A stretch of DNA of 61,436 bases, from UHGV virus genome UHGV-0213688. The stretch is one strand, 5' to 3'. The stretch comes from a virus. Numbering within the stretch: position 1 is the first letter of the stretch; each line of letters starts with the position of its first letter. Under the pieces are notes generated by a model. The model was given only the letters and a program-made list of their open reading frames with translations. It ran no database searches and was not told the origin of the DNA. Shown one piece after another: positions 1-61,436 of the stretch. A program made the translations under genes and the position numbers.

Positions 1-54
1 TTGCTTACCTCTTATGCCCATTTACGTACACAAGGATTCTTAATAATAAATTGT

Positions 55-279
55 TCAAGATCTGACAAGTCCACATTGTCCCCCTATTATTCTTATGTTT
101 ATATAATAACCCTCTTTACCAATGACAACTGGAGTCTTACTTTTCGGGTCATCTACTATGAGGACAAAACCAATTTCATCTACAAACACTTTACCGTAGT
201 TTGTCTTAAGCCACTCACTATTAATGACAACATCCCGATAATGTTTTTCGTCTTTAAATTGTAAATTAATATCTTTCAT
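55..279 (-). CDS. hypothetical small protein (74 aa) directly downstream of tail fibre gene
   Basis: ATG at 279-277 two nt after the tail-fibre stop; GGGAG about 10 nt upstream; same strand as structural operon. Confidence 0.4.
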   Translation of the reverse strand: MKDINLQFKDEKHYRDVVINSEWLKTNYGKVFVDEIGFVLIVDDPKSKTPVVIGKEGYYINIRIIGGQCGLVRS

Positions 280-280
280 T

Positions 281-2386
281 TTAAACTTTCTCCCTCATTT
301 GACTATCCGTTAATACTCGATTCCATATTCTAAGGTTACGAATATGACCATACAATTTAGTGGAATCTGAAAGTCTTCCACCTATTTCTACTAGCGAGTC
401 CGAGTCCGTTCCTTTCCATGTAAAACCGTGTGAGGTCCCCCCCTTATTCCCATTAACAAATGAGGTGACATCTCCATTACCACTAAAAATAAAACCAAAT
501 ACATGTGAAGAAAATTGTTTTTCAAATGAATAACCCCTGGACAATATAGATGATCCATCCTCATTTACCACATACACATAAGGTGTAACGGAGGTTCTGT
601 CAAATTCCGCAACAAATGCTTTTCCTCTTACGTAGTATTGGTTATTATCCATTATCATTGGGTATGTATTCTCTAATTGAAAGCTATCCCAGTTAACGCT
701 CACTTCAGCAAGGAATGAAATATTTGTCCCTGAGAAATTATTTCTTGCAGGTATAGTAACATAATCCACAGCCCTTGTTGCAGGAGTGCTTCCCGTAATA
801 ATGAAGGAGGATGCACAAAAACCCTTTTCAAATTGCGGAGTACAAAATGATATTGTATCCCCAACTTGCAAGTTATCCCCGTTAGAGCCGTGAGCATAGT
901 TAATACTCCCAATCATGGCACCTGCACTATCAGAAAATTTACATGTTATTTCAACTTTCAGCCATCCATTATCTTCTTTGATGATTCTGTGTGTTACAGT
1001 TCCTCTAGCTCCTAGTGTATATGTCACCTCCCCTGTGTCGCATGACACTATAGATCTTGCAACAAGAATAAGGGCATTATCTTCCCCTAACGCATAGAAT
1101 TGAGGAATTATGGAAATATTAGTTGCTTTCACTCTAATAGATAAGGTTGCGTATTCGTTCTGTTCACAATATATGTTGTTATTGTATTCGCAATAAAATA
1201 GTGATGGTGTATCACCTTGACCGTTTTCATTTGCGGTTGCGGTAGTATATGTAAATCCATATTTATCAACGCCGTAGGTAACGTCGCTACGATACTTATC
1301 ACTATTCAATGAAGATGGGTCATTGCTGTAAGTTATGTGGTTTGTCCTCTGCCCTTCAATTAAGAGTCCTTGCTTTTCAAATCTAGGTTCATCTATACCG
1401 GCAATACAAAACTCACCGTGCTTATTTATGTATGTTGCATTTGATGCACGCGAGAAGCTAACAACCTTATCAGAAGGCATTGTAATAACATCTTCACCAA
1501 CTGTTATTTTCTTATAGCCTGGCGAGTAACCTGCAAGCATATCAAGCGAGTCATTAAATGGGATCCACACGTCAGGGAAAGGTTGAAGATCCGGAGCCCT
1601 GTTAGCTGCAACTTCCGCACGGTCTGCTTCTACCTTTGCACGATCCGCGTCGTTTTTAGCTGCGGTTGCGCTTGTACCTGCGTTGCTTGCTTGTTTTCCA
1701 GCTTCGGTGGCGCTATTGCTTGCTTGTGTAGCAGACGCGGCAGCGGCGTCTTTTAGCGCGGTAGTTTCCGTTACTGCACTGTCCTTAATACCCTGTGTGT
1801 CTGCTTTTAACTGCTCAACGTCAGATTTTAGACCTTGAATTGTGGTCACAGCTTGTGATGCAGTATTAGCGGAACCAGCAGCGCCAGCCTGTGCTTGTTT
1901 AGCAGCGTCTTCGCTAGCTTTAGCATCATTTTTATAGACAAGTGCATCCGAAGCAGATTGAGCAGCCGAAGCCTTACTATTGCGAGCGTCCGTAGCATCT
2001 GCGTTTGCCGCCGCAGCAGAGCGACCAGCTTGCAAAGCATATTCTTCAGAGTTAGCTACAAGTTGTTGGACTTGTTTAATAACGTCCGGAGTTAATTCTT
2101 CTGGTGCCCAGTTAATTAAATAACCGTTCAGCGAACCTTCAGGGCTGTCGGAATAAATGACGATCTCACCAGCTTTATAAGGCTCAAGACCCTGCGGCCC
2201 AATGATTACTTTGTAATGCCCCGCTTGTACAGTTACATTATAAGCACCTTCTCCATCTGTACGAAATACAGCCTCGCTACCATTAAGAACGGTAATTGTG
2301 TTCCCTTTTGCTAAAAGAGCAACGGTAGCGTTAACAATCGGTTTATTTAAACCATCTGTCAAAATACCATATAAACGAGTTGCCAT
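281..2386 (-). CDS. tail fibre protein (Ala-rich coiled-coil shaft, C-terminal receptor-binding region)
   Basis: ORF 281..2416; preferred start is ATG at 2386 (MATRLYG) preceded by AAGAGG; long Ala/Gln/Ser-rich shaft then Gly/Asn/Tyr-rich C-terminus typical of phage fibres. Confidence 0.7.
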   Translation of the reverse strand: MATRLYGILTDGLNKPIVNATVALLAKGNTITVLNGSEAVFRTDGEGAYNVTVQAGHYKVIIGPQGLEPYKAGEIVIYSDSPEGSLNGYLINWAPEELTPDVIKQVQQLVANSEEYALQAGRSAAAANADATDARNSKASAAQSASDALVYKNDAKASEDAAKQAQAGAAGSANTASQAVTTIQGLKSDVEQLKADTQGIKDSAVTETTALKDAAAASATQASNSATEAGKQASNAGTSATAAKNDADRAKVEADRAEVAANRAPDLQPFPDVWIPFNDSLDMLAGYSPGYKKITVGEDVITMPSDKVVSFSRASNATYINKHGEFCIAGIDEPRFEKQGLLIEGQRTNHITYSNDPSSLNSDKYRSDVTYGVDKYGFTYTTATANENGQGDTPSLFYCEYNNNIYCEQNEYATLSIRVKATNISIIPQFYALGEDNALILVARSIVSCDTGEVTYTLGARGTVTHRIIKEDNGWLKVEITCKFSDSAGAMIGSINYAHGSNGDNLQVGDTISFCTPQFEKGFCASSFIITGSTPATRAVDYVTIPARNNFSGTNISFLAEVSVNWDSFQLENTYPMIMDNNQYYVRGKAFVAEFDRTSVTPYVYVVNEDGSSILSRGYSFEKQFSSHVFGFIFSGNGDVTSFVNGNKGGTSHGFTWKGTDSDSLVEIGGRLSDSTKLYGHIRNLRIWNRVLTDSQMREKV

Positions 2387-2510
2387 TTTTACCTCTTGTT
2401 TCGCAGAGTTGATCAATTAATGGATGCACTATGGCATACAAATATGGTAAATTAAATTAGAATATAAAACAATATTGTCTATCATCTTTAACCACATTGT
2501 TGGAGTAATT

Positions 2511-3476
2511 ATGCCAGAGGGTATTTATATAAACTACAATGACGGCAGACCTGCAATGCAGATAACAGCAGGATTACGCGCCCCGTCTTTTTGCGCCAAC
2601 TTCAATCAACGCTGTCAATCCGATAAAACTCTAACCATCAATACACCTTTAACGCCGGGATCGCAGCTTATCGTTGTTATGACTAACCCCGTTGAAGTAT
2701 TAGAAGTATTTGATCAGACGCTAGTTATCCCTGATCCAATGTATGTAACGTCTGTAACTCGAAACGGTGACGGTGGGGTGACGTTGCGAGGCGCGGATGG
2801 ACTTAGCGCTTATAGTGGATTGCCGCAATGGGCAGGGGTAATTATGGAAGTGTTACCTGTAGGAACGCGAAACGAGGGTCTATTTGTAGCTAACTCCACG
2901 GACTTCACAGCAATATCCAACGCAGCCTTTCTCATGACTTGTCAGTATTCCCAGTACGTGTGGGTTAACGGCAGTATGCCATTGCCCGTGGGGGGTATTC
3001 CGTTTGCTCGCTGGAACGACCCTAACGTGTCAGTAGGTTTTGATGGTTCAAATATTATTGTGCGAAATGCAGCGTATGGCGGAATTGATGATGTATCCGC
3101 TTCGGTTGGCATGGAGTTGGTAATATTTAATAACACGCCCCCACAGCCTGGTGAGGGTATCACCATGACGAACAACGCCGGACAGGTAACGTTCTCCACT
3201 GTTAAGAAGCCGTTTGTATTCAACGGGACAGTGAACCTTAGCGCTGGTTGGCAGAATATTGGAAATAGCTTGATACAGCTTTCGTACACGGGTACGCTTA
3301 TTGAAAACAATAGCGGTTATAATCATATACGCATGAACGGGATCCGCATGGCGGATAATGTGGTAGGTGCTGCAAGAAACCGCGTGGTAGGTAACTACTC
3401 ACGTCAACAATTCCAGTTGCCTGGTCGCAACGTTGTCATCCCAACACCCCTTATAGTCATACCAAATATGTATTAA
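2511..3476 (+). CDS. hypothetical protein, divergently oriented inside tail module
   Basis: ORF 2475..3476; preferred ATG 2511 (MPEGIY) with GGAG 6 nt upstream; followed by bidirectional terminator. Confidence 0.55.
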   Translation: MPEGIYINYNDGRPAMQITAGLRAPSFCANFNQRCQSDKTLTINTPLTPGSQLIVVMTNPVEVLEVFDQTLVIPDPMYVTSVTRNGDGGVTLRGADGLSAYSGLPQWAGVIMEVLPVGTRNEGLFVANSTDFTAISNAAFLMTCQYSQYVWVNGSMPLPVGGIPFARWNDPNVSVGFDGSNIIVRNAAYGGIDDVSASVGMELVIFNNTPPQPGEGITMTNNAGQVTFSTVKKPFVFNGTVNLSAGWQNIGNSLIQLSYTGTLIENNSGYNHIRMNGIRMADNVVGAARNRVVGNYSRQQFQLPGRNVVIPTPLIVIPNMY

Positions 3477-3477
3477 T

Positions 3478-3500
3478 AAACGGGGCGCATGCCCCGTTTA
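3478..3500. terminator. bidirectional rho-independent terminator between convergent genes
   Basis: palindrome AAACGGGGC-GCAT-GCCCCGTTT flanked by A/T runs on both sides. Confidence 0.6.
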
Positions 3501-3509
3501 AACATTTAA

Positions 3510-6161
3510 TTACCAGCGCCCTACTATGACAACACCACCGCCAGATAACGGAACACGAATTCCATTACTATCAATCGTAATACCTCCATTTCCGGTGAAG
3601 CCAAATTGTCCAGCATTAGCAACGATGGTCCCTCTTGCAATTATGTTATTCACATGGAAATATCCGTCTTTAGTAATTGCCCAGCCTTGATCATTACCAT
3701 TCCAGTTATAGGATTGAATAATATTACCTATCTTGGCATTGGTAATTGAGCCGTTCTCAATAAAAGCTTCTTGTAAGAAACTTTGACCGTTTTTAATAGC
3801 AAAAGCAAGCTGTGCTGCTCCCGCTACAGGGTTATAAATAGCGAAGTTGTCCGCACTCACCATGAAGTAAGACTGGAATTGTCCTCCGCTACCTTCGATA
3901 CCTAACTGCATACCTGCAACATATTTGTTACCATTATTGTCAATCTGAACTTTTTGACCCCATTGAGCGGAAAGTTTTCCGTTAAGGTCCGCTAGTGCTT
4001 GTGACTGTCCTTGCACGGTGGCAACAACATTACCCACACTTGTCTGAACAGAATCTATCTTGGAAGCTTGACCTTCTACCACTTTGGATAATTCTGTTAC
4101 ACCGTCATCAACCTTTTGCACAGTCTCCATGAGGTTTTTGAAAGTCTCAGTTTCTTGAAACTCTTTATCCATGATTTCTATAATCTGTGCGGTTTCTGCC
4201 CATACACGAGCTTCAACTTCCACAAACGCGGACGAGCCAAAGGCGTTGATAGTTCTTATATACCAGTAATAAGTGTGGTCATTGAGTAAGTTATTTTTCT
4301 GCCATATAGTTCCCATACCTTCACGGGTAGCATCACGCTCAACAACATCTGTATTAGCAGATGCCAGTTTTGTTTCACCAGACGTCCAGAAATCAAATTG
4401 CGTGCTAACACTAGTCAGCTCTGCAATCTTTGGTATAAGAGTTAAAGAAAAATAACCGTTCTGTATCTCGACAGATGAAGGCGGCGGTGGAGCTTGAATA
4501 TTAAACTCCAGATAAGCTTCCGGTGATATTGCACCGCTGTGAGATACAGCTTGAACGTGCGCAGTATAGGCCCCACGAAGCAGCCCAGTAACACGAACGC
4601 TTTGGCCAGGGACTTGTGCGGTCCAAATAGTAACGCCTCCCTGTCGCACAGCTACGCGGTTATATGCGACTTGCCCCATGTTTGTCCAGGATAATACCCC
4701 CTGTACCACATCACTGATTTGCAATATCTGGTATTGAAGATTTTGAGGTTGAGCAACACCACCACTTGGCAAGTCTACAAGATCCGGTCTGTCCATAGGT
4801 TTACCAATTGCATCGTCCCACATTTCCAGGAAATCTTGACGTAATGTAAGGTTAACACCACCTTTAGGGTTAAAAGACCATTTGGTAACGCGCATTTCAA
4901 CATTCTTCATGCCAATCTGCGTAATGGTAACTTTTACATACATTCCTGGACGGAACTTATAACCCTTCATGTTACAAGGGATTTCAATTGTACGTCCAAC
5001 ACGTTTACGACGTAGAATAATATTAGACAAACGTTGTGCCTGATATTCACTAGTTACAAAACGAAAATCCATGTCCTGAGTTATTTCCCCGCCATCCTTT
5101 TCCACCCATTCCTTAACCACAACTGGGGGGAAGTCTGCTTCAACGTAGTTCTGCTTCGGATCAATAAATGTCCCTGTGATGGTGTTTGTGCGCTCCTTAT
5201 AAGAAGTCTCTGGAACAATCTTAATATCCCCAGCAATACAACTTTCGTCCAGCGTCATTGTTGCTGGACCGTAATATGCGCCAACCAGAAGACCGTGTTT
5301 ACCCGCCACATACGTTAGCTCGCCACCACAAGCTTGCAACATAGCATCCAGAATTTTGGAGGGGGCTTCATCTACTTCAAATTCACCGTTAATTTTATAA
5401 CGGCGCTCTGTAGAACCATCAGCGTTATTGACGTATTCATCACAGATGTTAGCAGCTTCTTTGAACTGGTCCCAGTTAATATCTTCATCTTTTCGCTTTA
5501 AATACGTGCGGAAGTAATCAAGTATTACTAAAGCTGCATTATCGCTAAATATGGTATAGCCAGAACGAGGATCATATACACGGCGTCCTCTTTTAAGAAG
5601 CTTAATGTTTGGCAAACCAGAAGGGAATTTTTCTGCATTAAATTTAAAGCTAATGCGAAGCCATGCAATCCCTTTCCCAATCATATCCTCTTTCCAGGAA
5701 GGGCAATTGCTTAACATGAATGGATCTACAGTCTGACGGTCGTTATGAAATTCCCAAGTAACATACTGTTCGAAAGTCTGTACAAGATCATCCCCAAGCC
5801 AAATATCACCAATCCCCTCCAATGGATGTGAAGCTACAACAAGCGCCATATGCAGGAGTTCGTCTTCGTCTTGATCACCAGGCTGCTCCTCGGCAAACGT
5901 CATAACACCGGAAGCAACCGTTGTCCCGTATACTACTGTTCGGGACGCTGCGGCTGCTCGTAAAACCTGCTTACGCTCTTGTTGACCTTTATAAGCATTA
6001 AAGTTCATATTAGGTGTCTTAGTTAAAAGAGCACCTGCCGCAGTTGCAGCCATACCAATAGCCAAAGCTACGCCCGTAGCAATCCACCCCGCCGCAGCGG
6101 CAGCGGAAGCACCTAAAGCTATTGCTGCTCCAATTATTGCTGGTGGCATTAGACCCTCCAA
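3510..6161 (-). CDS. tail tip / host-specificity protein (central fibre, J-like)
   Basis: 883 aa; last gene of the tape-measure-distal tail set; hydrophobic Ala/Gly-rich N-terminus, repeated beta-rich C-terminal region; 13-nt overlap with upstream gene. Confidence 0.65.
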   Translation of the reverse strand: MEGLMPPAIIGAAIALGASAAAAAGWIATGVALAIGMAATAAGALLTKTPNMNFNAYKGQQERKQVLRAAAASRTVVYGTTVASGVMTFAEEQPGDQDEDELLHMALVVASHPLEGIGDIWLGDDLVQTFEQYVTWEFHNDRQTVDPFMLSNCPSWKEDMIGKGIAWLRISFKFNAEKFPSGLPNIKLLKRGRRVYDPRSGYTIFSDNAALVILDYFRTYLKRKDEDINWDQFKEAANICDEYVNNADGSTERRYKINGEFEVDEAPSKILDAMLQACGGELTYVAGKHGLLVGAYYGPATMTLDESCIAGDIKIVPETSYKERTNTITGTFIDPKQNYVEADFPPVVVKEWVEKDGGEITQDMDFRFVTSEYQAQRLSNIILRRKRVGRTIEIPCNMKGYKFRPGMYVKVTITQIGMKNVEMRVTKWSFNPKGGVNLTLRQDFLEMWDDAIGKPMDRPDLVDLPSGGVAQPQNLQYQILQISDVVQGVLSWTNMGQVAYNRVAVRQGGVTIWTAQVPGQSVRVTGLLRGAYTAHVQAVSHSGAISPEAYLEFNIQAPPPPSSVEIQNGYFSLTLIPKIAELTSVSTQFDFWTSGETKLASANTDVVERDATREGMGTIWQKNNLLNDHTYYWYIRTINAFGSSAFVEVEARVWAETAQIIEIMDKEFQETETFKNLMETVQKVDDGVTELSKVVEGQASKIDSVQTSVGNVVATVQGQSQALADLNGKLSAQWGQKVQIDNNGNKYVAGMQLGIEGSGGQFQSYFMVSADNFAIYNPVAGAAQLAFAIKNGQSFLQEAFIENGSITNAKIGNIIQSYNWNGNDQGWAITKDGYFHVNNIIARGTIVANAGQFGFTGNGGITIDSNGIRVPLSGGGVVIVGRW

Positions 6162-6583
6162 ATATCCGTGATTTTGATCTTATTAAGCGGGAATGTTTCC
6201 ACACCGTCCGGGCCCATAGCCCATACATATCCCGTCCATAATATGCCAGCAGTTAAGCCCAATGCTCCCTCAAATGTAACCACATCTCCTCTTTGTGCAA
6301 AGTTCTTATCAACACGCTCACTCAGGTAAGCATCCAGCAAGGTTGGAAGATAAGCTGTTCCGACTTTTTCAATTGAAAATCGCTTGCTTCCAAGCTCTGT
6401 GCTATATTTACCTGCTATCTGATTATAAATATTTGTGTTGTATTGTGCATCAACACATTTAGCGGCAAACGTACAGCAATCGTTTTCGCCCCAAGAAAAA
6501 GGAGTCGATGCTAACTCCTTTACTGTGGTTAATAAACGTGTCTGCCATCCTGGCATTTTACTCATACGTGAATCCTGGCGCAT
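6149..6583 (-). CDS. tail assembly protein, NlpC/P60-like (K-like)
   Basis: ORF 6149..6733 overlaps upstream gene in another frame; preferred ATG 6583 (MRQDSR) with GGGGAG upstream; ENDCCTF Cys motif suggests a papain-like/NlpC fold. Confidence 0.5.
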   Translation of the reverse strand: MRQDSRMSKMPGWQTRLLTTVKELASTPFSWGENDCCTFAAKCVDAQYNTNIYNQIAGKYSTELGSKRFSIEKVGTAYLPTLLDAYLSERVDKNFAQRGDVVTFEGALGLTAGILWTGYVWAMGPDGVETFPLNKIKITDIWRV

Positions 6584-7142
6584 CTTTTTTACTCCCCCAA
6601 AAGATTGAACGTTCAGCCATTTGCGCAACATATCTAAAGAACCGATCACCCGGATGTAAACGTTGCTGACTTTCATCCGTATAGCGATCCGGTAAACCCT
6701 GCGACCAACGCTCAAAGACATTGGCAATAACATAACTCAACGCATTCTGTTGCCCTGCTTGTAAAGCAGTGTCTGTGATAAACCCTTCAAATAATACGTT
6801 TGCACCAGTGACAACGCCTTGATCGTTCATAACCGCAAGATAGCAAATAACATTGCGGCCAATAACTTCTTCGTTTAACGTTTCTCCTACAAGACTCATA
6901 TCCAGACCGCTAAGTGCCATGGACATAGTGCTTGAGCTTGTGCTGTTTTCTTCTGTAACCGATCCAACATCCCCTAGAGTGCCTACACCAAGAAAAGTCT
7001 GACCATTGATAATAACAGTTCCTGTTCCAGTATGAACGCGGGTTATACCGGAAGGGAAGTCTATTTCCGCTGCCAACACTAGCGCAACGTTTGGTTGCTC
7101 CATTGCGCTAAGAAGGCTGTCGCTAAACGGACTGAATAACAT
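6558..7142 (-). CDS. minor tail protein
   Basis: 194 aa; position between distal tail protein and NlpC-like gene; start codon overlaps upstream stop. Confidence 0.5.
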   Translation of the reverse strand: MLFSPFSDSLLSAMEQPNVALVLAAEIDFPSGITRVHTGTGTVIINGQTFLGVGTLGDVGSVTEENSTSSSTMSMALSGLDMSLVGETLNEEVIGRNVICYLAVMNDQGVVTGANVLFEGFITDTALQAGQQNALSYVIANVFERWSQGLPDRYTDESQQRLHPGDRFFRYVAQMAERSIFWGSKKDAPGFTYE

Positions 7143-7726
7143 TAAAATGCCTCCGAGAATTTTAAAGTAAAGGAGTTATTAAAAGCAGGCTGACGTTTAA
7201 CTCCATTTGTGTTTTCGGCTAAACGGAAAGATCCTTGTGGTTTCTGAGTTTCAATCTTTGCACCGTTTGGAGGGATGCTTCTTAACATCGGGGCAATATT
7301 TAAAATCACGTTACCAGAAGAATCACTCCAAGCATCTTCTGTTATTAATTTTAATTCATTGTTCACTGCGATGTAGTCCCCTTCCCATAATACCTTACGG
7401 TCAGGAGTCCAGCCCTTAGTTGACAAAGTTGTCCCAGTGTTATTTGCCCCATTAACCACAGGTGATCCCATTGGAGGTCGACCCCAGCGACCAAAATCCT
7501 GAAGCATAATCCGACCAGCTTTACCATCAAGTTTGGCTAACGTTGATTCAAGCTTTCTAGACTGCCAATCATTTAAATTGCTGAATGTTAGCGTAGCTTC
7601 CCATCGCGATCCAGGATAGGACACAGTTTGGGAAGCCCCATTGAAGGGGCTTGTAAATTCTACAGCGTTTGAGACTAGATACCATTCCATTTCCGATGGT
7701 CTAAGCTCTTCGGGCCAAGTGAGCAT
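7142..7726 (-). CDS. minor tail protein (distal tail, directly after tape measure)
   Basis: 194 aa; starts 4 nt after tape-measure stop. Confidence 0.5.
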   Translation of the reverse strand: MLTWPEELRPSEMEWYLVSNAVEFTSPFNGASQTVSYPGSRWEATLTFSNLNDWQSRKLESTLAKLDGKAGRIMLQDFGRWGRPPMGSPVVNGANNTGTTLSTKGWTPDRKVLWEGDYIAVNNELKLITEDAWSDSSGNVILNIAPMLRSIPPNGAKIETQKPQGSFRLAENTNGVKRQPAFNNSFTLKFSEAF

Positions 7727-7729
7727 ATA

Positions 7730-10700
7730 TTACCCCATTGCAGTTCTACGAATTGTTCCTCGGGATGCAAAGTCAGTAAGAACTTTATTATATCCCTGCT
7801 CCGCACCATCACGAGCTGCTTGCTGCATGGCTTGCGTGAGCGCAGCATCGCCATTTCCTTGCACCGTGATATACTGAACAATGCTAACACCACCGGACAT
7901 ATTCACGCCACCTTGTTGTGAAGCTTGACTATCCAGGAAGCGGTTTAACTTGTCATTAGACGGGGCATTAAGTACACGTTCACCTTTATCCAATAACCAT
8001 GTACCTTCGCGCGGAACATTATCAATACCGTCATGCGCCATACCAGCGATTGCTAAGCCACCCACAGTAGCAGCAGACGCATAACCCATAGCTTTCACTA
8101 TACCAGCCATAGCTGCGCCCATTGTAGCACCGCCTTGCTGTGTACCCCACGCAAGCGCCGCTGATGCCGCTGTCTCCGTGTTAGCAAGGATTGATGGAAT
8201 TTGCATTGCTTTCTGTGCGGCAAACATTGCCTTATAAATAAAGTTCTGTTTACTAACACCTTCTTCCAGCCCTGACAGTATAATACCCAACGATTCCTGA
8301 GAAAAGGATATCATTCTGTTCATAAGAACTTTATCCAGGTTTTCCCTTTCCATACTTGCTTTCTTCAGGACTTGTGTTTTAGCATCTTCGTAAAGCTGAT
8401 AGTAAGCTAGATCATCGGCTCGTTGTTTTGCATTAAGCTCTGCAATCTTTGTATTTTGCTCGTACGCGATTTTTTCATAGTCCGTCATACCTTCATCTAA
8501 CAGACCCTGAGCAAACTTACGATTCTTCTTACGCTCGTCCAGTTTCTTTTGAGCTTCTTCTGCATCGTAAATTGCAGCAGCAAGACTAACAACTTCTGCT
8601 TTTTCCGCAGCAGTTGCAGACGCATTGAGCTTATTGAGGGCGACAGCTTGGGCTTTCGCTTTGGCGTTTTCCTTAACCCCTGTGGTTACTTCGTTAAGCT
8701 TGTTTCGTAAATCGTCAATAACCTTGGCGTTTTGTTGATCCGCCTTAATAGCGTCTTTTGTAGCTTTAGTCCTGTTTCTCTCTGCTTCTTCAAGATCGTA
8801 GTTTTTGCCAAGGGCTTGGGCTAAATCTTGAGCATACTTAACAAGCTCTTTAGCGGATTCGCTTGTTGCCTCTGAGCTAACGTCCTGACCCATAGCTACT
8901 TTGCGAATAAGACTTCCGTATGTATCCGCATCCTTGCCCAGCGTCTGATACAGTCCCCTAAGGATTGCAGCTTGGCGAGCATTGCCAGCACCTTTAACCG
9001 TGTTAACATCAATCTCACGGTTAACGTCCCCGAGTTGGCCTTTAAAGCGATCCAATACTTTTTCGTCAATTAGCGGACCGGATTTAATGTTAAGGACAGC
9101 CTTCATATCCGCAGCAAGCTGACGCGCTAGAGGGATTATTTTCTCTATAGCGGGGCTTGTCATTTCAAGTACATTGTTATATCGACGTTGTGCGTCTTCC
9201 GCGCGTTCAGCGGCTAGCTTGACGTTATCCGTAGCAATCTGTAAGTTCTTTTCTGCACTAGCAGTATCTCGACCGGATGCAGCTCGACGCTTCAATTGTG
9301 CTTCATAGAACTTCTGCGTTTCCGTTGCAGATTTTAGAGCGGTCTGTTCCCGCTTCATTTGCTCTTCAAGTTCAGGAAGAATTGCTCTAGCTTTGACCGC
9401 GTTAGCTGCCAACTGAGCTTCTGTCATTTGCATCAGTTTTTCGCGTACACTGTCAACACTATCCGCAAACTGATTGTTTTCCGCACGACCTGCTTCCAGC
9501 GACGCTTTATAGGAGTAAATTGCACCCGCTGCCAGCATTGCTACACCAACAGGACCGCCAATTAACCCCATAGCACCGCGCAGCACGCTCATTGCTGTAG
9601 CTGCCCGGCTTGCTGCTGGTACAGTTGCATTAAGAGCAGCATTGAGCGCTTGCCGCGCTTGTACGTCCGCCATAATTGCCGCAGAGTGAGCACGGGTAGC
9701 ATTGATAAGCGCAAGACGAGCACCCGCTTCCGCTGCCGTACCCTTAGCAACCGCTAACGCACCGCGTGCAACCTGCAAAGATGCAAGGGAAGCAGCACGG
9801 TCCGCAGCCGCTTTTTGTGCAGTAACGCCAATGGAGCTTTGCATCACCGCCGTAGTTGCCGCAGTTTGTGCAGCTTCCATCTGAGATGCTTTTGCAGCAG
9901 CTATAGACGCTTTAGTCTTAGCAAGCATTGCCGTAATGATACGGGCGGTGATTACTGTGGCTAAAGCTGAACCAACCGTTACAACCGTTCCTAAGTTTTC
10001 GGATAATGCAACAAACGTCTGTCCCAATGCAGCAACAGCACCTTGAGTCTTTTGGGATTCGCCCATAAACTTAGTCAGGTTGTTTGTTGCAACTGTCCAT
10101 TGCTGGTTGAACGTTGGCATAGTGCGGCTGAATTCTTTATCAATTGTATCCGCGGCACCAGACAACGATTTGATAACCACATCTGCGGTTAACTTACCGC
10201 TGTAGGCCAGTTCACGCAATTGTCCAATGGTAACGCCTAACGAATCGGACATGATTTGAGTTAAGCGCGGAGCTTGTTCTGCAACAGAGCGGAATTCATC
10301 CCCACGCAGAACACCGGATGCCATTGCTTGCGAAAACTGAATAAGGGCAGCACTTGCTTCATGGGATGTTGCACCGGAAACAATCATTGCTTTGTTAATT
10401 GTTTCGGTAATGCGTCCAAGCTCCATCCCTGTCATACCAGTATTCTTCATCGCACGCTGGAGACGGGAGTACAGAGTTGCAGTCGCTTCTAAGCTTGTAC
10501 GAGAACGCTGGGCAATATCAAACACGCGTTGCTGCGCATCTGCAACGGTTTCATTACCCGTACGAGCCAGTTCAAGTTTGTTGGTGAGGATAGTCCAGGA
10601 GTCCGATAGCGAAATAACACGGCTAATAGTGTCAACGCTAATCATTCCTACAATTGCAGCATCCAAACGACTTGTGACAGTTGCAAGTTCGTTAGATGTG

Positions 10701-10846
10701 TTAGACAATGTTTTATAGCTGGAGGTAACACGTTGAGCAGACCGCTCCGCTGTGTCACCTGTACGCGCTAAGTTCCGCAACATAGAGTCCGCGGTAGTAA
10801 TCCCTCTCGCGTCAACTCTGATTACTAGCGAAGCGGTTTCGGCCAT
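7730..10846 (-). CDS. tail tape measure protein
   Basis: 1038 aa, Ala-rich, long predicted helical/coiled-coil stretches; AAGGAG before ATG; preceded by chaperone with frameshift. Confidence 0.85.
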   Translation of the reverse strand: MAETASLVIRVDARGITTADSMLRNLARTGDTAERSAQRVTSSYKTLSNTSNELATVTSRLDAAIVGMISVDTISRVISLSDSWTILTNKLELARTGNETVADAQQRVFDIAQRSRTSLEATATLYSRLQRAMKNTGMTGMELGRITETINKAMIVSGATSHEASAALIQFSQAMASGVLRGDEFRSVAEQAPRLTQIMSDSLGVTIGQLRELAYSGKLTADVVIKSLSGAADTIDKEFSRTMPTFNQQWTVATNNLTKFMGESQKTQGAVAALGQTFVALSENLGTVVTVGSALATVITARIITAMLAKTKASIAAAKASQMEAAQTAATTAVMQSSIGVTAQKAAADRAASLASLQVARGALAVAKGTAAEAGARLALINATRAHSAAIMADVQARQALNAALNATVPAASRAATAMSVLRGAMGLIGGPVGVAMLAAGAIYSYKASLEAGRAENNQFADSVDSVREKLMQMTEAQLAANAVKARAILPELEEQMKREQTALKSATETQKFYEAQLKRRAASGRDTASAEKNLQIATDNVKLAAERAEDAQRRYNNVLEMTSPAIEKIIPLARQLAADMKAVLNIKSGPLIDEKVLDRFKGQLGDVNREIDVNTVKGAGNARQAAILRGLYQTLGKDADTYGSLIRKVAMGQDVSSEATSESAKELVKYAQDLAQALGKNYDLEEAERNRTKATKDAIKADQQNAKVIDDLRNKLNEVTTGVKENAKAKAQAVALNKLNASATAAEKAEVVSLAAAIYDAEEAQKKLDERKKNRKFAQGLLDEGMTDYEKIAYEQNTKIAELNAKQRADDLAYYQLYEDAKTQVLKKASMERENLDKVLMNRMISFSQESLGIILSGLEEGVSKQNFIYKAMFAAQKAMQIPSILANTETAASAALAWGTQQGGATMGAAMAGIVKAMGYASAATVGGLAIAGMAHDGIDNVPREGTWLLDKGERVLNAPSNDKLNRFLDSQASQQGGVNMSGGVSIVQYITVQGNGDAALTQAMQQAARDGAEQGYNKVLTDFASRGTIRRTAMG

Positions 10847-11651
10847 TATCTTCTCCTTTTTCTTCTACCTTTATTTTGATTTTGCATTTGACTTTCCATG
10901 AGTTTAGCATTTTGTTCAGCTTCTGACACGCGCTTTTCAAGCCATAGCTGCCGCAGTATTTCGCATTCGTATGGTTGAAGATGTAAGCCCATTGTCACTT
11001 GATAGCTGTGCAATTCTGTATAACTAAAATCTCCTCCAGTGTAGATATCATCAAATAAAGTAGATAGATATTCGAAGCAAAGCGGTATTTCCTTTTCCCG
11101 ATATTCTTTAAGCTTAGGTGGCGTCTTACCAGACTGTTCCTCAACCTTTTGCAGTTGCGATAATAAAGAAGATCCCCCGCCGGGGACTTTACTATTTAGT
11201 TCCCATTGGAGGATCTTCTTATCAATTAACTGTCTGCGCGCTTTTAGAAAAAATTACTATCTTTAGCGGCAAATACGTTAAGGTCTTCTCGAACAGTTGG
11301 GTTCTCCGTTAAGAACTCAAACACGTTGTCAACAGTCGGTGGCTCGTCAAAAGTCCAACCTGCTACAAGGTTACACAGTGAACGGGTAAGGATGTCTTCC
11401 TTCATAGCATCTGTTACTTCCCCGTCTTTACCCTGCATAAGTGCCAACAGTTGACGTTGTGCTTTCAATTCTGCGTCACGATACTCTGTGCAGTAGCGAC
11501 TACGAATGTAGAGTTTTTCGCCAGTGTCGCCTACACCAGGAATAACCACATTCATAGGCTTAGTGTTTGCCGGATCGTTAGCCCGGCTCACAGTTTTAAA
11601 ATCACGGAAGCTTTTAGCTACTGCAACTTTGCCTTTTTTGGTGTCGGTCAT
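10846..11651 (-). CDS. tail assembly chaperone G-T fusion product via -1 programmed ribosomal frameshift
   Basis: the -1 frame stays open for about 134 codons from the slippery site at 11247-11253 down to a TAA at 10848-10846, which overlaps the tape-measure ATG; no ATG-initiated ORF fills this 400-nt gap. Confidence 0.65.
11244..11651 (-). CDS. tail assembly chaperone (G-like, zero-frame product)
   Basis: 135 aa; AAGGA RBS; lies between major tail protein and tape measure; ends AAT TTT TTC TAA. Confidence 0.65.
   Translation of the reverse strand: MTDTKKGKVAVAKSFRDFKTVSRANDPANTKPMNVVIPGVGDTGEKLYIRSRYCTEYRDAELKAQRQLLALMQGKDGEVTDAMKEDILTRSLCNLVAGWTFDEPPTVDNVFEFLTENPTVREDLNVFAAKDSNFF
11247..11253 (-). 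promoter_or_regulatory. slippery heptamer U UUU UUC (-1 frameshift site)
   Basis: mRNA reads ...AGU AAU UUU UUC UAA; X XXY YYZ pattern in zero frame immediately before the stop. Confidence 0.6.
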
Positions 11652-11660
11652 TTCTTATCC

Positions 11661-12584
11661 TTATTCTGCCGCTAAAACGCGGGTAATTTTGATGGAACTT
11701 GCGGTTGTTGGGTCCAGCAATCCGCGGTAGCCCATATTAAGCATGATATCACCTTCACCGTCAATAGGACGCGGAGCCTCAGTGAATTTCACGCGAGGGA
11801 TTTCCACTGTGTATTTCTGTTCCGGATTGGTCGGGTCAATCAGGTCAAACTTGATTGATGTCTCCACTTCATCCAGATACTTCATACGCAGTTTATTATC
11901 CAGGAAGTAAACGTTAGCTGTACCAGTTACAGCACGGCGACCAGCAGACGGTTCAATGGAGAACTTCGAGCCAACAACGAAGCGTGGGGCGATATCGTTT
12001 TCAACGGTAAGACCGATTTCCGTAATAACGCTGATCTCTTCGTTGTTTTCCAGCAAGCGACCGGAGAAACCATCCATCGGTGAAGTAGTTGTACGCTCTT
12101 TGATAGTTGCACCAGCAGGAAGCGATTCCGCAATTTCCATCGAGCGACCAACAATGCCGAACTCTACTGTGGTCATGTTTTCAGCAGACAATGCGAAAGT
12201 CATGCTATTAACTTCACAACCGCGATAGATTGTATATTTACCTGACGGCAGATCTGCGTTATAGTCTACGAAAGTAAATGACTGACGGACAATACCACCT
12301 TTAAGGACGTTGTCTTGCCATTCACCGCGCAGTGCTGCCGCAATGAGGTCGTCAAATGTACCGAAGGACATTTCGCCTGTTACCGTACCTTCAACGCTTC
12401 GAGCGCCAAGACGGAAATCTGCGGTTTCTGCGTCATCGCGCAACTCTTCAGACTCCAGCGTCGCGATGTTAATATCCAGACCGGAACTCGTCACACGAAA
12501 CGGGGTAAACTTTGCGTTCGCTGGAGTTGTGTTGCTCACATCTTCTTTGACGTAATAACACGAATAACGTGAACCTGTAGCCAT
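11661..12584 (-). CDS. major tail (tube) protein
   Basis: 307 aa; GAGAGGA RBS; immediately upstream of chaperone/tape-measure. Confidence 0.65.
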   Translation of the reverse strand: MATGSRYSCYYVKEDVSNTTPANAKFTPFRVTSSGLDINIATLESEELRDDAETADFRLGARSVEGTVTGEMSFGTFDDLIAAALRGEWQDNVLKGGIVRQSFTFVDYNADLPSGKYTIYRGCEVNSMTFALSAENMTTVEFGIVGRSMEIAESLPAGATIKERTTTSPMDGFSGRLLENNEEISVITEIGLTVENDIAPRFVVGSKFSIEPSAGRRAVTGTANVYFLDNKLRMKYLDEVETSIKFDLIDPTNPEQKYTVEIPRVKFTEAPRPIDGEGDIMLNMGYRGLLDPTTASSIKITRVLAAE

Positions 12585-12598
12585 ATTTAGATCCTCTC

Positions 12599-13048
12599 TT
12601 ACCTCGGCTCACGAGCCGACCAATAGATTGTGATAAAGTTAACGTCCCAGTTATCTTCAACCCCGCCTTTGGTAAAATCGTTCAGCGAAGTTTGCCCACC
12701 TTGCGAAAAGTCTAAACTGACAATCCGTAACGTGTGGTCATCCGGGCACGGGATACGCAAGCCCAGTTTAAACTTTTTCCGAATGGAATCCAAGATTTGA
12801 TTCTGTTTAGATGTTCCGGTGTTTAACGGACTGTACACTGTGACTTGATAGAATCCTGGAATTTCATTCAGACCGTTGTCACCTAACGTTGCCGCGTATG
12901 TGGATGCAGGTGCATTGATTGCCTTTAACCACATCTGATTCGCTTTAGGTGTAAACTTCTTGTTCTTCCACGCTATACCTATATCCGGTCCAACGGCTTC
13001 GCGTAGCATCTTATTAAATGCGTCATTGATAAAATCGTATCCCAGCAT
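12599..13048 (-). CDS. tail terminator / tail completion protein (by position)
   Basis: 149 aa, gene order between head-tail joining genes and major tail protein. Confidence 0.4.
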   Translation of the reverse strand: MLGYDFINDAFNKMLREAVGPDIGIAWKNKKFTPKANQMWLKAINAPASTYAATLGDNGLNEIPGFYQVTVYSPLNTGTSKQNQILDSIRKKFKLGLRIPCPDDHTLRIVSLDFSQGGQTSLNDFTKGGVEDNWDVNFITIYWSAREPR

Positions 13049-13455
13049 TATAGTTTTCCTTCTACAATAGCTTGGCGTATCAACATTGGAAGCTTCGCTA
13101 CGTTAATACGCACCATGCCATTTGGCGCTTGCTGCGACCAACCAAGATATTCAAGTTTCGGAGCATACGGGGTTAAGTTGCTAAAGTAGAAAGTCCAGTC
13201 TTTATCATCTGGCAACTGTCTTACGATAACCCTAGCTTCCGCTTTAGCTAATTCCCCAGTAGGATCAAGGCGGATAGTTTCCGTCGCATATGGTGCACCA
13301 ATGGATGAACGCCAACCGCCTTTTGTGCGTCCTGTCTTAACAGGGGTATCCTGAATCACGTTCTCCGTAAACTTGACAACAACCTTTTTGGCTTGCTCCC
13401 CAGTCTGGACAAGCACCTTTTGACTTGCACGCCGTATATCCGCCCCGAATCCCAT
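13048..13455 (-). CDS. neck / tail-completion protein (by position)
   Basis: 135 aa; start overlaps upstream stop. Confidence 0.4.
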   Translation of the reverse strand: MGFGADIRRASQKVLVQTGEQAKKVVVKFTENVIQDTPVKTGRTKGGWRSSIGAPYATETIRLDPTGELAKAEARVIVRQLPDDKDWTFYFSNLTPYAPKLEYLGWSQQAPNGMVRINVAKLPMLIRQAIVEGKL

Positions 13456-13835
13456 TATCGCGTCACCTTGAAAGTATAAAGAACAGAAACATTAGCAGGT
13501 CTTGTATCAACGAACTCGTTGATTGTCCATACTTCCAACTCACCGTCGGGAGACATGCGCTCAATGCGTGCAGTCATTGCTTTATCACGTGTCAGCGGCG
13601 GAGTCATTGGATAGGTTAAGACTTTCAATTCGCCAGTAGCAACAAGGCTCCCACCGATCATTTTTTCCTTCGGAGAAAGAAAAGCTCCAATAAATGGGTA
13701 GCGTTTTTCAACACTAGGATTGTCCCACTCATCTTGACCTTCTCCTTCTTCCATGACCACAAGGGTACAGTTCACGCCAGCGTCGTTGATCATTTGCTTT
13801 GAAGCTTCAACTAACTGCTCATAAGGAAAGCTCAT
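13455..13835 (-). CDS. head closure / head-tail adaptor protein (by position)
   Basis: 126 aa, tightly packed in head-tail joining set. Confidence 0.4.
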   Translation of the reverse strand: MSFPYEQLVEASKQMINDAGVNCTLVVMEEGEGQDEWDNPSVEKRYPFIGAFLSPKEKMIGGSLVATGELKVLTYPMTPPLTRDKAMTARIERMSPDGELEVWTINEFVDTRPANVSVLYTFKVTR

Positions 13836-13838
13836 AAA

Positions 13839-14345
13839 TCACCGTATTAATCTGTTACCCATTTGATAACCCAGCAAAGGTGATAAAAACGTCATTGCTT
13901 TATCGTAAGTCTTTGCTGGTCCGGATTGCGCGGTACTACCAGTTGCATATTCAATCTCAAGCCCTTCCACTTTAGTTCTTTTGACTGCATATGCTGTAGT
14001 TTTACCGTTAAGAGGACCGCCAGATGCAGAGTCCGCTGTAAGCTGGCAAACCGCGTTTATAAGCGCCTTTGGTAAAGGGCTTTGGGGTAGCTCGAACCCA
14101 TCCACAAACACCCCGTAGCGTGGCCAATTTAGCGGTTGCTGTGGGTCCATTTTATAACCCTTAAACCGTTGGCCGTATCCTTCCACAAAATCCATAGCGT
14201 CGAAGATCTTTGTCTTTAGATCTTCATCTTCACTTGGAAGTACAATACCTCGCATTGCGGCATACATGCGGACTTGTTCAATGGTCACATAACTGTTGGC
14301 GTCCGATACACCAGTACCATCTTCAACTATCAGTGGAATCTCCAT
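13839..14345 (-). CDS. head-tail connector protein (by position)
   Basis: 168 aa, first gene after capsid-associated genes. Confidence 0.4.
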   Translation of the reverse strand: MEIPLIVEDGTGVSDANSYVTIEQVRMYAAMRGIVLPSEDEDLKTKIFDAMDFVEGYGQRFKGYKMDPQQPLNWPRYGVFVDGFELPQSPLPKALINAVCQLTADSASGGPLNGKTTAYAVKRTKVEGLEIEYATGSTAQSGPAKTYDKAMTFLSPLLGYQMGNRLIR

Positions 14346-14483
14346 CTTTCTTCCTCATTGCGATGGTTGTAGGGATAAGTGGCGGGAGCTCTTCTTCAGG
14401 AACAGAAACGGCGTCTTCTTGACGCCGTTTTCTATTACGTCGGAGGAGCCACAACACATATTGTCTATGGCTCATTTCCATGA

Positions 14484-15137
14484 TTAACCTCGACGCATCA
14501 TATTACGTGCAACCATACGGGCGACCGGATCGTCAATAGGGTTCTGGAAGCGATGGTCAGAAAGCATGTCTTCCGGTTTACGTTTTTTCTGCGCTTCAAG
14601 ATACATCTGAGTTGCAGTAAGACCGGACTTAGGACGACGACTTTCTTGCTCAACGATAATCTTATCCAGATCCGCTTGAACGTCTGCAATAGCAAGCTCC
14701 AGCGCGTGCTTAGTGTGGGCAATCTCTTTAACCACATCGCTAAGCTTTTCGCTCTTCGCTTTCAGTTCTTCATCGGTTAAGCTGGAAGCGTCACCGATTT
14801 TTTCCGGCTCCAGAAGAGCACGCAGTGCTTCGCTAATCTTAACTTCAATTTGCATCGTTGCAACCGCGACTTTCTTTTGTTCTTCATGAGCTTTCTCCTG
14901 TTTAACAGCTTCATGTAAAACTGGATCAGCAGATTTAACAGGTTCCACTGGCTCTGGCTCTTCCAGCACGCGGTTATCGCGGGTAAACAGTGGAGCAGCA
15001 GTTGTAATATCGTCGCGGGTTAAAGATGGGTTAGCGGTAGCGAAACGCAAAGCATCCACTTTAGGTAGACCGTCGCTAGTCCAATGATTCGGGTTATCCG
15101 GATCAAGTTCTAACAATGCTTCAATTAATGTCTTCAT
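14484..15137 (-). CDS. hypothetical structural-module protein
   Basis: 217 aa, acidic, helical; between Ig-like protein and connector. Confidence 0.4.
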   Translation of the reverse strand: MKTLIEALLELDPDNPNHWTSDGLPKVDALRFATANPSLTRDDITTAAPLFTRDNRVLEEPEPVEPVKSADPVLHEAVKQEKAHEEQKKVAVATMQIEVKISEALRALLEPEKIGDASSLTDEELKAKSEKLSDVVKEIAHTKHALELAIADVQADLDKIIVEQESRRPKSGLTATQMYLEAQKKRKPEDMLSDHRFQNPIDDPVARMVARNMMRRG

Positions 15138-15153
15138 TGTTTAATCCTTATTT

Positions 15154-15477
15154 TTAGGTCACATTAATAACACATGTACCAGTAACACTATCCTTTGCCT
15201 TGGACGTTACTGTCAAGTTTGAAGTACCACTGCTTGCGGTTGTGGTCACGGTAATTGTACCGTCCCCGTTGTCTTTAATTGTAGCAGAGGAACCGTCAAC
15301 TGACGCACTATACGCTTTGTTTGTAGTTCCGCCTGGGACAAAGTTTATTTTAACAGTAACCGTTTTTACTTCTGAAGTTGTGGTGTCAATCTTAGCAGGA
15401 TCGAGAGTAATCGAAATTGGCTCCACCTGCAACGATTTTTCCATCAAGTCATGTCGTTCATAACGTTGATAACGCAT
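15154..15477 (-). CDS. Ig-like (Big-type) domain protein, probable capsid decoration
   Basis: 107 aa Thr/Ser/Val-rich beta-sandwich-like sequence; AGGAG RBS; separate ORF just downstream of major capsid gene. Confidence 0.5.
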   Translation of the reverse strand: MRYQRYERHDLMEKSLQVEPISITLDPAKIDTTTSEVKTVTVKINFVPGGTTNKAYSASVDGSSATIKDNGDGTITVTTTASSGTSNLTVTSKAKDSVTGTCVINVT

Positions 15478-15546
15478 GGTTGTTCTCCTAAAAAAGAGGG
15501 GACATAAATGTCCCCAAAATACTACAGCGCGGCGTTGAGTGAAGCC

Positions 15547-16608
15547 TTAGGAACCCTGATACTCACGAGTGATCAGGCGAGCAACTTTAAGCTGCTTGCG
15601 CTCAGGGAACGCACGACGCCAGGAATCTGCATGGGCCAGGTTGTTAGTAGTTGCAGCGTTAGACGGACCACCTTTAGCAGTTTGAGCAGCAGCCCAAGCA
15701 TGGCCAACAGGATGCAGAATCCATTCAACACGGTTGTGAAGAACTTCTTCACCAGCGCCTTGGTTAGCAGCTTCGTCACGAACAACCGCAGTCGGCACTT
15801 TCGGTGAACCAGCACCCATTGCAGTCGCGCCCGGGCCAAACAGCCAGCTTTCAAAGATACCAGTACGCGGATCGTGCGGCATGGAGTCGTCTTCAATAAT
15901 ACGCAGACCCTGATAATACTCAAACTGAGTTTCACCGCGAGCATCTGGAATGAAGTCGATCAGGTTCAACTGACGCATACGGTTACGAACGGTAGAGTGT
16001 ACCATAATCATGGTCAGACCGCGAGCAGCATCACCCATCGTTGCCGTTGCGTTGATGAAGTTAGACGCGGTAAAGTTGGTCTGGTTATTCGTAAAGGACT
16101 CGCCAGAAATATCGAAAGTCAAATCGTCGTTATGGGATTTCTTCGCATTGGCAAATACACCTTTCCAGGTTGCAATGTATGCAGCTTGCAGACGGCGAAC
16201 CCACCACGCAGACACGCGATTACCGATAGCGGTCATTGGGTCGTTACCAATCAAAGCAGATACCAGATCCGCAGAACCCCAGGATTTTGAACGACTCATA
16301 CGAACCTGAACTTCAGATCCGGTAGTGATGTTAGAAGGTTTGGACGGATCGCCTTTATCAACAGCGATATCTTCGTCTTCATCTTTCAGGTCGTTATAGA
16401 ACGGCTCGTTAAAAGTCAGACCTGCACCAGCAAGGTTAGCAGATAAACGCTCGTCCATTACAACCGCACCGGATTGGATCAGAGCAGAAAGTTCGGCGGT
16501 CTGCGTCTGCACATAACCAGTGAAGATCTCAGGGACAATGACATCCTTCAAACGAGTCAGGTCAGTTTCGCCACGACCAAAGGGTAGAATAATTTTAGAT
16601 TTAGACAT
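15547..16608 (-). CDS. major capsid protein
   Basis: 353 aa; follows scaffold gene; size and position typical of an HK97-fold capsid protein. Confidence 0.75.
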   Translation of the reverse strand: MSKSKIILPFGRGETDLTRLKDVIVPEIFTGYVQTQTAELSALIQSGAVVMDERLSANLAGAGLTFNEPFYNDLKDEDEDIAVDKGDPSKPSNITTGSEVQVRMSRSKSWGSADLVSALIGNDPMTAIGNRVSAWWVRRLQAAYIATWKGVFANAKKSHNDDLTFDISGESFTNNQTNFTASNFINATATMGDAARGLTMIMVHSTVRNRMRQLNLIDFIPDARGETQFEYYQGLRIIEDDSMPHDPRTGIFESWLFGPGATAMGAGSPKVPTAVVRDEAANQGAGEEVLHNRVEWILHPVGHAWAAAQTAKGGPSNAATTNNLAHADSWRRAFPERKQLKVARLITREYQGS

Positions 16609-16730
16609 ACTTGTCTCCAGGAAAAGGATTGATTTGTTTACTGTTGGTAGCCTTTCCCCGTGGAAGGCTGTTTAGGAACCCGTGTCCCTGATGTGTTGAA
16701 ACTTAACATCAGGGACGTCGGGATGTCAAC

Positions 16731-17603
16731 TTATTTCTTAGCAGGACGTACAGGCTTCAGCGGGTCTACGCCATTCTTTTCAGCTAAACGTTTAGCTAAA
16801 GATTGATTAGTTTTCCAGAGGTTCATCTGCTTAGAGATGTTCCAGCCGTCGTGACTGTATGGGTCTTCACCGTGATGGCCGCCAGCGCCCGGACCAGATG
16901 CACCGCCACCAGCAGATCCTTCAACCCAGTGCGGACGCTTCGGAAGGATTTCGTTCAGCCAGTCCGCCGGAGTCAGGTAAGGAGTTACACCAGCCCCATC
17001 TTTCGTAACCACATTGCCGTTCTCGTCGACGGTCATCTGCAACTGTGCATAAGTTACAGCGTCTTCGATAGCAGATGGACGCAATTTAGCACCAGAAGCA
17101 GCGGCAATAACTGCATCTTTAATCTTCGCTTTAGTTTCGCGAGTGCGGTAGCCTTCAATTTCCTGCTTAACCGTGTCACGCTCGGTGATAACAGTTTGCA
17201 ATTGGCGCTCAAGCGGCGCAAGACGGGCTTTAACCATCTTTTCGATGTCTTCCGGAGTACCTTTACCGTTAGCGGCAGCTTCCAGTTGAGGGATACGATC
17301 AAGGTCCGCAAGAACTTCTTCAACCGGACGCCCAAGTGCGCTAATTTGTTGCTTCACTTGACGATGATCGTTACGCTCTTTTGCTAATGCACTTTCCAGA
17401 CGACGAACGCTATCAGCAGGGGCTACACCTTTGACTTTTGCAAGAACGTATTTACCACCCTGCTCTTCGTAAAGAGCAGCAAACTCTGCCGGGATCTCTT
17501 CCGCAGATGCATATTCGTATTCCAGTTCCACATCACCTTCACCGCGAGCGCGTGGATTAATTAGAGCAAAACCAACACTAATAGCTACAGAACTCTTTTT
17601 CAT
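16731..17603 (-). CDS. capsid scaffolding protein
   Basis: 290 aa, charged helical/coiled-coil, Gly-rich C-terminus; between portal and capsid; GGAG RBS. Confidence 0.55.
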   Translation of the reverse strand: MKKSSVAISVGFALINPRARGEGDVELEYEYASAEEIPAEFAALYEEQGGKYVLAKVKGVAPADSVRRLESALAKERNDHRQVKQQISALGRPVEEVLADLDRIPQLEAAANGKGTPEDIEKMVKARLAPLERQLQTVITERDTVKQEIEGYRTRETKAKIKDAVIAAASGAKLRPSAIEDAVTYAQLQMTVDENGNVVTKDGAGVTPYLTPADWLNEILPKRPHWVEGSAGGGASGPGAGGHHGEDPYSHDGWNISKQMNLWKTNQSLAKRLAEKNGVDPLKPVRPAKK

Positions 17604-17698
17604 TTCTTATCTCCGTTGTCACCCGTGTGACGTTTTTGGGGCTGAGCCGTCCCAGCCCCGTGTTCGTTAATATAAACCAATCAACTTGCAAGTTGCAA

Positions 17699-19195
17699 CT
17701 ATTCTTTATTGGAAGCGTCGTCTTCCTTAGGATCTTTGTTTACTTGCTGCTCTGCGTTTAAATCAGCTTTAGCATCATCGGGCAGAGGCCACTTCTTAAG
17801 CTCTTCTTCAAGAATTGCCATTTCTTCTTCAAAGCTTAGTGTGGTCAAGCCCTGATCAACAAGCCAGCCATGAATAGACTGCAAGCTGATTGGAGCCTTA
17901 AGGTTGCGTGCAGTAATAATTTGAACAAAGTCCTGACCGTTAAACATGCTCTTGGTAAATTCAAGATTAGGCTTAACCACAACTTTCTCTGGATCAGCAC
18001 CCATCCATTTAGCGCAGACCTTCAGCAAGTTTTCCAAACCTGCCGCACCAGTATATGCAATTCGAATCAGGCTAGCGGTACGCGCAGCAATACGCGTTTT
18101 CATAGCTTCGCCTGATTCCTGCGTGCTCTTGGTGTTGTTTACCATCTGCCCAGCTTTAATCTGAGCTTCCTGCTTATCCGCTGCCAATGCAAGGCGTTGC
18201 TCGGACAAACCATCGCCGCTAACGCCTACATATTTAGCGTCACCCCCAAGAGCAACGTTAATCACCGCACCAGGACCAATACGTTGAGGGGCTTTATCCC
18301 CATTCTCACCCGAGCCACCAACAACAACTAACGTGTCCTGACCTTGCATATGCAGACTTTGACGGTAATCGGCGTCACTTCGGTACATGCTTAAGCAGAT
18401 GTTAGCTAGCCCCAACAATGGAGGCGCTTCCGGTGCTGGGGTAATATCTGTTGTATTAACAAACTGGAAAGGTATTTCGTCCAGCGTCTTACCTTTATAA
18501 TAAGGAGCAATCATTTGCCCTTCATCATAATTGGTATTGTTGATAAATAAATGCTGGGAGTAGACCGCCCCACCTGCAACTTCATCTGTGTCCATCGGAC
18601 CTAATTGCAGGACGCGATAACGCTTCTCTTCTTTCCAGTCAAACTGATTGACACGTACAGGCCCACTTTCATCCAGAACAACCATGTTCAAGTTAATATT
18701 GCCTAATTCATCTTTACCATCATCCCAGTTGATAATGGATAAAGCATCATAAACGCTAATATACGGTCTGTTATTTACATCCTCACCTTTTGGCAAGTCC
18801 AGCAGCAGACCCAAACGTCCATTTTTTAACTGCATTTCGTTGATGCGACGTAGCAGAGCAATAATGTCTTCACCATCCGCAGTACACAGCTCCCGCATGT
18901 ATTCCATTTCAGGGGGAAGCTGGATTGTAGGAGGCTTCTGGTGCAACAGACCTAAATTGTTTGTGACAGCACTTGAATAATCGTCAGGGAAGTTGGCACG
19001 CAGACGATAAGCGAGCCAACGTTGAAAGCCCAAATCATTAGGATTATTCATCCCATCAATAAGCATGGAAGCTAAAGGTGGCAGATATTTAACACCTTCT
19101 TCCTTAATTTTATCTTCACCCTCATAGCAGTCGTTGCACTTAACCCATGCATCCTTCCACTTGTCATATAGCGGGTGAGTTGCATCAATACCCAT
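17699..19195 (-). CDS. portal protein
   Basis: 498 aa directly downstream of terminase large subunit; GGAGGG RBS. Confidence 0.75.
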   Translation of the reverse strand: MGIDATHPLYDKWKDAWVKCNDCYEGEDKIKEEGVKYLPPLASMLIDGMNNPNDLGFQRWLAYRLRANFPDDYSSAVTNNLGLLHQKPPTIQLPPEMEYMRELCTADGEDIIALLRRINEMQLKNGRLGLLLDLPKGEDVNNRPYISVYDALSIINWDDGKDELGNINLNMVVLDESGPVRVNQFDWKEEKRYRVLQLGPMDTDEVAGGAVYSQHLFINNTNYDEGQMIAPYYKGKTLDEIPFQFVNTTDITPAPEAPPLLGLANICLSMYRSDADYRQSLHMQGQDTLVVVGGSGENGDKAPQRIGPGAVINVALGGDAKYVGVSGDGLSEQRLALAADKQEAQIKAGQMVNNTKSTQESGEAMKTRIAARTASLIRIAYTGAAGLENLLKVCAKWMGADPEKVVVKPNLEFTKSMFNGQDFVQIITARNLKAPISLQSIHGWLVDQGLTTLSFEEEMAILEEELKKWPLPDDAKADLNAEQQVNKDPKEDDASNKE

Positions 19196-19206
19196 ATACC
19201 CTCCAG

Positions 19207-20766
19207 TTAAATACCGATAGTTTTACCGACACCTGTATAAACAGCTTGATCCAGAACCATATAACGTACTTCATCGCCCATATGGTCTTCACATTCCGTA
19301 TCAACGTCGTCCTGATCTACTTCATCACGAGGAAGACTTGGAACAAGTTCAAAAAAATAATTGCAATTATCGAAAACATACATTGCTGGATTTTCACGTG
19401 GTCCCGGCAAAGGTTTACCGTTTGCATCTTCCCGCAACGCGGCTTTAAGAAACTCACGCATTTTCTGCCATCCGCGTTTACGCGACCCAGCAGATTTATC
19501 ACTTCTCTTCCAATGGATGCCGTTATACAGCTTGCCGTTGAGACGGATTTTCTTCGCCATTGTTGCAGCGGTGGAGTTATTGTTCTCCAGATCCCAAATA
19601 GAATTATCCGCAGGTCCAGGAACTACACGGTCGTGTATACCCCAGGCCAATTCCCGCTCCAGTATACCGCTTGCAATCTCTGAGTCCAGCAAATGTAGGC
19701 CTTCGTTTGTTTTACCGTTAGTGCCGTACCATTCGTTAATACGGAACAAGTCACCGCGAACAGTAGAGAATGTAGTACCATCTTCACGTACAACATCCGA
19801 ACCGTCACTAATAGCCCACCAGCCAACGGAGAATGGTTTTGAAGAACCCCAGTCGAAAGAACGTGTAATCTTCCAGCTTGATGGGATTGGGAATGGGCGT
19901 ATTTTATGAACAGTGCTACGCCACAGATCATCGAACATACCGCCGGAGGTGATATCCCAGCTACCGCCTAACCATGCAGCTCGTTTGTTCGGGTCTGTGA
20001 TGGACATAAGCTCTGCAATATATTTCGGGCTCAGGTTTTTGTTCTCGCGGTAAGATCCGAAGATATGACATTGCGTCGTAACCACATCTTCCTCTTTCTG
20101 CGTCCGCGGGTTAAACACTCGCGTAGTTTTCCTGAGTATCTTACCCATCGGTGCAGCGTCAATGAAGCGTTTCTTAACCCAGTTATGTCCCGCGCCAAAC
20201 GGGTTACTGGTAGCAAACACTTCCAGAGGAATGTCTGGTAAATATGTAACAGTACCGTCCGGATTGATAATCGGATTATCTTCTGGTAGGAATGATGAAC
20301 GGTTACAGGACATCATTGCTTCAAACAAACGCCCGTCCGGATACTTTGTTAATTCGTTCCATCCGATAAACGGGTATTCGTGACCATGATAAGACCAATA
20401 ATCCTTTTCTTTGCAAGCAACACGGAACAGCAATTCTTCCCCAGTGGGCCAAACCCATTTATAATCAGACTTGGAACTAAGGAATTTAGCACCATCTTTA
20501 AATTCAGGGAACCAACGCTGTGATTTGGTTACAAGGTCATCAAGGTTTTTATATTCACGGTCGAATATAATGCCTTTCCAGAATTTACCGTACCCTACGC
20601 CAACATTCTTACGGAAACGCATAAGCTGGCAGTCTGTTTTTCCAGGACCGCGAGTTCCGTGGTATAAGATGATATCGGCAGGGCAGGATAAAGCGAGCGT
20701 CTGTGAACCTGGATGTGGCTTCCAGACTACTCGCGGCATGTTATCAGGTTGTCGGTTTAGCTCCAT
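19207..20766 (-). CDS. terL: terminase large subunit
   Basis: 519 aa; N-terminal P-loop-like GTRGPGKT; C-terminal acidic nuclease-like region; overlaps small subunit. Confidence 0.8.
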   Translation of the reverse strand: MELNRQPDNMPRVVWKPHPGSQTLALSCPADIILYHGTRGPGKTDCQLMRFRKNVGVGYGKFWKGIIFDREYKNLDDLVTKSQRWFPEFKDGAKFLSSKSDYKWVWPTGEELLFRVACKEKDYWSYHGHEYPFIGWNELTKYPDGRLFEAMMSCNRSSFLPEDNPIINPDGTVTYLPDIPLEVFATSNPFGAGHNWVKKRFIDAAPMGKILRKTTRVFNPRTQKEEDVVTTQCHIFGSYRENKNLSPKYIAELMSITDPNKRAAWLGGSWDITSGGMFDDLWRSTVHKIRPFPIPSSWKITRSFDWGSSKPFSVGWWAISDGSDVVREDGTTFSTVRGDLFRINEWYGTNGKTNEGLHLLDSEIASGILERELAWGIHDRVVPGPADNSIWDLENNNSTAATMAKKIRLNGKLYNGIHWKRSDKSAGSRKRGWQKMREFLKAALREDANGKPLPGPRENPAMYVFDNCNYFFELVPSLPRDEVDQDDVDTECEDHMGDEVRYMVLDQAVYTGVGKTIGI

Positions 20767-21301
20767 CTTCAGTCTCTTTAACTAGTCGTTGTTGAGACTC
20801 GGATGCAGTTTTTTCCCATTCGTCAATATTTGCTACAGCAGGGACTATCATTACGCCGCCTCTGTTAGTAACATCAATTTTAGCCTTCTTGGGAGCATCC
20901 AAATCATAAATTTGTGCAAGCTTGCCCAATGCGGCTACTCTAGCAGCTTGAGAAGATCCCGGTCCTGTATAATGAGCTTCACGTTTTAATGCTTCAATGA
21001 TATGCTGACGCTCTAGGTCTGCTTCAATGTTAGCTTGCTCAGAAGTACGTTGAACACGGGATCTTTCAATCTCCTTGAGCTTCCATCGAACGTAACAGTC
21101 CGTGGCAAAGCGTTGGCCAAGCTCCTGTGCAAACATAGCATTGAACCCGCATCTCATGCAAGCGTTAGTCCAATTGTAGTCGAACATATACTCAGCAACA
21201 ACTTTGTCACGTATTGCCATCTCGTCAGCGGACAAGCTATTTGCATACTGGATATAGTTCGTCCAGTCACGATCATATTGCTCTTGACTTGCCCCGTTCA
21301 T
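20744..21301 (-). CDS. terS: terminase small subunit
   Basis: 185 aa immediately upstream of and overlapping terL by 23 nt. Confidence 0.55.
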   Translation of the reverse strand: MNGASQEQYDRDWTNYIQYANSLSADEMAIRDKVVAEYMFDYNWTNACMRCGFNAMFAQELGQRFATDCYVRWKLKEIERSRVQRTSEQANIEADLERQHIIEALKREAHYTGPGSSQAARVAALGKLAQIYDLDAPKKAKIDVTNRGGVMIVPAVANIDEWEKTASESQQRLVKETEDGAKPTT

Positions 21302-21321
21302 GGAAGCTCCCCTTCTTATTG

Positions 21322-21627
21322 CTATTTAGGCTGAATATAATTGCTTGATCCTACAAAATCAAGCGAAACATTTTCAGCTTCATAGCGTATGATTTCCTTA
21401 ACCCTTAGCTTACATTCAGTCAGAGCAGTTTCTGTATCCTGTAAACGTCGGATAATATCTCTTGTGTAAACCAAAGGAATTTTCTCAACTTCCCGACATT
21501 CCACCAGTAGATGTGCGGGTAGTCTTACCTTCACTATCTGTGGAGCTGGAGGAGGTTGAGTTTGCGTCGAGCAACCTGCGCAAATCATCAGGAATACGCT
21601 CGTTAAGATAAGCTTTGACGTCAGCAT
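21322..21627 (-). CDS. o-spanin (outer-membrane lipoprotein, Rz1-like)
   Basis: preferred ATG 21627 (GGAG upstream); N-terminus LILTSVFLMICAGCSTQTQPPPAPQ = signal + Cys + Pro-rich; starts inside the 3' end of the i-spanin gene in another frame. Confidence 0.55.
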   Translation of the reverse strand: MLTSKLILTSVFLMICAGCSTQTQPPPAPQIVKVRLPAHLLVECREVEKIPLVYTRDIIRRLQDTETALTECKLRVKEIIRYEAENVSLDFVGSSNYIQPK

Positions 21628-21961
21628 TGCTTTTCTCCAGTGTCTGCAACTTGTCCTGAAGCAACTTGTGGTTATGTTGTTCATCTTGAATTGCAGAAGT
21701 TAGTTTCTTGAAAGAGTCCGTGTCCTTCTCCCTTTGTGCAGCAAGAAATACAACAGCCTCGCCCAGCTTTGCATTGTCTTTCTCCACAACGGTTAAACGT
21801 TCTTCAGCCAAACTTAAATTTGATTTGTTAAGCTCGTTCTGTGACCACAGGTAGGCGGCCACCCCGCATAAAAACACTACCGCGCCGATCATCAAATACT
21901 CGATAAACAGACGCGGTTTAGCTTTTATGAAGCCGAAGAAGTTATTTAGAATCATTTTCAT
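21485..21961 (-). CDS. i-spanin (Rz-like)
   Basis: 158 aa; N-terminal transmembrane helix then coiled-coil; next to holin. Confidence 0.55.
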   Translation of the reverse strand: MKMILNNFFGFIKAKPRLFIEYLMIGAVVFLCGVAAYLWSQNELNKSNLSLAEERLTVVEKDNAKLGEAVVFLAAQREKDTDSFKKLTSAIQDEQHNHKLLQDKLQTLEKSNADVKAYLNERIPDDLRRLLDANSTSSSSTDSEGKTTRTSTGGMSGS

Positions 21962-22286
21962 GTTTGCAGTCCTCTGAGTCGAGTTTGATCCCTGTCCGCG
22001 ATGCTAGAAGCGACTTTAGAGCTTTTAGCGTAGCACGTGAACCCGCCCAAGCGAATAGGCCAGCAAGGCCAAAAGCGAACCAAAGGCTGATATTAAACTC
22101 CCTGTAGATCGCGTACATTATAACGCCGAAGAACGCGGCGGATAAGCCCTCAAGACATGCAATGCTTAACCGTACTTTCTTACCAGCGTCAATTGTGCGC
22201 ATGACGTAACCGAGAGCTCCCCCAATGAGGGAAATCAGAGCAAACCCCGCTAGAACTGCCCAATGTTCGTTTGATGAGTTGAACAT
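21942..22286 (-). CDS. holin (three predicted transmembrane helices)
   Basis: ORF 21942..22319; preferred ATG 22286 with GGAGG 5 nt upstream; three hydrophobic segments, charged C-terminus. Confidence 0.55.
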   Translation of the reverse strand: MFNSSNEHWAVLAGFALISLIGGALGYVMRTIDAGKKVRLSIACLEGLSAAFFGVIMYAIYREFNISLWFAFGLAGLFAWAGSRATLKALKSLLASRTGIKLDSEDCKHENDSK

Positions 22287-22322
22287 GTTCCCTCCAATAA
22301 AAAGGGGCTGACGCCCCATCAG

Positions 22323-22760
22323 TTAAATTACCATTGCAATAGCGCGGTCGATCACGTCATCAGTATAAGGCATCATGCCATTTTCATGACGAATGATTGC
22401 TTTCACCAAACCTGACATTATCGTCTTGTCGAAGACATTAATTGGATCGTTAGGTTGAACACCAATTGCTTTAGCAACAGAGCGAATATACGCTTCCGTA
22501 TCGTTTTCGTTAGGTGGTGCCCAGCGAGCGATAATTTCACGTACAGTGTCGATGTTTTTCTTACCCACATTGGGCAAGCCTTCACGTTTGGTGTAGTTTG
22601 TCAGGACTTTCGCCAGAGCGCGGATGCCGTAGATCGGTTGCGTAAATTGTGCAAAAGATTTGTCGGTCCGCTTATCAACAGGGACCAATCCCTGCCAATT
22701 ATCACCCCAGCGAATGTTACCTGGATTGTTGTTACGAATACCACGAGGTTGAAGCGCCAT
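22323..22760 (-). CDS. putative endolysin (family unassigned)
   Basis: ORF 22323..23030; preferred ATG 22760 (MALQPRGIRNNNPGNIR) with GGAGG 8 nt upstream; sits at the head of holin/spanin cassette. Confidence 0.45.
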   Translation of the reverse strand: MALQPRGIRNNNPGNIRWGDNWQGLVPVDKRTDKSFAQFTQPIYGIRALAKVLTNYTKREGLPNVGKKNIDTVREIIARWAPPNENDTEAYIRSVAKAIGVQPNDPINVFDKTIMSGLVKAIIRHENGMMPYTDDVIDRAIAMVI

Positions 22761-22842
22761 ATCGAGTTCCTCCGCTTGACATGAACCACTCAAGGGTAAC
22801 AGAGAAACTTGATACGGCGCAAGGAGAATTGATCTAAGAAGA

Positions 22843-23103
22843 TTACCCGTCAAACCACTCGCTAATGTACCAGCTAACAAGACCTTTTCCACCTTTATCG
22901 ACCCCGTAGCTGGAGTAAAAAGTGAAGTTATCGGGTTCGTGTTGCAGGATAACCATAAAGTCATGCTGAGTGCTGTCAATAATTGCAATGGCGATTTCCT
23001 CGTTATCTGTGATAAAGATTTCGCCACCAATTACAACATGCGTCCCGTGGTCAACTACCTTGCTGTGATAAGCAGGTGGGATCAGGTGACTGAATGTAGT
23101 CAT
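22843..23103 (-). CDS. hypothetical protein
   Basis: 86 aa ORF packed between HslV-like gene and lysis cassette. Confidence 0.4.
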   Translation of the reverse strand: MTTFSHLIPPAYHSKVVDHGTHVVIGGEIFITDNEEIAIAIIDSTQHDFMVILQHEPDNFTFYSSYGVDKGGKGLVSWYISEWFDG

Positions 23104-23568
23104 TTAAAAACCCTCAAACGATATTGTATCAACGCCAAGAAATGCACATGTGGTATGCTTGATTGCTAGCTCGATAGCTTCGCGTGCGCTTGCACCAGCA
23201 GCCAGAGCTCCCGCAGCAAACACGCAACCACTGCCATCCGACCCCCATCCATCCAGCATGGGTTCGCTCAAAGTACCATCATTATAAATAAAATGGCAAG
23301 TACCTTCCGGAGTAACAGCAAGACCGCAAGTTTGCCCATAATCGTCATCTTTGCTGTAAACTTTAATATCTGGGAACTTAACAGGCTCAGGACTATTAAA
23401 ATAGCGCAACACCTGATCGGTAAATGCTGTAAGACCGCACAAGCCTAGTAAAAACCGTCCACGATGTCCATTTACGCTGTGAACTTTCTTATATGCAGTC
23501 ACAACTTCCCCGCGCATAACTCCACGGTCCGCAGCTAATACTTTTCCATCGTAAGCAATGGTTGTCAT
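23104..23568 (-). CDS. HslV/proteasome-beta-like Ntn-hydrolase peptidase
   Basis: starts MTTIAYDG (Thr after Met); C-terminal GSGxxxAxGA...SAREAIELA resembles HslV GSGGxYAxxAA...SAREIAE. Confidence 0.5.
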   Translation of the reverse strand: MTTIAYDGKVLAADRGVMRGEVVTAYKKVHSVNGHRGRFLLGLCGLTAFTDQVLRYFNSPEPVKFPDIKVYSKDDDYGQTCGLAVTPEGTCHFIYNDGTLSEPMLDGWGSDGSGCVFAAGALAAGASAREAIELAIKHTTCAFLGVDTISFEGF

Positions 23569-23750
23569 TTAATTTTCCTTTGGTCTTGGATAATAACAAT
23601 ACATAAAACAAACAGAATAAGACAGATGCACAGTCCTGTACTTGCAAAGATTCGGATAACCGTGGAAGGTTGTTCGACTACTGTATAGGTATAAAGCCCA
23701 GCGAACATTAACGTCGCAAATAAAAACAATCCGGCGTATAGTTTGGTCAT
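23565..23750 (-). CDS. small membrane protein (two transmembrane helices)
   Basis: 61 aa, two hydrophobic helices. Confidence 0.45.
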   Translation of the reverse strand: MTKLYAGLFLFATLMFAGLYTYTVVEQPSTVIRIFASTGLCICLILFVLCIVIIQDQRKIK

Positions 23751-23812
23751 TGTGTACCCCTCTTATTCGATGGGTACACAATACAATGAAGGATTATCTG
23801 ATAGCAAGGTTT

Positions 23813-24235
23813 TTAATTAAGCACAATCTCAACGTCTTTAACCCAAGTATGAATGATAAATGCTCCTGGCTGTTCAGGATCTTGATCCGGGCCAACGTAG
23901 AACTTTTTACCTTCCCAACCTTTAATTGGGTCATGTACAATAAACTTGTGATTAGTTGTATCGATCACAACCTGATGCAGTGCTCCAGGAACATTGAGAC
24001 TTGGGACAGTGCACAAAAACAAACCACCCATGTATATAGTTTCACGCCCACCGCCTACAGAACAGATGTGGTCAACATTGTTTTGTACTAAATATTCGGA
24101 AATTGTTATTTCCCAGTTATTGTAATATCGATCATGAAATTCCGCAATTACTTCTTCTACAGGTCTATTAAGGATCATCGCCAGACACGCAGAAACGCAT
24201 GTATTCAATGTTGGTTGCTTGACGTGTTTAATCAT
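23813..24235 (-). CDS. papain-like cysteine peptidase, C39-like
   Basis: N-terminal QPTLNTCVSACLAMIL resembles the Q...C...ACLxMI motif of C39 peptidases; downstream His residues. Confidence 0.45.
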   Translation of the reverse strand: MIKHVKQPTLNTCVSACLAMILNRPVEEVIAEFHDRYYNNWEITISEYLVQNNVDHICSVGGGRETIYMGGLFLCTVPSLNVPGALHQVVIDTTNHKFIVHDPIKGWEGKKFYVGPDQDPEQPGAFIIHTWVKDVEIVLN

Positions 24236-24236
24236 C

Positions 24237-24707
24237 TTATGCCTCGTATATGACTTCCGGCTCGTTATTATAAGGACGCAGCAGCAAACGCGCTACCAGC
24301 GCCGTACGCTCGCTCAACCCTTGCGGATGCACAAACCCAACGAACTGGTAGTGACAACCGCGCAGGTGGTGCAAGCTCTTAGCACAATGACACGCTTCCA
24401 AACGAAGTGTCTCGCCCGACTGCCATTTAACCACAATGGTAGAACTCGCGGTCATGTTAATTTCTACGTCACCAATATCTATTTGAAGACGTAAAAGATC
24501 TTCTACAACATTACGGACATAGACAAGGATCTGTGATGTAGGCATAACAATGAGCCCATTCCAATCCTTCCCGCGACCCAATCCGCAATAACGCGCAAAG
24601 TTGGCTATCAACTGCGTTTCTGTAACCTGTTTTACTTCAAACGACTTCTTCAGTTGGCAGTCTTTGGATTCGTCCATTGCATCAACAATAGTTTTAACGT
24701 CAGTCAT
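24237..24707 (-). CDS. hypothetical protein
   Basis: 156 aa ORF, tightly packed. Confidence 0.45.
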   Translation of the reverse strand: MTDVKTIVDAMDESKDCQLKKSFEVKQVTETQLIANFARYCGLGRGKDWNGLIVMPTSQILVYVRNVVEDLLRLQIDIGDVEINMTASSTIVVKWQSGETLRLEACHCAKSLHHLRGCHYQFVGFVHPQGLSERTALVARLLLRPYNNEPEVIYEA

Positions 24708-24710
24708 TAT

Positions 24711-25103
24711 TTACTCCGCTAATGTGTAAGGAATACCGGATGCTTTAATCCGTCTGTACATGTCCATAGTACCAGCTCCGCCCGGAAACACAATAGCGTG
24801 ATCTGGTTTGGGATCAGTATCCAGCATTACTTGATTGCGGTAAGCGCCTGCTTGCGCATTATAAGCTCCCTTGGCGTTATACCGTATCTTGGTATTTGGT
24901 AAGGAAAGATTGTCCCACGGGGCAGGGAACGCTTCTGTCTTAACACCGTTGCGCTCTGCCCAATGTGCGCAAATCCGGTCAACACCGTCAGCGTCACCGT
25001 GACGAAGTGTGGTTATCCTTCTTTGCGTATGCAACTTATCCAGTTGAGCATAAATATACTCTACATGTTTAAAATCACGCCCTCCGGTGACGACTAATAG
25101 CAT
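24711..25103 (-). CDS. SLOG-superfamily protein (DUF2493-like Rossmann fold)
   Basis: VVTGGRDF ... HGDADGVDRxxxxWA ... AGAYRNQVML ... FPGGAGT pattern characteristic of DUF2493/DprA-like SLOG proteins. Confidence 0.5.
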   Translation of the reverse strand: MLLVVTGGRDFKHVEYIYAQLDKLHTQRRITTLRHGDADGVDRICAHWAERNGVKTEAFPAPWDNLSLPNTKIRYNAKGAYNAQAGAYRNQVMLDTDPKPDHAIVFPGGAGTMDMYRRIKASGIPYTLAE

Positions 25104-25166
25104 TATTTCTTCTCCAATGGTTTCAACATTTCATCAATAAAGCCTTTCCAATATTTGATATTTTCT

Positions 25167-25709
25167 TCAATCACCAATAACCTCCTTAAAACGGTTATAC
25201 AAATCACGATAGAACAAAGGACCATATTTGTTACGACGCAGGAAGTCCTTTGCTACAGCTTCCAGAGCTTCGCAGCGATCACGCAACTCTTGAGCCTTCT
25301 TCTCGGTATGCGCCCACACCTCTTCGCTGGTCACACCCGGCGGATTCATTGCACCAACAATTTGACGCAAACGAATATAAGAATCGGATAAAGCGTGTTC
25401 AGCAGCACGCATGTCGACAAGGTTAGTTTCAGCATTTTCGGCACGTTCTTCCTGAGCTCGCCATTCAGCTTCTAACTGGTCAATGCGCATGTCACGATAA
25501 CCCAGCTCCGCAGCAATATCACCTTTGCTGTGCAAGCCTTCGGACGTCATCGCCATAACATGACGGGAGTAATAACCTCCAGCTTGATCCAGTTCCCAAG
25601 CGTCACGCTCACGGTATAAACAATCACACTCCACCAGAATAGGTTCACCCCACGGTTGAACGCCACCACTATCAACCATTCCTGTCCCGTTACATTTTTG
25701 ACAGCTCAT
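25167..25709 (-). CDS. hypothetical protein with N-terminal CxxC...CxC zinc-ribbon-like motif
   Basis: ORF 25167..25721; preferred ATG 25709 (MSCQKCNGTG) with GGTGGAG upstream. Confidence 0.5.
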   Translation of the reverse strand: MSCQKCNGTGMVDSGGVQPWGEPILVECDCLYRERDAWELDQAGGYYSRHVMAMTSEGLHSKGDIAAELGYRDMRIDQLEAEWRAQEERAENAETNLVDMRAAEHALSDSYIRLRQIVGAMNPPGVTSEEVWAHTEKKAQELRDRCEALEAVAKDFLRRNKYGPLFYRDLYNRFKEVIGD

Positions 25710-25711
25710 TA

Positions 25712-25936
25712 TTATCTCCACCTGTTACGGTCATTGCATTTATATTCATACTCGGTAATAACCTGAGGATACATTGGCATAACATTACCTTTTGCATCGT
25801 AGATATATTGCCAAATGATAACCTCCCGGCTATTACCAGTACGTTGACAATTTTGCCGCTCCATTTCTTTGGAGTCTACAATTGCAAATACAACGAAAGC
25901 GGCAATTATAGCGCCTAATATCATGAATATTTTCAT
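25712..25936 (-). CDS. small membrane protein
   Basis: 74 aa, N-terminal hydrophobic helix. Confidence 0.45.
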   Translation of the reverse strand: MKIFMILGAIIAAFVVFAIVDSKEMERQNCQRTGNSREVIIWQYIYDAKGNVMPMYPQVITEYEYKCNDRNRWR

Positions 25937-26235
25937 GGGTTAAGCCTATATTCTTTGATTTCCCTTAGCGTATCACGCCAGTCCATACCTTCAAGGTCAA
26001 CTTCACCGCAGTAGCGAACTCGCCAACCATCAAAGTTTATCAACCATTGTTTCTCCGCTTCATAGAAATCAGGTTCTTCGTCATAGCAATGTACTTTACC
26101 GTCTGCATCTACAGCGATAAAGTTAGCCCAGGGCTCAACAGGGATAGTAAACCCATAATAGTCGGTAAATACTTGCGTCTCCTTGTTAACAGAAGGAATT
26201 TCGTGTCCAGTTTCATCCATTCCTAAATAAAGCAT
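25933..26235 (-). CDS. hypothetical protein, paralogue of 26566..26847
   Basis: shares PVEPWANFIAVDADGKVHCYDEEP vs VVPAWANWLAVDKCEDLYAYEKEP core. Confidence 0.5.
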   Translation of the reverse strand: MLYLGMDETGHEIPSVNKETQVFTDYYGFTIPVEPWANFIAVDADGKVHCYDEEPDFYEAEKQWLINFDGWRVRYCGEVDLEGMDWRDTLREIKEYRLNP

Positions 26236-26286
26236 AACAACCTCCAGATAATTAAGGGCTCCGTAGAGCCCATTATAGATTGATAA

Positions 26287-26565
26287 TTATACTTCTTCCA
26301 AGAAATTGGGACTTACAAGACCATTATAAGGTACTTCATAGGTATCCATATCTTCGTTATACCCGTCTTTACCAAAGGTAACGATAACCGTATGTGGCCA
26401 TCCTTCGTGACAGCTGTATAAATCCTTCACCACCTTATTAACAGTAACAATAGTACCAGCTTTTAACTCCAGAAACTGCGTAACGTCATCCGGAGTATAG
26501 CCTACAGCGCCAATATCTGTGGTTAAACGATACTCTTTACCTTCAACAATATCTTCTACAAACAT
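26287..26565 (-). CDS. hypothetical protein
   Basis: 92 aa ORF between the two paralogues. Confidence 0.45.
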   Translation of the reverse strand: MFVEDIVEGKEYRLTTDIGAVGYTPDDVTQFLELKAGTIVTVNKVVKDLYSCHEGWPHTVIVTFGKDGYNEDMDTYEVPYNGLVSPNFLEEV

Positions 26566-26847
26566 TTAAGCCTCCGAACTAACATTAACTAAAGAATTTA
26601 CCCAACGACCTTCTTCGAAAGGAAACTTGCAGATATATTCGGATTTACCCATATCCTCATACCATTTGTCGTAATCGTCGCATTCGTCTATATAAGGTTC
26701 CTTTTCATATGCGTATAGATCTTCGCATTTATCAACCGCAAGCCAGTTTGCCCAGGCAGGTACTACAACCTGAGTCCCAAAATAGTTAACAATCTTTTTC
26801 CCCTCTTCTACACGCATTCTTCTTTCCTCTATATATTTTTCTGCCAT
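26566..26847 (-). CDS. hypothetical protein, paralogue of 25933..26235
   Basis: conserved W-A-N-[FW]-[IL]-A-V-D ... E-P core shared with 25933..26235. Confidence 0.5.
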   Translation of the reverse strand: MAEKYIEERRMRVEEGKKIVNYFGTQVVVPAWANWLAVDKCEDLYAYEKEPYIDECDDYDKWYEDMGKSEYICKFPFEEGRWVNSLVNVSSEA

Positions 26848-27185
26848 TCACGAACAGTTTCTAACATAGATTTATAATCGTCATCCCAATCATAATTCTC
26901 AACATCCTTTTGAAGTTTGGCGATCATTTCTTCAAGGCTGTTAGCTGGTAAGTAGCTTTCACCAAATGCAGCAAGACGTTTCTGATAATCGGGGCTTTGT
27001 TCATCCACCCAGCCAAATTCAGCTTCAAATGAATCACAACCAGAGCACGATCCATAAGAACCTTCACAAACCCCCAATACACCATCTTTTCTTATCAGGG
27101 CAAGCCATTCACCCTGATAACAACCAAACTCAACAAAATCTAATACTTCGCATCCAGCAGCTTCTAATGCTAATTGGTAAGACAT
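26829..27185 (-). CDS. hypothetical protein
   Basis: 118 aa acidic, Cys-containing ORF. Confidence 0.45.
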   Translation of the reverse strand: MSYQLALEAAGCEVLDFVEFGCYQGEWLALIRKDGVLGVCEGSYGSCSGCDSFEAEFGWVDEQSPDYQKRLAAFGESYLPANSLEEMIAKLQKDVENYDWDDDYKSMLETVREWQKNI

Positions 27186-27427
27186 TCTTCTTGCTCCTCT
27201 ACATATTTAGTGACACATTTTTGAAAATTAAGAACGATATTTTTCTCTTTTACGGAGTGAAATTTAACACGTTCCGGGCAGATAATCCAGCCTTTAAAAC
27301 GTTGAGTAGCGTCATTCCATGCAGCACGACCATAATAGCCGCGATATGGACCTAATCGCATTGTATTTACCTCTGTAACCACATTGTTGGAGGAGTTTGT
27401 CGTGGTGCTTGCGCTGGGGTCGCACAT
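27170..27427 (-). CDS. hypothetical protein
   Basis: 85 aa ORF at the start of the packed minus-strand early block. Confidence 0.4.
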   Translation of the reverse strand: MCDPSASTTTNSSNNVVTEVNTMRLGPYRGYYGRAAWNDATQRFKGWIICPERVKFHSVKEKNIVLNFQKCVTKYVEEQEECLTN

Positions 27428-27796
27428 AAATACCTCCTTGATGCTCTAAAAACTGGTGAGAATTGATAGAAATTGGTTGCATCCGCTTAAAGATGGTAGC
27501 TATGGGTAGCTACAAGACGGATTATACGTTGACGACTCAGAATTTACTACCAAAATCCATATATTTAGAAAGGATGAGTGCAATATATTCAAAAAGAAGG
27601 TAGGTGGGGTCATGGATGTAGGTGGATAGGCTATGTGACAGGTGAGATTTAGACAAGGACTTACTATCAGGATGGACAGGGCACGCCCCGGCGATCCAAG
27701 TACCTGGAAAAGGATGGGTCGGGTCGCGCGGCTGGGCCTGCGTGGGTCGGTGTGCGCTGTGCGAGCTGTGCGCGACGCTGTGCGCCTGTTTCGCCC

Positions 27797-27833
27797 GAGC
27801 TAATGCATTACCATTACCTTTGTGCATTAGCTC
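27797..27833. repeat. perfect 11-bp inverted repeat with 15-nt spacer in a GC-rich non-coding region
   Basis: GAGCTAATGCA-ttaccattacctttg-TGCATTAGCTC; spacer has direct repeat TTACC-ATTACC; no T-run follows. Confidence 0.6.
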
Positions 27834-27854
27834 GCTAGCGTGGCGCTGTGTGCG

Positions 27855-28013
27855 TTATAGCGCGGTTCCCCATTTCCGTTCGTGGCGCTCTGCATACCGC
27901 TGTTCCATTACTTCGTTGTATTTGCGATCCCATTTAGCATCACATACTTCGGTTACAATTAGTGCCACCAGTGGACCAACTACCGCAACGACCATCATGA
28001 TTAAAATTAACAT
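27855..28013 (-). CDS. small single-pass membrane protein (52 aa)
   Basis: ORF 27855..28133; preferred ATG 28013 with GGAGG 7 nt upstream; hydrophobic N-terminus MLILIMMVVAVVGPLVALIV. Confidence 0.4.
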   Translation of the reverse strand: MLILIMMVVAVVGPLVALIVTEVCDAKWDRKYNEVMEQRYAERHERKWGTAL

Positions 28014-28069
28014 TTTGTACCTCCGTATTTGGTTGATGTGTGTAGTATCCACCAGACCGATCATGTTGT

Positions 28070-28213
28070 CTAGGCATTTTGTGCTATTAATTGCGCGTAG
28101 AACTCGCGCCCTGTCTGCATAGCCTGCGCCCATGTAGTCTCTTCGTACTCCATGCGCATGACCTGCAATAATAACGCGTGCTGTGCGCGTGTAAGCGTGT
28201 ATTTGCGTGACAT
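28070..28213 (-). CDS. small hypothetical protein (47 aa, below ORF-track cutoff)
   Basis: ATG 28213 preceded by AGAGG; start separated by one nt from the upstream stop (TAA-C-ATG). Confidence 0.3.
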   Translation of the reverse strand: MSRKYTLTRAQHALLLQVMRMEYEETTWAQAMQTGREFYAQLIAQNA

Positions 28214-28214
28214 G

Positions 28215-28364
28215 TTAATATACCTCTACCAGTTTAACGATGGCGCTAAAATCAGCGATTCCAAGTTGCATCTCTGAGCGGACGAAACCTTCTGCGGCTG
28301 CACGGTTCGGAGCTTTAACGTCTCCAATGTAGTTACCGTAGTACATGACTTTAAACTTTCTCAT
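28215..28364 (-). CDS. small hypothetical protein (49 aa, below ORF-track cutoff)
   Basis: ATG 28364 with GGAGG 8 nt upstream; translationally coupled to next small ORF. Confidence 0.35.
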   Translation of the reverse strand: MRKFKVMYYGNYIGDVKAPNRAAAEGFVRSEMQLGIADFSAIVKLVEVY

Positions 28365-28587
28365 TTTATTTTCCTCCACCTTTCGGCTTTATCTTTCCTT
28401 TGACTATATAGTACGCCATGACTTGATCTATGTCTAGGCCAAACGTGGCATTTTAGCGTAGCGTTGCTGCAAAGCTGTAGATGCAAAACAATTCTAAAAT
28501 AGCACTTTTGGCCTATTCAATATCACGATGCAAGGCTATTATTACTTCAACAAAGCAATACTGCTTAACCACATTAAGGGTTACATC

Positions 28588-28740
28588 ATGGAATTCAAAT
28601 TAGTGGAACTCGAGTCCGGTAAAATAGCTGGTTATGTATCTGCCCCAAGCTGGGAGGAGGCTGAAATCTTCTTAATGGGTCAGTTCGATATGTACATTAG
28701 CGACATCTACAAGGAATACGATTTAGTCCAAATTAAGTGA
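28588..28740 (+). CDS. small hypothetical protein (50 aa)
   Basis: ORF 28528..28740; preferred ATG 28588 (MEFKLVEL) with AAGGG upstream. Confidence 0.4.
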   Translation: MEFKLVELESGKIAGYVSAPSWEEAEIFLMGQFDMYISDIYKEYDLVQIK

Positions 28741-28748
28741 TTTATATC

Positions 28749-28777
28749 TTGCCTAGTTGATCCAACTGGGCAATAAT
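28749..28777 (+). promoter_or_regulatory. sigma70-like promoter, copy 1 of a repeated element
   Basis: TTGCCT - 17 nt - AATAAT; spacer holds imperfect inverted repeat CCTAGTTGA/TCCAACTGG; 17-nt motif TGATTTATATCTTGCCT overlaps upstream stop codon. Confidence 0.45.
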
Positions 28778-28809
28778 AAGTCAACTTAAACAAAACGAGG
28801 ATATACATC

Positions 28810-29313
28810 ATGGCTACCAAACTAATTGGCAAGGGTGCTTTCACTAAAGCATACCTTCTGGATTCAGGTCGCGTACTTCTAAAATCTTGCGACCCTATTA
28901 AAGAATGCATGGCGTGGGGATGGTTTCCTGAGCATGAATTATTTCCCCATGTCACAATGATAGACACAGGAGTCTACGAAATGGATTATTATCCTCGTGT
29001 TCGCAGCTTAAAGAGCGCTTTACAACCTGAGCAATACGCACTCTATAAACAACTCCGCAGCTTGTGCGCAGGGTTAGAGATGCCGCGTAATACATATGAC
29101 AACTATAGCTATCTATATGATGTTTTCAGTAATAGCGACCTGGCCCAAGACATTAAAGATGTGCTCCTGGAAGCTTTGGATGCTTGCGCTAATATTGGTC
29201 CGCAAATGTGGTTTGAAATCAGTCCTCGCAATGTGGCGGTAAAAAACGGAAAACTTGTTTTGCTGGATGTTTTCTTTTGTACACAAGCTCTAAAGAATAT
29301 CAGAAATAGTTGA
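28810..29313 (+). CDS. hypothetical protein with protein-kinase-like motifs
   Basis: 167 aa; IGKGAFTKAY (Gly-rich-loop-like), LLK, SPRNVAV, LLDVFF (DFG-like); too short for a canonical kinase so function is tentative. Confidence 0.5.
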   Translation: MATKLIGKGAFTKAYLLDSGRVLLKSCDPIKECMAWGWFPEHELFPHVTMIDTGVYEMDYYPRVRSLKSALQPEQYALYKQLRSLCAGLEMPRNTYDNYSYLYDVFSNSDLAQDIKDVLLEALDACANIGPQMWFEISPRNVAVKNGKLVLLDVFFCTQALKNIRNS

Positions 29314-29321
29314 TTTATATC

Positions 29322-29350
29322 TTGCCTACTTCAACTTAGTAGGTAATAAT
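29322..29350 (+). promoter_or_regulatory. sigma70-like promoter, copy 2 of the repeated element
   Basis: identical TTGCCT - 17 nt - AATAAT geometry; spacer inverted repeat CCTACT/AGTAGG; same TGATTTATATCTTGCCT motif overlapping upstream stop. Confidence 0.45.
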
Positions 29351-29399
29351 AAGTACAACTTAGCAAGACTACTAAACAATCCAACAGAAGGAATATACC

Positions 29400-30014
29400 A
29401 TGTCTAAAGTAACCCACCGCGAACAGGATAAAATGCGCTACACCATGAAAACGAATGCACGCCGCGCTCTGAAGACCCGCTGGGGCCAGGTTGCACGCGA
29501 TGCACACGAACAGCTTATCCATCAGGACGACATTGGTTTTTACATTATCGAGAAGGAAGTCCTTCAGGTGCTGCGCGATCACGAAAAAGCGCAACAGCCG
29601 GAGCACAAAGTCCCGGCACCGACCGCCGCGCCAGCTGCCAGCGTCTCGGTACTGCGCCCGATGGTAAATCCGGAAATTGTCAAAAGCTGCCTCGAAGCTC
29701 TGGAGCAGGAGGAAGAGAAAGATATGAAACATGCAAAAGCTGCCACGCAGGTTTCTGAAATCAAAATCGAAGAGCCAAAAGCTGCCGCGCCAAAACAGGA
29801 TGTAAAAGCTGCTCGCTGTGATTTCAAAAATGGCGCTCGCAAGCCTCTGAAAGGAAAAACTGCCGAAGTGTGGGCAATGGGTGACAAACTTTTAGCCGAA
29901 CTGGGCCGCACGCCGGAGCTGAAAGAAATGAAAGCTGCAATGCCTTCTTACAACGGGACGACGGTAGCCATTCAGTTCTACGCTTGGCGCAAATATAACG
30001 GCCTGGACGCATAA
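29400..30014 (+). CDS. hypothetical protein; C-terminal ~50-aa module shared with 45730..46533
   Basis: AAGGA RBS; C-terminus ...VWAMGDKLLAELG...IQFYAWRKYNG matches ...AWALMDQISATLG...TQYARWKKFNG. Confidence 0.55.
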   Translation: MSKVTHREQDKMRYTMKTNARRALKTRWGQVARDAHEQLIHQDDIGFYIIEKEVLQVLRDHEKAQQPEHKVPAPTAAPAASVSVLRPMVNPEIVKSCLEALEQEEEKDMKHAKAATQVSEIKIEEPKAAAPKQDVKAARCDFKNGARKPLKGKTAEVWAMGDKLLAELGRTPELKEMKAAMPSYNGTTVAIQFYAWRKYNGLDA

Positions 30015-30069
30015 TCTATAACCACACTGTTCACTGACGGGCTTCTGCGGGAGCCCTAAGGATAAGAAG

Positions 30070-30246
30070 ATGCAATTAGATAGTTTCGCAACTCAATACT
30101 TAAAAGACCTTCAGCGTCGTGTGAATGAAGCACGTGCCAAAGAAGGCCTTAAACCTCTAAACCAGTCCCAGCTTGTTGGCGAATTAATCGAGCAAGCTGC
30201 CACTCAGTCAACATTATTCGTCGGCTCTGTGTTCGTAAGGAAATAA
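30070..30246 (+). CDS. small hypothetical protein (58 aa, below ORF-track cutoff)
   Basis: ATG 30070 with AAGGA 7 nt upstream; stop TAA one nt before next gene ATG. Confidence 0.4.
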   Translation: MQLDSFATQYLKDLQRRVNEARAKEGLKPLNQSQLVGELIEQAATQSTLFVGSVFVRK

Positions 30247-30247
30247 T

Positions 30248-30574
30248 ATGAAAAAGTTCATCCGCTCTTACACTGACATCCGAGGCTTGCGAAAAGGAAC
30301 GGTTTATGAAGTTGCCGACTTCGGAAATAAAATATTGGTCCCTTATTACAATAAAGACGAAAAGCCGGTTCCAATGACCAGCGTATGCTTCACCCGCCTT
30401 ATGCAGGACAAGTTCCTTGTAGAAGTGCAACCGATGCGCAAAGAAGGCACATCCGAAATCTGGTTTGTGCACCGCCAGGAACCGGATAGTATTTGGTCCG
30501 ACTGGATAAGCGAAAAACTGTCGGGTATTATGTCCGACGATACGCTAGCCCACTTCACACCTGTACAGCTCTAA
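30248..30574 (+). CDS. hypothetical protein
   Basis: 108 aa ORF. Confidence 0.5.
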   Translation: MKKFIRSYTDIRGLRKGTVYEVADFGNKILVPYYNKDEKPVPMTSVCFTRLMQDKFLVEVQPMRKEGTSEIWFVHRQEPDSIWSDWISEKLSGIMSDDTLAHFTPVQL

Positions 30575-30953
30575 AATACTCCCGGGCCAGCCCTCCTACT
30601 GGTCCGGTTAACCGCGCAATAAAGTCCTCCTCCAATATCTCGCGATTAAGCGCATTATAGCTTGATATACCTTCCGATCACAATAGTTCAATAAATTTCC
30701 CTCAAAAGCACTTGACTTCTCATTTTTGATCTGCATCCGTTCAGGTTTATGAAAATTTATAGAGTTTATATAATGACCATAAACTCGTCAAATAATACCA
30801 ATAGGTACTATATACATTAATAATAAATCCTTATTTTATATATATTTATAGTTATTATTTACTATTAGTTTAATTATATTTGTTTTAGTTAGTTGACTGA
30901 AAGTTTATAAGTTTATAGGGAGCGAGCCAACCGAGATTTCATAAAATGCATAG

Positions 30954-31217
30954 TATAGTGGTATAGTGGCATTCACTATGTTTCACTACTACTACTAATT
31001 CTTTGTTTGAAAACGGGGTAATAAGGGGAAAACCGTAAACTTATAAACTTTGCTCTGTGTCAAAAATAAAATTAGTGAATAGTGGAATAGTGGTTTATAG
31101 TGGCAAACTTTTATAAAGCCAGTAACGGCGCACTATACACATTTTGCCCACTATGTACGCCACTAAGCACTATATTAAAACAATCCTTGCAAATAGCTAA
31201 TGTCTGTTTTATAGTGG
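30954..31217. repeat. iteron array: at least 6 direct and 4 inverted copies of core ATAGTGG
   Basis: direct copies at 30954, 30962, 31078, 31086, 31097, 31210; inverted CACTAT at 30974, 31131, 31149, 31169; flanked by inverted AAGTTTATAAGTTTA (30900 and 31035) in a 640-bp AT-rich ORF-free region. Confidence 0.6.
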
Positions 31218-31242
31218 CTTCACCAGTTGACTAGGAGGATTT

Positions 31243-31986
31243 ATGAGCGAAGAAACTATCACATCCGCACCATTAACATCTAAAACTGTGGTTAAAGATC
31301 TGTGTTTTGCTGCGTGGGTTGTGCAAGCTTGCTCGCAGTTGCGCGGTGCGCCAACCAAATCACAGGCGCTTGCTATGGTGGAGGATTACTTCAACGAAGA
31401 TGTGGAACAGCCTGTTAAAAAAGCTGTAAGACAAAAAGCGGGAAAGCTGGATGCAGAACGGGCGGCTTTCCTTGCATGGGTTAGCGATAAGCTGGGACAT
31501 GAACTGGATGCCAAAGAGCTTCGCAGCTATACGGGCAAATTCAATTACCACATGGGCAAGGGTAACGACCCATATGAAGAAGCATTTAAGGTAAAAGAAG
31601 ATAAGGGTAAGGCGGGGCGCAAGGAAAACGTCGAGCTTAAAGCATGGATAGAGCGCCAAGCCTTGCTCAAAGGGGATCCTCTGACAGATAAGGAAGCGGA
31701 TAAATTGACACATCGCTGGTACAGGATGCGCCGGAGCGGCGATGTTCGGGACTGGGATAATCGCGGTCGCTGGCCTACGTGTTCCCTGCACCATTACGAA
31801 ACCGCTACCGCTATCCGTGTCAAGCTTGGCGCTCATTGGGTAGACCTTGCACTATACAGGGATGCTGAACAGGCTAAAAATATTCTTCCGAACATTGATA
31901 ATTGGCTTATTAGCTTAAGACAGGGAAGGGAGCCGCAGGACGTTATGTTAGAAGTTAGTAACCATATTATCACAACTCCGCAATAA
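31243..31986 (+). CDS. hypothetical protein, first gene after iteron region
   Basis: 247 aa; AGGAGG RBS 5 nt upstream. Confidence 0.55.
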   Translation: MSEETITSAPLTSKTVVKDLCFAAWVVQACSQLRGAPTKSQALAMVEDYFNEDVEQPVKKAVRQKAGKLDAERAAFLAWVSDKLGHELDAKELRSYTGKFNYHMGKGNDPYEEAFKVKEDKGKAGRKENVELKAWIERQALLKGDPLTDKEADKLTHRWYRMRRSGDVRDWDNRGRWPTCSLHHYETATAIRVKLGAHWVDLALYRDAEQAKNILPNIDNWLISLRQGREPQDVMLEVSNHIITTPQ

Positions 31987-32051
31987 TGCAAAAATAGTTG
32001 CAAAGTAAGGCTTTACTGTGTATTGTGTGGACGGTTGTAACGGAGGGTATT

Positions 32052-32255
32052 ATGGATCACGAATCGGAATTTGATTTGAACTACATAACGGCAGCGGAAA
32101 TCGAAGACCGTTATGGCATATCTAAGTTTAAGATGTCGCGCATACGTGACAGCATCCCGGGCGCTATCAGAATTGCTAACCAGTACATCTACAAACGCTC
32201 CTTAGCAGTGCCCGTTCTGGAAAAGATGCAAGGCGATAAGCGTCGGAGGTCTTAA
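32052..32255 (+). CDS. small putative DNA-binding protein (HTH-like)
   Basis: ORF 31998..32255; preferred ATG 32052 with GGAGGG; ITAAEIEDRYGISKFKMSRIRDS resembles a helix-turn-helix. Confidence 0.4.
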   Translation: MDHESEFDLNYITAAEIEDRYGISKFKMSRIRDSIPGAIRIANQYIYKRSLAVPVLEKMQGDKRRRS

Positions 32256-32261
32256 TTAAAT

Positions 32262-34604
32262 ATGGAACTGTTTCCCGCTGAAATTAAAGCTTTCCCACAA
32301 TGGGCGGTCGCCGATGCGGATAAAAAGCCTCTTGTATGGGACAACGATATTGGACGTTTGATGGCGGCGGACGTTACCGATCCGGATATGCTTATGACGT
32401 TTGAAGCTGCCAAAGGTTGCGCCGCGCATTTCAACAAACCTTATATTGGCTTTGTGCTTACTGCACAAGACCCGTTCACCTGCATCGATCTGGATGTGAA
32501 GAACGCGACCAATGAACCTGATCCCAAGAAGCACACGACGCCGGAACAGTTGCGCCGCTTCGAACAGATCATGACTGCGTTCGATACTTACACCGAAGTA
32601 AGTCGCTCAGGTTTGGGTGTCCACCTGTGGTTAAGAGGTAACATCGGTAAAGGTCGCCGACGTGATGGTGTCGAGGTTTATAGTCAGGAGCGTTTTATTA
32701 TCTGCACGGGCAATCCTGTTTATAACAAACCAGTTGCAGAACGTGATCATTATCTTACTATGCTTGTGAATGAAATTGATCTTCAGCGCAAGACATATGA
32801 AATTGAACTGGTAGAAAAAGATCCGGTAGAAGACGATGCGACTATTCACCAGCGAGCACTTGAAGCGGACAACGGGGATAAGTATGCACGCCTATTCAAT
32901 GGCGAATGGGTTGAAATGGGATTCCCTTCCCAGTCTGAAGCAGACCTTGCCCTTATTTCTATGTATGCATTCTACACAGAAAGTAATGAGCAATGCCGTC
33001 GTCTGTTCCGTTACAGTGCACTGGGCAAACGTGAGAAGGCTAATAAGAACAATGTTCATATTGACCGTTGTTTGCGCATGTGCCGCGGTCGTATGGAGCG
33101 TGAGCGCATTGCCCAGGAAAACGTAGCGGCGCTGGCGCGGGATTACGCTGCTCGTATGCAAGCCGCACACAGTGCAATGCAGCAGGTAACGGAAATGCCT
33201 GTGATTGTCGAAACAACACAGGGGCAGACAGTAGTTGCGGAAAGTACATCCATTGATGCAACAGCTATTGACTGGCCACCGGGACTCGCTGGGGAGCTTG
33301 CGAAGTACATCTACAAAGCATCCGTCCGACCAGTAAAAGAAATCTCTATTGTGACTGCGCTCGGCTTTATGGCTGGGGTATGCGGGAAAGTATGGCAGAT
33401 TCCGCAATCCGGTCTTAATGGTTATTTTGTCTTAATTGCTCGTTCTGGTGTTGGTAAAGAGACGTTGAACAGTGGGCTGTCTAATATAGTTAGCCAGATT
33501 CAGGACCAGTTTCCGCAGATTCATAGCTTTGTATCTTTTGACAGATGCGCTTCTGGATCTGCACTGCGTAAATCTTTTGCAGACAAACAATCTTTTATCA
33601 ACTTGAACGGTGAGTTTGGTAAGATTATCAAAGCAATGGCAACGGCTCCAGCAGGATCGCCGATGCAAAGTTTCAAGAATGACCTTACCGATGTTTATCA
33701 AAAGTCCGGTCAGATGTCTATCGTTGGTGGTATGTCTTATTCTGATAAGGCTAATAATACTGAAGCTCAACAAGGTGTGGCATATAGCATCATGGGCGAA
33801 ACGACACCGGATACGTTCTTTGAAGCATTAACCCGTGAAATGATGGAGGACGGATTCTTATCCCGTTTCCATGTTGTACGCTATGAAGGTGATCGACCAC
33901 CTTTAAACAAAAATCAGCAGACTACAATGGATCAGCATTTGAAGGACATGGTGTGCCATCTTGTTAACCACACTTTAGTAACAATGGCAAAGCATCAGAG
34001 TATTGAAGTACAGTTTAGCCCGGATGCGGAAACATTATGCGATCAGTTTAACGATGAATGTGATCGCAATATTAACGCAACCAAAGACGAAGCGATCCGT
34101 CAGCCGTGGAACCGTGCTCACCTGAAGGTCTTGCGACTTTCTGCCTTGTTAGCTGTGGGTGAGAACTGGATCAATCCGGTGGTACAAACCTATCATGTGC
34201 AATGGGCTTTGGACTTCGTGCGTCATGGGCAGGATATTATTATGAAGGAATGGCATAGCGGAGGCATTGGGACTAATGATGAAGCTCGTATCCGTACTAT
34301 GTGTCAGGTCTGTGTGAATTATCTAACTAAAGACTGGGTGAAAGTTAAACGTGTAGATTTGCGCAAAGAAGGTATTATCACGCGGGGTGATATTACTACG
34401 CGTCTTGCAAGTAAGTCCGCGTTTAAAAACTATCATCACGGATTATCCGCTGCAATCGAGTCTACAATCAAGGAGATGGTTGCTATGGGTGCACTTGTTC
34501 CGGTAACACGGGAGGAGACTATTAAACTGGGATTTACTGGGGCAGCTTGGCGCATTACGCAAGATGTTGAAGGAATTATGGCAAACTTAGGTGAAGAGGA
34601 ATAA
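32262..34604 (+). CDS. DNA primase/helicase (PrimPol-type primase domain + P-loop helicase domain)
   Basis: 780 aa; N-terminal DLD and SRSGLGVHLW motifs; central phage/plasmid primase-like region; Walker-A-like ARSGVGKET. Confidence 0.7.
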   Translation: MELFPAEIKAFPQWAVADADKKPLVWDNDIGRLMAADVTDPDMLMTFEAAKGCAAHFNKPYIGFVLTAQDPFTCIDLDVKNATNEPDPKKHTTPEQLRRFEQIMTAFDTYTEVSRSGLGVHLWLRGNIGKGRRRDGVEVYSQERFIICTGNPVYNKPVAERDHYLTMLVNEIDLQRKTYEIELVEKDPVEDDATIHQRALEADNGDKYARLFNGEWVEMGFPSQSEADLALISMYAFYTESNEQCRRLFRYSALGKREKANKNNVHIDRCLRMCRGRMERERIAQENVAALARDYAARMQAAHSAMQQVTEMPVIVETTQGQTVVAESTSIDATAIDWPPGLAGELAKYIYKASVRPVKEISIVTALGFMAGVCGKVWQIPQSGLNGYFVLIARSGVGKETLNSGLSNIVSQIQDQFPQIHSFVSFDRCASGSALRKSFADKQSFINLNGEFGKIIKAMATAPAGSPMQSFKNDLTDVYQKSGQMSIVGGMSYSDKANNTEAQQGVAYSIMGETTPDTFFEALTREMMEDGFLSRFHVVRYEGDRPPLNKNQQTTMDQHLKDMVCHLVNHTLVTMAKHQSIEVQFSPDAETLCDQFNDECDRNINATKDEAIRQPWNRAHLKVLRLSALLAVGENWINPVVQTYHVQWALDFVRHGQDIIMKEWHSGGIGTNDEARIRTMCQVCVNYLTKDWVKVKRVDLRKEGIITRGDITTRLASKSAFKNYHHGLSAAIESTIKEMVAMGALVPVTREETIKLGFTGAAWRITQDVEGIMANLGEEE

Positions 34605-34606
34605 AT

Positions 34607-34630
34607 AAAGGGCCTTTCGGCCCTTTATTG
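34607..34630. terminator. bidirectional rho-independent terminator
   Basis: AAAGGGCC-TTTC-GGCCCTTT with T/A runs both sides, between convergent genes. Confidence 0.7.
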
Positions 34631-34855
34631 TTAGTTGAGATAGTAATCGTCGACGTCGTACCTTGCCATAATTTCGGATGCTTCCGCTGCACTTTCCGCT
34701 TCTTCATAAGCTTGCTCAGCGTCGTCATAAGTACCGTAATACATCCAACCTTCACCCATTGGACGGATATATGCTTCAAATTTGCCAGTACGCGGGTGAC
34801 GTACAACTTTATAATCCGCGCCCATTGTGCTATATACTTTATTCAGCATGACCAT
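34631..34855 (-). CDS. hypothetical protein, lone minus-strand gene in plus-strand block
   Basis: 74 aa; GGAGG 8 nt upstream of ATG 34855. Confidence 0.55.
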   Translation of the reverse strand: MVMLNKVYSTMGADYKVVRHPRTGKFEAYIRPMGEGWMYYGTYDDAEQAYEEAESAAEASEIMARYDVDDYYLN

Positions 34856-35013
34856 TTTGTAATCCTCCGTTTTGTTTATGAGTTAATAGTACAGTTAGAC
34901 GGATCAGATGTAAAGGCAAATCGTGCTATTTCATAGATGCATTTCAAGTCTAAAGTTGTTGCACACATCGTAAGTCCTGCTATACTTACAGCATAAAGTT
35001 AACGGAGGGAACA

Positions 35014-35088
35014 ATGTTCGAGCTTTTAAAATTATTTGCGGGTGCTATTTTCGTAGCTGGTTATTTCTGGTTTATGTACATTCTGTGA
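35014..35088 (+). CDS. tiny hydrophobic peptide (24 aa)
   Basis: ATG 35014 with GGAGGG 5 nt upstream; MFELLKLFAGAIFVAGYFWFMYIL; stop overlaps RBS of next gene. Confidence 0.3.
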   Translation: MFELLKLFAGAIFVAGYFWFMYIL

Positions 35089-35096
35089 GGTGTAAG

Positions 35097-35312
35097 ATGA
35101 AAATTGAATTAGAAGTTATTGAAGGTCAGGCTCCGGTTGATGAATTTGGTCACATTGACAATGATGTAATTATTATCGGATTAGACGGTTCTTTACATGC
35201 TGTAGGTAATCAAAATGTAATGGGAGGTCTTTGTAATTGTTGCAGTGATAATTTTCCAAAACACAATCGATATATTCTCATCCCTAAAAATATCAAAGAC
35301 TGTGAGGAATGA
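35097..35312 (+). CDS. hypothetical protein (AT-rich island)
   Basis: ORF 35085..35312; ATG 35097 after GAGGTG. Confidence 0.5.
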   Translation: MKIELEVIEGQAPVDEFGHIDNDVIIIGLDGSLHAVGNQNVMGGLCNCCSDNFPKHNRYILIPKNIKDCEE

Positions 35313-35315
35313 AAA

Positions 35316-35549
35316 ATGAGTAAATTAAAAACAACTATCTACACTAAAAAAGCTATTGAAGGCTTTATGCAACATTTGTCTGAATTGGGTCTAAGCGTCT
35401 ATGGACCTTGTATGAAGGAAGAGATTGAGTATCCTTCCCTTATGGATTACAATGTTGACGATATTATTAATCGGCGCAAATGTATTCAGGATGGGAGCTT
35501 ATTCTATATAGATGATATTACATTAATTGATCACGAGGATGACAAATGA
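35316..35549 (+). CDS. hypothetical protein (AT-rich island)
   Basis: 77 aa; GAGGA RBS. Confidence 0.5.
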   Translation: MSKLKTTIYTKKAIEGFMQHLSELGLSVYGPCMKEEIEYPSLMDYNVDDIINRRKCIQDGSLFYIDDITLIDHEDDK

Positions 35550-35737
35550 ATCTTAAACTATTAAAGAATTTATATTGGACAGTTTGGACTATCCTTACAG
35601 TTATTCTTATCGTATATGTTAATAAATCAACTGTCCTGGGAATACTTTATGTAATAGCATATGGTATTAGCTGTACTATTGGTTCTGCTGCTTTAGTTGT
35701 TATTTCTTATGAGGGTGATAAAGGGGAAGAAAAATGA
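35546..35737 (+). CDS. small membrane protein (AT-rich island)
   Basis: 63 aa with two hydrophobic helices; overlapping stop/start. Confidence 0.5.
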   Translation: MNLKLLKNLYWTVWTILTVILIVYVNKSTVLGILYVIAYGISCTIGSAALVVISYEGDKGEEK

Positions 35738-36048
35738 GTATTGTAAACACTATCTGTGAGGCAATTTATGCGGAGCTTATCCGTATTGAAACTAATCTGC
35801 ATAAAGAAGGACGAAAAGAAATCAAAAGAATTCTTGTAGATTTCCCTACAGCAATGGATATTCGAAGAGATGGTCATTTATACTATTGGGGTAGTGAATA
35901 CATCGATGAATGCGACGGAGGGCATTGTATCCACATGGCTATTATGAATTACCCTATTGTTCCAACCGATCAAGTAACAGGTTTTGAGTTGATGTTAAAT
36001 GATGGTACTTTAGCACCAAAAGCGGCAAAGGGAACCGCGCAAAATTGA
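35734..36048 (+). CDS. hypothetical protein (AT-rich island)
   Basis: 104 aa; AAGGGG RBS. Confidence 0.5.
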   Translation: MSIVNTICEAIYAELIRIETNLHKEGRKEIKRILVDFPTAMDIRRDGHLYYWGSEYIDECDGGHCIHMAIMNYPIVPTDQVTGFELMLNDGTLAPKAAKGTAQN

Positions 36049-36357
36049 AGCTTGCCATTCAAGACTGCATCCTTTAAGATAACCACAGTTAACGAGGTTT
36101 AACAATTTAACAACATTAACTTAGTGAACGATGCTTAACTCAAGCCCTTGAAAGCGGTAGCTGTACCTCCTTACAGCAACTACTTTCGCTGGGCTTCCTG
36201 GAGCGGACAGGGTAAACCCGCAACTTACTGAACGATGTGAACGATGTTTAACGCGACGGCGCCAGATGTACCAAACCGTCACCAGCCTTTGGCGAGGCTG
36301 TACAAGTAGGCCAGGATAGACGAAGACGGCAGTCAAAGTAAGCTATCCGACAATCAA

Positions 36358-36393
36358 GAGAGCCCAGGAATCCTTATGCCTGGGCTTTTTTGT
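36358..36393 (+). terminator. rho-independent terminator
   Basis: AGCCCAGG-aatccttatg-CCTGGGCT followed by TTTTTTGTT. Confidence 0.7.
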
Positions 36394-36465
36394 TCCTTGT
36401 GATCAACAGAACTTCAATATAAAATTCTTTATGAAGTGTTTTACATTAAAGTTATGGAGACAAAC

Positions 36466-36933
36466 ATGGCAGTAAATATTCGCGCTAAAGGTCAACGCGG
36501 TGAGCGGGAAGTATGCGATTTCTTTAATGCAATTTATGCTGAAATCTACGCAGAGCTGGGGATGCAGTTACCGGAAAAACCTATTGCTCAGCGTAACCAG
36601 AATCAAAGTGCGGTCGGTGGTTGTGACATTAGCAATACGTGCCACCATGCGGTTGAAGTAAAAAACCACGCTACGCCACAAGTAAACACATGGTGGAAGC
36701 AGACTGTTCAATCGGCTAAAGAGCTTGGAAGATATCCAGTTCTGATGTATAAAATAGAACGTAAAGGATGGAAGGTTGTTCTACCGCTCAATCCAGTCGT
36801 CTTTAGCAATGGTGAGTGGCAGTGGTATGAAGTTAAAGACTCCATCCGCGCGGAAATTAGTCTTGATGATTACCGCATTATTTTTAAAGCGCACGCGAAA
36901 CAATGGTTAATTGATCGCGGTTCAATTCAATAA
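36466..36933 (+). CDS. putative PD-(D/E)xK-type nuclease (possible resolvase)
   Basis: ORF 36436..36933; preferred ATG 36466 after GGAG; GGCDIS...HHAVEVKNH fits a D...E-x-K arrangement. Confidence 0.4.
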   Translation: MAVNIRAKGQRGEREVCDFFNAIYAEIYAELGMQLPEKPIAQRNQNQSAVGGCDISNTCHHAVEVKNHATPQVNTWWKQTVQSAKELGRYPVLMYKIERKGWKVVLPLNPVVFSNGEWQWYEVKDSIRAEISLDDYRIIFKAHAKQWLIDRGSIQ

Positions 36934-36942
36934 GGTGAAATT

Positions 36943-37536
36943 ATGACTGACGTATTAAATAGCACAGAAAGTTCTTTTGTAATTGATGTTGAAAAATTTG
37001 CCGCAGTATTAAGCACAATTCCGGTCGGTGTGAAACGCTTAACAGACAGCGCCATCTTGCCAGCGTTCGCTACTGCTGGGGCAGCTTGCTTTGACCTGCA
37101 CGCGGATCTCAAAAGTGAAGACGGTTGTGAACAAATCATTTTCTCTTACGAGCACATATTCCGCACAGGGTTGGCGTTTGATATCCCTAAAGGGTATGCG
37201 CTTATGGTCTATTCCCGTAGTGGGCACGGATTCAAAAATGACGTGCGTTTGGCAAACTGCGTGGGCGTTATTGATAGCGATTACACTGGCGAAGTTAAAG
37301 TTAAGCTTACTATTGATCATGATGGTTGTTTTACCGTTAGTCATGGTGATCGTATTGCGCAAGCTATGCTTATTAAGGTGCCTTGCGTGCAACTGGTAGA
37401 AGTAGAAGAACTCAAAACTACTGAGCGCGGTGCTAATGGATTCGGGTCAACTGGCACGTCTGCCAATGTGGTTACAGCAGAGGAAGAAGCTGCTACGCAT
37501 CCGATCATGACTTCACGTCATTTAGATAAAAAATAA
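36943..37536 (+). CDS. dut: dUTP diphosphatase
   Basis: conserved dUTPase motifs: AGAACFDL, YSRSGHG, GVIDSDYTGE, RIAQ, RGANGFGSTG. Confidence 0.8.
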   Translation: MTDVLNSTESSFVIDVEKFAAVLSTIPVGVKRLTDSAILPAFATAGAACFDLHADLKSEDGCEQIIFSYEHIFRTGLAFDIPKGYALMVYSRSGHGFKNDVRLANCVGVIDSDYTGEVKVKLTIDHDGCFTVSHGDRIAQAMLIKVPCVQLVEVEELKTTERGANGFGSTGTSANVVTAEEEAATHPIMTSRHLDKK

Positions 37537-37599
37537 GTCTTGCTTAAGCACATGGATGTGTTACTATACATACATCGAAACACAACAGAGGACAGAAAA

Positions 37600-38010
37600 A
37601 TGTTCGACGCAGATAAAGCAGTACAAGCAACAGAAGCAGATGTAATTGAGTGGTATAAAACTAAAGCGGAATTGCAGAAGCTGCAAGCTCGTGAGCGAGC
37701 ACTCCGTGATAAGATTATTAAGTCCTATTTCCCAGCGCCGTCTGAGGGGACTAATAAAGTTGAAATTACTGGCGGGGTTATGAAAATGACCCACAAGATT
37801 GATCGTAAGATTGATCTTCCAAGCCTTAACGGAATCTTGGGCGATCTGATTAAAGTTGGTGTTAACGTTGATCAGCTTGTGGAAAATAAACCTGTATTGA
37901 AAGTTGCGGCTTGGCGTAAACTTACAGCGGAGCAAGCCGCAGTCTTCAACCAGTGCGTTGAATCTAAAGTTGGATCTGCGTCACTGGAAATTGTTCCAAA
38001 TAAAGCTTAA
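37600..38010 (+). CDS. hypothetical protein
   Basis: ORF 37540..38010; preferred ATG 37600 with GAGGA upstream. Confidence 0.5.
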   Translation: MFDADKAVQATEADVIEWYKTKAELQKLQARERALRDKIIKSYFPAPSEGTNKVEITGGVMKMTHKIDRKIDLPSLNGILGDLIKVGVNVDQLVENKPVLKVAAWRKLTAEQAAVFNQCVESKVGSASLEIVPNKA

Positions 38011-38051
38011 CCACATTAACGGGCGGTCAATCCGCCCAACAGGAAACTAAA

Positions 38052-38843
38052 ATGCGTAAAGAATTTCAGAAAGCTTATCATGCCCTGTTAAAAGGTGTTG
38101 TAACTGTCAAAGTTAAGTTTGAAGCAGGTGGTCGTCTTTATACCTACCGTGCCCTGGAAAGCGACGAATTACATCCGGGCGATACTGTTGTTATTCAATA
38201 TAACGGCAAGTTCTTTACTACGGAAGTAGTAGAAGTGGATCAGTATCCGGACTTCAGCAAGGATGTTGAATATAAATGGATTGTGTGCAAAGTGGACGAA
38301 GAACGCTATGCCCACTTCCTGGAACAGGAACACATGTTTGAACAACAGATGTTGGCTTTGTCCGCAAACAAAGAAGCAGAAGCAACCAAGAAAGAACTGA
38401 TCGAGTTGTACGGTGAAGAAAATGTCGGTTACTTAGCGGGCATTGCTCAGGGTAAAGTGACGGTCCCGACGTTCAATGACGTTATTGACACTCTGTTGCA
38501 AAATTTTGCAGATGGTGCAGATCTTAACGGTAGTGTTGTTGAGTTTAAAACAGCCCCTTATAATGGTGAAGCTGTGCAACGTCAGCATGATCTGTATGTT
38601 CAGGTGCTGGGACGCGGTTTACGCAAGATGGAAGGTCCGCGTCTAGACTGGGAAAGCCGTTACAATAAACACATTGCAAACATGCATACTCTGAACGGTT
38701 TCACCTGGCGTGACTTTATGGCACCGGGCGCAAATAAGGAGAATAAAGAGGACGTAAAAGCTGCTAAGATTTTGTTTGATCGTTTTAAGCGTAAGCAGTA
38801 TCCGATCGAGCAATATATCGAAGAGTTCAAAAACAAACTGTAA
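38052..38843 (+). CDS. hypothetical protein
   Basis: 263 aa; AGGA RBS; followed by terminator. Confidence 0.55.
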   Translation: MRKEFQKAYHALLKGVVTVKVKFEAGGRLYTYRALESDELHPGDTVVIQYNGKFFTTEVVEVDQYPDFSKDVEYKWIVCKVDEERYAHFLEQEHMFEQQMLALSANKEAEATKKELIELYGEENVGYLAGIAQGKVTVPTFNDVIDTLLQNFADGADLNGSVVEFKTAPYNGEAVQRQHDLYVQVLGRGLRKMEGPRLDWESRYNKHIANMHTLNGFTWRDFMAPGANKENKEDVKAAKILFDRFKRKQYPIEQYIEEFKNKL

Positions 38844-38849
38844 TAAACT

Positions 38850-38874
38850 AAAGGGGTCTTTAGACCCCTTTTTA
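38850..38874 (+). terminator. rho-independent terminator
   Basis: AAAGGGGTC-TTTA-GACCCCTTTTT. Confidence 0.7.
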
Positions 38875-38886
38875 ACAGGAGTTATT

Positions 38887-39510
38887 ATGCGAGTAACAAT
38901 TATTTCTGATGCAAGTTTTTGTCCAAATACAAAAGCCGCAGGCTATGGCGGATGGGTAGTTTGCAACCGCGGAAGTAATGCTAATGGCGGGCCATTACGC
39001 GGTGCTCCGGATAACAATGCAGCTGAAACAATGGCGATCTGCAATGTCATTTGGGAAGGATTGAAAGCTAATTTAATTCAATCGGGTGATCATTTAATTG
39101 TGCAAACAGATTGTTCAACAGCTATTAAAGTGTATAAAGAGGCAAGCTGGAAAAGCGAACAGGAAGGTACAGCTTTCAAATGGTTGAACGATCAACTTCG
39201 TAAATATAACCTTACTATTGAGTTTCGCCACGTTAAAGGTCATACAAGTAATCAGGACCAGCGTAGCAAAGCTCAAAGATTTTGTGATGAACGTGCGCGT
39301 TCTGCTATGCGATTGGAAAGAAGTAAGATCCGTTTGCAAGAATGCAAAGAGCTTATTTCCGAAGCAAAGAAAAAGGAAAATAGACCTAAAAAGGGTAGCG
39401 GACATTTACGCCGTAATACCCGTATGAAAGAGAAAGCTCAAAAAGCTGCAATACTTTTAGAACGTTGCGGTATACGCAGCAGTTCCCATCAACATGATTA
39501 TTATGAATGA
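38887..39510 (+). CDS. ribonuclease H
   Basis: ORF 38776..39510; preferred ATG 38887 after AGGAG; RNase H-like pattern ISDASFC...GYGGW...AE...TDC...VKGH...NxD. Confidence 0.65.
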   Translation: MRVTIISDASFCPNTKAAGYGGWVVCNRGSNANGGPLRGAPDNNAAETMAICNVIWEGLKANLIQSGDHLIVQTDCSTAIKVYKEASWKSEQEGTAFKWLNDQLRKYNLTIEFRHVKGHTSNQDQRSKAQRFCDERARSAMRLERSKIRLQECKELISEAKKKENRPKKGSGHLRRNTRMKEKAQKAAILLERCGIRSSSHQHDYYE

Positions 39511-39518
39511 GGTTAACA

Positions 39519-40433
39519 ATGGCATTTAAACCACATTTAGCGACTGACGCGGTTGAAGAAAAGATTAAGTTTCCATGCTGCATACTGCCTAAAATCGACG
39601 GTGTACGCGGTTTAAATCCGGATGGGCAAATAGTAGGGCGCAGCTTAAAGCTGTTTAAAAACCGCCATACAAGCGCAATTTTCAGCGGTCCTCAATACAT
39701 GGGCTATGACGGTGAGCTTGCAGCAGGAGTTGAAACGGACCCGGATCTGTGCCGTAAAACAACCAGTGCGGTAAACACAATTGAAGGTGAACCATTCCTG
39801 AAATGGCACATCTTTGATCTGTGCGCGGAAAGTGTTGCCGAGCTGGGCTATGAAGCACGCTACAACATGATGAAAGACTTTATAACCACACAGCACGCGA
39901 AAGGTGAACTGCTCGATCTGCAAGTTGTGCCAATGTATGTGGTTAAGTCTTTGCAAGAGCTGCTTTACTGGGAAAACATCTGGCTTGATATGGGTTATGA
40001 AGGTATTATTATCCGTGATCCAAACAAGCCTTACAAACATGGGCGCGGTACAGTTCGAGAAGGCGGATACCTTCGTATTAAACGCTTTATTCAGGAAGAT
40101 GCTATTGTCCTCGATATTATTGAGGGTGAAACTAATCTTAATGAAGCTACCGTTAACGAGCTGGGAAGGACTACACGATCTTCACATCAGGAAAATAAAG
40201 TTCCTAACGGTATGATTGGGACGCTTGTTTGTAAAGACGTTAAGACGGGTAATACAATCAACGTTAGTCCTGGTAAACTAACACAAGAGGATAAGATTTA
40301 TTATTGGAATAACCCTGACAAGATTAAAGGTTGGACTATTTCATATAAACACTTCCCTCATGGTGTTAAAGATAAACCGCGTTTTGCTAACTTTATGCAT
40401 TTCCGCGATGAAAGTGATCAGGCTTTAGATTAA
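39519..40433 (+). CDS. ATP-dependent DNA ligase
   Basis: nucleotidyltransferase motif I LPKIDGVRG (KxDG); size about 305 aa; preferred ATG 39519. Confidence 0.7.
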   Translation: MAFKPHLATDAVEEKIKFPCCILPKIDGVRGLNPDGQIVGRSLKLFKNRHTSAIFSGPQYMGYDGELAAGVETDPDLCRKTTSAVNTIEGEPFLKWHIFDLCAESVAELGYEARYNMMKDFITTQHAKGELLDLQVVPMYVVKSLQELLYWENIWLDMGYEGIIIRDPNKPYKHGRGTVREGGYLRIKRFIQEDAIVLDIIEGETNLNEATVNELGRTTRSSHQENKVPNGMIGTLVCKDVKTGNTINVSPGKLTQEDKIYYWNNPDKIKGWTISYKHFPHGVKDKPRFANFMHFRDESDQALD

Positions 40434-40498
40434 AAAGTAATTGAGGGTTCAAAGTATATTACGTTACAATGAGCACGAACTTAAAAGAGAGGCGTTAA

Positions 40499-41227
40499 AT
40501 GGCCATTGAAATTAAAATGTCTTCACAAGTAGTGCAAGACACAGGCGTTAAAATTCTGGTTTACGGTGAAGCGGGTATGGGTAAAACCAGCCTTGTAGCC
40601 ACGCTACCTAAACCAATTTTGATCAGCGCAGAGTCCGGTCTGTTATCTATTGCAGCGGAAAACCTTAATCGCGTTTATGGTAACATGGGATTGCCGATCG
40701 TTTATGATATCCCAGTTATCGAAGTTAAATGTCTGGAGGACGTTGAAGCTGCTTATCAGTGGTGCGTAACTCCAGCTAACCAGCAGTATTTCGATTCTAT
40801 TGCGCTTGACAGCTTGAGCGAAATTGCTGAACAATGTTTAAACAATGCGAAAAAAGGAACAAAAGATCCTCGTCAAGCTTATGGTACTTTGCTTGAAAAG
40901 ATGCAAGATCTGATCCGTAAATTTCGCGATATTCCTGGCAAACATGTTTATATGTCTGCTAAAATGGGCAAAGACAAAGATGAAGTCTCCGGTGTTACCG
41001 CGTATGCTCCATCTATGCCTGGGTCCAAATTGGGGCAAATGCTCCCTTATTTCTTCGACGAAGTATTTCGTCTGAATGTAAATAAGGATCAGCAAGGTAA
41101 CTCATATCGTTACTTGCAAACTCAACCGGACTTTAATACAATCGCTAAGGATCGTTCGGGACGTTTAGATGCGGTTGAAGTCCCACACTTAGGTTCTGTT
41201 ATCAACAAAATGAAAGGTATCAACTAA
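40499..41227 (+). CDS. RecA-like AAA ATPase (Sak4-like recombination protein)
   Basis: Walker A GEAGMGKTS near N-terminus, about 240 aa; followed by DUF669-like gene as in Sak4 modules. Confidence 0.55.
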   Translation: MAIEIKMSSQVVQDTGVKILVYGEAGMGKTSLVATLPKPILISAESGLLSIAAENLNRVYGNMGLPIVYDIPVIEVKCLEDVEAAYQWCVTPANQQYFDSIALDSLSEIAEQCLNNAKKGTKDPRQAYGTLLEKMQDLIRKFRDIPGKHVYMSAKMGKDKDEVSGVTAYAPSMPGSKLGQMLPYFFDEVFRLNVNKDQQGNSYRYLQTQPDFNTIAKDRSGRLDAVEVPHLGSVINKMKGIN

Positions 41228-42096
41228 TGACTATGCCAACTAATTTCCACTTTGACGCGAGCAGCTATCAAGCACCTTCTTACGGCGCATTGCCGAAAGG
41301 TTGGTATAAAGCAGTAATTGAAGCATCTGAATTTAAACCGACCAAAAATGGCGGTATAGCAATCCAGGTAACGTTTAGCATCATTGATGGTTTTGCTAAA
41401 GGTCGTAAAATCTTTGCTCGTTATAACGTTATCAACGACAACGAAGATACTGTGCGTATCGCTTACGAGCAACTGGGCGCTCTTTCCCACGCTGTAGGCG
41501 TAATTCGCTGGGATACCCCTGCTCAACTGCACAACATTCCGCTGAACCTGCGTCTGAAAGTTCGTTCTCAGGAAGGCTATGAAGACAGCAACGAGCCGAA
41601 CGGTTACGCTAACATCAACGATCCGGTTAAGTATGCAGAAAAAGAAGCAGGTGCTCCGGCAATGGGTGCTCAAGCAGCAGTAGCCAACCCGTTCGGTGCA
41701 GGTGCTCCAGCACAGCAGCCAGCATTCCCGGGCGCAGCACCGCAGCAGCCAGCAGCTAACCCGTTTGCTCAGCAACAGCAAGCTCCGGTACAGCAACAGC
41801 AGCAGCCAGTTCAGCAGCCTGTTCAGCAACCAGCACCGCAGCAGGGCGCAGCAGCTCAACCGTGGCAGAACGCAGCACCGCAGCCGTGGGATAATCCTGC
41901 TCAAAACGCAGCGCCGCAGCAGCCAGTTCAGCAAGCTCCGGTACAACAGCCAGTAGCACCGGAAGCAGCTCAGCAGCCGTGGGCGCAGCAGGTAGCACAG
42001 CCGGGTCAGGCAGCAGCACCACAGCAGCAAGCGCAGCCACAGCAGCAAGCTGAACCGCATCCGGCACAAGCAGCAGTCCCGCCGTGGCAGCAGTAA
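41227..42096 (+). CDS. DUF669-like protein with long Q/P/A-rich disordered C-terminal tail
   Basis: globular N-terminal ~140 aa then ~150 aa of QQP/PQQ repeats with recurring PW(Q/D/A) motifs. Confidence 0.5.
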   Translation: MTMPTNFHFDASSYQAPSYGALPKGWYKAVIEASEFKPTKNGGIAIQVTFSIIDGFAKGRKIFARYNVINDNEDTVRIAYEQLGALSHAVGVIRWDTPAQLHNIPLNLRLKVRSQEGYEDSNEPNGYANINDPVKYAEKEAGAPAMGAQAAVANPFGAGAPAQQPAFPGAAPQQPAANPFAQQQQAPVQQQQQPVQQPVQQPAPQQGAAAQPWQNAAPQPWDNPAQNAAPQQPVQQAPVQQPVAPEAAQQPWAQQVAQPGQAAAPQQQAQPQQQAEPHPAQAAVPPWQQ

Positions 42097-42122
42097 GTTA
42101 ACTCTCCCTCTGTAGTGTCCCT

Positions 42123-42150
42123 AAGCCGTCGAAAGACGGCTTATTTTTCT
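42123..42150 (+). terminator. rho-independent terminator
   Basis: AAGCCGTC-GAAA-GACGGCTT followed by ATTTTTCT. Confidence 0.65.
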
Positions 42151-42161
42151 AAGGTACTCCA

Positions 42162-43070
42162 ATGGCTATTTATATTGCAGAAAAAACACTTCAAGCAATC
42201 AATGACGGTGTGCAAAAAGATCAGGGCGGGACTTACCGTAAATATCTCGGCGTAGTTATTCCCACAATTGAAGACGCATATCGCCCCGAAAGCGGCAACC
42301 GCAGTCACTTAGGTGCTTCCCTTATTGGACAACAATGTGCTCGCAAGCTGTTCTACGGGTATCGCTGGGCTACTCGTAAAGAGTTCGATGGACGCCAGCT
42401 CCGCCTATTTAACCGCGGACATCTGGAAGAAGCGCGTTTCATTGCTATGCTTCTTGCGGCAGGTATGCAGGTCTACCAGCAGGATGAAAACGGACACCAG
42501 TTCCGTATCAGCGAAGCTGGCGGACACTTTGGCGGTTCCTGCGATGGTGTGGTTATAGGTTGTCCGGACGTTCAGCCTGGGATGCCCGTGCTTACTGAAA
42601 TGAAAACTCACAACGATAAGTCATTCAAGAAGCTGAAAGCTAAAGGTGTCAAAGAAGCTAAACCTGAGCACTATGTACAGATGAACGTGTACATGCGAAA
42701 GCTTGGACTTGGTGCAGCGTTATATCTTGCTGTAAACAAGAACGATGATGAAGTTTACGCAGAAATTATTCCATTTGATCCGGTTACTGCGGACATGTAT
42801 ATTGATCGTGGTGTGCAGATTGCTATTGCTACGGATATTCCTGACCGTGCTTTTAAAGACTCTACATTCTTCGAATGCAAATGGTGCGACCACTCCTCAT
42901 TGTGCTGGCGTAAAACTATGCCGGAAGTAAACTGTCGCACATGTCAATTTCTTGAGCCAAAAGATGATGGAACATGGTATTGCAATTTTCATTCCGTTGC
43001 AGTAGATACGCAGGGACAGAAAGTTGGTTGTCAAAACTATCAAGTAGCTAATTATTACGGGAAAGATTGA
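42162..43070 (+). CDS. PD-(D/E)xK exonuclease, Cas4-like with C-terminal Cys cluster
   Basis: GSCDGVV and LTEMKTH motifs; C-terminal CKWCDHSSLC...CRTC...C cluster. Confidence 0.55.
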   Translation: MAIYIAEKTLQAINDGVQKDQGGTYRKYLGVVIPTIEDAYRPESGNRSHLGASLIGQQCARKLFYGYRWATRKEFDGRQLRLFNRGHLEEARFIAMLLAAGMQVYQQDENGHQFRISEAGGHFGGSCDGVVIGCPDVQPGMPVLTEMKTHNDKSFKKLKAKGVKEAKPEHYVQMNVYMRKLGLGAALYLAVNKNDDEVYAEIIPFDPVTADMYIDRGVQIAIATDIPDRAFKDSTFFECKWCDHSSLCWRKTMPEVNCRTCQFLEPKDDGTWYCNFHSVAVDTQGQKVGCQNYQVANYYGKD

Positions 43071-43071
43071 T

Positions 43072-45048
43072 ATGCAACTCCGCGATTATCAACAGGAAGC
43101 AGTTTATAGCGTATTCCGCTATTTTGATGCTGAAAAGGGTAACGCGGGGAACCCTTTGATCCTGTTACCAACAGGGACAGGAAAATCGCTCGTTATCGCG
43201 GGGTTCCTCGATCTGCTTTATAAATGGTATCCAAACCAGCGCGTAATGATGTTAACTCACGTCAAAGAGTTAATTGCGCAAAACTATGATAAATTAATGA
43301 AAGTCTGGCCTGAAGCGCCAGCAGGTATTTACAGCGCAGGTTTGAAGCGTAAAGAAGTTTATAATCTTATCACATTTGCGGGGATTGCATCTGTTGCTAA
43401 GCATCCTAAAAAGTTCGGCAAGGTTGATCTAATCTTTGTGGATGAAGCGCACCTTATTAGTCCGCGTGATGCAACAATGTATAAGAAGTTCTTTGCAGCA
43501 TTGCGTGAAGTTAACCCGTATTTAAAAATTATCGGTCTTACCGCTACACCTTACCGACTGGGTTACGGCTCAATTGTTAAGGAAAACGAAGACGATGATG
43601 CTTTATTTGATAAAGTAACGTTTGATGCAACTACCCCTGAAGCCTTTAACTGGTTCCTGGAGCAAGGCTATTTGCTTCCGGTTGTGCCAAAGCGTACAAA
43701 GATGGAACTGGACCTCAATGGTGTAGGGAAACGCGGCGGTGAGTTTATTCAGAGTGAGCTGCAAAGTGCGGTGAACCGCGACGACGCAACACTCCGAGCA
43801 CTTGAGGAAGCCATTGAATGTGGTGAAGACCGTCAAAGTTGGCTTATATTTTGTTCTGGTATTGAACACGCTAAAGATGCGTGTGATATGCTAAACGATA
43901 TGGGTATTAGTTGCGGATGTATTCACTCAAAGCTTGATGCAAAAGAGCGTGACGAGATTATTGAAAAGTTCAAGCGTGGAGAGTTTCGAGCGCTGACAAA
44001 TAACAACGTCTTAACCACAGGTTTCGACCATCCAATGCTTGATCTGATTATCATGCTTCGCCCAACTGCCTCGGCGGTGCTATGGGTTCAGATGTTGGGT
44101 CGCGGTACGCGTCCGGTATATGCGGAGGGCTTTGATCTTTCCACGCAGGAAGGCCGCTTGCAAGCTATTGCAGCAAGCCCTAAGCAGAACTGCCTTGTAC
44201 TGGATTTCAGCGGTAATACGCGTCGTTTGGGCCCTATTAACGACCCTGTTAAACCCAAGCGCCCGGGCGAAAAAGGTGCTGGTACTGCTCCGGTTAAAGA
44301 ATGCGATGTGTGCGGGTCGTATAATCATGCATCTGCTCGCTATTGTGGTGGCTTTGCACCAATTCCTATGGACAGCGTTACACAGGAACAAGTTCAACAA
44401 TTATATTTGAAGGGATTCAGACTACGTGGAACGGATTATGTTAAAGAAGGATTTTGCGGTCATGAGTTTAAGTTCCAGACGAAACTTAAAAAGGCAGCAA
44501 GTACCGAAGCACTGATCAAACAGGACATTCCGGTAGTTGAAGACTTCAAAGTTACGCATGTGACTTATGCGAAGCACACTAAACGCAATGACAGCTCCAA
44601 ACCTCCAACAATGAAGGTGACTTATTATTGCGGTAGTAAAATATTCAGCGAATGGGTAGCTCTACTTCATGGTGACTGGGCGGGTCGTAAAGCGGTCGCA
44701 TGGTGGAAGAAAAGGACGCATCTTCCTTTACCACAAACTATTGAAGAAGCTCTTGATGTTGCTGCAATGCTTAAAACACCGAAATACATCAAAGTTCATA
44801 CCAATAAGAAATGGCCTGAGATATTGAACTACGATTATGATGGTACGTGTTTCGGTAAGTTTGAAGCTCCACAGGACGACGAAGCTATTCAAGTTAAAGT
44901 ATACGGGCAAGATGGAACAACCGAAGGTCCGAGCTATAACGATGATGTGAGCTGGGATGATATTGTTTCGCAGAATACGCAAGGTATAACAGTGAACAAT
45001 GTGGTTAATCCTGTACAAGTAGATGATCCAGATTACGTTCCGTTCTAA
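43072..45048 (+). CDS. superfamily 2 DNA helicase (DEAH-type)
   Basis: DYQQEAV (Q-motif-like), Walker A PTGTGKS, VDEAH box, helicase C-terminal region, Cys4 zinc ribbon CDVCGS...CGG. Confidence 0.75.
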   Translation: MQLRDYQQEAVYSVFRYFDAEKGNAGNPLILLPTGTGKSLVIAGFLDLLYKWYPNQRVMMLTHVKELIAQNYDKLMKVWPEAPAGIYSAGLKRKEVYNLITFAGIASVAKHPKKFGKVDLIFVDEAHLISPRDATMYKKFFAALREVNPYLKIIGLTATPYRLGYGSIVKENEDDDALFDKVTFDATTPEAFNWFLEQGYLLPVVPKRTKMELDLNGVGKRGGEFIQSELQSAVNRDDATLRALEEAIECGEDRQSWLIFCSGIEHAKDACDMLNDMGISCGCIHSKLDAKERDEIIEKFKRGEFRALTNNNVLTTGFDHPMLDLIIMLRPTASAVLWVQMLGRGTRPVYAEGFDLSTQEGRLQAIAASPKQNCLVLDFSGNTRRLGPINDPVKPKRPGEKGAGTAPVKECDVCGSYNHASARYCGGFAPIPMDSVTQEQVQQLYLKGFRLRGTDYVKEGFCGHEFKFQTKLKKAASTEALIKQDIPVVEDFKVTHVTYAKHTKRNDSSKPPTMKVTYYCGSKIFSEWVALLHGDWAGRKAVAWWKKRTHLPLPQTIEEALDVAAMLKTPKYIKVHTNKKWPEILNYDYDGTCFGKFEAPQDDEAIQVKVYGQDGTTEGPSYNDDVSWDDIVSQNTQGITVNNVVNPVQVDDPDYVPF

Positions 45049-45063
45049 TTGACTTCAACATCT

Positions 45064-45096
45064 AATGCCCCTACTATTGGGGCATTACTTATTTAT
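45064..45096 (+). terminator. probable rho-independent terminator
   Basis: AATGCCCC-tactatt-GGGGCATT then interrupted T-run ACTTATTTAT. Confidence 0.5.
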
Positions 45097-45107
45097 AGGG
45101 GATTGCA

Positions 45108-45602
45108 ATGTACGTCCTGATTGATACAGATAAATTTGAACTCTTGGCAAAGCATCCCAATTGGCTGACACTACACCAACTTGGAATTATTTGTTGCCCT
45201 GAGTCAACACTGGTGACACCAGTAGACGATTTACATGATCTTGAAGATGTTGATCTTCAAATGCTTTATATTAACTTGACAGAAAACTTAGGAGCTGCAC
45301 CTTATGAACGGGAAATCGTTGAGCGCATTTTGTTTGATTACTTTACGCAACTTCCAGAAACAATCCTGGATCACGCCCAAATCAGCGCACAAGCCGAATT
45401 CTGTGTGGAATACGATATCCAAGGCTTTTGCTCACCTCAAATTGGGCAATACGTTCCGTCAATGGATGAAGGACTTTGGAAACCTGCCCGTGCCAAATAC
45501 GATGCTGAACGGGAGGGTGGTATTATTTCCGGTGCCAGGGTCGTTTGTGAGCAACCCGCATTGCAAGCCGCATGGACACCGGGCAGAGGGGCAAAGAGTT
45601 AG
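45108..45602 (+). CDS. hypothetical protein
   Basis: 164 aa; AGGGG RBS. Confidence 0.5.
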   Translation: MYVLIDTDKFELLAKHPNWLTLHQLGIICCPESTLVTPVDDLHDLEDVDLQMLYINLTENLGAAPYEREIVERILFDYFTQLPETILDHAQISAQAEFCVEYDIQGFCSPQIGQYVPSMDEGLWKPARAKYDAEREGGIISGARVVCEQPALQAAWTPGRGAKS

Positions 45603-45623
45603 TAAGTTCTAAGCTTGATCAAA

Positions 45624-45641
45624 AATATTTTTAAAAATATT
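45624..45641. repeat. perfect 18-bp AT palindrome upstream of 45730 gene (candidate operator)
   Basis: AATATTTTTAAAAATATT is its own reverse complement. Confidence 0.5.
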
Positions 45642-45729
45642 CAGATAAGGGGTTGCGTGTCACAAAATCCTTTGGTACATTTAACCCCGTTGGTAACAAA
45701 CGAACCCATAACAATTCGGAGTGAAGAGA

Positions 45730-46533
45730 ATGAGCAACATTGAAGACAAAAAAGCTGCTGCCGCAGCCGCTGCTGCCGCCGCTGCAAAATCTGCTAAACC
45801 TGCAAAGAAAGAAGCTACTGTGAATGATGCAGAAGCTAAGAAAGCCGCAGCCGCTGAAGCTGCACGCGTAGCAAAAGAGAAAAAAGAAGCAGAGAAAAAA
45901 GCTGCCGCTGAAAAGAAACAAGCTGAAATCCGCACTGAAGCGGAAAACAAATTCAATGCGATTGCTAACGCTGCTGAAATCCTGAAAAACTCTTTGGCTA
46001 CCGTCACCGACGAAAGCACTGTTGAACAGATCACGGAAGCGGAAACTCAGGGATCTGCAAACCTGAAGACCATTAAAGAAGCTCTGAAAGAGCTGAAAGC
46101 TGTCGTTAAGAAGTCTAAAGGTGAAGACCTGTCCGGTGCTGTAACTTCTGCTCAGGGCCTGGTGGATGGTCTGGAAGCTACTATTAAAGGCTTCAAAGAC
46201 AAGATCCGTGCTGCAAAACAGGCAGAAAAAGAAGCGGAAAAAGCGCGCGCTAAAGAGCTTCGTGAGAAAGAAAAAGAAGCTAACCGTATGCCGGAACAGA
46301 ACGGTGTTCGTCGTCCACAACCGGAAACTTCCTGCGGTCGTGCCTGGGCTCTGATGGACCAGATTAGCGCTACGCTGGGTCAGCCTGCTCCGATCTCTTA
46401 TGTTCTGAACCTGGCTGGTCGCCATGGTCTGAACGAAGATACCATTAAAACTCAGTATGCACGCTGGAAGAAATTTAATGGTGTGACTGGTCGCGTACCT
46501 GTACCCGTACCGGAAGCCCTGAACGGCTTGTAA
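45730..46533 (+). CDS. Ala/Lys/Glu-rich protein with poly-Ala run and conserved C-terminal module
   Basis: GGAG 9 nt upstream of ATG 45730 (ORF track begins at GTG 45721); 11 consecutive Ala codons; C-terminal module shared with 29400..30014. Confidence 0.55.
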   Translation: MSNIEDKKAAAAAAAAAAAKSAKPAKKEATVNDAEAKKAAAAEAARVAKEKKEAEKKAAAEKKQAEIRTEAENKFNAIANAAEILKNSLATVTDESTVEQITEAETQGSANLKTIKEALKELKAVVKKSKGEDLSGAVTSAQGLVDGLEATIKGFKDKIRAAKQAEKEAEKARAKELREKEKEANRMPEQNGVRRPQPETSCGRAWALMDQISATLGQPAPISYVLNLAGRHGLNEDTIKTQYARWKKFNGVTGRVPVPVPEALNGL

Positions 46534-46558
46534 TATCAAAACATATCACGTTATAATG

Positions 46559-46587
46559 AAAGCGCCCAATGAGGCGCTTTCTTTTTC
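46559..46587 (+). terminator. rho-independent terminator
   Basis: AAAGCGCC-CAATGA-GGCGCTTT followed by CTTTTTC. Confidence 0.65.
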
Positions 46588-46602
46588 ACTAGAGGATTTA
46601 AG

Positions 46603-47310
46603 ATGAATATTAATCAACAAGCTCCCGAGTCTCGTTCTAAAGAAAACGATATGTATTTAGACGTGCATTCGGTATTCTCTACCATTCAGGGTGAAGGTCC
46701 ATTCTGCGGTCAACCTGCGGTATTTGTGCGCCTTGCTGGATGTAACCTGCAATGCCCGGGCTGCGACACGGATTATACTGTTGGTCGTTCTCTTTACCAC
46801 ATTGTTGATATCATGCGTTTAATCGAAAGCCGTAAGCTGGAATCTGGCAATAGCACCTCACTTGTGGTTATCACTGGGGGCGAACCATTCCGCCAGCAAA
46901 TTAACCCGTTTATTGAACAACTGTTATCACGCGGGTATCTTGTGCAGATTGAAACGAATGGGTCTATGCCTTTACCTAAGAACTTTTCCCAGCTACCTGT
47001 CATTGTATGCAGTCCTAAGACTTCAAAAATTCATCCTACTGTGCTGTACCGAGCAAACGCATTTAAATATGTGCTTAAAGCGTGCTGTGTAAACGTGGAA
47101 GACGGTTTACCGCTTCAGGCATTAGATCATCAAGCTACGCCATTTATCGCTAGACCTCCGAAGGGGTTCAAGGGTAAGATATATTTACAGCCAATGGACG
47201 AGCAGGATGAAGATCTTAACCACAGTAACATCCAAGCGGTTGTCCAAAGCTGTATGAAACACGGGTACACGTTGCAGCTTCAGGTTCACAAATATATCGG
47301 GGTGGAATAA
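46603..47310 (+). CDS. queE: 7-carboxy-7-deazaguanine synthase (radical SAM)
   Basis: VFSTIQGEGPFCGQPAVFVRLAGCNLQCPGCDTDYT matches the QueE N-terminal cluster-binding signature; AGAGGA RBS. Confidence 0.8.
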   Translation: MNINQQAPESRSKENDMYLDVHSVFSTIQGEGPFCGQPAVFVRLAGCNLQCPGCDTDYTVGRSLYHIVDIMRLIESRKLESGNSTSLVVITGGEPFRQQINPFIEQLLSRGYLVQIETNGSMPLPKNFSQLPVIVCSPKTSKIHPTVLYRANAFKYVLKACCVNVEDGLPLQALDHQATPFIARPPKGFKGKIYLQPMDEQDEDLNHSNIQAVVQSCMKHGYTLQLQVHKYIGVE

Positions 47311-47312
47311 CT

Positions 47313-47573
47313 ATGAGCGAAAAATATATGTTTGAAAATCGTCCTATTGATGGTATGACCTGGAACAAACTCCAGGAAGCTGCTTGTCACGGTGCATTAG
47401 TTTGCACTAAAGAGCGCGATGTTGAAAAGGCCGGACCTGTTTATAAACTCCGCGACCCTTGTAATGAAGAATACTGCTTTGTGTTTAGCGATGAAGCTGA
47501 ACAGTTTAGTAATCCTTACCGCACCGCTGATGAAGCTGCGGAAATGAGTCGTAAATATGCGGATCAATTATGA
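47313..47573 (+). CDS. hypothetical protein inside deazaguanine module
   Basis: 86 aa; GGGGTGGAATAACT-ATG. Confidence 0.5.
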   Translation: MSEKYMFENRPIDGMTWNKLQEAACHGALVCTKERDVEKAGPVYKLRDPCNEEYCFVFSDEAEQFSNPYRTADEAAEMSRKYADQL

Positions 47574-47582
47574 GGTGGAATA

Positions 47583-47795
47583 ATGATCACTTTGGAAGAA
47601 GCGAAACAGCATCAGGAAATGATCACTGAGCTGGTAGAAAAACTTAATTCTGCAATTGCTCACGCTACTATGCAGGGTGTGCATGTTGAATTAGATATTA
47701 ATCACGTTAGTACAATTGGAGCACGCAATCATCCGATTGTGATGTCAAACGTAACAATCAACCCTTGTGATATTAAAGGTGTAGAAGATGAATGA
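47583..47795 (+). CDS. hypothetical small protein (possible paralogue of next gene)
   Basis: 70 aa; GAGGTGGAATA-ATG, same RBS context as upstream gene. Confidence 0.45.
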   Translation: MITLEEAKQHQEMITELVEKLNSAIAHATMQGVHVELDINHVSTIGARNHPIVMSNVTINPCDIKGVEDE

Positions 47796-47976
47796 AGAAA
47801 CTGTAATTCTTATGCAGAAAATTCAACGTTTACAGGACGAGTTGAATGACGCTATTTGCCGCGCTGCATCAAAGAAAATACATTCGGAGCTTGAAATACA
47901 CCAGCGCCGGGTAACATCTGAAGCGGTGGTGGAACAAGTAGTCATTAACCTCAATATTAGTCTTAAAGGTTTCTAA
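47788..47976 (+). CDS. hypothetical small protein
   Basis: 62 aa; overlaps upstream gene by 8 nt; AAAGGTG RBS. Confidence 0.45.
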   Translation: MNEETVILMQKIQRLQDELNDAICRAASKKIHSELEIHQRRVTSEAVVEQVVINLNISLKGF

Positions 47977-47977
47977 A

Positions 47978-48700
47978 ATGAACAAATTAGATAAACTGGT
48001 ATTCCCTGTAAAAAATCATAACTCCGCCGTTGTGGTCCTGTCTGGCGGTCAGGACAGCGTGACCTGTTTAGGTCTTGCACTTAATAACTATGATAAGGTT
48101 TACGCTATTGGTTTTGCATACGGTCAACGTCACACTGTGGAATTAGCTTGCGCTGAACAGATATGTAAAGAACACGATGTCCCATTTGTTGTCTTTGAAT
48201 TACCTGCTTTGAAACAGATTGGCAATAGCGCTTTAATTGGGAACGAAGGTGATGTTAACGAACATCACGAACAGCACAACAACCTTCCAGCAAGCTTTGT
48301 GCCAAACCGTAATGCTCTTTTCCTGACTACCGCGCACGCCTACGCGCAGAAAGTTGGTGCCCGATATGTGGTTACAGGCGTCTGTGAAACAGACTATAGC
48401 GGTTATCCGGATTGCCGCCAGCAGTTTGTAGACTTGCTTGAAGCTACGTTAAACGTTGGATATGAAACAGATATTCATTTCGTTACCCCGCTTATGCGTT
48501 TAAATAAAGCAGAAACGTTTGAGCTGGCGGATAAGGTTGGCTTCTTAACCACAGTAATTGAACAGTCCCATACTTGCTATAACGGTGTCCGTCGCACTCT
48601 GCATGACTGGGGCTATGGTTGCGGTGAATGCCCTGCGTGCAAACTGCGTGCTAAAGGGTACAGTGAATTTATGGATAACGCTTACAGCAAACACGTTTGA
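47978..48700 (+). CDS. queC: 7-cyano-7-deazaguanine (preQ0) synthase
   Basis: PP-loop VVLSGGQDS; C-terminal Zn-binding Cys cluster CYNG...CGECPACKLR; 240 aa with no amidotransferase fusion. Confidence 0.85.
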   Translation: MNKLDKLVFPVKNHNSAVVVLSGGQDSVTCLGLALNNYDKVYAIGFAYGQRHTVELACAEQICKEHDVPFVVFELPALKQIGNSALIGNEGDVNEHHEQHNNLPASFVPNRNALFLTTAHAYAQKVGARYVVTGVCETDYSGYPDCRQQFVDLLEATLNVGYETDIHFVTPLMRLNKAETFELADKVGFLTTVIEQSHTCYNGVRRTLHDWGYGCGECPACKLRAKGYSEFMDNAYSKHV

Positions 48701-48820
48701 TCTTACCGCGAAAACCGCACCGCTAGCGCATTGTTTAGGGTGCGGGAACCCAACTATACTACTAAACCTTTTAAACCCAACAACCAGCGAATAACGCTGT
48801 TAAAACTGGAGAACAAAAGT

Positions 48821-49300
48821 ATGAAATTTATCGTTGCTTATCTGGCTGCAATTACATTCGTAAACCTGGGCTTTTCCTACCTTCCAATGCTCAATACGCC
48901 TCTTGGCGTGGTCCCGATGATGGCTTTCTTTGTAGGTATTATCTTTGTGTTGCGTGACTACGCACAGCGTAACGCTGGTAAAGGCGTTATCCCTGCAATG
49001 ATTGTGGGTTGCATCCTTAGCTGGGTATTTGGGGATCCTGCTGTTGTAGTTGCATCCGTTGCATCCTTTGCTCTTAGCGAGTTTGCGGACTATGCGGTAT
49101 ACACGATTACTAAGAAGCCGTTTCATCAACGTGTATTTATTAGCTCTTTGGTAGCTGTACCGATTGACTCCATTGTGTTCTTAAGTATTATAGGTATTGT
49201 TAATCCGGGATCAATGGTAGCAATGAGCTTAAGTAAGTTCACAGCATCTGCTATTCTTTGGGTTGTTTACGAAGTTCATTCACGTACAGCGAGAGCGTAA
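48821..49300 (+). CDS. YhhQ/DUF165-like membrane protein (queuosine-precursor transporter family)
   Basis: ORF 48731..49300; preferred ATG 48821 after GGAG; about 159 aa, 4-5 hydrophobic helices; VLRDYAQRNAG and SEFADYAVY resemble YhhQ motifs; sits between queC and queD. Confidence 0.5.
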   Translation: MKFIVAYLAAITFVNLGFSYLPMLNTPLGVVPMMAFFVGIIFVLRDYAQRNAGKGVIPAMIVGCILSWVFGDPAVVVASVASFALSEFADYAVYTITKKPFHQRVFISSLVAVPIDSIVFLSIIGIVNPGSMVAMSLSKFTASAILWVVYEVHSRTARA

Positions 49301-49302
49301 AA

Positions 49303-49890
49303 ATGAAAGATAATTTGAATAAGATTTGGCACCAACACGACGGTAAAGGGATGCCTATTTTTCTTCGTAATGAGAAGTTTGAAGTTCGTTTGCGCAACGG
49401 CACACACGTTAAGAATTTATTAGATGGATGGGATTGGGCTATGGAAGGGCGTTCAGCTATGGATGAAAATAGCCCTTATAAAGTTCAAGATATTATAGCC
49501 TGGCGATATATCGTTGCGGATGATTACGTCAAACAAGCTAGCGAAAACACTCGCTCCGGATTGTACCATCAAGCTTCTGAAACAAGCATAAGTAATACAT
49601 TTAATGGTGCAGTTTTTACGAAATATGAACCATCTAAAATTCCCATGAATAAATATCAGAAAATTATTTATGGTAAAGATCAAAACGGCAATGTTGTAAA
49701 GTGCATCGTGGATGTGTATGATGTCTTGGAAGCTTGGAAGACAACTAACCCAGCTTTGCAGCATTTAATTAAAAAAGCGTTGCAGCCGGGCGAACGCGGT
49801 CATAAAAGTCTGGTAGAAGACTTGAAAGATATTATTGCATCCGCACAGCGTGCATTAGAAATTGAACAGTCTAAAGAGGTATTAAAATGA
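49303..49890 (+). CDS. hypothetical protein embedded in deazaguanine module
   Basis: ORF 49258..49890; preferred ATG 49303 directly after upstream stop; no motif recognised. Confidence 0.5.
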   Translation: MKDNLNKIWHQHDGKGMPIFLRNEKFEVRLRNGTHVKNLLDGWDWAMEGRSAMDENSPYKVQDIIAWRYIVADDYVKQASENTRSGLYHQASETSISNTFNGAVFTKYEPSKIPMNKYQKIIYGKDQNGNVVKCIVDVYDVLEAWKTTNPALQHLIKKALQPGERGHKSLVEDLKDIIASAQRALEIEQSKEVLK

Positions 49891-50423
49891 GCTATACAGT
49901 AATTCGTTCACATGAAATTTGCGCCGGACATCGTGTTGTAGGTCACGAAAGCAAATGTCGCCACCTCCACGGTCACAACTATAAGTTTCACTTTAAGGTT
50001 GCTCCGAAGCATGGATGCGGAAAAGTAGTGACACGAGGAAAGCTGATTGAGGACGGTCTGGACAGCGTTGGGCGCGTGATTGACTTTAGTGTGGTTAAAA
50101 CTACGCTCTGCCAGTGGCTAGAAGATAACTGGGATCATAAGTTTCTACATTGGGAAAAGGATATGTTGATCAACGGACTGCAATGTTGTATTGAAACGGA
50201 TACTCAATCTGAACGCGGTTGGCCTACTTTCGGTGAAGGGGATGAAGATCTTAAAGCTTTTAACGATTCACTGGTATCTTTGCCGTTCAACCCAACTGCG
50301 GAAAACCTAGCTGCATATATGGTTGAAGTGATTGGTCCGCTACTGCTTGACGAACATGGCGTTCAACTTGTAGAATGCACCATCGAAGAAACTTCGAAAT
50401 GTCACGTAAACTATAGCCTGTAA
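49887..50423 (+). CDS. queD: 6-carboxy-5,6,7,8-tetrahydropterin synthase
   Basis: CAGHRVVGHESKCRHLHGHNYKF matches the QueD Cys/His zinc and active-site signature; AAAGAGG RBS. Confidence 0.8.
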   Translation: MSYTVIRSHEICAGHRVVGHESKCRHLHGHNYKFHFKVAPKHGCGKVVTRGKLIEDGLDSVGRVIDFSVVKTTLCQWLEDNWDHKFLHWEKDMLINGLQCCIETDTQSERGWPTFGEGDEDLKAFNDSLVSLPFNPTAENLAAYMVEVIGPLLLDEHGVQLVECTIEETSKCHVNYSL

Positions 50424-50424
50424 T

Positions 50425-51063
50425 ATGACCACATTAACAAGGAAACTGCAAACCATGTCAAAATTTACTATTAATGACGAAAGTATTCAATTTGAAATTA
50501 CTCGCGCGGTGCGCGCTTTACTAACTCGAATTGAAAATTGCACTGAATTACGTCCAGGTTTGGAAGAGACTCCATATCGTGTCGCTAAAGCCTATGCTAC
50601 ATGGTTCGGCGGTTATAATGTGGATATTGCTGGTCTGTTTAAGACCTTTGAAGACGGGGCGGAAGGTTCAAATGAAATGGTCATCGTCCGTGATATTCCA
50701 GTTTATAGCCATTGTGAACACCATATAGCCCCTATTATCGGTCGCGCTGTTGTGGGGTATGTTCCTAACGGTCGCATTGTGGGGCTCAGTAAACTGTCTC
50801 GCGTTGTGGATGCTTTTAGTCGTCGACTGCAAGTTCAGGAACGTCTTACTAACCAGATTGCTGACGCTATCCAGGAACACCTGAATCCGAAAGCTGTATG
50901 TGTTTATATTGATGCCAAGCATATGTGCATGGAGTCGCGCGGTGTTAAGCAGGTATGCGGCAGCTCTACTATTACCAAAGCGTTCCGGGGCGCTACAGAA
51001 CTGGAGCATGGTAGCGATATTGGTAAAGAATGGCGCCGGGAGTTCCTCGAAGCTTGTAAATAA
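50425..51063 (+). CDS. folE: GTP cyclohydrolase I
   Basis: CEHHIAPIIG, GLSKLSRVVDAFSRRLQVQERLT and HMCMESRG motifs; start could instead be ATG 50455. Confidence 0.85.
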   Translation: MTTLTRKLQTMSKFTINDESIQFEITRAVRALLTRIENCTELRPGLEETPYRVAKAYATWFGGYNVDIAGLFKTFEDGAEGSNEMVIVRDIPVYSHCEHHIAPIIGRAVVGYVPNGRIVGLSKLSRVVDAFSRRLQVQERLTNQIADAIQEHLNPKAVCVYIDAKHMCMESRGVKQVCGSSTITKAFRGATELEHGSDIGKEWRREFLEACK

Positions 51064-51082
51064 TAGATAGCTTTACAGATCA

Positions 51083-51119
51083 AGCCCATATCGGTCATAA
51101 TACTGGTATGGGCTTTTTA
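51083..51119 (+). terminator. possible terminator (long loop)
   Basis: AGCCCATA - 16-nt loop - TATGGGCT followed by TTTTT. Confidence 0.4.
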
Positions 51120-51134
51120 GTCATTGGAGGAAAT

Positions 51135-51341
51135 ATGGTAAGACAATACTTTTTCAACGTTCGAGCTGTAGAAAAAGGTACTTTCAGAGTTCTGTTATGT
51201 ATGGACGGTATTGCTGAAAGCAGTAACGCAAAACAAATTCATGCGGATCTGCATGTTAGAGTTGAACAGATCTTAAGCGAGCAATGCTTTAAGAAAGAAA
51301 ATTATCTCATTGAAGTAGTCGCTTTAAACAACGTGGAGTAA
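51135..51341 (+). CDS. hypothetical small protein
   Basis: ORF 51108..51341; preferred ATG 51135 with GGAGG upstream. Confidence 0.45.
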   Translation: MVRQYFFNVRAVEKGTFRVLLCMDGIAESSNAKQIHADLHVRVEQILSEQCFKKENYLIEVVALNNVE

Positions 51342-51344
51342 GAA

Positions 51345-52265
51345 ATGAACGTTTTTATGGCAGCAGTTTACACAAACGGATATATGCCCGGGCAGCAGCG
51401 CTATGAAAAGCTGTCCGAGCATGAGAAAAATATCACGCGCAATCTGCCCCATATTTTGGAATCATACCACTACGTTGGACGTCAGAAGTATGTTGATCAA
51501 ATGCGTGCGGATGGGGCTAAAGTGTTTCTCGACTCCGGTGCATTCTCCGCGCACTCGTTAGGTGCTCACATTGATATTGTTGAATACTGCGAATACATCA
51601 AGCGCAACAAAGACATCCTTCGCGTAGAAGATGGTGCGGTGATGGCGTCAGTGCTCGATGGTATCGGTGATCCGTTGCAGACCTACCGTAACCAACTTGA
51701 AATGGAAGCACGCGGTGCTAAACCGTTACCTTGCTTTCACTTTGGGGAGGACTTCCGCTATCTTGAATACTACATGAAGAACTACGAATATATCACCATC
51801 GGGGGCATGGTAGGACGTTCCACAGACACGCTTAAAACTTGGCTGGACCGCATGTGGGACAAATACATTTGCGACGGTAGCGGACGTGCTAAGATTAAAC
51901 TTCATGCGTTTGGTATTACGTCCACAACCATTATGGAACGTTATCCGTGGTATAGCTGTGACTCTTCCTCCTGGATTCAAGCAGCAGCGTTTGGAAGTGT
52001 GGTTACTCCTCCGTGGGGCCCAATGCGCGTATCAGATAAGTCACCGGACCGCCATCATTTTGGTAAGCATGTTTCAACATTAACTGAAATTGAACAAGAC
52101 GCTGTCCTTAAATACCTTGAGCAAAACGGTTTCACTTACGAACGTTTATCAACAATCTATGAATCACGTGCTGCCTTCAACTTATGGGCGTATGGTGTAA
52201 TTGCTACAAACATTAACGCTACCCATGACGGCACATTCCGTGATCGTGTAATGGAGTTATTTTGA
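51345..52265 (+). CDS. dpdA: DpdA-like tRNA-guanine-transglycosylase homologue (7-deazaguanine DNA transglycosylase)
   Basis: TGT-like VFLDSGAFSAH motif and TIM-barrel-like pattern; no TGT zinc site; directly downstream of folE. Confidence 0.65.
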   Translation: MNVFMAAVYTNGYMPGQQRYEKLSEHEKNITRNLPHILESYHYVGRQKYVDQMRADGAKVFLDSGAFSAHSLGAHIDIVEYCEYIKRNKDILRVEDGAVMASVLDGIGDPLQTYRNQLEMEARGAKPLPCFHFGEDFRYLEYYMKNYEYITIGGMVGRSTDTLKTWLDRMWDKYICDGSGRAKIKLHAFGITSTTIMERYPWYSCDSSSWIQAAAFGSVVTPPWGPMRVSDKSPDRHHFGKHVSTLTEIEQDAVLKYLEQNGFTYERLSTIYESRAAFNLWAYGVIATNINATHDGTFRDRVMELF

Positions 52266-52492
52266 TGGCTAACTTAAGAAGACCAAAAGGCAAACGTAAA
52301 TATACTCACACAGGCGTAAGAATTAATTATTACGGTGAAAACAGAGTAGTATTTCTCCACAAGACACCTAAGCAGTGGCAGGATCCGTCAGGTACATGGT
52401 TTAATGCACAAGGAAAACAAATGGGGCTTTACGGATACCCTCCAACCTGCGAATTAGATTTAACCACAATTAGAGCAATCGAGGATCGCTAA
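52262..52492 (+). CDS. hypothetical small protein
   Basis: 76 aa; GGAG RBS; overlaps dpdA stop. Confidence 0.45.
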   Translation: MMANLRRPKGKRKYTHTGVRINYYGENRVVFLHKTPKQWQDPSGTWFNAQGKQMGLYGYPPTCELDLTTIRAIEDR

Positions 52493-52728
52493 TGACACCA
52501 GTATGTGAAGAATATATTACTTCTCAATCTAAAGCTGGGGGTAAAGCGGTAGGTCGTGTTGCTATCGCTAAGTTAACAAACGCGGGCTATGAACCAAAAG
52601 TCACCCCGCCTCCCCCTGAGCCCTGGATATGGGAGAAAAACGGGGGTCGTATTATAGCCATTACATCGTATATGGGACCTTTTAGATTAAAGATTGAGTA
52701 TCTTGTAGACTTAGATGGGGACTCCTAA
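52492..52728 (+). CDS. hypothetical small protein
   Basis: 78 aa; GAGGA RBS. Confidence 0.45.
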   Translation: MTPVCEEYITSQSKAGGKAVGRVAIAKLTNAGYEPKVTPPPPEPWIWEKNGGRIIAITSYMGPFRLKIEYLVDLDGDS

Positions 52729-53681
52729 TGCTTGACGCTCTTAAATTTGTTCAAGGCTCCGTCGCTAAAAAGGAACTGGTAGAAGGGCTTACCAGCTTTC
52801 TTATCCGTGATGGGCAGGTACAGGGCTTTAACGGTGTTATTGCACTGGGTAGTCCTATTGAGTTGGATATTGATTGCAAGCCCGAAGCTGGGCCTATGAT
52901 TAAAGCTATTTCCAACTGCGATGAAACAGTGCAGCTAACAATGATGGCTAACGGTAAGTTAAATATCAAGTCCGGTCCGTTTCGTGTTGCTATACGCTGC
53001 ATTGATAAAGAAACGCCGCACGTATTTCCTGAAGGTGATTTGTACGAAATAGACGGCGCTCGCTTCGTGCATGGTGTAAAGTCCGTTGCTCCATTTGTTG
53101 GGTCCGATGCTTCCCGTCCGTGGGCTTGCGGTATCCTGATTAATAACGGTAGCCTGTTTGCTACAAATAACGTCACTATTGCGGAATACTGGTTTGGTAA
53201 TCAGTTCCCTATTGATTGCATAATACCTTCCGTTGCAATTAAAGAAATACTGCGTATTAAAGCTAACCCGACGCATATTCAGGTTAGCAAGAATAACGTA
53301 ACGTTTCATTATCCGGAAGGTCGCTGGTTGCGGACACAGCTTATTGATGCGGAATGGCCCGATATACGTCGTATTTTAAATGTTCAATGCAATGCACATC
53401 CTGTTGATCCAGGTCTTTTTGAAGGCTTGCATAAAATTAAACCGTTCGCAGAAGACCGACCGCGTGTATATATTGAAAACGGTCTAGCCCGTACTCACTA
53501 TGATGATGCAGAAGGTGCAAGCTTCGTATTACAGGACCGCACTATAACGGGAGTGTACAATATTGACATCCTGCTATTGCTTGAAAATGTGGTTAAGACG
53601 GCGGACTTTAGTTTATATCCGCAACCTTGCGCATTCTTTGGGGAAAACCTTCGCGGTGTATTAATTGGAGAACGTGTATGA
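52728..53681 (+). CDS. putative sliding-clamp (DnaN beta-clamp-like) protein
   Basis: 317 aa just upstream of DNA polymerase; DAEWPDIRRILN resembles DnaN GRFPDYRRVLP; weak overall. Confidence 0.4.
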   Translation: MLDALKFVQGSVAKKELVEGLTSFLIRDGQVQGFNGVIALGSPIELDIDCKPEAGPMIKAISNCDETVQLTMMANGKLNIKSGPFRVAIRCIDKETPHVFPEGDLYEIDGARFVHGVKSVAPFVGSDASRPWACGILINNGSLFATNNVTIAEYWFGNQFPIDCIIPSVAIKEILRIKANPTHIQVSKNNVTFHYPEGRWLRTQLIDAEWPDIRRILNVQCNAHPVDPGLFEGLHKIKPFAEDRPRVYIENGLARTHYDDAEGASFVLQDRTITGVYNIDILLLLENVVKTADFSLYPQPCAFFGENLRGVLIGERV

Positions 53682-53824
53682 CAAATGAAGAAACATATAA
53701 AGAGGCTTGTGATAAGGTTATACTTTCGCGCTCAAATAAAAACCATAAACCTACACCTGCTCCGGAAGGGTTAAGCGACGATGAACTTTTAAAATGGTTG
53801 GAGTCTTTTAAAGATGAGGACTGA
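53678..53824 (+). CDS. small hypothetical protein (48 aa)
   Basis: ORF 53627..53824; preferred ATG 53678 with GGAG 8 nt upstream, ATGA overlap with upstream stop. Confidence 0.35.
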   Translation: MTNEETYKEACDKVILSRSNKNHKPTPAPEGLSDDELLKWLESFKDED

Positions 53825-55799
53825 TGCTATTGGTTTCTTTTGGCAGGACTTACCGCCTGAGCCAAAAGCAAAGAAAGAAAAGGTTAAACGTTTACCGCCG
53901 GAGCGCACTTGGGAGCGCCCGGATTATCTGCCAAACTTAGAGGAAGCGCGGAACTTCCAATACAACCTGTATACGCAGGACGAACTTATTCAAGCATGGA
54001 TTAACCGCGAACCGCTTGTATACGATATTGAATGTTATCCAAACTATTTCTTAATCGCGTTTCGCGGAGTACGGACTAAGAAAGTTGTCTACTTCGAAAT
54101 GTATCACGGTTGTAGTTTGAATTGCTTGTTACTTAACTGGATAATGACAAACTTCCTTATCGTAAGCTTTAACGGTAACGGGTACGATATGCTAATTGCT
54201 ACGCTTGCGCTTAACGGCTGCTCTAATGCTCAGCTTAAAGATGCAACCGATAAGATAATCGTTGAAGACTGGCGTCCTTCTGATGTGTTGAAGAGTTACC
54301 GCCTTAAGCGTATGCAGAACGTTAACCACATTGATATTATGGAAGTTCTGCCTGGATCTGGTGGTTTGAAACAATATGGCGGACGTGTACATACTCGCCG
54401 TATGCAGGATTTACCGTTCAAGCCAAATACAATGCTGACGCAGGACCAGATGTTGATTGCACGCTGGTACTGTATTAACGACCTTGTACAGACGGAAGAA
54501 TGTTTTATTGCATTGCAAGAGCCTTTGCACCTTCGTGAAATTATGTCGCAAGAATATGGTGTGGATCTGCGTTCACGTTCTGATGCGCAGATTGCAGAAG
54601 ACGTAATTAAACACGAAATTCAAGCGTTAACTGGTGTGCGTCCCCAGCGTCCCCAAGTTTATCCTGGAACAAAGTATGCGTATAACATACCGAACTTTAT
54701 TCGTTTTCAAACACCTCTGATGAATAGTGTTTTGGATATTGTTCGCGACTGCCGCTTTGTTGTTAGTGATAACGGTGGTGTTAGCTTGCCCCCAGCGTTA
54801 ACAGGTCTTGAAATCAAGATTGCGGACGGTGTCTACCGTATGGGTATTGGCGGTCTGCACAGCTCCGAAGAATGTGCTGGACATGGTAAAGAGCCAGGTA
54901 TTAAGAAGCGGGACATTGACGTAACGTCCTATTACCCTTCAATTATTCTTAATCAGGGCTTATACCCCGAACAGTTGGGACCAGCTTTCCTTCGTGTTTA
55001 TAAAAGCATTGTAGACCGTCGTATTGCGGCTAAGCACTCAGGGGACAAGAACACAGCCAACACGCTGAAGATCGTTATCAACGGATCGTTCGGTAAATTG
55101 GGTTCAATGTGGTCTGTATTGTACGCGCCACAATTATTGATACAGGTAACTATCACCGGACAGCTATCCCTGTTAATGCTTATTGAAGCATTCGAGCTAA
55201 ACGGTGTTAAAGTAATTTCAGCGAATACCGATGGTATTGTGGTTAAGTATCCCGACCACATGCAGGACTTCGTTGATAACATGATCAAGTGGTGGGAATC
55301 CGTCACAGGTTTTGAAATGGAATCCACTTATTATGACAAGCTATACAGTGCCAACGTCAATAACTATGTAGCTGTCAAAGAACCTGATGCAGAAGGTAAC
55401 GTTGAAGTTAAGCGTAAGGGCTGGTTTGCCAAGACAGGACTTCAAAAGAACTGTACGGGCGAAATTATCATGGAAGCGGTATGTGAATGCCTGGCCCACG
55501 GTACGCCTGTTTCTCGTACTATACGCAATTGCAACGATATTAGAAAATTCATTATCCTACGTGCGGTGAAAGGTGGCGCGGTATGGAATGGCGAATTTTT
55601 GGGTAAGGTTGTACGCTGGTATTTAAGCACCAATGAAGAAACTCCCGAAATAATCTATGCTAACTCGGGCAACCGTGTAGCTGGTAGCGCGGGAGGTGTC
55701 CCAATCATGACGCTACCGGATAAAATACCGGACGACATAGATTATGATGCTTATATAGCTAAAGCAGAGAAGTATCTCGAAGACATGGGATACGCCTAA
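53814..55799 (+). CDS. DNA polymerase, family B (with 3'-5' exonuclease domain)
   Basis: exo I YDIECYP; pol motif A DVTSYYPSIIL; motif B KIVINGSFGKLG; motif C SANTDGIVV. Confidence 0.8.
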   Translation: MRTDAIGFFWQDLPPEPKAKKEKVKRLPPERTWERPDYLPNLEEARNFQYNLYTQDELIQAWINREPLVYDIECYPNYFLIAFRGVRTKKVVYFEMYHGCSLNCLLLNWIMTNFLIVSFNGNGYDMLIATLALNGCSNAQLKDATDKIIVEDWRPSDVLKSYRLKRMQNVNHIDIMEVLPGSGGLKQYGGRVHTRRMQDLPFKPNTMLTQDQMLIARWYCINDLVQTEECFIALQEPLHLREIMSQEYGVDLRSRSDAQIAEDVIKHEIQALTGVRPQRPQVYPGTKYAYNIPNFIRFQTPLMNSVLDIVRDCRFVVSDNGGVSLPPALTGLEIKIADGVYRMGIGGLHSSEECAGHGKEPGIKKRDIDVTSYYPSIILNQGLYPEQLGPAFLRVYKSIVDRRIAAKHSGDKNTANTLKIVINGSFGKLGSMWSVLYAPQLLIQVTITGQLSLLMLIEAFELNGVKVISANTDGIVVKYPDHMQDFVDNMIKWWESVTGFEMESTYYDKLYSANVNNYVAVKEPDAEGNVEVKRKGWFAKTGLQKNCTGEIIMEAVCECLAHGTPVSRTIRNCNDIRKFIILRAVKGGAVWNGEFLGKVVRWYLSTNEETPEIIYANSGNRVAGSAGGVPIMTLPDKIPDDIDYDAYIAKAEKYLEDMGYA

Positions 55800-55809
55800 A
55801 TTCTACTTG

Positions 55810-55835
55810 CAGACCCTTCGCGGGTCTGTTTTAAT
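55810..55835 (+). terminator. rho-independent terminator
   Basis: CAGACCC-TTCGC-GGGTCTG followed by TTTTAAT. Confidence 0.6.
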
Positions 55836-55863
55836 ATATGCATACAACAAGAGGAGATACAAA

Positions 55864-56148
55864 ATGAGCTTAGTAGACGATTACAATAAAGGTAAAATCG
55901 ACGCGGTGGAACTTAACCGTCAGCTTAATAAACAAAATGAAGAACGCAAACAAGGTAAGTACCTTACAATGATTGTTGCACTTATCTTCACTGTTATTGG
56001 CGGATGTGTTTACGGCTACATTAACCACACTGTTGAAGCTGGCAATGAATGTCGCGCTAAATATCCAATTCACGTTGGTGTAACTCCACAGGAAGACATT
56101 GATGCGCTTCTGGAACTTCAAGCCTTATGTCGTAAAGGGAAAGCATAA
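55864..56148 (+). CDS. small membrane protein
   Basis: ORF 55807..56148; preferred ATG 55864 after AGAGGAG; central hydrophobic helix. Confidence 0.5.
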   Translation: MSLVDDYNKGKIDAVELNRQLNKQNEERKQGKYLTMIVALIFTVIGGCVYGYINHTVEAGNECRAKYPIHVGVTPQEDIDALLELQALCRKGKA

Positions 56149-56681
56149 TGAAACGTTTATTACTCGTAGCCTTGCTGATAGCGCCTGGTGTCCAAGCTGT
56201 GGATTTAAAAGATGCAGCAAAGAAACTATGCCAAGACCATCCTATTAAGTTACAATGTGAAGAGCTTGTATCCAGCATGTTAACCAATTCTTACGTGATG
56301 GGACAAACGCAGCTTGGATGTGAGTTAGGTATTATTGATGCGTGCAAAGCAGCGCGTACCAATAAACATTTTGAAAAGAACGCACGTTGGCTGGAGCAGC
56401 GCATTAGAACCCTTGATCATAGGGGTACTTTTGGGGGGCTAGCCGCGTGTAAAACCTTAAAGGGGTACATTAGCATGGCTGGTAAAGAAAAGAGCGTAGC
56501 AAGCGATTTAGCTGCGGATGTAGCAAGTCGCGAACCGTGGCAACATGGTGACAAACCAGTAGTTTACATTCACGTCTATTACTGGAATAATATGACAGCG
56601 GAGCAACAAGAAGCGTTGAAAGTTTTAGCCGACGTTATTGTTGTTCCTGAGGAACCATCACCGGAAACACCGGAAGCGTAA
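56148..56681 (+). CDS. secreted/periplasmic protein with signal peptide
   Basis: N-terminus MKRLLLVALLIAPGVQA followed by Cys-containing mature region. Confidence 0.55.
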   Translation: MKRLLLVALLIAPGVQAVDLKDAAKKLCQDHPIKLQCEELVSSMLTNSYVMGQTQLGCELGIIDACKAARTNKHFEKNARWLEQRIRTLDHRGTFGGLAACKTLKGYISMAGKEKSVASDLAADVASREPWQHGDKPVVYIHVYYWNNMTAEQQEALKVLADVIVVPEEPSPETPEA

Positions 56682-56688
56682 CAAATAA

Positions 56689-56716
56689 ATACCCGCGTTC
56701 GCGCGGGTATTTTAAG
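56689..56716 (+). terminator. probable rho-independent terminator
   Basis: ATACCCGCG-TTCG-CGCGGGTAT followed by TTTAAGG. Confidence 0.45.
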
Positions 56717-56724
56717 GAGCGAGC

Positions 56725-56910
56725 ATGGCTAAAGCAGCAAAAGGTTATCGACAGACCTTTAAATTGATAGGCGGACCGTGGGACGGGCAGAAGGTGCAAT
56801 TATATAGCGCTGGAACGCTGGAATTTTCAGTGAAAAGCTTCGACTCACGTCCAGGGCGCTATGTACCCACGGGCAATAATTATAATCTAATTTGGGAGTT
56901 TGCTAAATAA
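56725..56910 (+). CDS. hypothetical small protein
   Basis: 61 aa; AAGGAG RBS. Confidence 0.45.
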   Translation: MAKAAKGYRQTFKLIGGPWDGQKVQLYSAGTLEFSVKSFDSRPGRYVPTGNNYNLIWEFAK

Positions 56911-57117
56911 ATGAATGAATATGTGGTTATGTATTTTGTGATTGGCGCAATTGTTGCAGCAATGACTTATTTCTTTTGTTGGAATAACTATGACTATGCG
57001 CTAGCCCATAAGAAACGTTGGGAGAAGATTGTGGGTCTTCTATGTATACTCGCTTGCTGGCCAGTCACTATTATTGCGACTGCGTATGATCAATACATGT
57101 ACAGGAGACGCAAATGA
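56911..57117 (+). CDS. small membrane protein
   Basis: 68 aa, two hydrophobic helices. Confidence 0.45.
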   Translation: MNEYVVMYFVIGAIVAAMTYFFCWNNYDYALAHKKRWEKIVGLLCILACWPVTIIATAYDQYMYRRRK

Positions 57118-57395
57118 TGGAATATCTATTAGTTGTCGTTGCGCTATTTCTAATCATTGTTGTTATAATGACCGGAGATAGTAATGAGAAGGGCTTTACA
57201 GCAATGAGCAGGGCGTTATTACGCGCCCTTGCTGTAGCACTACTTGGGACCAGCTTTGCTATGGCGTTTGGGATTGTAGACATCCCTAGCACCTATTATG
57301 GCTTTGTTAAAGTTCAACACCAACTTACTTATGCTACCGTCGTCGGATTGGGTGCTGTAACACTTGCAATCCTGTCAGCTTTTCATAAGCGTTAA
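57114..57395 (+). CDS. small membrane protein
   Basis: 93 aa, three hydrophobic segments; AGGAG RBS. Confidence 0.5.
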   Translation: MMEYLLVVVALFLIIVVIMTGDSNEKGFTAMSRALLRALAVALLGTSFAMAFGIVDIPSTYYGFVKVQHQLTYATVVGLGAVTLAILSAFHKR

Positions 57396-57396
57396 A

Positions 57397-57429
57397 CAAA
57401 AAGGGGCTCTAGCGGCCCCTTTTCTCTTC
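57397..57429. terminator. bidirectional rho-independent terminator
   Basis: AAAGGGGC-TCTAGCG-GCCCCTTT with A-run upstream and T-rich run downstream; between convergent genes. Confidence 0.65.
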
Positions 57430-57633
57430 TTAGAATATACGAAAGAAAGCACCGTATGGGTATACGCCAAAAGTATTGAAAACAGGCGGTGCAAAAGCAT
57501 TTACAAACACAGGAGTTGGCGCTACTGGTTGAAAAGTTTTGCAATTACACGCTGCTTGAGCCAATTGCCCCTGAAGTATACCTGCTTGTGTTGCAGGACT
57601 GCCTAGACAGCAACGGTTAGTATTACCACACAT
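57430..57633 (-). CDS. small Cys-rich protein (67 aa)
   Basis: AAGGAGG 7 nt upstream of ATG 57633; MCGNTNRCC...CNC; last gene before terminator. Confidence 0.45.
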   Translation of the reverse strand: MCGNTNRCCLGSPATQAGILQGQLAQAACNCKTFQPVAPTPVFVNAFAPPVFNTFGVYPYGAFFRIF

Positions 57634-57644
57634 AGTAGACCTCC

Positions 57645-57929
57645 TTAAAGGTCGCTTTCGTTATCCTGCTTGGAACTGGGCTTTTCGGCTTCAATCATCC
57701 CAAGTACCGCAATAACTTTAACAGCAATACGCTGAGCCAGACTGATTTGCTGCTGTGTTAATTTTCCGGTCGACACCACAGTCATTAATCCGCTTAAGTT
57801 TCCAAGAGACTTGAAATCACTGAATGCGGATTTCATAATAGTAAGTTGATCATGACCTTCATCAGCTATAACATGAGCACGAATAGAAAGTCCTTCAACA
57901 ACTTTATCAATACCTTCATTCTTCGTCAT
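57645..57929 (-). CDS. hypothetical protein
   Basis: 94 aa ORF, overlaps upstream gene by 14 nt. Confidence 0.5.
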   Translation of the reverse strand: MTKNEGIDKVVEGLSIRAHVIADEGHDQLTIMKSAFSDFKSLGNLSGLMTVVSTGKLTQQQISLAQRIAVKVIAVLGMIEAEKPSSKQDNESDL

Positions 57930-58446
57930 TTGGTTTTACCTTCTGCTCCGGTTTCTGAGGGACCGTTTGAGCGGTCTTTGGCTGCAACACTTCCTGATCA
58001 ATCATTGGTGGCCACGGACTAATATGTTCGCGGGCTTCTACAGGTTGCTCCGGTTGCACGCCAAGAAACTTATTAATAAAATCACCTGCAAAGTCTGTAC
58101 CATCGCTGACGTAAACGTGCATACGATCAAGATCAGACTGACTAATGGAGTTTGGAGCGATCGTGATTTTAAACTGGTGGAAGCCGACATACATCACATT
58201 CACGGGTCGTTCGATAGTGCCCGGCGTAGGCGGTATCACTCCCATAATCCAACAGTAATGAACCCTTCCATCGCCCATAGGTTCACAGCCAGCATTAAGC
58301 CAGCTAACCTTCTGGTGTGGGAACATGGTAGTTGAATCGGTAGCGTCCCGACGTAACGTCCAATCAACACCGCCCATGTTGATGGAGTTTTTCGGTTTCA
58401 TCCCGTTGAACTGGGTTACGCCCATTCCTGCGTTTACGTTTTGCAT
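57916..58446 (-). CDS. hypothetical protein
   Basis: 176 aa ORF. Confidence 0.5.
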   Translation of the reverse strand: MQNVNAGMGVTQFNGMKPKNSINMGGVDWTLRRDATDSTTMFPHQKVSWLNAGCEPMGDGRVHYCWIMGVIPPTPGTIERPVNVMYVGFHQFKITIAPNSISQSDLDRMHVYVSDGTDFAGDFINKFLGVQPEQPVEAREHISPWPPMIDQEVLQPKTAQTVPQKPEQKVKPNDEE

Positions 58447-58461
58447 GTCGGCTTCCTATTC

Positions 58462-58830
58462 TTACATATCTTTCATTTTTTGAAGAGCGCAAGTACAAGC
58501 TGCGGCAAGATCAGTCAACTCTTTCATGATCCCTGCGAGGTCGCCTTCTTTCTTACACTCCATTAATTCGCGGTATTCCATTTCAACAATGGACATCATA
58601 CCGCCGGGCTTGTCGTGGTACGCCGCCCACGTATGCGGAGGTTCTTCCATCCGGTCAAGAACATTTGACATAGCTGCCATATGTTCATGATCTCGAGCAT
58701 AAGAGTGAGCATGTTTATATTCCTCTTTCTCATGTTCATGGTGGTGCTCGCCTACGCTAATGCGAGGTAAAGCAACCTTAGGCAATTTGACCCGTGGTAT
58801 TCCCATCGTTGCGATTTTAATGTGGCTCAT
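58462..58830 (-). CDS. His-rich protein, possible MazG-like NTP pyrophosphohydrolase
   Basis: AGAGGT RBS; HHHEHEKEEYKHAH stretch; EMEYRELMECKKEGD...ELTDLAAACTCAL resembles the MazG/HisE E-rich helix pair. Confidence 0.4.
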   Translation of the reverse strand: MSHIKIATMGIPRVKLPKVALPRISVGEHHHEHEKEEYKHAHSYARDHEHMAAMSNVLDRMEEPPHTWAAYHDKPGGMMSIVEMEYRELMECKKEGDLAGIMKELTDLAAACTCALQKMKDM

Positions 58831-58901
58831 GATAGTACCTCTGTTAAAAGCGCCCCAAGCGGAGGAGCGAAAGGCGCTTTAGTTTAACCACACTTCAACG
58901 A

Positions 58902-59609
58902 TTAGCAGCAGCCAGTCGGAGGAGTTGGAGGAGTTGGCAGTTTAAAGTTAACTAACTGCTCAACCTGATTGATCTTACAAGTAAGACCAGCCGTCTGTGC
59001 CAACTGGGAGTTTGCAAAGCGAGCTTCCTGCAACTGAGATTTCAGGTCACAGATCAGAACTGCTTGCGCCTGCGCGTGCTGGTCACGGATTAGCGCACGG
59101 GTAGCTTCAGCTTGACGCTCGATGTTCAGGTTGGTTTCGCAGCAACACTTCTGAGCTTCTAACTGTGCTTGGAAAGAACGGGTGATGTTAGCTGCTTCGT
59201 TGCTACACAGAGCCGCGAGCACTTGGCTGGTGCTACCCTGAATTTGAGTGTTGAGACCGGCAAAGCCCTGAACGGAAGCCAGCATGTTCTGAGTGTTCTG
59301 CTGAGTGATGCCGTTATAGGTAGAAGCAGCGGAGCGCTCAACAGTCAGGTTAGTACCGTTCTGCCCCTGAATGGTCTGAAGAGTACCGTTGTTGATAGCT
59401 TGCAGAATTGCGTTGGTGTCAACAGAAGCTTGCACTTCCACCGGACCAGCGAAGTTACCGCGACCACCCCAACCACCATTGCCGCCCCAACCGTTACCGA
59501 TCCAGGAACCAATCAAACCACCGATTGCACCACCGATACCAGCCGCACCAGCTTCACCGCCGAAACCGTCGCCACCGAGATTAGTAGGTAAAAGAGTCAT
59601 GTCAGACAT
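58902..59609 (-). CDS. glycine-rich protein with Cys-rich C-terminus
   Basis: ORF 58902..59738 begins at TTG; preferred ATG 59609 (MSDMTLLP); N-terminal GGDGFGGEAGAAGIGGAIGGLIGSWIGNGWGGNGGWGGRG; Gln/Asn/Thr-rich middle; CCCET and terminal GCC. Confidence 0.5.
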   Translation of the reverse strand: MSDMTLLPTNLGGDGFGGEAGAAGIGGAIGGLIGSWIGNGWGGNGGWGGRGNFAGPVEVQASVDTNAILQAINNGTLQTIQGQNGTNLTVERSAASTYNGITQQNTQNMLASVQGFAGLNTQIQGSTSQVLAALCSNEAANITRSFQAQLEAQKCCCETNLNIERQAEATRALIRDQHAQAQAVLICDLKSQLQEARFANSQLAQTAGLTCKINQVEQLVNFKLPTPPTPPTGCC

Positions 59610-59739
59610 AGGAAAATCTCCATATATGGATTTGTTAAGCGGATGTAACCAACTGGTTACGAAGTAAAGCATACCCCTTAACACGATTTTTACAATCATC
59701 CAAATGTAAAGATTTTGTAAATTAGGATTGACAGTCAAT

Positions 59740-59764
59740 AAAAAAGCGCGCCCGAAGACGCGCT
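59740..59764 (-). terminator. rho-independent terminator downstream of tail fibre gene (minus strand)
   Basis: minus-strand RNA forms AGCGCG-UCUUCGGG-CGCGCU followed by UUUUUU. Confidence 0.65.
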
Positions 59765-59781
59765 GTTGAAGTTAGATGTGG

Positions 59782-61383
59782 TTATGGAAGGTTAGTTTGT
59801 TGTGAACCATTCGCTTCTTTTAATGCAGCAAGTTCTGTTTCCAATTTCTCCACCTTTTCCATCAAAGCAAGAATTGCTTCATGATGCAAAGCGGCAGCAA
59901 CACCATAAGTATCTACACCCTTAACGTCGGAGATCACCTCATTACCACGTAAAGTCATGGAGCCCGCATTGAAGACAGCATCTGGGAATACTTTCTCCAC
60001 ATCCTGGGCAATGAAGCCATAGTTAACCTTAGAGTTGTCATGCTTGACACGCCACGATACACCCTTAATGGAGCGCATAGCGCCAAGAGGGTTAGGGATA
60101 CGTGTAATATCTTCCTTGATACGCTCGTCAGAAGAAGTGCTCCACCCACCCGAACATACAGCATTACCACCCTTCAAGAACTGGAAATACCTCTGAGTAT
60201 CAACACCACCAGACGAAGTGGTCATTAAGGTAATATCGCCCTTCCGTTCGGAGTAGACTCGCGCATATACTGTATCATCTGGTGAGACGAAGTCCAAAAA
60301 CCCTTCGATATCACTACCACGACCCACGATACGCATAAAACTACCCCTGGAACGTATGAGGCCAGGTACATTTAAGTCACCATCATCGCCGAAGTCAAAG
60401 TTCTGAGTAGTACCTAGAGTAGCGTTGTACACTGATACACGGGCCGCATACGTAGAACCTATCGTACCGACCATACGGAAATCTGCGGAACCATTCAACT
60501 GACTACCAACACGGTACTCACTTATAACACGGCCACCAGTAACAAATGTTGTTGCGGGCGGTAGTGTGGAATCACTGTTTATCACAGACCATGACGTATT
60601 CGCGGCAATGAACCCACCAGATGCACGTATAACCCAGACGCCGACGAAGTTGCGGCCCATAATCTCGTCAGTTGATGCTCCGTAAATTGGACTCGAGCGT
60701 GAAGCGTTAAAATTACATGTGTTATAGCGACCTGCTATTGCTTTTGTACCTCCAGGGATTGCATCACCCCCGCTATCATCAGGGAATATGCTATTGTCGG
60801 AATAAAATGCACCATGAGATGTGCCAATAGCCTGCGCGTAACTCCCACTGGAATAAGTGGTAAAATAACCTGTAATATTTGGTGCAGCTGATTCAAATAC
60901 TTGTCCGTTTGCACTACTAACGCCGCCATCACCACGACCATAAAGCGCTCTGACTGATCCTTCTTGAACACCGTTTTTATCGGGGACACGAAAAGTTGTT
61001 GCTCCGTCACCCTTAGAATATTTGCCGCGCTGGAATTTATCAGCCAGCCATTCAGAATCATCTATAGCGCCCACCATTTGAGCGTAATTCCATAATTCAG
61101 GCCAGTCAGCGCGATTAAGCAATTGACCGTCAGCGACCACTTCATACGGTTGTATATATGCACGACTATCCCGAAGATGGAAATCCCCTACCCCGTAATT
61201 CATCACCCCGTTCATTGTTGGACCAACTGTACCTGTGTTAATCAGGTTCTCTACCCAACGTTTAGTTGTTGCATCATAATCGCTAACTGGGTCCCCAGCT
61301 AAGGGTGTAGACCCAATTGGTCGAACGTTTAACCACGCAGCAGCACGGTCCGCAAGATCAGATAGGTTATTACTTTTATCCAT
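59782..61383 (-). CDS. tail fibre / tailspike protein with C-terminal intramolecular chaperone (S74-like self-cleaving) domain
   Basis: 533 aa; C-terminus SSDERIKEDITRIP...GFIAQDVEKVFPDAV... then coiled-coil ETELAALKEANG matches the endosialidase/L-shaped-fibre chaperone domain signature. Confidence 0.7.
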   Translation of the reverse strand: MDKSNNLSDLADRAAAWLNVRPIGSTPLAGDPVSDYDATTKRWVENLINTGTVGPTMNGVMNYGVGDFHLRDSRAYIQPYEVVADGQLLNRADWPELWNYAQMVGAIDDSEWLADKFQRGKYSKGDGATTFRVPDKNGVQEGSVRALYGRGDGGVSSANGQVFESAAPNITGYFTTYSSGSYAQAIGTSHGAFYSDNSIFPDDSGGDAIPGGTKAIAGRYNTCNFNASRSSPIYGASTDEIMGRNFVGVWVIRASGGFIAANTSWSVINSDSTLPPATTFVTGGRVISEYRVGSQLNGSADFRMVGTIGSTYAARVSVYNATLGTTQNFDFGDDGDLNVPGLIRSRGSFMRIVGRGSDIEGFLDFVSPDDTVYARVYSERKGDITLMTTSSGGVDTQRYFQFLKGGNAVCSGGWSTSSDERIKEDITRIPNPLGAMRSIKGVSWRVKHDNSKVNYGFIAQDVEKVFPDAVFNAGSMTLRGNEVISDVKGVDTYGVAAALHHEAILALMEKVEKLETELAALKEANGSQQTNLP

Positions 61384-61436
61384 CTTTTCGGATTTAAGCT
61401 TTGTAATGTCCTGAGGGATATTAGTACAAGTAGTCA

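What the first reader, a model, noticed from the sequence alone, without database searches (positions are those of the whole stretch)
10846..11651. Programmed -1 frameshift producing a G-T tail chaperone fusion
The chaperone ORF ends ...AAU UUU UUC UAA, a slippery heptamer U UUU UUC in the zero frame. The -1 frame then stays open for about 134 codons, exactly to a TAA that overlaps the tape-measure ATG (TAATG). No ATG-initiated ORF of 60 aa or more exists in this roughly 400-nt gap on the coding strand. The frameshift product is the only coherent explanation for the gap.
Basis: seen in the sequence. Interest (0 to 1): 0.55.

Follow-up and report, generated by a model that had tools for sequence, protein, structure and literature searches.

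The report
Known tail-chaperone G/GT ribosomal frameshift
This is the standard programmed -1 ribosomal frameshift that lets a long-tailed phage make a short and a long tail-assembly chaperone from one gene start; it is real and strongly conserved, but it is already annotated in the closely related phage Seurat, so it is ordinary.

Summary
On the minus strand, a 135-aa ORF (11651..11244) ends AAU UUU UUC UAA. The -1 frame opens exactly at the heptamer U UUU UUC (11253..11247) and stays open for 133 sense codons, to a TAA that overlaps the tape-measure ATG (TAATG, 10848..10844). The interpretation also holds. The pair lies between the tail-tube gene and the tape-measure gene. The -1-frame peptide matches Pfam Phage_TAC_18. 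Its substitutions are mostly synonymous in the -1 frame only (27:9, against 2:36 and 1:37). It has no start codon for its first 78 codons.

Across 54 distinct relatives, from Escherichia to Pseudomonas and Xanthomonas phages, an in-phase slippery heptamer is kept at the G/T junction; 43 of them have T TTT TTC. This holds even where GC3 exceeds 0.9 and where the preceding amino acid varies.

The window is a Seuratvirus, about 97% identical to phiG7 and ECP2304. The GenBank record of phage Seurat (KM236243, 2015) already annotates this joined CDS with "ribosomal slippage" at the same heptamer. Novelty: already known.

The only mildly new item is a stable hairpin that starts 23 nt downstream of the slip site. 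That is too far for a canonical stimulator, and its role is unknown.

The parts
11661..12584 (-). Tail tube (major tail) protein gene, immediately upstream of G
   Evidence: 307-aa ORF. Matches Pfam PF18906 Phage_tube_2, E 5.9e-41.
11244..11651 (-). Gene G: 135-aa tail assembly (tape measure) chaperone, the zero-frame product, ending at TAA 11246..11244
   Evidence: ORF and translation. Matches PHROG 569 (E 4e-25) and PHROG 313 'tail assembly chaperone' (E 3.6e-11). Annotated 'tape measure chaperone' in Seurat and the BASEL phages.
11247..11253 (-). Slippery heptamer T TTT TTC (U UUU UUC) in X XXY YYZ phase. It lies directly between a -1-frame TAA (11256..11254) and the zero-frame TAA (11246..11244).
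   Evidence: Sequence and phase and overlap analysis. Conserved in phase in 77 of 78 IMG/VR relatives and in 43 of 54 distinct contexts.
10846..11247 (-). T segment: 133 sense codons in the -1 frame plus TAA, with no start codon for the first 78 codons. Translated only as the C-terminal half of the 268-aa G-T fusion.
   Evidence: Translation. Pfam PF23812 Phage_TAC_18, E 4e-9, at fusion residues 170-239. PHROG 569, E 4.8e-47. 33 of 45 differences from Skure fall at third codon positions, with synonymous:nonsynonymous 27:9. The first start codon in this frame is TTG at 11013.
11161..11224 (-). Predicted RNA hairpin inside the T coding region. The main stem is about 17 bp and its 5' base lies 23 nt after the heptamer. 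Possible accessory element; role not established.
   Evidence: MFE -38.6 kcal/mol for the 117 nt downstream, z -4.3. Lowest 0.5% of GC-corrected windows in this genome. More stable than synonymous recodings (z -2.8). Hairpins over the same codons occur in the 9g, Vid5 and Kpn2-P2 lineages.
7730..10846 (-). Tape measure protein gene (1038 aa). Its ATG overlaps the T stop (TAATG) and it has its own AGGAG Shine-Dalgarno at 10857..10853.
   Evidence: ORF and sequence. Pfam PF20155 TMP_3, E 9.9e-60.

Best explanation
This is the G/GT tail assembly chaperone pair of a Seuratvirus siphophage, expressed by programmed -1 ribosomal frameshifting.

Most ribosomes translate gene G and terminate at UAA, giving the 135-aa chaperone. 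A minority slip back one nucleotide while the two tRNA-Phe molecules occupy UUU UUC. Both tRNAs can re-pair on UUU UUU in the -1 frame. Those ribosomes continue through 133 further codons and make a 268-aa G-T fusion, which ends where the tape-measure gene begins.

By analogy with lambda gpG/gpGT, the G part would bind the tape measure protein and the T part would recruit the tail tube protein. The slip frequency would then fix a high G:GT ratio needed for correct tail assembly.

Shown here: the sequence anatomy, coding in the -1 frame, family membership, and conservation of the slip site. Inferred: that slippage actually occurs, its efficiency, and the protein-protein roles.
For: 1. Anatomy is exactly as described. 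The -1 frame is open only from the heptamer onward.

2. Canonical synteny of tube gene, G, T and tape measure gene.

3. The T part matches Pfam Phage_TAC_18 above its curated cut-off. G and T match the adjacent halves of PHROG 569.

4. Purifying selection acts in the -1 frame only: synonymous:nonsynonymous is 27:9, against 2:36 and 1:37 in the other frames, versus Skure at 89% nucleotide identity.

5. No ATG, GTG or TTG occurs in the T frame for 78 codons, yet protein conservation begins immediately after the Phe-Phe junction in a 10-genus alignment. F134 is invariant and F135 nearly so, and there are no gaps across the junction.

6. Of 54 distinct relatives, 43 carry T TTT TTC in phase. The rest carry other canonical heptamers: T TTT TTT, A AAA AAG, T TTT TTA / T TTA AAG, A AAT TTT, C CCA AAG. 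The codon before Phe-Phe encodes 8 different amino acids but always ends in T. In phages with GC3 of 0.9 or more, the slippery TTT is the only TTT codon in G.

7. G and T profile matches lie in frames f and f-1 in all 18 diverse loci tested. In six of those 18 loci they end and start on the same nucleotide at the heptamer.

8. The Seurat GenBank record annotates the same join at the same heptamer.

9. The functional model and the roughly 30:1 ratio come from lambda work summarised in PMC5009743.
Against: No experimental evidence for the fusion protein exists for this phage or, as far as I could find, for any Seuratvirus. The Seurat genome paper names a tape measure chaperone but reports no assay.

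No canonical stimulator is present. The only strong downstream structure starts 23 nt after the heptamer, outside the usual 5-9 nt spacer. No Shine-Dalgarno-like sequence lies in the 25 nt upstream.

There is no detectable sequence similarity to lambda gpG/gpGT (blastp E 0.33). The functional roles are therefore transferred by synteny and family annotation, not by homology to the studied protein.
Confidence: 0.93

Rival explanations
1. The product is the same G-T fusion, but the slip is made by a single P-site tRNA-Phe on UUC while the adjacent UAA stop codon sits unread in the A site. This would be a stop-codon-stimulated -1 shift rather than tandem two-tRNA slippage.
For: In this clade the zero-frame stop directly follows the heptamer. 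The same is true in 9g-like phages, Kpn2-P2-like phages and L042. A slowly decoded A-site stop would give time for P-site realignment; this is established knowledge for other frameshift sites and was not tested here. The protein product would be identical.
Against: Relatives keep the full seven-nucleotide X XXY YYZ motif even where the G stop lies 1 to 32 codons downstream. The conserved requirement is therefore the tandem heptamer, not stop adjacency. The strictly conserved T at the X position, across 8 different preceding amino acids, is needed only if the upstream tRNA also re-pairs.
Confidence: 0.08
2. RNA polymerase stutters on the T6 run and makes a fraction of mRNAs with seven U. These mRNAs would encode the same G-T fusion by ordinary translation (transcriptional slippage).
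For: The site is a homopolymer run. It is T6 here and T7 to T8 in some relatives, such as 9g and L084. The encoded protein would be identical, so the sequence alone cannot exclude a small contribution.
Against: Six residues is short compared with the runs of about 9 or more that support productive slippage by bacterial RNA polymerase (established knowledge; the topic is reviewed in PMC5009743). Relatives with non-homopolymeric heptamers at the same junction (T TTA AAG, A AAT TTT, C CCA AAG) fit tRNA re-pairing but not polymerase stuttering. The motif is always in X XXY YYZ phase (77 of 78 relatives), which polymerase slippage would not require.
Confidence: 0.03
3. T is a separate small protein started at an internal start codon, as several GenBank records annotate: a 48-aa ATG ORF in the BASEL phages and CSP1C, and a 70-aa TTG ORF in Skure. 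Alternatively, the gap is non-coding.
For: Automated annotations of close relatives call such short ORFs. A 55-aa TTG ORF exists in the T frame here.
Against: The first 78 codons of the -1 frame have no ATG, GTG or TTG, yet they are conserved at the protein level from the first codon after the heptamer. The Pfam TAC domain spans fusion residues 170-239, which starts upstream of any possible start codon. Third-position substitution bias covers the whole segment. An open frame of 133 codons has a chance probability of about 7e-5.
Confidence: 0.02
4. The two frames result from a homopolymer sequencing error, and in reality G-T is one continuous ORF.
For: Homopolymer runs are error-prone on some sequencing platforms.
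Against: The identical T6 run and two-frame layout recur in 35 independently sequenced close relatives and in 54 distinct, more distant contexts.
Confidence: 0.01

Closest known systems
Escherichia phage Seurat tape measure chaperones CPT_Seurat13/14 (GenBank KM236243; Doan et al. 2015, PMC4342423)
   Same: Same genus. The region is 97.7% identical in nucleotides and 99.2% in amino acids. It has the same T TTT TTC heptamer followed by TAA.
   Different: Only a few substitutions. The window is closer to phiG7, ECP2304 and GottfriedDienst (97-99%), whose records do not annotate the frameshift.
Bacteriophage lambda gpG / gpGT (Levin, Hendrix and Casjens 1993; Xu, Hendrix and Duda 2004, 2013, 2014; summarised in PMC5009743)
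   Same: Same gene order of major tail protein, G, T and tape measure. Similar sizes: G 140 aa versus 135 aa, and GT 279 aa versus 268 aa. A -1 shift at a canonical heptamer near the end of G. The T stop overlaps the tape-measure start. The functional model is taken from lambda.
   Different: Lambda uses G GGA AAG six codons before the G stop, whereas here U UUU UUC abuts the stop. There is no detectable sequence similarity (blastp E 0.33; profile score -0.6 bits). The lambda T stop overlaps H by 8 nt, against 1 nt here.
E. coli dnaX -1 frameshift (A AAA AAG with an upstream Shine-Dalgarno-like element and a hairpin about 6 nt downstream); from established knowledge and PMC5009743
   Same: Tandem-tRNA -1 slippage on a homopolymeric X XXY YYZ heptamer in an enterobacterial host. 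A stop codon is met soon after the site in one of the frames.
   Different: No Shine-Dalgarno-like stimulator lies upstream, and no hairpin lies at 5-9 nt. The only strong structure starts at +23. Efficiency is expected to be a few percent, like lambda, rather than about 50%.

Membership tests
Tail assembly chaperone G/GT pair made by programmed frameshift (Xu, Hendrix and Duda 2004 class) | Two consecutive ORFs lying between the major tail (tube) gene and the tape measure gene | tested here: met
   Tube gene 11661..12584 (PF18906), G 11244..11651, T 10846..11247, tape measure gene 7730..10846 (PF20155), all on the minus strand.
Tail assembly chaperone G/GT pair made by programmed frameshift (Xu, Hendrix and Duda 2004 class) | The second ORF is in a shifted frame, overlaps the 3' end of the first, and lacks its own start codon | tested here: met
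   T is in the -1 frame. The overlap is the 7-nt heptamer. The first ATG, GTG or TTG in this frame is 78 codons in.
Tail assembly chaperone G/GT pair made by programmed frameshift (Xu, Hendrix and Duda 2004 class) | A canonical slippery sequence X XXY YYZ in the zero frame within the overlap | tested here: met
   T TTT TTC at 11253..11247, in phase.
Tail assembly chaperone G/GT pair made by programmed frameshift (Xu, Hendrix and Duda 2004 class) | The slip site and the two-frame layout are conserved among homologues despite sequence divergence | tested here: met
   77 of 78 IMG/VR relatives and all 12 divergent GenBank relatives have an in-phase heptamer. T homology is always in the -1 frame.
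Tail assembly chaperone G/GT pair made by programmed frameshift (Xu, Hendrix and Duda 2004 class) | Sequence membership of a curated tail assembly chaperone protein family | tested here: met
   PF23812 Phage_TAC_18 scores 36.9 bits against a cut-off of 27, on the T part. The G part matches PHROG 313 'tail assembly chaperone', E 3.6e-11. No Pfam family matched the G part.
Tail assembly chaperone G/GT pair made by programmed frameshift (Xu, Hendrix and Duda 2004 class) | The fusion protein is actually made, at a low fixed ratio to G, and is needed for tail assembly. G binds the tape measure protein and T binds the tube protein. | not testable with these tools
   This needs mass spectrometry, western blotting, reporter assays and genetics. 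No such data for Seuratvirus turned up in the paper searches.
Lambda gpG/gpT sequence family | Detectable sequence homology to lambda gpG or gpT | tested here: not met
   blastp E 0.33; profile of A1 against lambda GT scores -0.6 bits. The resemblance is one of architecture and function, not of demonstrable sequence relationship.
-1 frameshift sites with a 3' RNA structural stimulator (dnaX or IBV type) | A stable stem-loop or pseudoknot whose 5' end lies 5-9 nt (a minority 12-15 nt) after the heptamer | tested here: not met
   The main stem starts at +23. Only weak 4-5 bp outer helices start at +10 or +11. The spacer ranges are from PMC5009743. There are no Rfam matches.
Programmed transcriptional slippage | A long homopolymer run (about 9 or more), with no dependence on reading phase | tested here: not met
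   The run is T6 here. Relatives have phase-locked and sometimes non-homopolymeric heptamers.

The most novel reading that the evidence does not exclude
The stable hairpin that begins 23 nt downstream of the heptamer (window 11224..11161, minus strand) may be a selected RNA element of the G/GT cassette. Its counterparts lie over the same codons, in different pairing registers, in the 9g, Vid5 and Kpn2-P2 lineages. It might act as a long-spacer modulator of the G:GT ratio. It might instead protect the sparsely translated T segment from Rho-dependent termination or nucleases, so that tape-measure expression is not subject to polarity. Either role would lie outside the canonical 5-9 nt spacer model.
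Probability: 0.15. Interest if true: 0.4.

Novelty: already known. Interest (0 to 1): 0.1.

Why it matters
Scientifically it adds little. The G/GT frameshift is one of the best-known recoding events in tailed phages, and this instance is already annotated in the type species of the genus.

Its practical value is for annotation. Most deposited Seuratvirus and Nonagvirus genomes either leave the 400-nt T segment unannotated or call a truncated 48-70-aa ORF there. RefSeq names G 'tail length tape measure protein', which is wrong. The comparative result is a clean rule for annotating this whole chaperone family correctly: an in-phase U UUU UUC is kept from E. coli phages to Pseudomonas and Xanthomonas phages, even at GC3 above 0.9.

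Tried and rejected
1. Canonical downstream stimulator. Folding the 117 nt after the heptamer gives a strong hairpin (z -4.3), but it starts at +23. RNAalifold on a codon-aware alignment of 16 sequences found no shared consensus structure (-0.07 kcal/mol), because the registers differ between lineages. I do not claim it as a stimulator.

2. Synonymous-recoding control. It is significant in 4 of 7 enterobacterial lineages and not in EC151, L030 or PSTCR4. The values for GC-rich phages (L009-L012) were discarded, because the recoding used this window's codon usage and so biased their controls.

3. Terminator reading of the inner CCCCGGCGGGG hairpin. This is one site reported three times, against 1.2 +/- 1.2 matches expected in shuffles. 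It is explained by the Pro-Gly-Gly-Gly codons, and no U-tract is conserved in 9g.

4. Rfam. There were no hits at gathering score on the whole window. Two sub-threshold plus-strand hits (mir-1002, RAGATH-25) in the hairpin region are chance palindrome matches.

5. Solved-structure relatives by sequence profile. Only noise turned up, namely DNMT3 and a designed protein at E of 0.009 or worse.

6. Homology to lambda G/T: none detected.

7. Literature searches for this heptamer in tail-chaperone frameshifting found nothing specific.

8. Structure prediction and the large protein-database searches were not run. The family assignment and the verdict did not depend on them.

Full report
**What the window is.** A 1.1-kb query around the finding matches 35 phage genomes at 90-99% nucleotide identity or more. 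All are Seuratvirus-type siphophages of the subfamily Queuovirinae, including GottfriedDienst, ECP2304, Seurat and CAjan. The first 25 kb of the window is about 96.6% identical to phages phiG7 and ECP2304. The genes of the tail module lie on the minus strand.

**Checking the observation.** Read on the minus strand, a 135-aa ORF runs 11651..11244 and ends ...GAT AGT AAT TTT TTC TAA. The heptamer T TTT TTC at 11253..11247 is in X XXY YYZ phase. Reading from the C at 11247 in the -1 frame gives LKARRQLIDKK... for 133 sense codons. It ends at TAA 10848..10846, which shares its last A with the ATG of the 1038-aa downstream ORF (TAATG).

The codon just before the heptamer in the -1 frame is itself a stop (TAA, 11256..11254). 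The zero and -1 frames are therefore both open only across the heptamer, and a -1 shift anywhere else could not join them.

On the coding strand the gap holds only TTG-initiated ORFs of 55, 49 and 42 aa. The gap has no internal stop in the -1 frame, against 4 and 16 in the other two sense frames. At its composition (39.6% G+C), 133 open codons has a probability of about 7e-5, and none of 20000 shuffles stayed open.

**What it is.** The upstream ORF at 11661..12584 is a tail tube protein (Pfam Phage_tube_2, E 5.9e-41). The downstream ORF is a tape measure protein (Pfam TMP_3, E 9.9e-60). This is the canonical position of the tail assembly chaperone pair.

The simulated fusion protein matches Pfam PF23812 Phage_TAC_18 above its curated cut-off (36.9 bits against 27). 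The match covers residues 170-239, which lie inside the -1-frame part. In PHROGs, the G part matches positions 11-126 and the T part positions 130-256 of one 256-position profile, PHROG 569. The G part also matches PHROG 313, 'tail assembly chaperone'.

**Is the -1 frame really translated?** Three independent lines say yes.

- Substitution pattern. Against phage Skure and an IMG/VR relative, both 89% identical in nucleotides over the T segment, 33 of 45 differences fall at third positions of the -1 frame. Codon changes are 27 synonymous to 9 nonsynonymous there, against 2:36 and 1:37 in the other two frames.
- Distant homology. tblastn with the fusion finds relatives down to about 27% identity in Klebsiella, Pantoea, Enterobacter, Providencia, Pseudomonas and Xanthomonas phages. 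Nearly all match as two pieces in two frames.
- Junction conservation. Fusion proteins built by a simulated shift at each relative's heptamer align without gaps across the junction. F134 is invariant and F135 nearly so, and conservation continues through the T part with P178, Y195, E213 and E229 invariant.

The T frame has no ATG, GTG or TTG for its first 78 codons, and the Pfam domain starts before any possible start. Independent initiation therefore cannot account for the conserved sequence.

**Is the slip site selected?** I examined 78 IMG/VR loci and 13 GenBank loci encoding relatives. Of the 78 IMG/VR loci, 77 carry a canonical heptamer in the zero frame inside the 0/-1 overlap.

Among 54 distinct sequence contexts, the heptamers are:

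| Heptamer | Contexts |
|---|---|
| T TTT TTC | 43 |
| T TTT TTT | 4 |
| A AAA AAG | 3 |
| T TTT TTA (overlapping T TTA AAG) | 2 |
| A AAT TTT | 1 |
| C CCA AAG | 1 |

The codon preceding Phe-Phe encodes eight different amino acids (L, R, N, A, H, F, V, D) but always ends in T. In phages whose G gene has GC3 of 0.9 or more, the slippery TTT is the only TTT codon in the gene. That is selection on the nucleotides, not on the protein.

In 18 diverse or outlying loci, profile searches place G homology in frame f and T homology in frame f-1 without exception. In six of them the two matches end and start on the same nucleotide at the heptamer.

**Mechanism.** The best-supported mechanism is tandem -1 slippage of the two tRNA-Phe molecules from UUU UUC onto UUU UUU. 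Decoding then continues with CUA AAA GCG..., and the product is a 268-aa G-T fusion alongside the 135-aa G.

In this clade the zero-frame stop abuts the heptamer, which raises the possibility of a stop-stimulated P-site slip. However, relatives keep the whole heptamer with the stop 1 to 32 codons further on, so adjacency is not the conserved requirement.

Transcriptional slippage on T6 would give the same protein. It is disfavoured by the short run, by the strict phase, and by the non-homopolymeric variants at the same junction.

The functional model comes from lambda work as summarised in PMC5009743, and is inferred here. In that model G and the G part of GT bind the tape measure protein, the T part binds the major tail protein, and the ratio is roughly 30:1.

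**Stimulatory signals.** No Shine-Dalgarno-like sequence lies in the 25 nt upstream of the heptamer. Downstream, the 117 nt after the heptamer fold to -38.6 kcal/mol (z -4.3 against dinucleotide shuffles). This is dominated by a hairpin of about 17 bp at 11224..11161. The segment is in the lowest 0.5% of GC-corrected 117-nt windows in this genome, and it is more stable than synonymous recodings of the same peptide (z -2.8).

Hairpins over the homologous codons, but in different pairing registers, occur in 9g (recoding z -3.1), Vid5 (-4.95) and Kpn2-P2 (-3.9). They are weaker in EC151 (-1.65) and absent or insignificant in L030 and PSTCR4. RNAalifold finds no common structure, and Rfam has no match.

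The stem starts 23 nt after the heptamer. The usual spacer is 5-9 nt, and 12-15 nt in a minority of cases (PMC5009743). The hairpin would therefore lie beyond the leading edge of a ribosome sitting on the slip site. I record it as a probable selected RNA feature of unknown role, not as a demonstrated stimulator. A terminator-like consensus match inside it arises from the Pro-Gly-Gly-Gly codons and is not above shuffle expectation.

**Comparison with what is known.** Position 10236 is the last base of the P-site TTT of the identical heptamer. The fusion protein of this window is 100% identical over residues 1-262 to the two-frame match in phage ECP2304.

Other records are inconsistent. The BASEL phages and CSP1C annotate a 48-aa ATG ORF, Skure a 70-aa TTG ORF, and CAjan nothing. 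RefSeq names G 'tail length tape measure protein'.

Lambda has the same layout: G of 140 aa, GT of 279 aa, G GGA AAG six codons before the G stop, and a T stop that overlaps the H start. It has no detectable sequence similarity to this pair. No solved structure is related by sequence.

**Verdict.** It is a textbook feature, already annotated for the type phage of the genus, so novelty is 'already known' and interest is low (0.1). The residual novel possibility is a functional role for the distant hairpin (probability about 0.15).

Noticed in passing
window 11161..11224 (minus strand); counterparts at about L005 1028-1073, L006 1032-1084, L014 1037-1082, L007 1004-1045: A stable hairpin inside the T coding region starts about 23-36 nt after the slip site. 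It recurs over the same codons, in different pairing registers, in several enterobacterial lineages. It is more stable than synonymous recodings in 4 of 7 of those lineages. It is too distant to be a canonical frameshift stimulator.
   Followed up: partly
GenBank relatives: L001 (Seurat), L002 (GottfriedDienst), L003 (CSP1C), L004 (KS_A8), L015 (Skure), L005 (9g): The T segment is annotated inconsistently. Seurat has a correct joined CDS. Other records have truncated 48-70-aa ORFs, 'hypothetical protein', or nothing. G is often mislabelled 'tail length tape measure protein', which is also the name PHROG 569 carries.
   Followed up: yes
L007 966-975 (Enterobacter phage EC151) and L029: This lineage has two overlapping canonical heptamers, T TTT TTA and T TTA AAG, within TTTTTTTAAAG, instead of T TTT TTC. 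Which of the two is used cannot be told from the sequence.
   Followed up: no
L068 (IMGVR_UViG_3300032046_000978), about 1079-1340: This is the only one of 78 IMG/VR relatives without an in-phase heptamer. T homology is still in the -1 frame, but it starts only at profile position 52, and the -1 frame is open for just 35 codons past the G stop. It could be an assembly error or a rearranged junction.
   Followed up: partly
L033-L043 and L088 (GC-rich IMG/VR contigs): Past the G stop, both the -1 frame (93 codons) and the +1 frame (about 104 codons) are open. In the three loci of this group that were profile-searched (L033, L035, L041), only the -1 frame carries T homology, and T TTT TTC lies 11 codons before the stop in all of them. 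This shows that open-frame length alone is unreliable in high-GC phages.
   Followed up: yes
hit H43, Escherichia phage KS_A8 (L004): The tblastn table showed a single piece covering query residues 1-199 at 72.7% identity, yet the locus has the same two-frame layout and heptamer as the window. This is probably an alignment or reporting artefact.
   Followed up: partly
L011 1297-1337 (Pseudomonas phage PaMx74); L005 1385 onward (phage 9g): The PaMx74 record annotates a transcription terminator between the T stop and the tape-measure start. The 9g tape measure protein is annotated as containing a KilA-C antirepressor domain.
   Followed up: no
whole window 1..61436: An Rfam scan at gathering thresholds returned no RNA family anywhere in the 61-kb window.
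   Followed up: no

Follow-up and report, generated by a model that had tools for sequence, protein, structure and literature searches.

What are the three enzyme-like proteins encoded just ahead of the lysis genes of a Seurat-like phage, and do they act together? The window, a stretch of 61,436 nucleotides (UHGV-0213688), is the genome of a Seuratvirus, a Seurat-like Escherichia coli phage. An earlier note on this DNA had placed an HslV-like threonine peptidase at 23104..23568, a C39-like cysteine peptidase at 23813..24235 and a DUF2493 SLOG protein at 24711..25103, and had called them an unusual trio. The three ORFs lie exactly there, all on the minus strand. They match PHROG profiles (E = 6e-33, 1e-55 and 1e-23, respectively), and the block that holds them is 92–97% identical across about 30 Seuratvirus genomes. 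Judged by their sequences, the three ORFs are real, conserved genes. All three proteins are without a signal peptide. NCBIfam and PADLOC scans gave no meaningful match, and our literature searches turned up no work on the function of these genes in Seuratvirus, CAjan or Vid5.

The protein encoded at 23104..23568 has 154 residues, begins MTTIAYDGK, and carries GSDGSGCVFAAGALAAGASAREAIELAIKH in its C-terminal half. A PDB search with the single sequence returned nothing, so that a profile was needed. The fold is the alpha-beta-beta-alpha sandwich of the T1 Ntn hydrolases. Thr-2 is invariant in 16 of 16 homologs, which were collected without use of the N-terminus. Furthermore, D14, K28 and G45 align with the corresponding residues of HslV; these equivalents of Asp-17, Lys-33 and Gly-47 are kept in 82, 82 and 81 of 82 relatives. 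The Pfam Proteasome model (PF00227) gives 16.2 bits, below its gathering score of 22.4, and weak matches to it are seen in 10 of 16 relatives, with a best E of 0.002. The relatives are 141–165 residues long, and at least 170 viral contigs carry them. The protein thus looks like a minimal proteasome homolog with no propeptide and an intact Thr1/Asp/Lys/Gly active site.

A family of this kind, the phage proteasome homolog (PPH), was described in 2021, with WP_042125023.1 as a representative; its hallmarks are a length of about 140 residues, the lack of helix H2, occurrence in tailed phages and prophages, and HslV and BPH as nearest relatives (PMC8665760). The window protein is likewise phage-borne, of about 140–150 residues, without a propeptide, helix H2 or the C-terminal S12/H5 elements, closest to HslV and BPH, and in possession of the Thr1/Asp17/Lys33/Gly47 equivalents. 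The only long helix ahead of the strand at 80–85 spans residues 47–58. We found no difference from the published family, and we refer to the protein as PPH. HslV (ClpQ) is the bacterial proteasome-like peptidase and works with the HslU ATPase. Compared with HslV, PPH is about 20 residues shorter, lacks helix H2, and falls under the Pfam Proteasome cut-off. Unlike HslV proper, it has no hslU-like gene beside it or elsewhere in the phage, and the annotated maps of Seurat and KS_W4 contain no gene for an AAA+ unfoldase. Literature searches gave no reported function for phage-encoded proteasome homologs.

The 140-residue protein encoded at 23813..24235 (phrog_4049) carries KQPTLNTCVSACLAMIL. Gln-7, Cys-13, His-87 and Asp-102 are invariant across 107 relatives, and this Gln/Cys/His/Asp catalytic set sits on a papain fold, as in C39 peptidases. 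Among solved structures, C39 double-glycine peptidase domains come closest. The match to Pfam PF03412 is confined to residues 3–24 and reaches 13.7 bits against a gathering score of 22; relatives fail this threshold as well (best 0.016 among 14), and profiles built from 14 and from 107 sequences found nothing significant in the PDB. Because the best sub-threshold sequence matches of the family are a YopT-like domain of PfhB2 and LahT, membership of C39 cannot be established from sequence. What links it to C39 is its predicted fold together with the catalytic residues; these suggest a stand-alone papain-fold peptidase, nearest to C39 domains, with the catalytic set intact. The family comprises 933 representatives at 50% identity, and nearly all of the best 150 of these are 135–160 residues long; a scan of longer relatives for fused domains gave nothing informative. 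Pfam has no model for the family, and phrog_4049 is annotated "unknown function". Since the catalytic tetrad is perfectly conserved, the family is well suited to an entry of its own among peptidase families.

What might this enzyme cleave? By contrast with the C39 domains of ABC exporters (PCAT1, LahT, ComA), it is not fused to a transporter, and near its gene there is neither a transporter gene nor an evident double-glycine substrate. We considered the processing of a double-glycine leader in a small neighbour and rejected it. The candidates, VVIGG at residues 23–27 of an 86-residue protein and FIGG in the long form of the holin ORF, in a stretch upstream of the annotated holin start, are unlike the leader consensus.

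The SLOG protein (24711..25103, 130 residues) contains the motifs TGGRDF, HGDADGVDR, YRNQVML and FPGGAGTMDM. It passes the Pfam threshold for PF10686, YAcAr (65.8 bits against 28.2, E = 3.1e-18), and its PHROG match is to phrog_289. All the family-invariant motifs are present. Among 74 relatives, GGR, GxxGxD, W48, W63, RN, M93 and PGGxGT-D are invariant or nearly so, a result that is partly circular for GGR and PGG, which belonged to the search pattern. The (near-)invariant positions include GGR 7–9, G36, G40, D42, R89, N90 and G108–T112. The protein therefore looks like an intact YAcAr SLOG protein, with nucleotide-binding glycine loops and a LOG-like PGGxGT-D motif. This motif, PGGxGT followed by an acidic residue at 107–114, resembles that of the LOG phosphoribohydrolases (PF03641), whose gathering score is not reached (12.1 bits against 27, E = 0.23, a local match of residues 88–114). 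A PDB search with the single sequence found nothing, and the profile matches to BtuF and phage P1 DarA (E = 0.043) are weak and were treated as chance. The YAcAr (YspA/cpYpsA-related) SLOG family, Pfam PF10686/DUF2493, was reportedly covered by Burroughs et al. in 2015. It has also been treated by Iyer et al. 2021 (PMC7824862). Compared with other YAcAr proteins, members of the Seuratvirus clade carry 15 inserted residues, at about positions 67–81. The protein also stands alone, whereas some phage members are fused, as in the helicase fusion HelB of ICP1 (bioRxiv 10.1101/671271).

Thus, the class given to each ORF in the earlier note was borne out. The HslV-like threonine peptidase agrees in its fold and its invariant Thr2/Asp/Lys, though it is below the Pfam cut-off; the C39-like peptidase agrees in its papain fold and tetrad, though the Pfam C39 threshold was failed; and the DUF2493 SLOG protein passes its Pfam threshold. 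The trio is less unusual than had been claimed, as the labels "peptidase HslV family", "GTP-binding domain" and "cysteine protease" are already public and PPH has been described since 2021 (PMC8665760).

Two extra genes are interspersed among the three ORFs, and all features given here are on the minus strand. Between the SLOG and C39-like genes lies that of a 156-residue protein (24237..24707; phrog_25149, 3e-109), which has no Pfam match; its sole other match, to DpdG, is sub-threshold (E = 0.06), and no counterpart was found in Vid5, JenP1 or PSTCR4. Between the C39-like and PPH genes lies that of a 61-residue, presumably membrane, protein with two hydrophobic helices (23565..23750; phrog_22841, 6e-45), found in Seuratvirus relatives only. 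Its stop codon overlaps the PPH start (ATGA), as read in the sequence. Inspection of the sequence also showed a 9-bp inverted repeat with AAGAGG in the loop (23751..23780), which abuts the start codon of the 61-residue protein's gene. After PPH come the gene of the 86-residue protein (22843..23103; phrog_23528, 3e-50), which has no Pfam match, and the endolysin gene (22323..22760; phrog_873, 1.7e-63), annotated as such in Seurat and KS_W4. The endolysin gene is the last ahead of a terminator-like GC hairpin at 22304..22317, which a consensus scan located between endolysin and holin, followed by TTTTTATT; a terminator is annotated at the corresponding position in Seurat. Spacing in the block is 1–4 nt or an ATGA overlap, with the exception of a 62-nt gap before the gene of the 61-residue protein. 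The small-gene block probably forms one tightly packed operon that runs into the Seuratvirus endolysin gene. It sits in a variable small-gene region.

Do the three genes belong together beyond this operon? Loci were taken as the 80 best matches per family and searched with profile HMMs in flanks of ±6 kb, so that partners farther off in those genomes would be missed; on this basis, neither partner was found in 79 of 80 PPH-seeded and 76 of 80 SLOG-seeded viral loci. The families also differ in abundance, with tblastn against 50,697 phage records giving 791 records with SLOG, 197 with the C39-like protein and 60 with PPH. Elsewhere, each keeps other company. Typical neighbours of SLOG genes are an SF2 helicase, the beta clamp and a Cas4-like exonuclease; the C39-like gene lies between replication genes and NinB/NinG; and PPH adjoins terminase, portal and capsid genes. 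Even within Seuratvirus, the SLOG gene is missing from ECP2304, where the match to the window picks up again with the final base of the SLOG stop codon, position 24712. JenP1 (Nonagvirus) and PSTCR4 (Craquatrovirus) have the C39-like and PPH genes and no SLOG gene in the block. The SLOG gene is a cassette that can be exchanged. A reading of the trio as one unit is therefore not supported, as in most examined loci each family occurs without the other two and SLOG is absent from a sibling phage and two related genera.

The part of the block that is conserved is its core, in which PPH follows the C39-like gene ahead of the lysis genes. This order is found right before the lysis cassette in Seuratvirus, Nonagvirus, Vidquintavirus and Craquatrovirus. 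What stands between the two genes varies. In Seuratvirus it is the gene of the 61-residue protein, in JenP1 two genes, and in Vid5 the SLOG gene, with a 4-nt overlap at each junction, while in PSTCR4 the two protease genes themselves overlap by 4 nt. Such an arrangement could reflect one functional module, in which the C39-like enzyme makes a first, specific cut, PPH degrades the same target, and both are controlled by a nucleotide that the SLOG protein either senses or produces. The order is kept in the four genera at about 30–40% identity while the intervening genes change, the overlaps in Vid5 and PSTCR4 fit such a module, and in L005, an unrelated phage with a Mu-like head, a YAcAr gene lies directly 3′ of PPH. 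Given this adjacency and the translational coupling of all three genes in Vid5, some coupling is possible. However, the four genera share a genome architecture, and the synteny may come from common descent alone, in which case it has little bearing on a functional link between the two proteases. The lambdoid-type phages point both ways. PPH accompanies the C39-like gene in four contigs, but these are only 4 of about 24 loci that have the full 10 kb downstream, and in them PPH is 3.2–5.1 kb off, in another module. Since most loci of each family are also without the other two, and ECP2304, JenP1 and PSTCR4 have lost SLOG while retaining the proteases, we consider a three-part module unlikely.

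The neighbourhood of PPH in other phages raises a different explanation, that it removes the scaffold or trims head proteins where a classical prohead protease is missing, with no connection to the other two genes. The large terminase subunit is encoded within 5 kb of PPH in 37 of 83 loci of diverse phages, and portal, capsid, scaffold and head–tail adaptor genes are likewise near. Capsid systems of the P22, T7 and SU10 types are encoded nearby; these work with a scaffold and no protease, and no prohead protease family is among the 25 commonest of the 78 Pfam families matched by 149 neighbouring proteins. Seuratvirus itself has an annotated scaffold gene and no annotated prohead protease. Yet heads of the P22 and T7 types mature without proteolysis, so a protease is unneeded there. 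Furthermore, accessory genes too are classically found ahead of the terminase, and in Seuratvirus the lysis cassette intervenes between PPH and the head genes. A part in morphogenesis thus seems improbable to us.

Could the block instead serve counter-defence? The SLOG protein might sequester or degrade a nucleotide used in immune signalling, for example an isomer of cyclic ADP-ribose, and the proteases might cleave host defence proteins. Host Thoeris-type SLOG domains bind such signals, and for the YAcAr domains of jumbo phages an action on NAD-derived signals has been predicted (PMC7824862). The C39-like gene of two other phages lies among genes for a DNA methylase, Mom, a pentapeptide protein and a PAPS reductase, and the position of our block in a variable region would also fit. 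But no PADLOC model matches, and we found no connection to known anti-defence families. SLOG genes are mostly in the replication and recombination module and PPH genes are by packaging and head genes, and neither is an anti-defence island. Counter-defence is at this stage only an idea, and a rather doubtful one. A role for the trio in the 7-deazaguanine DNA modification pathway that these phages possess was rejected, since the three families are widespread in phages that lack the pathway and the modification genes are elsewhere in the genome.

We favour, at about even confidence, separately acting and separately evolved cytoplasmic accessory enzymes that share one operon, possibly with the two proteases as a pair. 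In this best reading, the three enzymes would have no mutual need, and if any two cooperate, it would be the two proteases. The host methionine aminopeptidase would remove the initiator Met to expose Thr1 of PPH, as with E. coli HslV, and PPH would then assemble an HslV-like ring and degrade proteins in the infected cytoplasm. We propose that PPH may borrow host HslU because the phage encodes no unfoldase. The apparent lack of helix H2 would count against this, and to our knowledge the related BPH and Anbu act without a known ATPase. The C39-like enzyme would cut a host or phage protein at a specific site. The SLOG protein would bind or hydrolyse a nucleotide and aid phage DNA or nucleotide metabolism, a role suggested by the module that houses SLOG in most other phages. 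A bolder version, which we think very unlikely, is that the C39-like enzyme and PPH form a minimal viral protein-degradation system, in which the endopeptidase feeds a compartmentalised, HslU-borrowing threonine peptidase that is on just before lysis and remodels or dismantles a specific set of host or phage proteins, with SLOG as a partner in some lineages.

No new mechanism is demonstrated by these results. The two proteases are steadily paired beside the lysis genes across four genera, which offers a concrete and testable lead. The Seuratvirus group includes phages of E. coli K-12 that are easy to handle, such as CAjan and several from the BASEL collection, and it is thus a convenient one in which to learn the role of a viral proteasome-like protease.

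The gene block, all on the minus strand, is 92-97% identical in DNA to about 30 members of Seuratvirus (Seurat, CAjan, SD04, KS_W4, and others), a genus within Queuovirinae of siphoviruses infecting E. coli. The three ORFs singled out in the earlier note were found at exactly the coordinates it claimed, and every motif that it quoted is present in them. In transcription order, the SLOG protein (130 aa, 24711-25103) comes first, followed by an unknown 156-aa protein (24237-24707), the C39-like peptidase (140 aa, 23813-24235), a 61-aa membrane protein with two hydrophobic helices (23565-23750), the HslV-like protein or phage proteasome homolog, PPH (154 aa, 23104-23568), an unknown 86-aa protein (22843-23103), and the endolysin (22323-22760). 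The genes overlap or are spaced by 1-4 nt, except for a 62-nt gap before the 61-aa gene. This gap contains a 9-bp inverted repeat (tgtgtaccc/gggtacaca, 23751-23780, minus) abutting the ATG of the 61-aa gene, with an AAGAGG ribosome-binding site within the 12-nt loop; judged from its sequence, the repeat could govern translation of this gene and, via the ATGA overlap, of PPH. Directly past the endolysin stop and ahead of the holin gene is a GC-rich hairpin with a run of T residues (22304-22317, minus), likewise annotated in phage Seurat, so the protease block and endolysin would share one transcript, with the holin on the next. Holin, spanins, and the small terminase subunit lie downstream. No tRNA genes were found in the window, and Rfam gave no matches across it.

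Mechanical ORF calling begins the endolysin at a TTG (22323-23030, minus), which makes it 235 aa long and overlapping with the 86-aa gene; in annotated homologs, as in the PHROG match, the start is Met91, giving 145 aa (22323-22760). Positions 26256-26301 (minus), in the gap that separates gene 26287-26565 from gene 25933-26235, comprise a GC hairpin (GGGCTC tacg GAGCCC) and, overlapping it, a promoter-like site (TTGGAA, 18 nt, TATAAT); transcription of the block may begin here. The 156-aa protein has a sub-threshold match (E = 0.06; 12.7 bits, where the cut-off is 80) to DpdG, which belongs to the 7-deazaguanine DNA modification systems of bacteria. This match is probably due to chance, though 7-deazaguanine DNA modification occurs in this phage group. 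The 184-aa product of 25167-25721 (minus) has an N-terminal DnaJ-type zinc-finger motif, CQKCNGTG, and then a predicted coiled coil; a relative (E = 2e-14) is encoded at 1556-1873 of L004, an unrelated phage contig, about 4 kb upstream of a C39-like gene.

The HslV-like protein scored 16.2 bits, below threshold, with the Pfam Proteasome model, and a single-sequence PDB search returned nothing, but a profile of 16 homologs matched HslV (E = 1.5e-7), the BPH proteasome homolog (2.7e-7), and many proteasome beta subunits. Thr2 does not vary among homologs collected without using the N-terminus. All 82 distinct viral-contig relatives have Asp14, Lys28, Gly112, and Gly114, and 81 of them have Gly45. 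The active-site residues are equated with proteasome Thr1, Asp17, Lys33, and Gly47. A single long helix (47-58) in the predicted model takes the place of two in HslV, and we liken the protein to the PPH family through its published description, of proteins of about 140 residues without helix H2 from tailed phages and prophages (PMC8665760). Public records name the gene "peptidase HslV family", "protease", or "proteasome subunit". The proposal of a proteasome-type peptidase was right in substance, given the homolog profile and the conserved catalytic residues.

The C39-like assignment was likewise right in substance. The Pfam C39 model covers just residues 3-24 (E = 0.058), and the protein, with no transporter attached, is outside the family as Pfam defines it. 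Nevertheless, it belongs to a stand-alone papain-fold peptidase family closest to C39, with its catalytic residues intact. An exhaustive profile search gave 933 representatives at 50% identity, and almost all of the best 150 have 135-160 residues. In an alignment of 107 representatives, 28-42% identical to the query, the sole invariant positions are Gln7, Cys13, His87, Asp102, and Pro103; in the predicted model, a helix starts at Cys13 and His87 is in a strand, a papain-like placement. The 107-sequence profile found no significant relative in the PDB, and the structural matches to viral proteins are nearly all uncharacterised. The family is large and lacks a Pfam model, and we found no description of it in the literature.

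The DUF2493 assignment was borne out by Pfam YAcAr (PF10686, formerly DUF2493), which the SLOG protein matches above threshold (E = 3.1e-18). Among 74 relatives, GGR, GxxGxD, W48, W63, RN, and PGGxGT with its following Asp vary little or not at all, although GGR and PGG belonged to the search pattern, making their invariance partly circular. Members of the Seuratvirus clade carry an insertion of 15 residues. By tblastn, relatives occur in 791 of 50,697 phage records, with annotations including "DprA-like", "GTP-binding domain", and "phosphoribosyltransferase". In the record of phage CSP1C (GenBank PQ202980, 2221-4481), product names are displaced by one gene: the 86-aa gene is labelled "ATP-dependent protease subunit HslV", the 61-aa membrane-protein gene "cysteine protease", the C39-like gene "T3SS chaperone", and the 156-aa gene "DNA processing protein DprA". 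Moved back one gene, the depositors' labels agree with our assignments.

The notion of a trio acting as one unit did not survive comparison of loci. For the 80 best viral-contig loci each of PPH and SLOG, and all 42 found for C39-like, profile HMMs for each of the three families were run against the flanks. Neither partner was within 6 kb at 79 of 80 PPH loci and 76 of 80 SLOG loci, the SLOG exceptions being Seuratvirus relatives and Vid5. Of about 24 lambdoid-type phages that have a C39-like gene and are covered for 10 kb downstream of it, only four have PPH, 3.2-5.1 kb from the C39-like gene and past the lysis genes, the C39-like gene being in the nin-like region. Furthermore, Seuratvirus ECP2304 (OR880647) has the 156-aa, C39-like, membrane protein, and PPH genes and lacks the SLOG gene; unrelated sequence (3535-3862) replaces window 24712-25166, and 98% homology resumes at 24712, the final nucleotide of the SLOG stop codon. 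Thus, the SLOG gene acts as an exchangeable cassette.

The usual settings also differ. SLOG genes have helicase, sliding-clamp, and Cas4-like exonuclease genes as neighbours, and C39-like genes have replication genes on one side and NinB/NinG on the other. The counter-defence role first proposed is improbable, since these settings are mostly outside islands and PADLOC gave no match. PPH usually adjoins genes for terminase, portal, capsid, and adaptor proteins. A morphogenetic role for PPH would suit its place beside P22-, T7-, and SU10-type head genes, and a prohead protease is absent from the 25 commonest Pfam families of 149 neighbours; however, such heads need no prohead protease, and we consider this role more improbable still.

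In relatives with a similar genome layout, C39-like always comes before PPH, a short distance ahead of the lysis genes; the genes lying between the two proteases vary. The order is C39-like, 61-aa membrane protein, PPH in this Seuratvirus window; C39-like, SLOG, PPH, with successive 4-nt overlaps, in Pantoea phage Vid5 (Vidquintavirus); C39-like (gp79, E = 5e-37), two unrelated genes, PPH (gp82) in JenP1 (Nonagvirus); and C39-like (gp12) overlapping PPH (gp13) by 4 nt in Providencia phage PSTCR4 (Craquatrovirus). SLOG is absent from the last two. In PSTCR4 (NC_071000), an HD-superfamily hydrolase gene (498-1109), a further nucleotide-directed enzyme, lies three genes upstream of the pair, roughly at the Seuratvirus SLOG slot. 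In an unrelated phage with a Mu-type head, a YAcAr gene immediately follows PPH. These cases make some functional coupling possible, chiefly of the two proteases, although common ancestry alone may account for the synteny in four genera. A coupled module of all three genes is unlikely.

With folds, intact catalytic residues, a tight operon, and independent distribution of the three families established, we put the case for three separate accessory enzymes at about evenly balanced. None of the three proteins has a signal peptide, and the annotated genome maps (Seurat, KS_W4) contain no phage AAA+ unfoldase gene. Thr1 of E. coli HslV is exposed by methionine aminopeptidase, and the host enzyme would likewise expose Thr1 of PPH. 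PPH may then assemble an HslV-like ring and degrade proteins in the infected cytoplasm, possibly via host HslU. The C39-like enzyme may cleave a host or phage protein at specific sites, and the SLOG protein may bind or hydrolyse a nucleotide, serving phage DNA or nucleotide metabolism. PPH and YAcAr are already published families; what is new is the conservation of the C39-like and PPH pair beside the lysis cassette. The function of a viral proteasome homolog would be easily testable in these E. coli phages.

What the first reader, a model, noticed from the sequence alone, without database searches (positions are those of the whole stretch)
27600..27850. GC-rich, repeat-dense non-coding segment with an 11-bp perfect inverted repeat
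This roughly 250-bp stretch is far more GC-rich than its surroundings and holds repeated CTGTGCG and GGTAGGTGG motifs plus the dyad GAGCTAATGCA-N15-TGCATTAGCTC (27797-27833). The only ORF across it (27537..27827, minus) translates to low-complexity His/Ser/Pro sequence and has no RBS. The segment may be a structured RNA, a protein-binding site or a second origin-like element.
Basis: seen in the sequence. Interest (0 to 1): 0.45.

Follow-up and report, generated by a model that had tools for sequence, protein, structure and literature searches.

The report
Conserved untranslated hairpin and C-rich spacer
This GC-rich stretch is the upstream half of a roughly 430-base gene-free, strongly conserved block inside an early operon of a Seuratvirus coliphage; it most likely acts as transcription punctuation (a stem-loop followed by a C-rich tract of the kind the host factor Rho uses), not as a gene, a folded RNA or a replication origin.

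Summary
27600-27850 is 61-62% GC against a 44.6% genome and holds the genome's GC-richest 80-nt window. It also holds three tandem GCTGTGCG copies and the longest perfect inverted repeat in the window (12 bp, not 11; 27796-27834).

It is part of a gene-free block, 27428-27857, between two minus-strand early genes of a Seuratvirus phage. ORFs across the block are not conserved. The block is 94-99% identical in about 27 relatives, while the genes around it are mosaic.

The hairpin starts 20 nt after the upstream stop codon and has no U-tract. It is kept by compensatory changes in Salmonella phage STP-SP5 and by G·U wobbles on the sense RNA in close relatives.

Downstream, the sense RNA carries the largest C>G tract of any sense-oriented RNA in the 61-kb window. 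Distant relatives and module-swapped relatives keep this property.

This matches the published layout of E. coli Rho-dependent 3' ends. My best reading is a Rho-dependent attenuator plus a 3'-protective stem-loop (confidence about 0.4, no experimental data).

No global RNA fold and no Rfam hit were found. Eight viable relatives replace the GC-rich core, which argues against an origin.

Ordinary to moderately interesting.

The parts
27855..28016 (-). Upstream early gene: a 53-aa small membrane-like protein, ATG at 28016, stop codon at 27855-27857. It is the third small gene of the leftward early unit that starts near 28400-28520.
   Evidence: ORF list and sequence. PHROG 7482, unknown function. 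Promoter-like sites on the minus strand at 28520-28491 and 28436-28408. Relatives carry a different gene at this place, and the conserved block always begins within 7 nt of that gene's stop codon.
27835..27854 (-). Conserved 5' edge of the block. The sense RNA reads (UAA)CGCACACAGCGCCACGCUAG and holds the first CGCACAG-type unit and the palindrome GCTAGC.
   Evidence: Conserved in the close relatives and, as AACGCACACAGCG, in STP-SP5; yong3 reads CAGCACACAGTG.
27796..27834 (-). Stem-loop with a 12-bp perfect stem and a 15-nt loop (sense RNA loop CAAAGGUAAUGGUAA). No U-tract follows it.
   Evidence: The terminator scan finds no intrinsic terminator here. STP-SP5 keeps a 10-bp stem with a different upper half (GAGCTAGCCC/GGGCTAGCTC), and yong3 has a weaker, different hairpin at the same place. 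Two substitutions in close relatives give G·U on the sense (minus) RNA but A·C on the plus strand.
27742..27795 (-). GC-richest segment. The sense RNA holds an array of CGCACAG(C) units, which on the plus strand read GCTGTGCG x3 exact plus degenerate copies, spaced 9 and 12 nt apart.
   Evidence: Three or four GCACAGC-type units are also present in STP-SP5 and yong3. The segment is absent from the group-2 relatives.
27683..27741 (-). GC-rich tract with C>G on the sense RNA. It holds the boxes ACCCGACCCA and GGUACUU, which are invariant in all three lineages.
   Evidence: TGGGTCGGGT occurs exactly only once in the window.
27560..27682 (-). C-rich, G-poor untranslated tract on the sense RNA (C 40, G 11, 29 YC dimers in 123 nt). 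It holds CCACCUAC twice and UGUCCAUCCUGAUAGUA. This is the proposed Rho-loading (rut-like) region.
   Evidence: 27522-27827 is the largest sense-strand C>G bubble of the window, with a maximum %C-%G of 30.8; 27567-27646 has 30 G and 5 C on the plus strand. The property is retained in SeppeHuegi, STP-SP5, yong3, the group-2 variants and the HNH variants.
27428..27559 (-). Left part of the block: leader and promoter-like region of the downstream gene. On the minus strand it has a perfect -10 hexamer, TATAAT (27526-27521), with a weak -35. A plus-strand promoter-like site overlaps it (TTGACG-N16-CAAAAT, 27529-27556). It also holds the partial palindrome TGACGACTCA, the palindrome GTAGCTAC, and the Shine-Dalgarno sequence AAGGAGG at 27433-27439.
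   Evidence: Sequence and scan. Conservation of TGAC.A.TCAGAATTT in the three lineages. In WildeMaa, phiG7 and Dru_SM1 this part is replaced by an HNH homing-endonuclease gene that carries its own promoter-like sequence. The promoter function is inferred, not shown.
27170..27427 (-). Downstream gene (85-aa ORF, PHROG 24875, unknown function). The core from Met23 (27361) onwards is conserved together with the block.
   Evidence: The core is 94-99% identical to relatives. The first 22 codons are only 80-86% identical, and many relatives lack them.

Best explanation
The segment is the 5' half of an untranslated intercistronic control region in the leftward early operon of a Seuratvirus.

Proposed mechanism. 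Transcription starts at the divergent early promoters near 28.4-28.5 kb and reads three small genes. Twenty nucleotides after the last stop codon the RNA forms a stable 12-bp stem-loop that has no U-tract. Behind it comes about 270 nt of ribosome-free RNA in which C exceeds G: first the GC-rich CGCACAG-repeat stretch, then a strongly G-poor tract. I propose that host Rho loads on this naked C-rich RNA and stops or attenuates transcription before the next gene at 27427. Exonucleases would then trim the RNA back to the stem-loop, which protects the immediate-early mRNA. The left part of the block (27428-27559) would supply the leader, and possibly a promoter, for the downstream genes.

Shown: the hairpin and its evolutionary maintenance; the lack of a conserved ORF; the extreme and conserved C>G composition on the sense strand; the position directly behind a stop codon; strong conservation inside a mosaic neighbourhood; and modular replacement in relatives.

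Inferred: that Rho acts here, that the hairpin marks a 3' end, and that a promoter lies in the left part.
For: (1) Context. The window is a Seuratvirus genome. The genes on both sides of the block are on the minus strand. Minus-strand promoter-like sites lie at 28520-28491 and 28436-28408.

(2) Untranslated. ORFs across the block are not conserved and have no family.

(3) Hairpin. It is the longest perfect inverted repeat in the genome, with 0.08 expected by chance, at -17.9 kcal/mol and z = -5.5. No T-run follows and it is not called as an intrinsic terminator. STP-SP5 keeps it with compensatory changes, and yong3 has a different hairpin at the same place. Two independent substitutions in close relatives give G·U on the sense RNA and A·C on the other strand.

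(4) Composition. 27522-27827 is the largest sense-strand C>G bubble in the 61-kb window, with a best 78-nt window of C 29 / G 5. Flanking coding RNA has the opposite bias.

(5) Conservation of the composition. The C>G tract is retained in 70%-identity relatives and in relatives that swapped neighbouring modules: best 78-nt windows hold C 29-34 against G 3-12.

(6) Published layout. [quoted passage not shown]

(7) A sister element. The rightward early operon has the same layout: stop codon at 30574, a 9-bp hairpin at 30582-30607 without a U-tract, then the second largest sense C>G bubble.

(8) Group-2 relatives. They replace the GC core with a module in which the depositors of OL960573 annotated a terminator followed by a promoter.

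(9) A distant analogue. In the Craquatrovirus PSTCR7 the first early gene is followed by a classical intrinsic terminator and then 600 nt of G-poor gene-free sequence.

(10) Constraint. The block is 94-99% identical to relatives, like the conserved core gene, while adjacent sequence is 77-86% identical or swapped.
Against: There are no transcript data for any Seuratvirus in the searched literature.

The C-rich tract is not predicted to be clearly less structured than background: mean unpaired probability 0.45 against 0.39 +/- 0.06, and 15% of background segments reach that value.

The first 110 nt behind the hairpin are GC-rich but not G-poor (C 46, G 33), so the best rut-like tract starts rather far from the hairpin.

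A Rho site needs composition rather than sequence. Near-invariant boxes such as ACCCGACCCA, UGUCCAUCCUGAUAGUA and the CGCACAG repeats suggest additional, specific binding partners that this model does not explain.

The G·U argument rests on only two substitution events, and a third relative carries a substitution that breaks a pair on both strands.

No consensus-grade minus-strand promoter was found inside the block, so how the downstream genes are expressed is left open.
Confidence: 0.4

Rival explanations
1. The block is an RNA processing, stability and leader element that does not involve termination. The stem-loop would be an RNase III or exonuclease barrier separating differently stable parts of one long early transcript, as in the T7 early region. 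The rest would be the long 5' leader of the downstream genes, holding binding sites for a phage or host RNA-binding factor (the CGCACAG repeats and the C-rich boxes).
For: Compensatory change maintains the hairpin, and the wobbles fall on the sense strand. Invariant sequence boxes and repeat units are conserved at 70% overall identity, which is more than a rut site requires. The predicted fold pairs ACCUUCUUU-type sequence with the Shine-Dalgarno region of the downstream gene.
Against: A 12-bp stem is short for RNase III. No conserved structure was found beyond the hairpin. The proposed Shine-Dalgarno pairing partner is not kept in STP-SP5 (read). This model does not explain why the composition is the most extreme C>G tract of the genome, or why the other early operon carries a twin layout.
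Confidence: 0.2
2. A stable non-coding RNA is made from the block. It could be a 3'-UTR-derived or processed sense RNA, or a G-rich antisense RNA started at the conserved plus-strand promoter-like site at 27529-27556. It would act as a regulator, a decoy, or an R-loop primer.
For: The block is strongly conserved. The plus-strand site TTGACG-N16-CAAAAT is kept as CTGACA..CTAAAT in STP-SP5 and GTGACG..TAAAAT in yong3. The plus strand holds several (C/A)AGGAUG motifs of the kind repeated in CsrB-type RNAs, and G-clusters that would favour R-loops (the CsrB comparison is from my own knowledge).
Against: No Rfam family matches. Fold z-scores are not significant on either strand. Covariation is absent outside the hairpin. 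No terminator ends such an RNA on either strand. Most of the GGA motifs I compared by eye are broken in STP-SP5 (read). The G-run pattern needed for a G-quadruplex is broken in VogelGryff and STP-SP5. The HNH-carrying relatives have lost the plus-strand promoter region but keep the GC-rich core. The hairpin substitutions give A·C mismatches on the plus strand.
Confidence: 0.13
3. It is a DNA-level element. The GCTGTGCG array plus the dyad would bind a phage or host protein as an origin of replication, an operator array, or another binding platform.
For: There are three exact and two degenerate GCTGTGCG units at 9-12 bp spacing, about one helical turn. A long dyad lies beside them. Related units are kept in STP-SP5 and yong3. 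The region sits close to the cumulative GC-skew minimum.
Against: The array and the left arm of the dyad are absent from 8 of 36 related records, all isolated and propagated phages, where about 250 nt of unrelated sequence replaces them. No AT-rich unwinding region adjoins the array; the local GC content is 62-75%. The skew minimum is explained by the flip in gene orientation at 28.4 kb. The arms of the dyad change sequence while keeping their pairing, which is the signature of a folded strand rather than of a sequence-specific palindromic binding site. A far better origin-like region, with 7 clustered ATAGTGG iterons next to 24% GC DNA, lies at 30.7-31.2 kb.
Confidence: 0.1
4. The sequence has little function of its own. 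It would be a conserved recombination joint or leftover spacer between shuffled early-gene cassettes, and its conservation would reflect recent common ancestry.
For: Mosaic boundaries fall exactly at its edges. The upstream gene is swapped at the stop codon, and the downstream sequence is variable. Internal modules are exchanged between relatives.
Against: The block is 94-99% identical, while the adjacent sequence at 27362-27427 in the same genomes is 80-86% identical. Blocks stay invariant at 70% overall identity. The hairpin is maintained by compensatory change. The composition is conserved even where the sequence is not.
Confidence: 0.1
5. It encodes a protein: the 96-aa minus-strand ORF or one of the plus-strand ORFs.
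For: Several GenBank records annotate a CDS here.
Against: Annotated lengths and frames differ between records (126, 96, 92 or 58 aa, or none). Single-base indels occur in the window, CAjan and OddieOddie. There is no Shine-Dalgarno sequence, and the start codon lies inside the hairpin stem. There is no Pfam or PHROG hit. Only 5 clusters of 71-153 aa were found among 5.8 billion proteins. In the group-2 module, the differences I counted by eye between SA126VB and GottfriedDienst in the candidate plus-strand ORF are mostly non-synonymous.
Confidence: 0.02

Closest known systems
E. coli Rho-dependent terminators with a protective 3' stem-loop (Dar and Sorek 2018, PMC6061677). Classical phage examples are lambda tR1 and tL1 (from my own knowledge).
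   Same: A stable stem-loop right after a coding region with no U-tract. C>G sequence follows immediately downstream. The RNA is untranslated. The element sits a few hundred nucleotides into an early operon, and a twin lies on the divergent early operon, as tL1 and tR1 do in lambda.
   Different: Rho dependence is untested. No boxA next to the hairpin and no recognisable N-like antiterminator, so it is not a nut-tR1 copy. The 15-nt loop is long. Sequence conservation and the repeated CGCACAG units exceed what a rut site needs.
PeSL cassettes (promoter-early stem-loop) of T4-type phages (Arbiol et al. 2010, PMC2839356; Comeau et al. 2014, PMC4122927)
   Same: A conserved non-coding cassette with a stem-loop and promoter-like sequence lies between small non-essential early genes. 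Gene swaps between relatives have their breakpoints at the cassette.
   Different: PeSLs are short and present in many copies per genome. This block is about 430 nt and single-copy; only a 30-nt motif pair recurs, at 59622-59652. The PeSL stem-loop is an efficient terminator next to a strong sigma-70 promoter, and neither activity is shown here.
Iteron-type phage replication origins, such as lambda ori (from my own knowledge)
   Same: Short direct repeats at about one helical turn, with a nearby inverted repeat.
   Different: No AT-rich unwinding element. The repeats are only 8 bp. The array is dispensable in 8 relatives. A better candidate lies at 30.7-31.2 kb.
RNase III processing hairpins of the T7 early region (from my own knowledge)
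   Same: Intercistronic hairpins in an early polycistronic RNA that leave a protective 3' stem on the upstream message.
   Different: T7 sites are longer, irregular stems of about two helical turns with internal loops. Here the stem is a perfect 12 bp with a large loop.

Membership tests
Rho-dependent terminator (E. coli type) | C-rich, G-poor tract of about 70-80 nt or more on the nascent RNA | tested here: met
   Sense RNA of 27560-27682 has C 40 and G 11. The best 78-nt window has C 29 and G 5. This is the largest sense-strand C>G bubble of the window, and relatives keep it.
Rho-dependent terminator (E. coli type) | The tract is not covered by ribosomes (untranslated) | tested here: met
   The tract begins after a stop codon. 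No conserved ORF, frame-breaking indels, no protein family.
Rho-dependent terminator (E. coli type) | The loading tract has little secondary structure | tested here: inconclusive
   Mean unpaired probability is 0.45 against a background of 0.39 +/- 0.06, and 15% of background segments reach it.
Rho-dependent terminator (E. coli type) | A stable stem-loop without a U-tract just upstream of the C>G tract, marking the steady-state 3' end (Dar and Sorek 2018) | tested here: met
   The structure and its position are met. Whether it is an actual 3' end was not tested.
Rho-dependent terminator (E. coli type) | Termination depends on Rho (bicyclomycin or a rho mutant causes read-through) | not testable with these tools
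   No Seuratvirus transcriptome was found in the literature searches.
Intrinsic (Rho-independent) terminator | GC-rich stem-loop followed directly by a U-run | tested here: not met
   The sense RNA continues GGCGAAACAGG after the stem. The scan finds no terminator at this site, whereas classical ones exist at 3477, 14406, 34604 and 56687.
Lambda-type nut site (boxA + boxB) | boxA (YGCUCUUWA) a few nucleotides upstream of the hairpin on the sense RNA | tested here: not met
   No minus-strand match with one mismatch or fewer between 27428 and 28400.
Any curated RNA family (Rfam 15), including preQ1 riboswitches | Match to a covariance model | tested here: not met
   Nothing in the block at E <= 10. 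Nothing in the whole window at gathering scores.
Iteron-type replication origin | An array of direct repeats next to an AT-rich unwinding region, retained wherever the replication module is retained | tested here: not met
   The repeats are present, but local GC is 62-75% and the array is missing from 8 related phages. I did not compare the replication proteins of those phages.
PeSL regulatory cassette | Short cassette present in many copies per genome, made of a strong sigma-70 promoter plus a terminating stem-loop | tested here: not met
   The block is single-copy. No consensus-grade minus-strand promoter is present. Only the property of lying at mosaic breakpoints is shared.
Protein-coding gene | Reading frame conserved across relatives | tested here: not met

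The most novel reading that the evidence does not exclude
The hairpin, the CGCACAG repeats and the invariant C-rich boxes together form a specific cis-acting RNA or DNA module recognised by a still unknown Seuratvirus factor. Examples would be a phage-specific antitermination or processive-regulation site that gates read-through from the immediate-early genes into the lysis and structural part of the leftward unit, or an R-loop-type secondary origin fired from the conserved plus-strand promoter-like site.
Probability: 0.12. Interest if true: 0.55.

Novelty: new member of a known kind. Interest (0 to 1): 0.3.

Why it matters
If the reading is right, it gives the first map of early-gene timing in Queuovirinae coliphages. 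These include five BASEL collection phages and the model phages for 7-deazaguanine DNA. Each divergent early operon would be punctuated by a stem-loop plus a C-rich tract, as at lambda tL1 and tR1, which implies dependence on host Rho and probably a phage way to override it.

Practically, it tells annotators that the 'hypothetical proteins' called across this block in many GenBank records are spurious. It also marks the block as a breakpoint for cassette exchange, including insertion of a homing endonuclease.

It is not a major surprise. Long conserved regulatory gaps are common in phage early regions.

Tried and rejected
Rfam at a permissive E-value on 26500-29000 and at gathering scores on the whole window gave nothing. 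The tRNA/tmRNA scan gave nothing.

Global RNA folding of both strands and RNAalifold on six relatives showed no significant or covarying structure apart from the hairpin.

Host or plasmid origin of the GC-rich core: no match in 5,426 E. coli genomes or in 72,556 plasmids.

Searches of IMG/VR and metagenomes with conserved motifs gave only five more close relatives at 85-96% identity, one of which is the slur01 genome itself. They added no new diversity.

CsrA-sponge idea (AGGAUG motifs on the plus strand): most of the motifs I compared by eye are not conserved in STP-SP5.

G-quadruplex idea (GGG x4 at 27716-27746): the runs are broken in VogelGryff and in STP-SP5.

Operator regulon idea: the TGAC..GTCAGAATTT box and the loop motif GGTAATGGTAA have no other copies.

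Homology with the analogous leaders of Nonagvirus 9g and Craquatrovirus PSTCR7: k-mer matches were at chance level only.

Neighbouring proteins gave no functional hint. The 'Hfq' and 'HicB' labels in record PQ202980 are not backed by Pfam. PHROGs gives only a weak HicB-like hit, E = 0.003.

Literature: nothing on Seuratvirus transcription, promoters or this region.

Cos or pac site: rejected only on position. The block lies about 6 kb from the terminase genes, and its place in GenBank records varies with arbitrary record starts.

Full report
WHAT THE WINDOW IS. The 501 bases around the finding match 36 phage records, all but one of them Seuratvirus (Queuovirinae) siphophages of E. coli and related hosts. 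Examples are VogelGryff, Seurat, CSP1, CAjan and slur01, at 86-97% identity. Salmonella phage STP-SP5 and Hafnia phage yong3 match at about 70%. Genes run leftwards (minus strand) from about 28.4 kb down to 0.3 kb: small early genes, then lysis, packaging and structural genes. They run rightwards from 28.5 to 56.7 kb: replication and queuosine-pathway genes. Promoter-like sites for the leftward unit lie at 28520-28491 and 28436-28408.

CHECK OF THE OBSERVATION. The description is accurate.
- GC is 0.615-0.620 in 27600-27899 against 0.446 overall, and 27716-27795 is the GC-richest 80-nt window of the genome.
- The dyad is 12 bp, not 11: CGAGCTAATGCA-N15-TGCATTAGCTCG, 27796-27834. It is the longest perfect inverted repeat in the window, with 0.08 expected in random sequence.
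- GCTGTGCG occurs three times in tandem, at spacings of 9 and 12 nt. The window holds 7 copies against 2 expected.
- GTAGGTGG occurs twice, which alone is not significant.
- The 96-aa ORF exists, and its start codon sits inside the hairpin stem.

EXTENT AND CODING STATUS. The feature belongs to a gene-free block, 27428-27857. The block lies between the stop codon of a 53-aa gene (27855..28016, minus) and the start of an 85-aa ORF (27170..27427, minus).
- GenBank annotators have called 126, 96, 92 and 58-aa proteins or nothing across it, and sometimes plus-strand ORFs.
- The alignment shows single-base indels in the window, CAjan and OddieOddie, plus a 30-nt indel.
- The ORF has no Pfam or PHROG family.
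- Among 5.8 billion proteins it matches only five clusters, of 71-153 aa.
The block is non-coding.

CONSERVATION AND MODULARITY. The block is 94-99% identical to the close relatives, the same as the conserved core of the downstream gene. The 66 nt between them are 80-86% identical. The next gene is 77% identical or absent, and the upstream gene is replaced by unrelated genes exactly at its stop codon. The block is therefore under constraint and is also a mosaic breakpoint. Three architectures exist.
- (i) The full block, in about 23 records.
- (ii) 'Group 2': SA126VB, GottfriedDienst, SLUR25, SLUR63, SHIN8 and ECP2304, plus Dru_SM1 and Skure. Here 27683-27800, meaning the GC-rich core and the left arm of the dyad, is replaced by about 250 nt of unrelated non-coding sequence. 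That sequence has another 11-12-bp hairpin and a TATAAT. The depositors of OL960573 annotated it as terminator plus promoter.
- (iii) HNH variants: WildeMaa, phiG7, SA80RD and Dru_SM1. Here the left part, 27428-27616, is replaced by a homing-endonuclease gene with its own promoter-like sequence.
The core has no match in E. coli genomes or plasmids.

THE HAIRPIN IS SELECTED, PROBABLY AS SENSE RNA. STP-SP5 has GAGCTAGCCC-N13-GGGCTAGCTC at the same place: the same lower stem and a fully different but complementary upper stem. yong3 has a different, weaker hairpin there. In close relatives two substitutions, one in each arm, give G·U on the minus-strand RNA and A·C on the plus strand. A third substitution breaks a pair on both strands. 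The minus strand is the sense strand of the flanking genes. No U-run follows on either strand, and no intrinsic terminator is called.

NO LARGER STRUCTURED RNA. The block folds no better than shuffles: z = -1.5 sense and -0.6 antisense. RNAalifold over six relatives gives an unfavourable covariation term. Rfam gives nothing.

COMPOSITION ON THE SENSE STRAND. Coding RNA in this phage has G>C, and the block reverses that. 27522-27827 is the largest C>G 'bubble' of all sense-oriented RNA in the window, with a maximum of 30.8% (C 29, G 5 in 78 nt). The tract 27560-27682 has C 40, G 11 and 29 YC dimers. The same property is present in STP-SP5, yong3, group 2 and the HNH variants, so it is conserved even where the sequence is not. 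The predicted accessibility of the tract is only slightly above background, 0.45 against 0.39 +/- 0.06.

BEST EXPLANATION. The layout is: stop codon, then a stable stem-loop without a U-tract, then C>G untranslated RNA. [quoted passage not shown] I therefore read the finding as a Rho-dependent attenuator with its protective stem-loop. It would close an immediate-early transcript that encodes three small proteins. The left part of the block would serve as the leader, and possibly the promoter, for the downstream genes. Three observations fit this reading.
- The rightward early operon carries a twin: stop codon at 30574, a 9-bp hairpin at 30582-30607 (region z = -2.8), no U-tract, then the second-largest sense C>G bubble.
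- The group-2 replacement module was independently annotated as terminator plus promoter.
- In the distant Craquatrovirus PSTCR7 the first early gene is followed by a textbook intrinsic terminator and 600 nt of G-poor gene-free sequence.
Rho action itself is an inference. My confidence is about 0.4.

WHAT THE MODEL LEAVES UNEXPLAINED. Several boxes are invariant at 70% overall identity: ACCCGACCCA, GGUACUU, UGUCCAUCCUGAUAGUA, CCCCACC.ACC, and the three to five GCACAGC units on both sides of the hairpin. This points to specific partners, and it keeps alive the rivals of a processing or leader element, a non-coding RNA, or a DNA-binding platform.

THE ORIGIN IDEA. The array is dispensable in eight relatives, and there is no AT-rich neighbour. 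The GC-skew minimum coincides with the flip in gene orientation. A much more origin-like region, with seven clustered ATAGTGG repeats next to 24% GC DNA, sits at 30.7-31.2 kb.

COMPARISON WITH KNOWN SYSTEMS.
- It works like a lambda tL1/tR1-type early Rho terminator, but there is no boxA by the hairpin, so it is not a nut site.
- It resembles T4-type PeSL cassettes in lying at shuffling breakpoints, but it is long and single-copy.
- It fails the tests for an intrinsic terminator, an Rfam family, an iteron origin and a gene.

VERDICT. The feature is real, conserved and non-coding. It is most likely transcription punctuation of a known general kind, not described for this phage group. Interest is moderate to low. 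The decisive data would be Term-seq and RNA-seq with and without bicyclomycin on a BASEL Seuratvirus.

Noticed in passing
whole window (45 sites, e.g. 2489, 27376, 28566, 59777): The 8-mer TGTGGTTA occurs 45 times on both strands, inside and between genes, about once every 1.4 kb. Shuffles give 2.5 +/- 1.6 (maximum 8). It is by far the commonest 8-mer; the next unrelated one has 16 copies. Its only flank preference is A at +1 and A-rich at -3 to -1. Relatives have the same density, 0.6-0.76 per kb. It resembles a DnaA box (TTATCCACA) but does not match it. Its function is unknown, and it looks like a genome-wide recognition motif.
   Followed up: partly
window 30700-31220: A gene-free region with 24% GC (30700-30900) is followed by 7 clustered copies of ATAGTGG (30955, 30963, 31079, 31087, 31097, 31211, and 31148 on the minus strand). 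The whole window holds 9 copies. This is the best origin-like or operator-array candidate, just upstream of 31243..31986 and the primase gene.
   Followed up: partly
window 30572-30700 (+): A twin of the finding lies on the rightward early operon. The stop codon at 30572-30574 is followed by a 9-bp hairpin at 30582-30607 (CCGGGCCAG-N8-CUGGUCCGG, one G·U pair) with no U-tract, then C-rich, G-poor RNA (C 25, G 11 in 89 nt). This is the second-largest sense C>G bubble of the window.
   Followed up: partly
window 59622-59652 (+) and 27473-27564: The motif pair ATATATGGATTT and TTAAGCGGATG(C/T)AACCAA occurs twice. At 59.6 kb the two halves are adjacent, in the leader of a Gly-rich protein gene, next to the near-palindrome GTAACCAGTTGGTTAC. 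In the finding's block they are in the opposite orientation relative to the flanking genes and are split by 62 nt.
   Followed up: partly
window 28731-28796 and 29304-29369: A 66-nt direct repeat (73% identity) flanks the gene 28810..29313. Each copy holds an inverted repeat, and the first holds a promoter-like site. Among Seuratviruses that 167-aa protein is found only in Seurat, VogelGryff and this phage. It is about 50% identical to an early protein of T7-like phages that some records label serine/threonine kinase. This looks like a cassette inserted between repeated regulatory sequences.
   Followed up: no
window 23749-23782 and 16684-16716 (-): There are two more perfect 11-bp hairpins with long loops and no U-run in the leftward unit. 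The one at 23749-23782 encloses a Shine-Dalgarno-like GAGGGG and an ATG on the sense RNA, which suggests translational masking.
   Followed up: no
window 27362-27427 (-): The first 22 codons of the 85-aa ORF are only 80-86% identical to relatives and are missing from many of them. tblastn matches start at residue 23, which has its own AGAGG ribosome-binding site. The conserved protein may therefore start at Met23 (27361). The 'RNA-binding protein Hfq' label for this gene in PQ202980 has no Pfam support.
   Followed up: partly
relatives L012 (phiG7), L013 (WildeMaa), L014 (Dru_SM1): A free-standing HNH homing-endonuclease gene is inserted between the C-rich tract and the downstream gene, replacing window 27428-27616. 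It carries its own TTGAAA-N17-TAAAAT promoter-like sequence. Its right junction repeats the box TGGGTCGGGT.
   Followed up: no
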